This document shows positions 1 to 19,669 of a stretch of DNA of 19,669 nucleotides, piece after piece. How positions within the stretch are numbered: position 1 is the first letter of the stretch; each line of letters opens with the position of its first letter. The notes beneath the pieces were generated by a model. That model did not search any database. It worked only from the letters and a program-made list of their open reading frames with translations, and was not told the origin of the DNA. The DNA comes from Planctomycetota bacterium (GTDB taxonomy: Bacteria; Planctomycetota; SZUA-567; H5-PLA8), in NCBI GenBank assembly GCA_038227875.1, contig JBBRPR010000098.1, positions 1 through 19,669 on the forward strand, read 5' to 3'. The position numbers and the translations under genes were made by a program.

Positions 1-4
1 GACG

Positions 5-229
5 ATGCTGACGGACCTGACTGATATCCGGCCGCACGACGCGACGGCGCCCGCGTTGCCCACCTATACCGAAGCCGTGCGGATCGCGACGGACCGGGGT
101 CTGTGCCGCACGCCACGGATCGGCTTCCTCAAGCAGCTTGGCGTCGCGGAGTTCGTGCCCGTCTGTGAGCGCGTTGTGTTCAATTCCGCAGAAGAAATCG
201 ACGCCTTGGCGACGTCGATGGTGCAATAG
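5..229 (+). CDS. Small hypothetical protein (74 aa); true start may lie outside the window
   Basis: ORF with protein-like composition, co-oriented with and 26 bp upstream of the 256..618 gene; no recognisable motif. Confidence 0.5.
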   Translation: MLTDLTDIRPHDATAPALPTYTEAVRIATDRGLCRTPRIGFLKQLGVAEFVPVCERVVFNSAEEIDALATSMVQ

Positions 230-255
230 CCCTTTTTCTCAATCGAGAGGCATCT

Positions 256-618
256 ATGCAAAGCGTCTCAACCCCAAAAGGCGACCGACCCAAAACAGCG
301 GCTGTGAATCGCCCGGCCCACACCGTTCGATACGGCGCGATCCGAGCCGCGATCTGGAAGAATGTGATCGACAACGGCAACACCCCGCGCGAACTGTACA
401 ACGTCACGCTCAGCCGCGGCTATCACGATGGCAAACAATGGCGGGCCAGTGGAAGCTTCGGCGTGGAGGATTTGCTCGTGGTCGCGAAGGCGGCGAACGA
501 AGCTCACACCTGGATATGCCAGCAGCGGACGGCGACCGCTCAAACCGACCCCGAAGCCGTCCACACAACAACGGGACACGGGGGCCACGACCCCGAAATG
601 CCAGCAGGACGCGCTTAG
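256..618 (+). CDS. Hypothetical protein, possibly a small nucleic-acid (ssDNA)-binding protein of mobile elements
   Basis: GAGG RBS-like sequence just upstream of the ATG. The core 'VRYGAIRAAIWKN...YNVTLSRGYHDGKQWRASGSFGVEDLLVVAKAANEAHTWI' resembles a small beta-sheet plus C-terminal helix family I recall from planctomycete-type genomes. Function is inference. Confidence 0.7.
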   Translation: MQSVSTPKGDRPKTAAVNRPAHTVRYGAIRAAIWKNVIDNGNTPRELYNVTLSRGYHDGKQWRASGSFGVEDLLVVAKAANEAHTWICQQRTATAQTDPEAVHTTTGHGGHDPEMPAGRA

Positions 619-818
619 GGGATGAGCCCAAATCGCAGCAGGCTTTCAGCGGTGGAAATCATCGCCTCCTCGTTAGAACGCGGTGCCCACTCAAGCATGC
701 GCTTGGCTTTCTCGTTCGTAAATTTTTTAACGTTGCCGAGTTCGGGGACGGCTTGAGCGAGCAACTTGTTAAATATCGAGACGAGCCGCACCATCCAGTC
801 AGGCATCATTTTGGTTGC
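615..818 (-). pseudogene. C-terminal remnant of an NAD-dependent epimerase/aldehyde reductase (extended SDR, dihydroflavonol-reductase-like)
   Basis: 'TKMMPDWMVRLVSIFNKLLAQAVPELGNVKKFTNEKAKRMLEWAPRSNEEAMISTAESLLRFGLI' matches the characteristic C-terminus of these enzymes (PxWxVR...ELG....NEKA.R.LGW.PRS.EEA...TAESL...GL). No N-terminal Rossmann domain lies upstream. Confidence 0.7.
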
Positions 819-890
819 CGAAACAAAACCGTTGGCGCTTCGGGCAGAAACTCTTTCTATCTTGGCTCATCAGCTGTAAATTATCGACCG

Positions 891-949
891 CCCGTGGGAT
901 TCCCCGGCGAAGGTTCCCCCCCCCTCCTTCGCTACCCTGCGGGTTTTTT
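891..949 (+). ncRNA. Candidate structured small RNA or terminator-like element, copy A
   Basis: Outer stem CCCGTGGG (891-898)/CCCTGCGGG (935-943), ATTCCCC internal loop, inner stem GCGAAGG (907-913)/CCTTCGC (926-932), C-rich loop TTCCCCCCCCCT, then T6. A diverged homolog lies at 15948-16002. Confidence 0.5.
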
Positions 950-991
950 CGTGCGCGACCACCGCCCATAAACCTCCTCCTCGGGAAAAAC

Positions 992-1019
992 TTGACGCGG
1001 AACTTCGAGCGTATATTCA
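992..1019 (+). promoter_or_regulatory. Possible sigma70-type promoter of the kinase operon
   Basis: TTGACG (992-997) followed by TATATT (1012-1017, 14-bp spacer) or TATTCA (1014-1019, 16-bp spacer); neither option is ideal. Confidence 0.3.
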
Positions 1020-1105
1020 GCGCGGAACCGGCCTGCAAGCCTTGGTGAAAGCGGGTTCTCCGATTATCCTTCCTACCGGCGTTGTTCATGGAAGGACGGG
1101 TCTCG

Positions 1106-2023
1106 ATGCGGTTTCCAAATTTGGCTCCGGGTGATGTACAACAAGCTGTATCGGAAGCGTCGAACATCGTGTTTCTCGACAAGGGCGGCCAAAAGGTAGT
1201 TTTCTCGTGCTCAATCAATGGCAAGCCCTATGCCTTGAAGGTACTCCAGCCACATCTTCGACCGCTGGCACTTGATCCGACCGCCAACGGCACCGATCCC
1301 ATCTCCATTGATGACGTGACTGCGCGTGCCCAACGTGAAGTCGCCACCATGAAAGAATGTGACACGCCGTATCTCGTGAAGATCGGTCCCATCGAAATGC
1401 GCTCGATTCAGATTCAAGGGGAAGACCTACTGTGCTTCAGCGAAGAGCTGATAGATGGTCTGCCGCTGAATAAAGTGCTGAAGCAAACTGGGCCGCTACC
1501 GCCGATTGAAATCATCCAGCTTGGACAGCACATTGCCACGGCAATCGGCGAACTGTGGAAGCGGAATAAGATCCATCGTGACGTGAAGCCCGGCAATATA
1601 ATGCGTCGCCGAAGTGGTGGATTTGTACTGCTTGACCTGGGCCTTGTTTTTGATTTGAACGACGAATCATTTTCTGTCGGACCAGTGGGTACGCATATCT
1701 ATTTTTCCCCTGAGCAAATGGATTTCGCAAATCGCCGACAGGTCTTGGATTTTCGATCGGATCTATTTTCATTGGGTATCACAATGTACCAGATGGGGAC
1801 TGGTGTCCATCCTTTCGGCGCGAATGCAAACAGTAGCTGGGATGTGGTGAACCACATTCGGAACATCCAGCCAATCCCTCCGAACCAAGTCAAGGCGGAA
1901 ATTCCGGAAGGATTGAGTGATATTGTAATGCGACTTCTTGGCAAACGCCCATCCTTAAGATTCCGGAGTATCGACAGACTTCAGCGAGCATTGACGGCAG
2001 CAGCAGGAAGGGGAGGGAACTGA
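1106..2023 (+). CDS. Hanks-type serine/threonine protein kinase (stand-alone kinase domain)
   Basis: Gly-loop DKGGQKVVF, YALK lysine, helix-C RE, catalytic HRDVKPGN, DLG, GTHIYFSPEQ and SDLFSLG. ATG 1106 chosen because AAGGA lies at 1092-1096 (the ORF track starts at 1082). Confidence 0.93.
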   Translation: MRFPNLAPGDVQQAVSEASNIVFLDKGGQKVVFSCSINGKPYALKVLQPHLRPLALDPTANGTDPISIDDVTARAQREVATMKECDTPYLVKIGPIEMRSIQIQGEDLLCFSEELIDGLPLNKVLKQTGPLPPIEIIQLGQHIATAIGELWKRNKIHRDVKPGNIMRRRSGGFVLLDLGLVFDLNDESFSVGPVGTHIYFSPEQMDFANRRQVLDFRSDLFSLGITMYQMGTGVHPFGANANSSWDVVNHIRNIQPIPPNQVKAEIPEGLSDIVMRLLGKRPSLRFRSIDRLQRALTAAAGRGGN

Positions 2024-2025
2024 CC

Positions 2026-3228
2026 ATGCTTCTAGCGCAAGCCGGATATGGGAGAGGCAATAAGATTCACACTGCTTTGGACGAGGCGCTCGTTGGCGGC
2101 GTCATTCTCAGTCCGAAGGACGAGCGGCGGGAACGTCTTGAAGAATGTGTCGCGGACTTAAATACGAACTATGCTGATGCATGGGTGATGGTTGATCCTC
2201 AGTTCTACGCGACCACTGTGAGTGTCCCACGCGACGGCCGTTTGCCGGAGTACGACTATTACGCAGACCACGCGCCGCTTAGCCGAACCCAGTTTAGTCC
2301 GCGACAAATTGCAGGATATGTTCGCGCGTGTCTTGATTATCAGCACGGTTTGACGGGCCTTCGTTACATCCTGTCACCGTCGGTCTTGTTTGACGATTTC
2401 CGCGACTCTTGGAGCCAGATTGCGCTCAACATGGCTGAAGCGTCGCTCGATCATCATGCGGAATTGACGGAAGCCGCACCGCTCTTGGTGACCATCGTGA
2501 CTTCTGAAATTGCGTTGCGTAACGCAACGGGCATGGGGGAATTCTTGGATGCCCTCTCTGGCCTCGACGTTGACGGGTTCTACCTGCTAGTCAATCGAAG
2601 CAGTTCGGGCTACCTGGCCGCAATGGACACGCGCGCCATGGAAAACCTCATGTACTTTGTTCATGTGCTCGCACACTTGAACGATTACGAGGTGGTGGTC
2701 GGCTATAGCGATTGGTTCGGCTTCTTACTTCACGCAGCCGGTGCAGCCGCCACGGCAACCGGATGGCATCAGTCGTTACGTCAATTCTCAATGTCAAGAT
2801 TTGAGCCAGCGGCGGGTGGTGGCCGCCGTCCGCGTAAGCGATATTCCAGCGCACCGCTGCTCTCCAATCCGCTAATTGTCCCGGAGCTGGACGACATCTA
2901 TCGGACGGGGATGCTCAACAACGTCCTGTCTGGCGGCTCCAATGACCCGATACTGGATGGCGGACCTGCTGCTGGTGAAGCACGTTGGACAGACGAAATG
3001 GGTTGTCTCGCCCATTGGGCAGCGGTGGGGAACTTGATCGCGACCATCGAGAGCGCGCCAAGACCGGCGGCGAAGCTGAATGCGGCCATACAATTGATAG
3101 ATGGCGCGACAACACTGTACGACCGGCTTTTACGCCGAGGGGTAAACTTCGAACCACAGACGGGACCCGATCACTTGGTTGCGTGGCGTGATTCACTAAA
3201 CGCATTTAGGCACACAGCAGGCGTATGA
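2026..3228 (+). CDS. Uncharacterised 400-aa protein, probable alpha/beta (TIM-barrel-like; beta-protein/sce7725-like by resemblance)
   Basis: GGAGG RBS within the kinase 3' end and start 2 bp after the kinase stop. Alternating hydrophobic strands and helices (GGVILSP, VMVDPQFY, YILSPS, LLVTIV, GFYLLV, VVVGYSD, ATGW). CDS is confident; fold and family are inference. Confidence 0.8.
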   Translation: MLLAQAGYGRGNKIHTALDEALVGGVILSPKDERRERLEECVADLNTNYADAWVMVDPQFYATTVSVPRDGRLPEYDYYADHAPLSRTQFSPRQIAGYVRACLDYQHGLTGLRYILSPSVLFDDFRDSWSQIALNMAEASLDHHAELTEAAPLLVTIVTSEIALRNATGMGEFLDALSGLDVDGFYLLVNRSSSGYLAAMDTRAMENLMYFVHVLAHLNDYEVVVGYSDWFGFLLHAAGAAATATGWHQSLRQFSMSRFEPAAGGGRRPRKRYSSAPLLSNPLIVPELDDIYRTGMLNNVLSGGSNDPILDGGPAAGEARWTDEMGCLAHWAAVGNLIATIESAPRPAAKLNAAIQLIDGATTLYDRLLRRGVNFEPQTGPDHLVAWRDSLNAFRHTAGV

Positions 3229-3932
3229 AACAGTCTAATACAAACCTGAAGACTGCGAGACGGTTTCCATTTACCGAAGAGGAAATGGCAGATGCCTTTG
3301 AGCGCCTTCTGAAAAACGGGAAAACTCTGCCAGGCGTGGGCCGACTTAGTCGAGTTTTTCGTGAAGTCGATTGCCATCGCGGGCGGCCCGATTTTATCGC
3401 CTTGGCTCGTGGAACGACACGTTTTCTGACGGGGAAAAGTATCACGCTAAAATTCGCCGGCTCACTTCTCATGTCGTTCCTGCATGAGAAATCTCCGCGA
3501 TCAGTTACATATCTGCGCGAACACAGTGGAATTTCGATTCGAACAATTAAGCTGGCAATGCTGGAACTCGTTGAGCGGAAATACGTGATCGACGCCGGCG
3601 GCAATTCGTATCTTTTGAATCCTGCTCGTCCACTTAGACAGGTTCATGTCTTGGCGTTCGAGCTTAAGCTTGATAAGCCAAAGCGAGCCGTGTTTCAGGC
3701 CCAACAGTATCGATCGTTCGCTCAGAGCGTTTTGATTGTCGCTCCGCCCAGTCAGCTTCCACTTTACAAAAAATTCGGCGTGGCAATGCGGCGTTGGGGA
3801 ATAGGCATCGCGACATTCGATCCGCGAACCGACGAATTCAAGATCCATCGGTCGCCAAGGATCGGTACGCCGCACTCGCGCCACCATCAGGCGTATGCTC
3901 TGTTTCAACTTTTGAGCGGCGCCGCCGGTTAA
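3225..3932 (+). CDS. PD-(D/E)XK nuclease-fold protein with an inserted winged-HTH (MmcB/sce7726-like)
   Basis: ATGA overlap with the previous stop. Motifs FREV...GRPDFIAL...AFELKL...QAQQYRSFA and GIGI. An HTH-like segment (SVTYLREHSGISIRTIKLAMLELVERKYV) sits between the PD and ExK motifs. Confidence 0.8.
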   Translation: MKQSNTNLKTARRFPFTEEEMADAFERLLKNGKTLPGVGRLSRVFREVDCHRGRPDFIALARGTTRFLTGKSITLKFAGSLLMSFLHEKSPRSVTYLREHSGISIRTIKLAMLELVERKYVIDAGGNSYLLNPARPLRQVHVLAFELKLDKPKRAVFQAQQYRSFAQSVLIVAPPSQLPLYKKFGVAMRRWGIGIATFDPRTDEFKIHRSPRIGTPHSRHHQAYALFQLLSGAAG

Positions 3933-3976
3933 ATCGGATATGTGTCCAGCAAGTTTGCGTACCTGTGTGGTGGATC

Positions 3977-4825
3977 TCAGTCATCGTCGCTATCGTTGTC
4001 GCCTTCCGGCAGCCCCTCGTCATTGGAAAGCACGGTCAGCGTGCGGCCGTAAGTTCCAAGACCCACAACGTCCTCTGTCATTTCGATGTTGTTGGGCGCG
4101 CCATCAAACCAGTCATCCAGCTGCGCGTATCCGCCATCATTGAGTCCGCCAGCGATGTTTGCCTCGACCTTATTGAAAGCCGCAGTGGTGGAACGCTGCG
4201 GGAGAAGTGCACCCTTCCGTAGCGGACGAAGCCCCTGAATGTCCTCTAGAGGGCTGGAGATGAAGCAGTAATCTACGGTGCCGCCTCGGCTGACAATGAC
4301 CGCGACCGGATCTTCTGCGAAACGAGCGTACCGGATAGCCGTTGCGGTAATAGACGTTCGGCAATTTGTTGCCAGTTGTTCGATAGCCGCAAACCCGGAA
4401 CCCGCGTCTCGCATCGCAGGTACAAATAGGGCCTCGGGCATTAGTAATGTCGTCGCAAAAATGTCGGCTTGGCGCTCCCGCGGATCATTTGAGAGATAAC
4501 CGCTTCGGGATTCGTGCAGGAACACGCCTTTGGAAAAAAGGTGCTCGCAATGGCCCGGGAGAAAATAATGGCCCAGCTCGTGACTGACCGTGAAGCGGAT
4601 GAATCCGTCGTTTTTGATATGCGTCGCATAGCAGATTCCGAATTGATCGCCGACGCGCATTAAAAACCCAGAGACGCCGGGGCTGTCTGATTGGCGCGGC
4701 TGCACCTCGATTCCCTTGTCTTTCGCAATTGCAAAAGGGCAGATCGGCAAGGCGGTGATTCCGCGCTCTGCTACAAGCTGCTCGGCGATGAATTCTGCTT
4801 CGCGTTCGTCCAGGTTCAGCTTCAC
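3977..4825 (-). CDS. capP: ImmA/IrrE-family Zn metallopeptidase, CapP-like
   Basis: RFTVSHELGH (HExxH), ERQADIFATTLLMP, HTH-like region and C-terminal GAF-like extension. Starts 3 bp downstream of an XRE HTH gene and is divergent from a defence operon. Confidence 0.85.
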   Translation of the reverse strand: MKLNLDEREAEFIAEQLVAERGITALPICPFAIAKDKGIEVQPRQSDSPGVSGFLMRVGDQFGICYATHIKNDGFIRFTVSHELGHYFLPGHCEHLFSKGVFLHESRSGYLSNDPRERQADIFATTLLMPEALFVPAMRDAGSGFAAIEQLATNCRTSITATAIRYARFAEDPVAVIVSRGGTVDYCFISSPLEDIQGLRPLRKGALLPQRSTTAAFNKVEANIAGGLNDGGYAQLDDWFDGAPNNIEMTEDVVGLGTYGRTLTVLSNDEGLPEGDNDSDDD

Positions 4826-4828
4826 GAT

Positions 4829-5167
4829 TCACCCCTTTTTGCCTGCCTTATTCTTTTCCGCGAGCATCGCGGCGAACTTGCTGAAACTCTCTTGGTCGGT
4901 AGAGGACATGCTACTGAAATCTCGAAACAGTTGCTCAACGACGGGTCCCGAGTTCTTTGGCTCTTCTGCGCGACCGAGCAAATAGTCGACGCTCACAGCG
5001 AGTGCATCTGCCAGTTTTTTGAGGTTCTCGAATGACGGCGACCGTTTACCGGTTTCAAAATGTGAAACCGCAGATGGCTGAAGACCTGATCGTTCAGCCA
5101 ATTCGCTTTGGCTTAACTTCTTGTTGACTCTTGTTTTGCGCAATATCTCTGGAAATTCTTCCGGCAT
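4829..5167 (-). CDS. capH: XRE-family HTH transcriptional repressor, CapH-like
   Basis: LSQSELAERSGLQPSAVSHFETGKRSPSFENLKKLADALAVSVDYLLGR is a canonical XRE HTH, followed by a short helical C-terminal domain; paired with the IrrE-type peptidase. Confidence 0.88.
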   Translation of the reverse strand: MPEEFPEILRKTRVNKKLSQSELAERSGLQPSAVSHFETGKRSPSFENLKKLADALAVSVDYLLGRAEEPKNSGPVVEQLFRDFSSMSSTDQESFSKFAAMLAEKNKAGKKG

Positions 5168-5170
5168 GGC

Positions 5171-5199
5171 TTGACCGCTTGTTGACGAAAGCGTATAGT
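5171..5199 (+). promoter_or_regulatory. Sigma70-type promoter for the bil operon, overlapped by operator TTGACG-AAAG-CGTATA (5182-5197)
   Basis: TTGACC (5171-5176), 17-bp spacer, TATAGT (5194-5199). Confidence 0.7.
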
Positions 5200-5248
5200 A
5201 TTACATGACGGGTTCGGCATGGTGCCTCGCCCGTTTCTTTACGGACGG

Positions 5249-5277
5249 ACTGTAGACGACTTCGTCAACAAAGTCAA
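5249..5277 (-). promoter_or_regulatory. Sigma70-type promoter for capH-capP, overlapped by operator TAGACG-ACTT-CGTCAA (5253-5268)
   Basis: Minus strand TTGACT (5277-5272), 17-bp spacer, TACAGT (5254-5249). Confidence 0.7.
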
Positions 5278-5311
5278 TACCACTAGCCCCAATGGGGCAG
5301 GAGATGTCGCG

Positions 5312-6040
5312 ATGAGCAACGAGAATCAGGTTTCAGAAGCCGCGAATCGGCGCGAACTGAGCATCAACGTCGACGGAAAGGACCATCGCGTCGAGCAGGC
5401 CGTTGTCAGCGGACGGCAGGTGCTTGAAGCGGCGGGCAAACTGCCGCCAGACGATTTCATCGTGTACTGGCTCGGCACGGACAACGTGCTTCAAGATTTG
5501 GGCCTCGATCAAACGGTCCACATTCACGAGCACCACGTCGAACGATTCTTGACGTTCGACAATGATCGCTCGTTCCGGTTTGAAATTGACGGAAAGCGCG
5601 AAGACTGGGGTTGCCCCTCGATCACGGAAGAGACGCTACGGAAGCTGGCCAGCGTTGGTACCGACGTTCGCGTGTGGCTGGAGCAAAAGGATGAACCTGA
5701 CCGTCTGATTTCTCCCGGCGAATCGGTTGATCTGTCGGTGTCGGGAATCGAGAAGTTCTATCTGGAGCGCGTGATCTCGGTAGAGATCGTCAATGAGAAC
5801 AATGGCGATGAGTTCCGACTCGAAGCGGTCAAGCACACTAAGCTCGAAACGGTCATCACGGAAATGTATACGAAGCTCGGCGTTCCTCGTCGGGGTGACG
5901 ACCGGCTCCGATGCGAAGAGACCGGAGAAGACGTCTTCGGATTCGCCCAGCTGACCATGGGGCAGTACATGGAGGCCGGGCATTGCCATTGTCTGGTCTG
6001 GGGCTTCGTCGGGGGAACGGGAGGTGCGTCGTGCCGGTAA
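5312..6040 (+). CDS. bilA: Multi-ubiquitin-like (three beta-grasp domain) protein BilA with a C-terminal GG motif
   Basis: AGGAG RBS before ATG 5312 (ORF track starts at 5219). Two multiubiquitin-type repeats (INVDGKDH...SGRQVL...VERF; FEIDGKRE...ITEETL...GIEKFY), then a third domain ending GGTGG-ASCR. Confidence 0.85.
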   Translation: MSNENQVSEAANRRELSINVDGKDHRVEQAVVSGRQVLEAAGKLPPDDFIVYWLGTDNVLQDLGLDQTVHIHEHHVERFLTFDNDRSFRFEIDGKREDWGCPSITEETLRKLASVGTDVRVWLEQKDEPDRLISPGESVDLSVSGIEKFYLERVISVEIVNENNGDEFRLEAVKHTKLETVITEMYTKLGVPRRGDDRLRCEETGEDVFGFAQLTMGQYMEAGHCHCLVWGFVGGTGGASCR

Positions 6041-6549
6041 GGGACCTTGCACGCACGGACCCGGAGATAGCGGCCGCGACGTTCAAGAATCATCTTGATC
6101 GACTGTGGGCCACCGGACGTCCTTCCCGGTGGGGGTGGATTCGTAACGACGTGGATACGCTTCACACCTTGGTGACCCTGCCTGCAAAACGCCAGAGCGG
6201 CGAGATCGACCCATATTACTTCCGGTTGGGAGCCGAATATTACGATGCGGCCCCTCCGACGGTGTCACTTGTTCAACCGGATGGGATTACCCATGCGGCT
6301 GAAGTCTCGAAATGGTTTCCGGTGCTGGGATCGAAGCCCGCTTGGTTTGGCTTACATGCCAAGTATCCCTGGCCAAGCGGCCCGCCCCGACAGCTTGTCT
6401 GTTTCACACTGTCGGCCGAATTCTACATGACAAACCATTCGCCCAAGGAATCGGAAGAATGGAAACAGGGGCAGCACACGGTGGCGGCAACTCTCTACCG
6501 ATTGGCTGAGATCCTGTCGCCAAAATACTATCGGAGTCCTGCCTCATGA
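6031..6549 (+). CDS. bilB: Bacterial E2 ubiquitin-conjugating-like enzyme BilB
   Basis: GTG start with GGAGGT 5 nt upstream. E2-like YYFRLGAEYYDAAPPTVSLV and a candidate catalytic Cys in QLVCFTLSAEFYMTNH...W. Lies between the Ubl and JAB genes. Confidence 0.82.
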   Translation: MPVRDLARTDPEIAAATFKNHLDRLWATGRPSRWGWIRNDVDTLHTLVTLPAKRQSGEIDPYYFRLGAEYYDAAPPTVSLVQPDGITHAAEVSKWFPVLGSKPAWFGLHAKYPWPSGPPRQLVCFTLSAEFYMTNHSPKESEEWKQGQHTVAATLYRLAEILSPKYYRSPAS

Positions 6550-7088
6550 TCACCATACCGGACACCATCTGGAGCAACATGCTGGCGGAACTCGCGAAGG
6601 AGAAACGACGGGTCGAACAGGTCTGTTACTTCGATGGCGTGGTGCTAGAGGAAGGTGGCGTTGTTACCACGATGACTATTCCGCGCGCGAAGCTCGAAGC
6701 TGGGCGGTTTCACGTTGCACCTGATGCGATGAGTGAGGCGGGAAAGCATCTGCGCGCGCTTCGGTTTCGACGGCTCGCCCAGGTCCATACGCATCCGACG
6801 GAGTGGACTGGGCATTCCCCATGGGACAACGAGTGGGCCTATTCCCAATTACCCGGTGCCATCTCGATCGTGCTGCCGCATTTTGCTCGCCGACAACCTC
6901 GGCTTGAGCAGGCGGGAGTGCATCTCCGGTTAGATGCGGGATGGCGACAGCTGTCGCCGCAGGAAGTGTCGCAGCACATCCGGCTCATACCCGGCATCCT
7001 TGATTTTAGGAGAACCAATGAATCAGCGCGTATCCAGCCGGCACGAAAGCGATCTTGGCGGTCAGTTTTTACCTTTTGGAAACACTGA
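6546..7088 (+). CDS. bilC: JAB/JAMM (Mov34/MPN) metallo-isopeptidase BilC
   Basis: E(QVCY)...QVHTHP...HSPWD JAMM motif; ATGA overlap with bilB. Confidence 0.88.
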   Translation: MITIPDTIWSNMLAELAKEKRRVEQVCYFDGVVLEEGGVVTTMTIPRAKLEAGRFHVAPDAMSEAGKHLRALRFRRLAQVHTHPTEWTGHSPWDNEWAYSQLPGAISIVLPHFARRQPRLEQAGVHLRLDAGWRQLSPQEVSQHIRLIPGILDFRRTNESARIQPARKRSWRSVFTFWKH

Positions 7089-8502
7089 GCAGGTAGGTGT
7101 GACTGTCGAGATACCGGGCGCCGTTGCAGGCATTGCGTCGGTGCAACATACCGCGTGGATGCTGGTCAACCTTCTCGCCCGCTTCCACGGCGTGGTGCAT
7201 CGGGTCGGCGTTCGCTGCCCTCCCGGAATAAAGCTCAGCGGCCGGGTCATTCCCCTCGCAGGTAGGGACTTGGATCTGGCTTCAGCGCTTGTCAGAGGGG
7301 GCATCGCGATCGGCGTTGTTCCGGTAGAAGCGAACTTGACCCTTGAGCGAATCATCGTCATAGGACCGGGCCCGGGCTACGCCGGGAGGCCAGATCTGTT
7401 TGCGATCGGCAGCGGCTGGTGTGGCGGCGTATCTGTCATTCCGCCCAGCTTCGATGCGCTGGTTGATGGATCGACACTTCCGTTTGGTCCTTACGTTGCG
7501 GCTTGCATCGCAGCCGGCGAGGTATTTAAGGCAGCAAGGATGCGGCCTGGCAGCTATGTCGCGCCAAAAGCCGCCTTCTATTCATGTTGGAATCACGTGG
7601 CCACCGGCACGCTGAATTCCGATGGGCCGCGAGATGTCGAAATCACGCTCGACGCTTCCCTTGTCGGGATTGGCGCGGTCGGTTCGGCGGTGATGCATTC
7701 TCTGTGGGCGTGCTCCGCATTGCGGGGTTCGATGGTGCTCGTCGACAACGACCCTAAAGGTTTTGATGTTTCCAATCTCAATCGTTATTCAATCTTCGGA
7801 AAAGATGCAGTTGGCCGGCAAAAGGCTACGTGTGCCGCTGATATTTTATCCGACGCCTCGATTCGATGGCTCGCCCATGATGTCGCGATCGAATCCTTCG
7901 CATTGACCACCCCCCGCGTCGTCTCCGCCGTAGATCGCAATACGGCGCGGGCGGCAATTCAAAACCAGTACTCTGCGCGGATCTTCTCCGGCTCGACGTT
8001 GGATCTCAGAGCGGAAGTGCTCCGCTGTGGGCCACCATGTGTTGGAGCTTGCCTGCGTTGCTTCAACGAACCGGAAAAGCTTCCGCCCGATGACGAACTC
8101 AGGTCGAAGCTGAAGGTTGCCGACAAAGCAGAGCTTGTCGCACTGGCGGAATCAGTGGGCCTCACGGTGACGGAAGCCAACGAATGGCTCGCAACCGGAC
8201 GGTGTGGCGCAACTGGGGAACGACTGCTTCCGCTGCTGCGACAAAACAATGGTGAAGCTGCATTCGCCGTGGCATTTGTATCGGTGATGTCCGGCGTGAT
8301 GCTCGCCGCGGAGTTGTTGAAGGACCATCTTATTCATGCCGCGCCCCTGACTGAAGATCGTCAGAGAGCCGTATTCCAGTTTTTCTCGCCCCTTGCCCGA
8401 TCGAATCGGGCCGTCGCATTTCTTCGAGATCCCCGATGTCCGATGTGCGCTCCAGCATCGGCTGCGAGCGGTATCTGGGCACTGCGGTATGGCAGCGCGT
8501 AA
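7018..8502 (+). CDS. bilD: E1/ThiF-family Ubl-activating enzyme BilD (type II architecture)
   Basis: AGGAGA RBS before ATG 7018 (ORF track starts at 6934). N-terminal inactive-adenylation-like half, then VGIGAVG, VDND, SNLNRY, AVD, Zn pairs CLRC and CPMC, and an inserted helical domain with a candidate catalytic Cys (GRCG). Confidence 0.88.
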   Translation: MNQRVSSRHESDLGGQFLPFGNTEQVGVTVEIPGAVAGIASVQHTAWMLVNLLARFHGVVHRVGVRCPPGIKLSGRVIPLAGRDLDLASALVRGGIAIGVVPVEANLTLERIIVIGPGPGYAGRPDLFAIGSGWCGGVSVIPPSFDALVDGSTLPFGPYVAACIAAGEVFKAARMRPGSYVAPKAAFYSCWNHVATGTLNSDGPRDVEITLDASLVGIGAVGSAVMHSLWACSALRGSMVLVDNDPKGFDVSNLNRYSIFGKDAVGRQKATCAADILSDASIRWLAHDVAIESFALTTPRVVSAVDRNTARAAIQNQYSARIFSGSTLDLRAEVLRCGPPCVGACLRCFNEPEKLPPDDELRSKLKVADKAELVALAESVGLTVTEANEWLATGRCGATGERLLPLLRQNNGEAAFAVAFVSVMSGVMLAAELLKDHLIHAAPLTEDRQRAVFQFFSPLARSNRAVAFLRDPRCPMCAPASAASGIWALRYGSA

Positions 8503-8588
8503 GATGCGTCGTTCGTTCTGATTGCGCCTCTGGCATCGACACCCGGTTTACTCGATAATTTGCAAGCCGCCCGAATACGGGGGCACCG

Positions 8589-11432
8589 ATGCCAACTCCC
8601 GAAGAACAAGCCCGCGAGCTGATTGATGCCCACCTAAAGGCGTCGGGGTGGATCGTCCAGACATTCAAGCACATGAATCTCGGCGCTGGCCCAGGTTTGG
8701 CGGTCACCGAGTTTCCCGGTGCGCACGGTGAGGCCGACTACCTCCTTTATGTCGATGGCAAGGCGATCGGCGTGGTCGAGGCGAAGCCCGTCGGTTACAC
8801 GCTCAAAGGTGTCGAGGGTCAATCGGCCAGCTATGCGGACGGCCTGGCGGCGAAATTGCCGGCATGGCGACGGCCACTGCCATTTCAATACGAGTCCACC
8901 GGCGAGATCAGCCAGTTCACTAACTGGATGGAACCGCACGCGCGCAGCCGCGATATTTTCGCCTTTCACCGCCCTGAATCGCTCCGCGAATTGGTTCAGG
9001 AGGAAAAGCCGCTTCGTGCTTGGCTCCGCGAAATGCCAGTTGTGCCGGGCGACGGTCTGTGGCCCAAACAGCACATTGCCATCGAGAACCTCGAAAAATC
9101 CCTTGGCCTCGCAAAGCCGAAGGCGCTGATCCAAATGGCGACCGGCTCAGGAAAAACCTTCACCGCCGCCAATATCTCTTACCGCCTGATCAAATACGGT
9201 CACGCGCGCCGCGTCTGCTTTCTGGTCGACCGGACAAACCTCGGCATTCAGACGCTCAAGGAATTTCAGCAGTTCCAGCCCCCTGGCGAACGGCATTTAT
9301 TCGATAAGCTGTACAACACCGCTTTTCCTCGCCGCAACCATTTCGATCCCGTAAACCGCGTCATCGTCACAACGGTACAACGGCTCTATTCCGTGCTGAC
9401 CGGTCAGCCCGATCTTGCCGATGAGGATGAAGAGCGATCCGCCTATGAAGGCCCCGGCGCGTTCAAGAAGCCGCCCGTTCCGATCATGTACAACGGTGCC
9501 ATCCCGCCGGAATTCTTCGACGCGATCATCGTTGATGAATGTCACCGGTCGATTTACAGCGTCTGGGGTGACGTGCTGAAATACTTCGATGCGTTCCTCA
9601 TCGGCCTCACCGCGACACCCAGCAAGCAGACCATCGGATTCTTCAACCAGAATCTGGTGATGGAATACACGCATGAGCAGGCGGTCGCCGATCGTGTGAA
9701 TGTGCCGTATGACGTTTACGAAATTAAGACCCGTATTACCGGGCAGGGATCGAAGGTCGATGCCGGGTTCTTTGTCGGTAAGCGAAGTCACAAGACGCGG
9801 GCTGAGCGACAGGAAGAGCTGGATAATGAACTCGTATATGACGCGAGAGACCTGGATCGGGCAGTCGTCGCAGAGGACCAGATTCGCACGGTCGTTCAGA
9901 CCTTCCGGGATCGGTTGTTCACTGAAATCTTCCCCGGCCGGAACGAAGTACCCAAAACGATCATCTTCGCCAAGGATGATTCCCACGCCGACGATATTGT
10001 TCGCATCGTCCGCGAGGAATTCGGTCGCGGCAATGATTTCTGCCAGAAGATCACCTATCGCACCGGCGTCATGCGGGTCACGGACAAGGTGAAAGATAAT
10101 GACGGCAAGGAAACTGAGGTTGTTCGGTACGAGAAAATCAAAGGCAAGACGGGTGAAGACGTTCTTGTTGCGTTCCGCAACTCGTTCAATCCGCGCATCG
10201 CCGTGACAGTAGACATGATCGCCACCGGCACCGATGTGAAGCCCGTCGAGATTGTCTTCTTCATGCGTTCGATCAAGAGCAGTAATTATTTCGAGCAAAT
10301 GAAGGGCCGTGGTGTTCGGGTGATTCAGCCCGACGCCCTGCGCGGCGTGACGCCTGCACAACCGGGCGAGCACGTTTCAAAAACGCGATTCGTGATCGTC
10401 GATGCCGTTGGCGTTTGCGCGCAGGCCAAGAGCGAGCGTGGCCCGCTGGACCGTGAGCCGAATAAATCCCTTAAGCAGGTTCTCGATTACGTGAAAGCTG
10501 GTGGGACCGATCCCGATGCCGTGTCAGCCCTCGCCGGGAAACTTACCCGCTTGTCATCCGAGATGTCGGCCAAGCAACACGATGATGTTAAACAGCACGC
10601 CGGCGGGAAAACCGCTGATGATCTCGTGCGTGGCCTCGTCCTGGCAGTTGATGAAACGCGTGTGGAAACGAAAGCGCGGGAGTTACATCCCGATACGGCG
10701 GAATTAACACCCAAACAACTGGAAGCTGCCGAGCAGGTTCTGATTCAGGAAGCAATCAAACCGTTCTACGATCCGCACCTCCGTGATCTGCTTCTGCAAA
10801 TCAAACAGGATAACGAGCAGACGATTGACCGTGTCAGCAAAGATGAAGTGCTTATGACAGGTTATTCGCACGCGGCAGTGGATAAAGCAAAAGCGAAGAT
10901 CGAAGATTTCAAGCGGTTCATCGCTGAGCACAAGGACGAGCTGACGGCATTACAGGTCTTTTATGGCCAAGCTACGCCGGACCGGCTCCGATTTCGTGAC
11001 CTGAAAGAATTGGCTGAACAAATCAAACGTCCGCCCGTGTCGGCAACGACCGAGGAACTTTGGCGCTGTTATGAAGCGATTGAAGCGGCGAAGGTGAATG
11101 GGAAAGGAGGCCAGATCATCACGGATCTGGTGTCTCTGATTCGTCACACCCTGCGCCCAAGCGAACCGCTCACGCCGTTCGCCCAAGTCGTCCGGCAGCG
11201 GTATGCCGCATGGCGACAGCAGCAAGGCAAAGCAGGTGTCCTGTTCAGCGACGAACAGGGCAAATGGCTGGATAAGATTGCAGAACATATTGCCACCAGC
11301 CTCGTCATTGAGATGGATGATTTCGCCGACGGATGGTTTGCCCAACGCGGAAATCTGGGCAAAGCACACGACCTCTTTGGTGAGCGGCTAGGGATCATTG
11401 TCGCCGAAATGAACCGGGCGCTAACGGCATGA
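8589..11432 (+). CDS. hsdR: Type I restriction enzyme R subunit (EcoEI-R-like C-terminus)
   Basis: Nuclease motif ADYLLY...VVEAK, Walker A MATGSGKT, DECH, LTATP, TGTDV, QMKGRG. Confidence 0.95.
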   Translation: MPTPEEQARELIDAHLKASGWIVQTFKHMNLGAGPGLAVTEFPGAHGEADYLLYVDGKAIGVVEAKPVGYTLKGVEGQSASYADGLAAKLPAWRRPLPFQYESTGEISQFTNWMEPHARSRDIFAFHRPESLRELVQEEKPLRAWLREMPVVPGDGLWPKQHIAIENLEKSLGLAKPKALIQMATGSGKTFTAANISYRLIKYGHARRVCFLVDRTNLGIQTLKEFQQFQPPGERHLFDKLYNTAFPRRNHFDPVNRVIVTTVQRLYSVLTGQPDLADEDEERSAYEGPGAFKKPPVPIMYNGAIPPEFFDAIIVDECHRSIYSVWGDVLKYFDAFLIGLTATPSKQTIGFFNQNLVMEYTHEQAVADRVNVPYDVYEIKTRITGQGSKVDAGFFVGKRSHKTRAERQEELDNELVYDARDLDRAVVAEDQIRTVVQTFRDRLFTEIFPGRNEVPKTIIFAKDDSHADDIVRIVREEFGRGNDFCQKITYRTGVMRVTDKVKDNDGKETEVVRYEKIKGKTGEDVLVAFRNSFNPRIAVTVDMIATGTDVKPVEIVFFMRSIKSSNYFEQMKGRGVRVIQPDALRGVTPAQPGEHVSKTRFVIVDAVGVCAQAKSERGPLDREPNKSLKQVLDYVKAGGTDPDAVSALAGKLTRLSSEMSAKQHDDVKQHAGGKTADDLVRGLVLAVDETRVETKARELHPDTAELTPKQLEAAEQVLIQEAIKPFYDPHLRDLLLQIKQDNEQTIDRVSKDEVLMTGYSHAAVDKAKAKIEDFKRFIAEHKDELTALQVFYGQATPDRLRFRDLKELAEQIKRPPVSATTEELWRCYEAIEAAKVNGKGGQIITDLVSLIRHTLRPSEPLTPFAQVVRQRYAAWRQQQGKAGVLFSDEQGKWLDKIAEHIATSLVIEMDDFADGWFAQRGNLGKAHDLFGERLGIIVAEMNRALTA

Positions 11433-12984
11433 GCACCGATAACAATAATCGCACCCGCGATTGCGAGGAACTGCCGCAGGGCTGGCTGTCAACAGTGCTT
11501 GGCGACGTAATTCGGCCGGAACGTCCTCGTGGAATGCCCGCTGAGCATAGGGGCCAGCCATTTGTAGGCCTTGAGCACGTCGAGGCACACACTACGCGAT
11601 TGCTTGGAACCGCGCCAGCCGAATTGATGCGAAGTTCCGGCGTTTGTTTTAATTGCGGTGACGTTCTTTATGGGAGGATGCGCCCTTACCTCAACAAAGT
11701 GTGGCTGGCGGATCGCAACGGGCTTTGTTCGGGGGAGTTCATCGTTTTCCCTGGCGGGAAAACATTCGATGGCGGTTTTTTGAAATACAGGCTCAATGCG
11801 CCTGATTTCGTTGCTTTTGCTAACCATACAACAAGCGGCGATCGTCCTCGGGCGGATTTCTCAGATTTGAGCCGCTTTCCGATACTTCTGCCGCCTTTTG
11901 CGGAACAAGGTAGAATTGCCGACCGGCTTGATGAGTTGTTCACCGATCTCTCGGCGGGCGTGGCGGCATTGGAGAGGGTCAGGAGAAAGCTCCAGCGTTA
12001 TCGTTCTGCCGTGCTGCATGCTGCCGTCACGGGCAGTCTGACCGCCGCATGGCGTAAGACATATGGCTTACCGGCCGAACCCAGCGACAAACTCAAGGCC
12101 CGCATCCTCATCGAACGGCGGAAGCAATGGGAACAACGCACTCTTGCCAAATACGGTCGCGAAAACCGAACACCGCCGAAGAATTGGAAGGATCGTTACC
12201 CGGAGCCAATCTCTGTCGGAACTTTGGCCCATGGTAGCGCGCTTCCTGAACTGCCAGAAAGTTGGTGTTGGGCTACCCACGACCAAGTAGGAAATGTACA
12301 GCTTGGGCGTCAGAGATCACCTGAACATCACAGCGGCATGCACATGCGTCCTTACCTGCGCGTCGCCAATGTTCATGAGGATCGAATTGACACGAGCGAC
12401 GTGCTGGAAATGAACTTCACGCCCGAAGAGTTCACTGTCTACTCGCTGAAACGCGGAGACATTCTGTTGAATGAAGGGCAGAGCATGGACTTGATCGGTA
12501 GACCCGCCATGTATCGCGATGAACTCCCGGGAGGATGCTTTCAGAACACCTTAGTTCGACAGCGAATGTTGATGGCGTGCTCGCTGATTATGGCCTGATT
12601 GTTTGCCTCGCGCAGTTTCGGGTAGGTCGTTTTCGGAAAATTGCATCGATCACGACCAGCATCGCGCATCTCGGTGCTCAGAGATTTGCCGCATTGGAAT
12701 TTCCGCTTCCACCGATTGAAGAGCAGGCGGTAATCGTTGAATCCGCAAACGAAAAACTCTCGCAAATTGACGCAATGGAGGCGGAGGTGGTTCGCGATTT
12801 TGCACGGGTAGCCCGATTGCGGCAGGCGATCTTAAAAGCCGCGTTTGCTGGCAAGCTGGTGCCGCAAGACCCCGTAGATGAACGCGCACCAGTGCTTATG
12901 GAGCGAGTTAGGGCCGGCCATGATGCGCAATCGTCCGCCAAGCCTGCGCGAATGAAACGTTCACCGAAAGTAGCAAGCAAATGA
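11429..12984 (+). pseudogene. hsdS: Type I RM specificity subunit, frameshifted near 12560 within TRD2
   Basis: ELPQGW TRD1, LPPFAEQGRI conserved region and ELPESWCW TRD2 lie in 11429..12598. The rest of TRD2 and PLPPIEEQ...LRQAILKAAFAGKLVPQDP lie in another frame (to 12984). ATGA overlaps at both ends. Confidence 0.88.
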
Positions 12985-14528
12985 CTCAGAACGGAAATGG
13001 ACAGGCCAGTCCGACCGCCAGCCAGATCGGCACGCGGGTCTGGTCATACGCTGGCGTCTTAAAAGACGATGGGCTTTCGTACATGGCCTATGTCGAGCAG
13101 CTCACGTTCTTGCTGTTTCTCAAGATGGCGGACGAGCTGACGAAATCGCCGTACAACGAGGCCAGCCGTATTCCAAAAGGTAAGGATCGCAAAGGCAACG
13201 ATGTAGCGTACGACTGGCAAAGCCTTGTGAGCAAAGACGGGGCGGATTTGTATCAGCACTACCGCGATGTGCTGGATTTCCTGAGCACGCAACCGGGATT
13301 GCTGGGCACCATTTTCAAAGAGGCCGAGTGCAAGATCAAAGACCCGGCCAAACTTCGGCGATTGATCGTGGATCTGATAGACCGCGAAAGGTGGCTGAGC
13401 CTCGACCTGGATGTGAAGGGTGTGATTTATGAAGAGCTGCTTTCGCGGAGCGCCGCCGAAAGCACCGGTGGTGCAGGCCAGTATTTCACGCCCCGCCCAA
13501 TTATTCAGGCGATTGTGGATGTGATGCAGCCTTCGCCGGAAGAGACGATTATCGACCCGGCTGCCGGGACCGGCGGATTTCTCACGGTCGCATACCAGTA
13601 TGTATTGGATGCTCACGGCTCCAAGATGGATAAGGGCGAGAAGCGCCGGGCACGCGAGCAATTGGTGACTGGACAGGAACTGGTGCCGGAAACGGCGCGA
13701 TTGTGCGCCATGAATCTTTTCCTGCACGGCATTGGCGGACTGGATTGCAGCCCGATTATTAGCGGCAAGAGCAGTCTGGACACTTCACCGACGCAACAAT
13801 ATTCGATGGTGCTCACGAATCCGCCATTCGGAAAAAAACAGTCGCTCAAGACGGTCAATGAAGAAGGCGATCTCGACAGCGAAGATGAAGTGGTCGTGCG
13901 TCAGGATTTCTGGGTATCGACGGCGAACAAGCAACTGAATTTCGTCCAGCACATTTTCAACCTGCTCAAAGTTCGGGGGCGTGCTGCGGTGGTTGTGCCA
14001 GATAACGTGCTGTTCGAGGGTGGGCCTGGGCAGAAGATCCGCCAGCAGCTATTGCAGCAATGTGATGTTCACACGCTCCTGCGGTTGCCGACCGGCATCT
14101 TTTACAAACCGGGTGTCAAAGCGAACGTGATCTTTTTCGACCGCAAGCCGCCCCAAGAAAAGGCGTGGACCAGCAAACTGTGGGTATACGATTTCCGAAC
14201 GAACAAGCATTTCACGCCGAAGCAAAATACGTTGCGGAGGGCGGAGCTTGAAGAATTCATTGCGCTCTTTAAGCCTGGAGCCATCCATAAGCGAAAGCCT
14301 ACATGGTCGGAAGAAAAGCCTGACGGCCGGTGGCGCTGCTTCAATTACGAAGAACTGCTCAAACGAGACAAACTGAGTTTCGACCTGTTTTGGATTAAAG
14401 ATGATAGTGTTGAGGACAGTAGCACCCTCCCCGACCCTGATGTGCTGGCACAGGAAATTGTCGAGGACCTGGAAGATGCCCTCGACCAATTCCGCTCCAT
14501 TGCAGCGACGCTAACTGCCAAAGGGTAG
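12981..14528 (+). CDS. hsdM: Type I RM N6-adenine methyltransferase M subunit
   Basis: YVEQLTFLLFLKM N-terminal domain, GQYFTPR, motif I DPAAGTGGF, motif IV NPPF. Confidence 0.95.
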   Translation: MTQNGNGQASPTASQIGTRVWSYAGVLKDDGLSYMAYVEQLTFLLFLKMADELTKSPYNEASRIPKGKDRKGNDVAYDWQSLVSKDGADLYQHYRDVLDFLSTQPGLLGTIFKEAECKIKDPAKLRRLIVDLIDRERWLSLDLDVKGVIYEELLSRSAAESTGGAGQYFTPRPIIQAIVDVMQPSPEETIIDPAAGTGGFLTVAYQYVLDAHGSKMDKGEKRRAREQLVTGQELVPETARLCAMNLFLHGIGGLDCSPIISGKSSLDTSPTQQYSMVLTNPPFGKKQSLKTVNEEGDLDSEDEVVVRQDFWVSTANKQLNFVQHIFNLLKVRGRAAVVVPDNVLFEGGPGQKIRQQLLQQCDVHTLLRLPTGIFYKPGVKANVIFFDRKPPQEKAWTSKLWVYDFRTNKHFTPKQNTLRRAELEEFIALFKPGAIHKRKPTWSEEKPDGRWRCFNYEELLKRDKLSFDLFWIKDDSVEDSSTLPDPDVLAQEIVEDLEDALDQFRSIAATLTAKG

Positions 14529-14736
14529 GATGTGAGGATAGGCGAACATGAATACCTTCGATGTCACGGCGGCTGCCGCTTCGCCTCGTCCGCCCTTGCC
14601 GTCTCGGACTAATTCCGAATGACTTCATACCGTAAACTCCTGATAGAAATGAGAGACTAGGCGCGACGTGACCGCCTTGTCGCGAGTGAAACGTCTCCTT
14701 GGGACCGCCGAATCCCTCGTTACAATCACAATGTCA

Positions 14737-15944
14737 TACGCCTTCCGCCTGATTCCCGCGCGCCCGTTCGTTCGGCGCTTGTACGGTAGCGCCCGAGCGG
14801 CCGATCTGGCATGATGCCTCCGGTTCATCAAGAACGGAGGCATCGCCATGACAGTTGATCTTCACGACGCGGAGGACATCGAGCGGTTGCGTCAGCAGGT
14901 TCGCGACGAACGCAAGGCTTTGCAGCGCGACCGTTACCGCGTCGTGCTGCTCGCCGCGGAAGGACGGATGGACGCCGGGGACGGCGTCGGCGGGGAGATG
15001 ACGCGCGAGCAAATCGCCGCGGCGGTGGGACGCAGCCGGCAATTCGTCGACGAATGGGTCGGCCGCTACCGGCGTGGCGGGGTCGAGCACCTGCGTGCCC
15101 GCAAGCAGCCGGGCAACCGGCCCTCGCTCACGCCGGAGCAGCAGTCGGCGTTCAAGGCGCGTCTGCTGGCCGGTCCCACCGCGGACGCCGACGGCGGCGT
15201 ATGCACGCTCCGCGGCCGCGACGCGCAACGTATTCTCGACGCCGAGTTCGGTGTGCCGCTCAAGCTCAGCGCGGTGTACGAGTGGATGCATCGCATCGGG
15301 CTCTCCTGCCTCAAGCCACGTCCGCGGCATCGCAAAAACGACCCCGCCGCGATGACCGACTGGCTCGAACGCGCCCCCTTTTTGTCCAGCAGGTGACGGA
15401 CGAACACCCTGATAAGCGGGTCGAAGTCTGGTTCCAGGACGAAGCGCGGATCGGCCAGCAGGGCACGCTCACGAACGTGTGGGCCGAAACCGGCTCGCGT
15501 CCGACGGCGGTCAAGCAGACCGAGTACGAGTGGTGCTACCTGTTCGCCGCCGTCAACCCGCTCACGGGCGCCAGCTCGGCGATGATCACGCCGACAGTAA
15601 ACACGGCGCTCATGAATCAGCATCTGCAGTTCATCAGCCGCCAAGCCGGTCCCGACGTGCATGTCGTGCTCGTGCTGGACCAGGCGGGCTGGCACGTGGC
15701 CAAGGCCCTGGAGGTGCCCGACAACATCACGCTGCTGCACCTTACGCCATACTCGCCGGAGCTGAACCCGGTCGAACGGGTGTGGGGTTACTTGAGAAGC
15801 CACCACCTGAGCAACCGCGTCTAGCGCGATTACGACGACCTGTTCGATGAGACGACGATCGCGTGGAACCTGCTGCCCGAGTCCCGGCTGCAATCCCTCA
15901 CCGCCGTCGACTGGGTGCGGCACGCGATTTAGGCGGAAAGCGTA
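14737..15944 (+). mobile_element. IS630-family insertion sequence (about 1.2 kb)
   Basis: Imperfect terminal inverted repeats: TACGCCTTCCGCCTGATTCCCGCG (from 14737) and the reverse complement of the right end, TACGCTTTCCGCCTAAATCGCGTG (to 15944). Flanked by TCA direct repeats at 14734-14736 and 15945-15947; encloses a two-frame DDE transposase. Confidence 0.9.
14848..15932 (+). pseudogene. IS630 transposase (HTH orfA, -1 frameshift, DDE orfB) with an in-frame nonsense codon
   Basis: orfA 14848..15396 carries HTH domains. Slippery CCCCCTTTTT at 15374-15383. orfB has WFQDEAR, VLDQAGWH and PYSPELNPVE. TAG at 15822-15824 interrupts LSNRV*RDYDDL...AWN; the natural stop is at 15930-15932. Confidence 0.85.
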
Positions 15945-15947
15945 TCA

Positions 15948-16002
15948 GCGGTATCCCCGGAGAAGGTTCTCCCCCTCCTTTCCAACCGCCGGCATTTTTT
16001 TT
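15948..16002 (+). ncRNA. Candidate structured small RNA or terminator-like element, copy B (5' arm separated by the IS630)
   Basis: GCGGT/ACCGC outer stem, ATCCCC internal loop, GGAGAAGG/CCTTTCC inner stem, loop TTCTCCCCCT, then T8; homologous to 891-949. Confidence 0.5.
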
Positions 16003-16015
16003 GCGCACTGTCGGG

Positions 16016-16990
16016 TCATGGATTCGCTGAAATCACATCGGCCAAAACATACTCGCCTCCGGCCAAACCGGTGACCTCGGCGATGGTCGAGACCCGGCGC
16101 CCTGGCGCGGTGGACGTCCTGGCGATAAACATGACGACATTGACCGCGCTGGCGATCGACCGCCGGGGAATAACCTGAGTGGCTTCACCCACCAAATCCT
16201 CAATGCGCCGAAGCGCATCCGCCGCCGAATTGGCGTGAACGGTGGCGACGCCGCCGGGATGTCCGGTGTTCCACGCTTTGATCATCGCCAGCGCCTCCGG
16301 CCCGCGCACTTCGCCGACGACGATTCGGTCTGGGCGCAGGCGCAGCGTCATCCGCAGCAAATCGGTCATGCTCACCCTGGGTTCCGTTCCCTTGGTCAAA
16401 AGTTCCACCTTATCTGTGGCCGGACATTGGAGTTCGCGCGTATCCTCCAGAATCACCACCCGGTCGGTACGGAAGGCCGGCTCGGCAAGGATCGCGTTGA
16501 CCAATGTCGTCTTCCCCGTCCCGGTGCCGCCGGCCACCAGAATGTTCTTGCGATCGGCGACCGCGCGGTGGATGAACGATGCGCCCTCGCTGGCGAGGAT
16601 GCCGGCCTTTATATAGTCGTCCAGCGTGTACACGACTGAAGCGCGTTTGCGGATCGTGAACACCGGTCGCTCGGCAAGTGGCGGCAGCACGCCTTGAAAC
16701 CTTTCTCCGGTGCGGGGGAGCACGCCGGCAACGGCCGGACGGTCGGGTGTGACCGTTTCCCCCATGTGGCTGGCCAGGAGGCGGATCGTTGTTTCGGCCG
16801 CCGCTGGCTCGATCCGGCCGATCTTCTCACGGCCCACGCCAACCCGGTCAACCCACAAGTGGCCATCAGGATTGGCCATGATTTCCACCACGTCGGCACG
16901 CGACAGCGCTTCGGCGATCACGGGTCCCAGGGCGTGGTAAAGGCTTTCGTGGTGACGATCCCGAACGACGTGATTGTTTCCCGCCATCAT
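16016..16990 (-). CDS. trbB: P-type conjugative transfer ATPase TrbB (VirB11 family)
   Basis: VVEIMANPDGHLW, Walker A GGTGTGKT, ILEDTRELQC, LRLRPDRIVVGEVRG, WNTGHPGG. Confidence 0.95.
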   Translation of the reverse strand: MMAGNNHVVRDRHHESLYHALGPVIAEALSRADVVEIMANPDGHLWVDRVGVGREKIGRIEPAAAETTIRLLASHMGETVTPDRPAVAGVLPRTGERFQGVLPPLAERPVFTIRKRASVVYTLDDYIKAGILASEGASFIHRAVADRKNILVAGGTGTGKTTLVNAILAEPAFRTDRVVILEDTRELQCPATDKVELLTKGTEPRVSMTDLLRMTLRLRPDRIVVGEVRGPEALAMIKAWNTGHPGGVATVHANSAADALRRIEDLVGEATQVIPRRSIASAVNVVMFIARTSTAPGRRVSTIAEVTGLAGGEYVLADVISANP

Positions 16991-16992
16991 GT

Positions 16993-17616
16993 TTATCTCC
17001 CGTTTGCACGTTGTGGCCGCTTCACTGAATCCTCCGGCGGTGTGAAGCCGGGTGAATCGAACAACCCCCAGTTCGAGCGCTCGAGCGGAATATCGCCTTT
17101 CGACGAACCGACGATCTCCCCATTTCCGGCAGTGGCATGCGCGGCTTTTCCGTTTTGCTTTTCTTTTGACGGTGCAGTCCCGTCCACTAATTCGGCGGTG
17201 CCCTGGTGTGGGACTTCTCCCAGAACGGAATCGCCGGCGTGAAGATTCCGAGCCAAAAGATCGAGATACCGGCCGAACCGAATCTTGCCGCTGAGCAGCG
17301 CAGCCGACTTGTCCGGCTCGGGGACCGCCGGCGTGTGGTTGAAGAACGATCGCATGCCCAGTCCCAGCATCTCTTTCATCACCCGCAACTCGAACTCGAC
17401 GCGACGCTCGAATCCGCGTAGTACCTGAAAGTTCCGCTCGACCGCCTTGAGGATCTCGGTCTCGCGCTCGCTCCGGTAGCTGGAGAGCAGCGATTCCTTG
17501 GCCGCTTCCGCGATCGCCGCGGAGACCGACATCTTCATGTGGCCGGCGCGCTCTTTGGCGGCCCTCACCACTTCGGCCTCGACCCGCACCGTCAATTGGA
17601 CCTTACGAGCGCTCAT
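16993..17616 (-). CDS. CopG/ribbon-helix-helix-like protein of the traG-trbB interval
   Basis: ATGA overlap with the traG stop and a GGAGGA RBS. N-terminal strand-helix-helix pattern (VQLTVRVEAEVVRAAKERA...SVSAAIAEAA). Synteny traG-RHH-trbB is typical of trb-type ICEs and plasmids. Confidence 0.75.
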   Translation of the reverse strand: MSARKVQLTVRVEAEVVRAAKERAGHMKMSVSAAIAEAAKESLLSSYRSERETEILKAVERNFQVLRGFERRVEFELRVMKEMLGLGMRSFFNHTPAVPEPDKSAALLSGKIRFGRYLDLLARNLHAGDSVLGEVPHQGTAELVDGTAPSKEKQNGKAAHATAGNGEIVGSSKGDIPLERSNWGLFDSPGFTPPEDSVKRPQRANGR

Positions 17617-19493
17617 ACATCCTCCTCCCGCCATGCTTCGGTATTTTCGTCCGATGCGATCTCGGCCCCGTCAACATCCGCCTCCATCTCCTGGCCGCGC
17701 GACGCGGACGGACTGCCGGGCCAGCCGCTGACGCGCGACGAAGGCAATAGAAGTTGCGGCCCCTTGGCGCGTTCGCGGAACCACTCCATTTGTGGGTGTG
17801 GGGGAACGTCAACTCGCTCTTTTTGAGACGGGGGCGGGAGGAGCCGACGCTTCAGGTGCGCGTCAGTGTAGTAGCGCAGCTTTTTCACCCGCATCGGCTT
17901 GAACCCGGTGACGAAGACAAGCTGGTCGTCCATCGGCAATTCGCGCACGTCGCCCGGCGATAGCAGGGGCCGCACCTGTTCGCTCTGGCTGACCGTTCTT
18001 CCCGCCAATCCCCAATGCCGGCCCAGGCGGGAGTAGCTTTCGCGATACTCGGTCACCGTCCCGGTCATCGCGCTGGTGCGCTGGCAGGTCGTCGTGTCGG
18101 CGCTGGCGAACGCGGTGAGGATGTGGCAGTTGTCCAGAATGGTGTTGTTCACGCCGTACTGCTCGATCACGTCATTGAAGGACTGCACAATCAGGTGGGC
18201 CGTGATCCCGTATCCCGCCATTTGGCGCAGATTCATCGTGAAAAAGTCGAGCCGCCCGAGCGTCGGGAATTCATCCAGCAGCAGGAGAAGCCGATGCCGT
18301 TTGGGCCGACCCCGGCTGTCGGACTCCAAGTGCTCCATCAGCGCCCGACAGGCCTGGTTCACCATCAACCGGATCAACGGTCGCAGACGCGGTGCATCCG
18401 ACGGCGGCGGCTGAAGGAAAAGCGTTATCGGCCGCTCCGCGCAGGCCAGGTCACTCAGCCGGAAGTCACTGGCGGACGTGTTCCGCGCTACCACGTCGTC
18501 TGCCCACAACGTCAGGTACGAGGCCGCGGTTCCACGAACACTGGCCTGGAATTTCTCGGGCTGGTGGAGCAACTCATTGGCAACCAGCGCCACCTCGGGA
18601 TGAACTTCCGGCGCGCCGCTGTTCGGGTTGAAGCGGTGAGGCAGGCTGGCCATCGCCCGGCAGGTCCGCTTGAAATCAAGCAACCGCGCTCGAACGACGG
18701 CAAGATTCTTGTGCTCGTCCTGTTCGGTGTAGAGCACATGCAGGATCAGCGCAACCAGAAATTGGCCGGCCTGCTGGTCCCAGATATCCATCGTCTGCTT
18801 CATCCCAGTGGGATTGACCAGCATTTCGACGAGGTTTTGCGCGTCCCGGATTTCGTTGGGACCTTTTCGGATCTCAAACAGCGGATTGAAGCGAACGCTG
18901 TCGGTGCGGGTTGGGTTGAAGAACACGCAATGTGAGAAGGTGGAGCGGAACCCGGCGGTGATGTCCCACAACTCATTCTTGACGTCGTAGACCAACACGC
19001 TGCCGTTCCAGTTCAACAGCGTCGGAACGACGTGGCCCACACCTTTTCCCGACCGGCTGGCGCCCGACACGAGCTGGTGTTCGGGTCCGTCGTAGGTCAA
19101 CCACCACCGCCCAAACTTTCCCAGCACCGTCCCATTGCCTGTGAGCAATCCGGCAGCTGCCATGTCTCGCCGTGTGGCCCAACGATCCCGTCCAAGCTCC
19201 TGGACGCGCAGCCCGGTCAACCCGCGACGTGCGGCAATGACGCTTAAGGTTGCCACCACAAAACCGCCGGCCAGAATCGCATATCCTTCGTTGAGCACGT
19301 TCGGAATATCCGAGCCGAAGCGCCGGCTCCATGTGACCAGCGCCCAGGGCGGATAAATCCAAAGCTGACCAAGGCGAAACGCCGGTCCGAGCGCGGTGTG
19401 GTAGTGCGTGCGGGACGCCACCCATTGCGTCGCGGTCACCAGCCCCGCAAGCAAAATGCATACATATAAGATGGCCAAGGTGCGCGTTTTCAT
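17613..19493 (-). CDS. traG: Type IV coupling protein TraG/VirD4
   Basis: N-terminal TM helices with ATQWVA...LG...YPPW, Walker A GASRSGKGVG, YDVKNE, RFNPL, Walker B LLLDEFP. Confidence 0.95.
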   Translation of the reverse strand: MKTRTLAILYVCILLAGLVTATQWVASRTHYHTALGPAFRLGQLWIYPPWALVTWSRRFGSDIPNVLNEGYAILAGGFVVATLSVIAARRGLTGLRVQELGRDRWATRRDMAAAGLLTGNGTVLGKFGRWWLTYDGPEHQLVSGASRSGKGVGHVVPTLLNWNGSVLVYDVKNELWDITAGFRSTFSHCVFFNPTRTDSVRFNPLFEIRKGPNEIRDAQNLVEMLVNPTGMKQTMDIWDQQAGQFLVALILHVLYTEQDEHKNLAVVRARLLDFKRTCRAMASLPHRFNPNSGAPEVHPEVALVANELLHQPEKFQASVRGTAASYLTLWADDVVARNTSASDFRLSDLACAERPITLFLQPPPSDAPRLRPLIRLMVNQACRALMEHLESDSRGRPKRHRLLLLLDEFPTLGRLDFFTMNLRQMAGYGITAHLIVQSFNDVIEQYGVNNTILDNCHILTAFASADTTTCQRTSAMTGTVTEYRESYSRLGRHWGLAGRTVSQSEQVRPLLSPGDVRELPMDDQLVFVTGFKPMRVKKLRYYTDAHLKRRLLPPPSQKERVDVPPHPQMEWFRERAKGPQLLLPSSRVSGWPGSPSASRGQEMEADVDGAEIASDENTEAWREEDV

Positions 19494-19669
19494 CGGCCTG
19501 CCTCCAGTCCGTCCAATGTCGCGTGTGTGCGCGCATCAAGCGTTGGGCCGCTCACCGGCTCAATCGCGGTGTCGCGGAATCCGCGTCGGTGCATCGTGAC
19601 CTCGTTGCCGCGAGCGGTGCCGGGCATTTGTCGGACGGGCGCGACATACACCGCGTCATCAGTCGTGAC
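19490..19669 (-). CDS. C-terminal end of the gene upstream of traG (partial; possibly the relaxase by synteny)
   Basis: Open frame from the window edge (VTTDDAVYVAPVRQMPG...LDGLEAGR*) whose TGA overlaps the traG ATG. Product inferred from gene order only. Confidence 0.55.
   Translation of the reverse strand, partial: VTTDDAVYVAPVRQMPGTARGNEVTMHRRGFRDTAIEPVSGPTLDARTHATLDGLEAGR

Follow-up and report, generated by a model that had tools for sequence, protein, structure and literature searches.

Two C-rich hairpins at the edges of a cargo slot

What are two similar C-rich hairpins doing on either side of the defence cargo of an integrative and conjugative element (ICE) in a planctomycete? In the window, the whole stretch of 19,669 nucleotides analysed here (Planctomycetota bacterium, contig JBBRPR010000098.1), a preliminary description had recognized two diverged copies, A and B, of one structured element. 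Both copies sit where that description placed them and their shared core is real: a 26-base pattern common to the two matches just these sites, against 0 matches in 200 shuffles, a control that is partly circular because the pattern was derived from copies A and B. In the 9.3-Mb genome R1 likewise matched copies A and B only. The features referred to below are as follows.

256..618, + strand: ICE backbone gene of 120 aa, left edge of the cargo slot; no Pfam/NCBIfam match; presumably 'SSB-like'
854..882, + strand: predicted promoter of copy A, with a weak -35 (854-859), 17 nt and a -10 (877-882), at the distance from the hairpin usual in the family
890..949, + strand: copy A, intact, a putative short-form sRNA gene, judged by position check, fold, R2 score and closest relative
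14699..14726, + strand: predicted promoter of copy B (TTGGGA-16-TACAAT), split from the RNA body by the insertion sequence
14730..14736, + strand: start of copy B's outer stem (5' arm), on the left side of the insertion sequence; the last three bases recur at 15945-15947
14737..15944, + strand: IS630-family element of 1208 bp with terminal inverted repeats, inside copy B
15945..16002, + strand: body of copy B, decayed, judged by position check, fold, R2 score and closest relatives
16016..19493, - strand: ICE backbone genes traG, a 213-aa gene (by position, we take it to be 'copG-like') and trbB, right edge of the cargo slot, from gene calls and orthologues

The hairpins fall into an uncatalogued RNA family

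The observation holds and reaches beyond the window: judged from sequence, copies A and B are two members of an uncatalogued short-hairpin RNA family that is common in one planctomycete group. The homologues gathered number 133 distinct copies, at 1-8 per genome and for the most part in Tepidisphaerales/Phycisphaerae records. GTDB genomes yielded 102 stretches (99 distinct, 87 with an outer stem), from which 3 duplicates and 12 with a weak or cut outer stem were dropped, and metagenomes yielded 26. The search pattern itself presupposes part of the conserved core; the model searches scored only part of the candidates and may overlook copies. Among Phycisphaerae, 16 of 151 genomes carry the family (1-8 copies each), and the cultured Fontivita pretiosa, whose genome is complete, has 3-4 copies. 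In the host's class the pattern matched 1 of 62 genomes, and the model gave a good score to the window only, besides two weak matches without the UCCCC bulge; a phylum-wide sample around Fontivita gave 2/151, the second weak. The tally of 64/401 takes in the unpublished genome G864, and no other claim is built on it. Viral contigs gave no pattern match and no relative of the ICE backbone gene, and plasmids gave DNA matches at chance level only.

No known family was matched when Rfam 15 covariance models were run on the window at the gathering threshold, the one match being unrelated (E 0.82). The same models on 14 homologue loci returned a tRNA region elsewhere and two sub-threshold matches over the element (E 0.1 and 0.52). 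A literature search found no sRNA family for Phycisphaerae in the text available from its sources, among which the candidate tables of PMC11109978, PMC8632094 and PMC10690425 could contain the motif.

Paired stems vary while the C-tracts predicted to be unpaired stay almost fixed

In the predicted fold of copy A an outer stem (890-898/936-944) and an inner stem (906-913/926-933) leave open a UCCCC bulge (899-905) and a poly-C loop (914-925), and a U-run follows (944-949). Both helices covary among the homologues, as the preliminary description had led us to expect. In alignment A1 the inner helix is 100% paired, with 143 cells showing two-sided changes against 47.6 in shuffled alignments (0 of 500 shuffles as high), and in alignment A2 covariation was found at 13 of 17 pairs (score 0.465, against 0.171 when shuffled and at most 0.144 when slid), although kinship among the sequences inflates these shuffle tests. 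RNAalifold recovered the same family fold. G-U cells outnumbered A-C cells 16 to 3 in the inner helix and 18 to 10 in the outer one, a strand bias.

Helix length and loop asymmetry remain constant while the stem sequence turns over, and the unpaired tracts are conserved: the CCCC bulge is present in 132 of the 133 copies, a loop of at least five C in 131/133, and UCCC directly before the inner stem in 129/133. Loop and bulge are open in 109 of 110 minimum free energy (MFE) folds, and the alignments show nothing but pyrimidines in the exposed tracts. Two details of the earlier picture changed with the larger set. The GAAGG/CCTT inner stem, thought constant, is kept in just 5 of the 23 copies found by the model and not by the pattern. 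The anti-Shine-Dalgarno (SD) sequence CCUCCUU, proposed as exposed, is so only in part. CCUCC is kept in 10 of those 23 copies and a run of at least five C in 21; the conserved feature of the exposed tract is poly-C rather than CCUCCUU. A helix of fixed length between the two C-tracts would also suit binding by a protein.

Promoter, U-run and genomic neighbours of the family

A sigma70-like promoter scored at least 13 at a fixed distance in 56 of 89 copies, against 1-6 of 79-88 at six control offsets, and in most short copies promoter and hairpin are 21-25 nt apart. A U-run is present in 46 of 52 short copies. Neighbouring genes vary between loci, and the short copies (n = 69) have no preferred orientation to them: the upstream gene is on the same strand in 25 and on the opposite strand in 22, and for the downstream gene the counts are 23 and 21. 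A long form, separated from the short one by a regular expression followed by reassignment of 20 loci by eye, often adjoins nuoC and carries an extra leader and further C-rich loops, with 1-2 additional C-rich hairpin loops in 34 of 56 long copies. A promoter-like site immediately precedes the RNA in either form. The self-terminating RNA proposed at the outset is supported as a prediction, at ~55-60 nt, by covarying stems, conserved exposed C-rich tracts and an own promoter. The conserved core was found in 13 metatranscriptome RNA runs in a search with 2 words, which is uninformative on habitat; in 4/4 of these runs that were examined, contigs of 83-166 nt, all of the long form and read without a DNA control, held the core with sRNA-type flanks, weakly suggesting that the family core is transcribed.

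Copy A is intact and copy B is interrupted

The two copies had been described as sharing one architecture, each behind a -10-like hexamer. Copy A folds as described; copy B lacks the family fold. The hexamers are weak taken alone, the promoter of copy B being one of 6 matches in the window against 6.9 expected and that of copy A going uncalled in the scan, and they gain weight from a position relative to the hairpin that is the one seen in the family. The site of copy A (TTTCTA-17-TAAATT) scores 12.5, just below the cut of 13, at a distance of 23. R2, which had copy A in its training set, gives it 60.3 bits, and its nearest relative, L117, is identical at 53 of 56 positions. Copy A is likely still able to work, provided that its weak -35 is enough.

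Copy B retains a bulge (15953-15958), an inner stem (15959-15966/15977-15983), a loop (15967-15976), an outer 3' arm (15985-15996) and a U-run (15995-16002). R2, trained on an alignment with copy A and without copy B, scores it at 58.5 bits (E 5e-13), and its nearest relatives, L007 and L131, are identical to it at 49 of 54 positions. The 3' arm of its inner stem lacks one base, a C>T change affects its loop, A and C are mismatched in its outer stem, and the family fold lies 4.2 kcal/mol above its own MFE. The IS630, a single copy in the assembly, cuts the 5' arm and so places the promoter 1.2 kb away. Since the insertion parts copy B from its promoter and the family fold is lost, copy B is likely inactivated, and the earlier idea of two working copies does not survive. 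A model of the insertion with a 3-bp duplication folds at -21.6 kcal/mol and one with a TA duplication at -17.0. A search for the IS end gave counts similar to a reversed control and no paired ends, so the 3-bp duplication is based on fold energy and likeness to the homologues L120 and L007, not on other insertions.

The copies are passengers of a mobile element

The backbone around the cargo, which we take to be Tn4371-like, has a small gene between traG and trbB, and a relative carries DUF2840, TraF and S24 repressor genes. The RNA itself is no part of that backbone: it is absent from six orthologous ICEs and lies near TraF in other members. The host assembly (88% complete) contains 8 DUF1559 matches and no FtsZ was found in it, which suggests a planctomycete of another class; among the search results listed there was no 16S motif; the tetranucleotide distance of the contig ranks 15 of 99, compatible with transfer or mis-binning.

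We considered whether the copies act as DNA sites, bracketing and capturing cargo through homology for recombination or through hairpins in single-stranded DNA. Copies A and B do flank the variable slot in direct orientation, one locus (L032) has a single gene flanked by two copies, and ICE markers occur at 10 of the 68 loci with a short copy and at 0 of the 64 with a long one. Yet 186 kb of the six orthologous ICEs, covering the same slot with different cargo, hold no family copy, so that an att-like or cargo-capture site at the same backbone positions was found in 0/6, and 29 loci around the ICE backbone gene gave no full match. The two copies share 41 of 57 positions, each being 91-95% identical to distant copies; the same core occurs in a non-mobile locus beside nuoC; and promoter, U-run and G-U bias indicate an RNA. 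The capture reading, unsupported by the six ICEs and by the closer kinship of A and B to distant copies, is largely refuted, and we leave it hardly any probability: A and B are passengers on the mobile element, not conserved boundaries. A plain intrinsic terminator, or an attenuator 5' of the following gene, whose loops are conserved only incidentally, would account for the stem and U-run of the short copies and for copy B facing the 3' end of trbB. This reading, too, is most improbable given a promoter at constant distance, near-invariant unpaired tracts on changing stems, and an upstream gene on the opposite strand in 22 of the 47 short copies with a called one.

A trans-acting RNA is the favoured reading

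We lean towards short hairpin RNA genes that probably act in trans, their C-tracts pairing with G-rich ribosome-binding sites and dampening translation without Hfq. A discrete transcript of ~55-60 nt would end on its own outer stem, make first contact through a poly-C loop of 9-12 nt with the UCCCC bulge as a second seed, and by pairing repress translation initiation; in the window the copies would occupy the cargo slot of a TraG/TrbB ICE family as optional passengers. In the native clade the DNA ahead of start codons is enriched in G-rich SD words (for example GGGGA, 0.026 against 0.003, n = 617), and Hfq was found in 0 of 5 genomes. Poly-C is a poor partner for canonical GGAGG, and 6.7-11 kcal/mol are needed to open the top of the stem. 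A translational regulator, as first proposed, is still the best mechanism, and its targets would be candidates only. Within the element the best candidate is the gene at 2026, whose site pairs with the copy A loop at -17.6 kcal/mol (top 0.3% of 1038 host sites), but ribosome-binding sites of the window were not significantly enriched for pairing with that loop, either against the host (3/24 vs 52/1038, p = 0.12) or against ICEs without the RNA (3/24 vs 9/194, p = 0.13). The ICE backbone genes scanned, a set without the copG-like gene, had no strong conserved pairing site (traG, -6.5 to -16.4 kcal/mol). An apparent enrichment, in which 4 of 18 starts chosen by hand ranked in the top 5%, was gone when one rule called all starts.

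The site at 2026 bears also on an antitoxin or safety catch for the adjacent defence cargo, for instance one that masks the ribosome-binding site of the second gene in the kinase operon just downstream of copy A. We think this very unlikely: the sites are ordinary in three homologues of the 2026 gene, whose retrieved loci contain no copy of the RNA (L263 lacking upstream DNA), a small hydrophobic ORF lies within 300 nt of only 1 of 69 short copies, and the neighbouring genes differ between copies. More credible, though we still consider it rather unlikely, is a protein decoy, in which two C-tracts 7-8 bp apart titrate a poly-C-binding regulator as CsrB does CsrA, so that ICE copies shift host regulation. 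The constant helix length and loop asymmetry, the extra loops of the long form, the several copies per genome, and pairing scans in which mRNA targets were neither enriched nor conserved all agree with it. Against it, the partner protein is hypothetical, base-pairing sRNAs likewise show repeated C-rich loops, and CsrA, found in 5/5 genomes, binds GGA, which the exposed tracts lack.

Relation to known small RNAs

Sponge RNAs of the CsrB/RsmY/RsmZ type carry repeated single-stranded GGA motifs on hairpins in several copies per genome. The present family shares repetition, hairpins, copy number and the presence of CsrA in its genomes; its exposed motifs are poly-C and pyrimidine-only instead of GGA, and CsrA would therefore not be expected as its partner.

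The UCCC-motif sRNAs of Firmicutes (RsaE, RNAIII, LhrC1-5) are described as having unpaired UCCC motifs, redundant sites and sibling copies, with RsaE and LhrC binding the SD through UCCC independently of Hfq (PMC2790875, PMC4132741). Our family has UCCC in the same unpaired setting, without an Rfam sequence or structure match to them, at roughly half the 114 nt of B. subtilis RsaE, and in high-GC planctomycete hosts. With a conserved unpaired UCCC on a putatively independently transcribed and terminated RNA, it would fit this class by mechanism, not homology. The Cuckoo/CcsR RNAs of Alphaproteobacteria (RSs0680, SmelA075, SmelA099) are modular hairpins present in multiple copies, their stems variable and their C-rich, anti-SD-like loops conserved, with a conserved main chromosomal locus and scattered copies (PMC4615179, PMC8034643); the long form here similarly reaches three C-rich hairpin loops. 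Unlike them, the family has CCUCCUCCC in 0/133 copies (core or -120/+170 nt), and its core consists of a single hairpin, interrupted by a C-rich bulge and the only such hairpin in the short form, against the 2-4 like hairpins of Cuckoo. It also has its own promoter, Cuckoo being described as made from the 3' UTR of an upstream gene (a DUF1127 gene at the main locus), and it differs in having no Hfq found in 5/5 genomes, no Rfam match and another phylum. The best reading by analogy is that the family would work like the UCCC and Cuckoo sRNAs, Hfq-independently and in trans, without belonging to either.

If so, it would represent another, apparently independent, origin of C-rich seed sRNAs, with a mobile element family carrying additional copies of a host regulatory RNA. 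A bolder proposal, which we rate as unlikely, is that the family makes up the first sRNA system of Phycisphaerae, in which an attenuator-like leader frees the C-rich core of a long chromosomal RNA and ICEs repeatedly pick up constitutive 55-nt minimal versions, rewiring host translation or titrating a poly-C-binding global regulator as a C-rich counterpart of Csr/Rsm. The family is small and multi-copy in the cultured F. pretiosa, which makes Hfq-free riboregulation in planctomycetes directly testable, and its alignment is ready for building a family model.

Structure of copies A and B

Both structured elements proposed in the preliminary description were confirmed at their locations in the window sequence, and copies A and B are the sole matches of the family model R1 in the assembly (9.3 Mb), where the window makes up one entire contig.

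Parts of copies A and B
890-898/936-944, plus strand: outer stem of copy A, predicted fold
Copy A, plus strand: bulge of 7 nt with CCCC at its end, predicted open
Copy A, plus strand: inner stem of 8 bp, predicted fold
Copy A, plus strand: 12-nt pyrimidine loop, its C-tract predicted open
14737-15944: IS630 element of 1208 bp inside the 5' arm of copy B, which it splits

Six T directly follow the hairpin of copy A, and a promoter-like site with a poor -35 (score 12.5) lies at the family distance. The DNA separating copy A from the backbone gene contains, just upstream of A, the opposite-strand 3' fragment of another gene (minus strand, 616-850), which had no Pfam match, which we take to be epimerase-like and which is likely a scar of cargo capture. 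In copy B identical three bases flank the IS630 on both sides; excision in silico gave -21.6 kcal/mol under a 3-bp duplication model vs -17.0 kcal/mol under a TA model, and a search for other insertions gave no confirmation of the duplication length. In addition, the inner stem of copy B is short of one base, its loop shows a C>T change, an A-C mismatch is present, and an alternative fold is favoured by 4.2 kcal/mol. The architecture proposed for both copies was thus borne out in A, which folds as outer stem, bulge, inner stem and loop, but not in B, which is probably a pseudogene. Because A (53/56 positions shared with homologue locus L117) and B (49/54 with L007 and L131) are each closer to distant copies than to each other (41/57), they were likely acquired separately.

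Conservation and distribution of the RNA family

In alignment A1 (77 rows) the inner helix was paired in 100%, four of its pairs being fixed by the search pattern itself. Alignment A2 (46 rows, model-found copies among them) showed two-sided changes at 13/17 pairs and a covariation score of 0.465 vs 0.171 shuffled and at most 0.144 slid; given that kinship of the sequences inflates the shuffle test, we place weight on the slid control and on the many pair types. The RNAalifold consensus agreed with the proposed structure, and the excess of G-U over A-C (16 vs 3 in the inner helix, 18 vs 10 in the outer) favours the plus strand. Short copies (the form of A and B) have a sigma70-like promoter whose spacing is fixed: 56 of 89, a set with some long copies in it, reached a score of at least 13 by our own weighting, vs 1-6 of 79-88 when six other offsets were used. 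Of the short copies, 46/52 end in a run of at least four U. The promoter at fixed distance, the covarying stems and the U-run show that the original call of an RNA was right.

The CCCC bulge was kept in 132/133 copies and a loop run of at least five C in 131/133. Among 23 model-found copies, 22 kept the bulge and 21 the C-run, but just 10 kept CCUCC and 5 the GAAGG/CCUU stem. These counts indicate that what the family conserves is, on the modelled fold, exposed poly-C rather than a perfect anti-SD; the unpaired C-rich parts were rightly described as conserved as regards bulge and C-run, not CCUCC, and GAAGG/CCTT is not invariant.

A pattern scan of GTDB returned 102 stretches, of which 99 are distinct and 87 show the outer stem. 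By our count of its 80 titled rows, the titles being the depositors' own, 66 were Phycisphaerae, Phycisphaerales, Tepidisphaerales or their genera, six lacked the outer stem and eight stood under other labels. Metagenomes yielded 26 stretches by a window-like pattern. Five chosen genomes each had 2-5 copies by R1, which also matched 16 of 151 Phycisphaerae genomes (1-8 per genome); model R2 matched 2/151 genomes of a phylum-wide sample and, in the host's own class (62 genomes), gave a good score for the window alone. Loci L024 (genome G443), L048, L049, L061 and L075, titled Methylococcaceae, Bacillota or Hyphomicrobiales, have several copies or the long form; their titles suggest mislabelled or mixed bins.

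The suggested novelty held in the Rfam scan, which returned no family at threshold for the window or 14 homologue loci. Nor did we find a description in the largely open-access literature searched or in the text searched of three discovery screens (PMC11109978, PMC8632094, PMC10690425). This is a real, apparently undescribed sRNA family. The shared core, searched with two words only, was present in 13 RNA runs, and all four examined yielded 83-166-nt contigs bearing the core and sRNA-type flanks; as contigs from other organisms with no DNA control, they are a weak hint of transcription of the family, with no bearing on A or B.

Short and long forms

Long copies, which have a leader and often extra C-rich loops, never scored at least 13 at the fixed promoter distance (0/44). 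Their promoter-like site lay mostly 85-135 nt upstream, as the best site of a 200-nt search with no control. A nuoC homologue, named from sequence, occurred at 36/64 long-copy loci vs 0/68 short-copy loci, and 34/56 long copies had further C-rich hairpins. The leader ends in a hairpin and U-run directly before the core, and on this predicted structure looks like a transcription attenuator gating the C-rich core.

At L013, L014, L017, L050 and other long loci the leader-end hairpin and its 5-7 U, placed some 15-60 nt ahead of the core, overlap an alternative GAGCC/GGCUC hairpin, and GAUGA recurs in leader loops. Among short copies, L032 has two, at 4934 and 5658, each with a promoter, on either side of one 173-aa gene. 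At L043, L084, L037 and L106 short copies adjoin what is presumably an imuA-like gene. In L043 and L084 they precede that gene by 124-134 nt; DnaE-type polymerase domains follow at a greater distance from the short copies.

Possible mode of action

Unpaired UCCC tracts of RsaE and LhrC bind SD regions (PMC2790875, PMC4132741), and CcsR, with anti-SD loops, acts on flhR mRNA (PMC8034643). The native clade uses SD sequences, G-rich variants are enriched before start codons, and Hfq was found in 0/5 genomes. From these precedents, the G-rich SDs and the Hfq result, we infer that the RNA would pair its C-tracts with G-rich ribosome-binding sites, a reading we favour slightly and which by analogy would liken its action to that proposed for UCCC and cuckoo sRNAs. 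Against base pairing counts the absence of an emerging target: ribosome-binding sites of the window showed no enrichment (3/24, p=0.12), and the best, at 2026, was not conserved in three homologues. That the RNA instead acts as a protein decoy would fit the fixed geometry and repeated loops; we consider it less probable than base pairing. Antitoxin, terminator and recombination-site readings were each tested and are unlikely; genes around short copies showed no orientation preference, and this speaks against the RNA being simply a terminator or a leader.

Membership in the cuckoo RNAs themselves was rejected, as their feature CCUCCUCCC, defined from PMC4615179, occurred in 0/133 copies.

The ICE carrier and its cargo

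At one end of the window lies a small backbone gene, at the other trbB and traG; the defence-type cargo between them comprises a kinase operon, a CapP-like peptidase with HTH, Bil-like ubiquitin genes and type I restriction-modification. Six Phycisphaerae genomes share this backbone (traG 60-72%, trbB 72-79%) with different cargo. Bracketing of the cargo by A and B did not survive this comparison: R2 found no match over 186 kb around the six orthologous ICE regions, and both cargo edges carried unrelated DNA. Hosts of orthologous ICEs had 1-3 copies elsewhere (5/5 checked), and related ICEs with DUF2840, TraF and S24 repressors, linked via L221, carry a short copy. ICE markers occurred at 10/68 short-copy vs 0/64 long-copy loci, all chosen by presence of the RNA.

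The host lacks FtsZ, has DUF1559 genes and belongs to a class (62 genomes) different from that (>400 genomes) of Fontivita, a carrier of the family; therefore either the element crossed classes or the contig was mis-binned.

The backbone protein (256-618) matched no family in Pfam or NCBIfam; homologues occurred in 64/401 Phycisphaerae genomes, and five of the six related ICEs have two per region. The operon at 1082-3932, preceded by a separate promoter-like site (991-1019), encodes a kinase, a 400-aa protein without family match (homologues in 3/301 Phycisphaerae genomes and one haloarchaeal plasmid) and a weakly sce7726-like protein. At 3977-8502 a CapP-like peptidase and HTH gene diverge from a multi-ubiquitin/unassigned/BilC-like/BilD-like operon; the layout is that of a Bil-like defence system, putatively under regulation of the CapH/CapP type. 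At 11429-12984 the specificity subunit of the type I system appears to be divided between two overlapping frames. At L217 (G954:C5), an orthologous ICE, CRISPR-like repeats form an array directly behind the backbone gene, beginning at about 4440.
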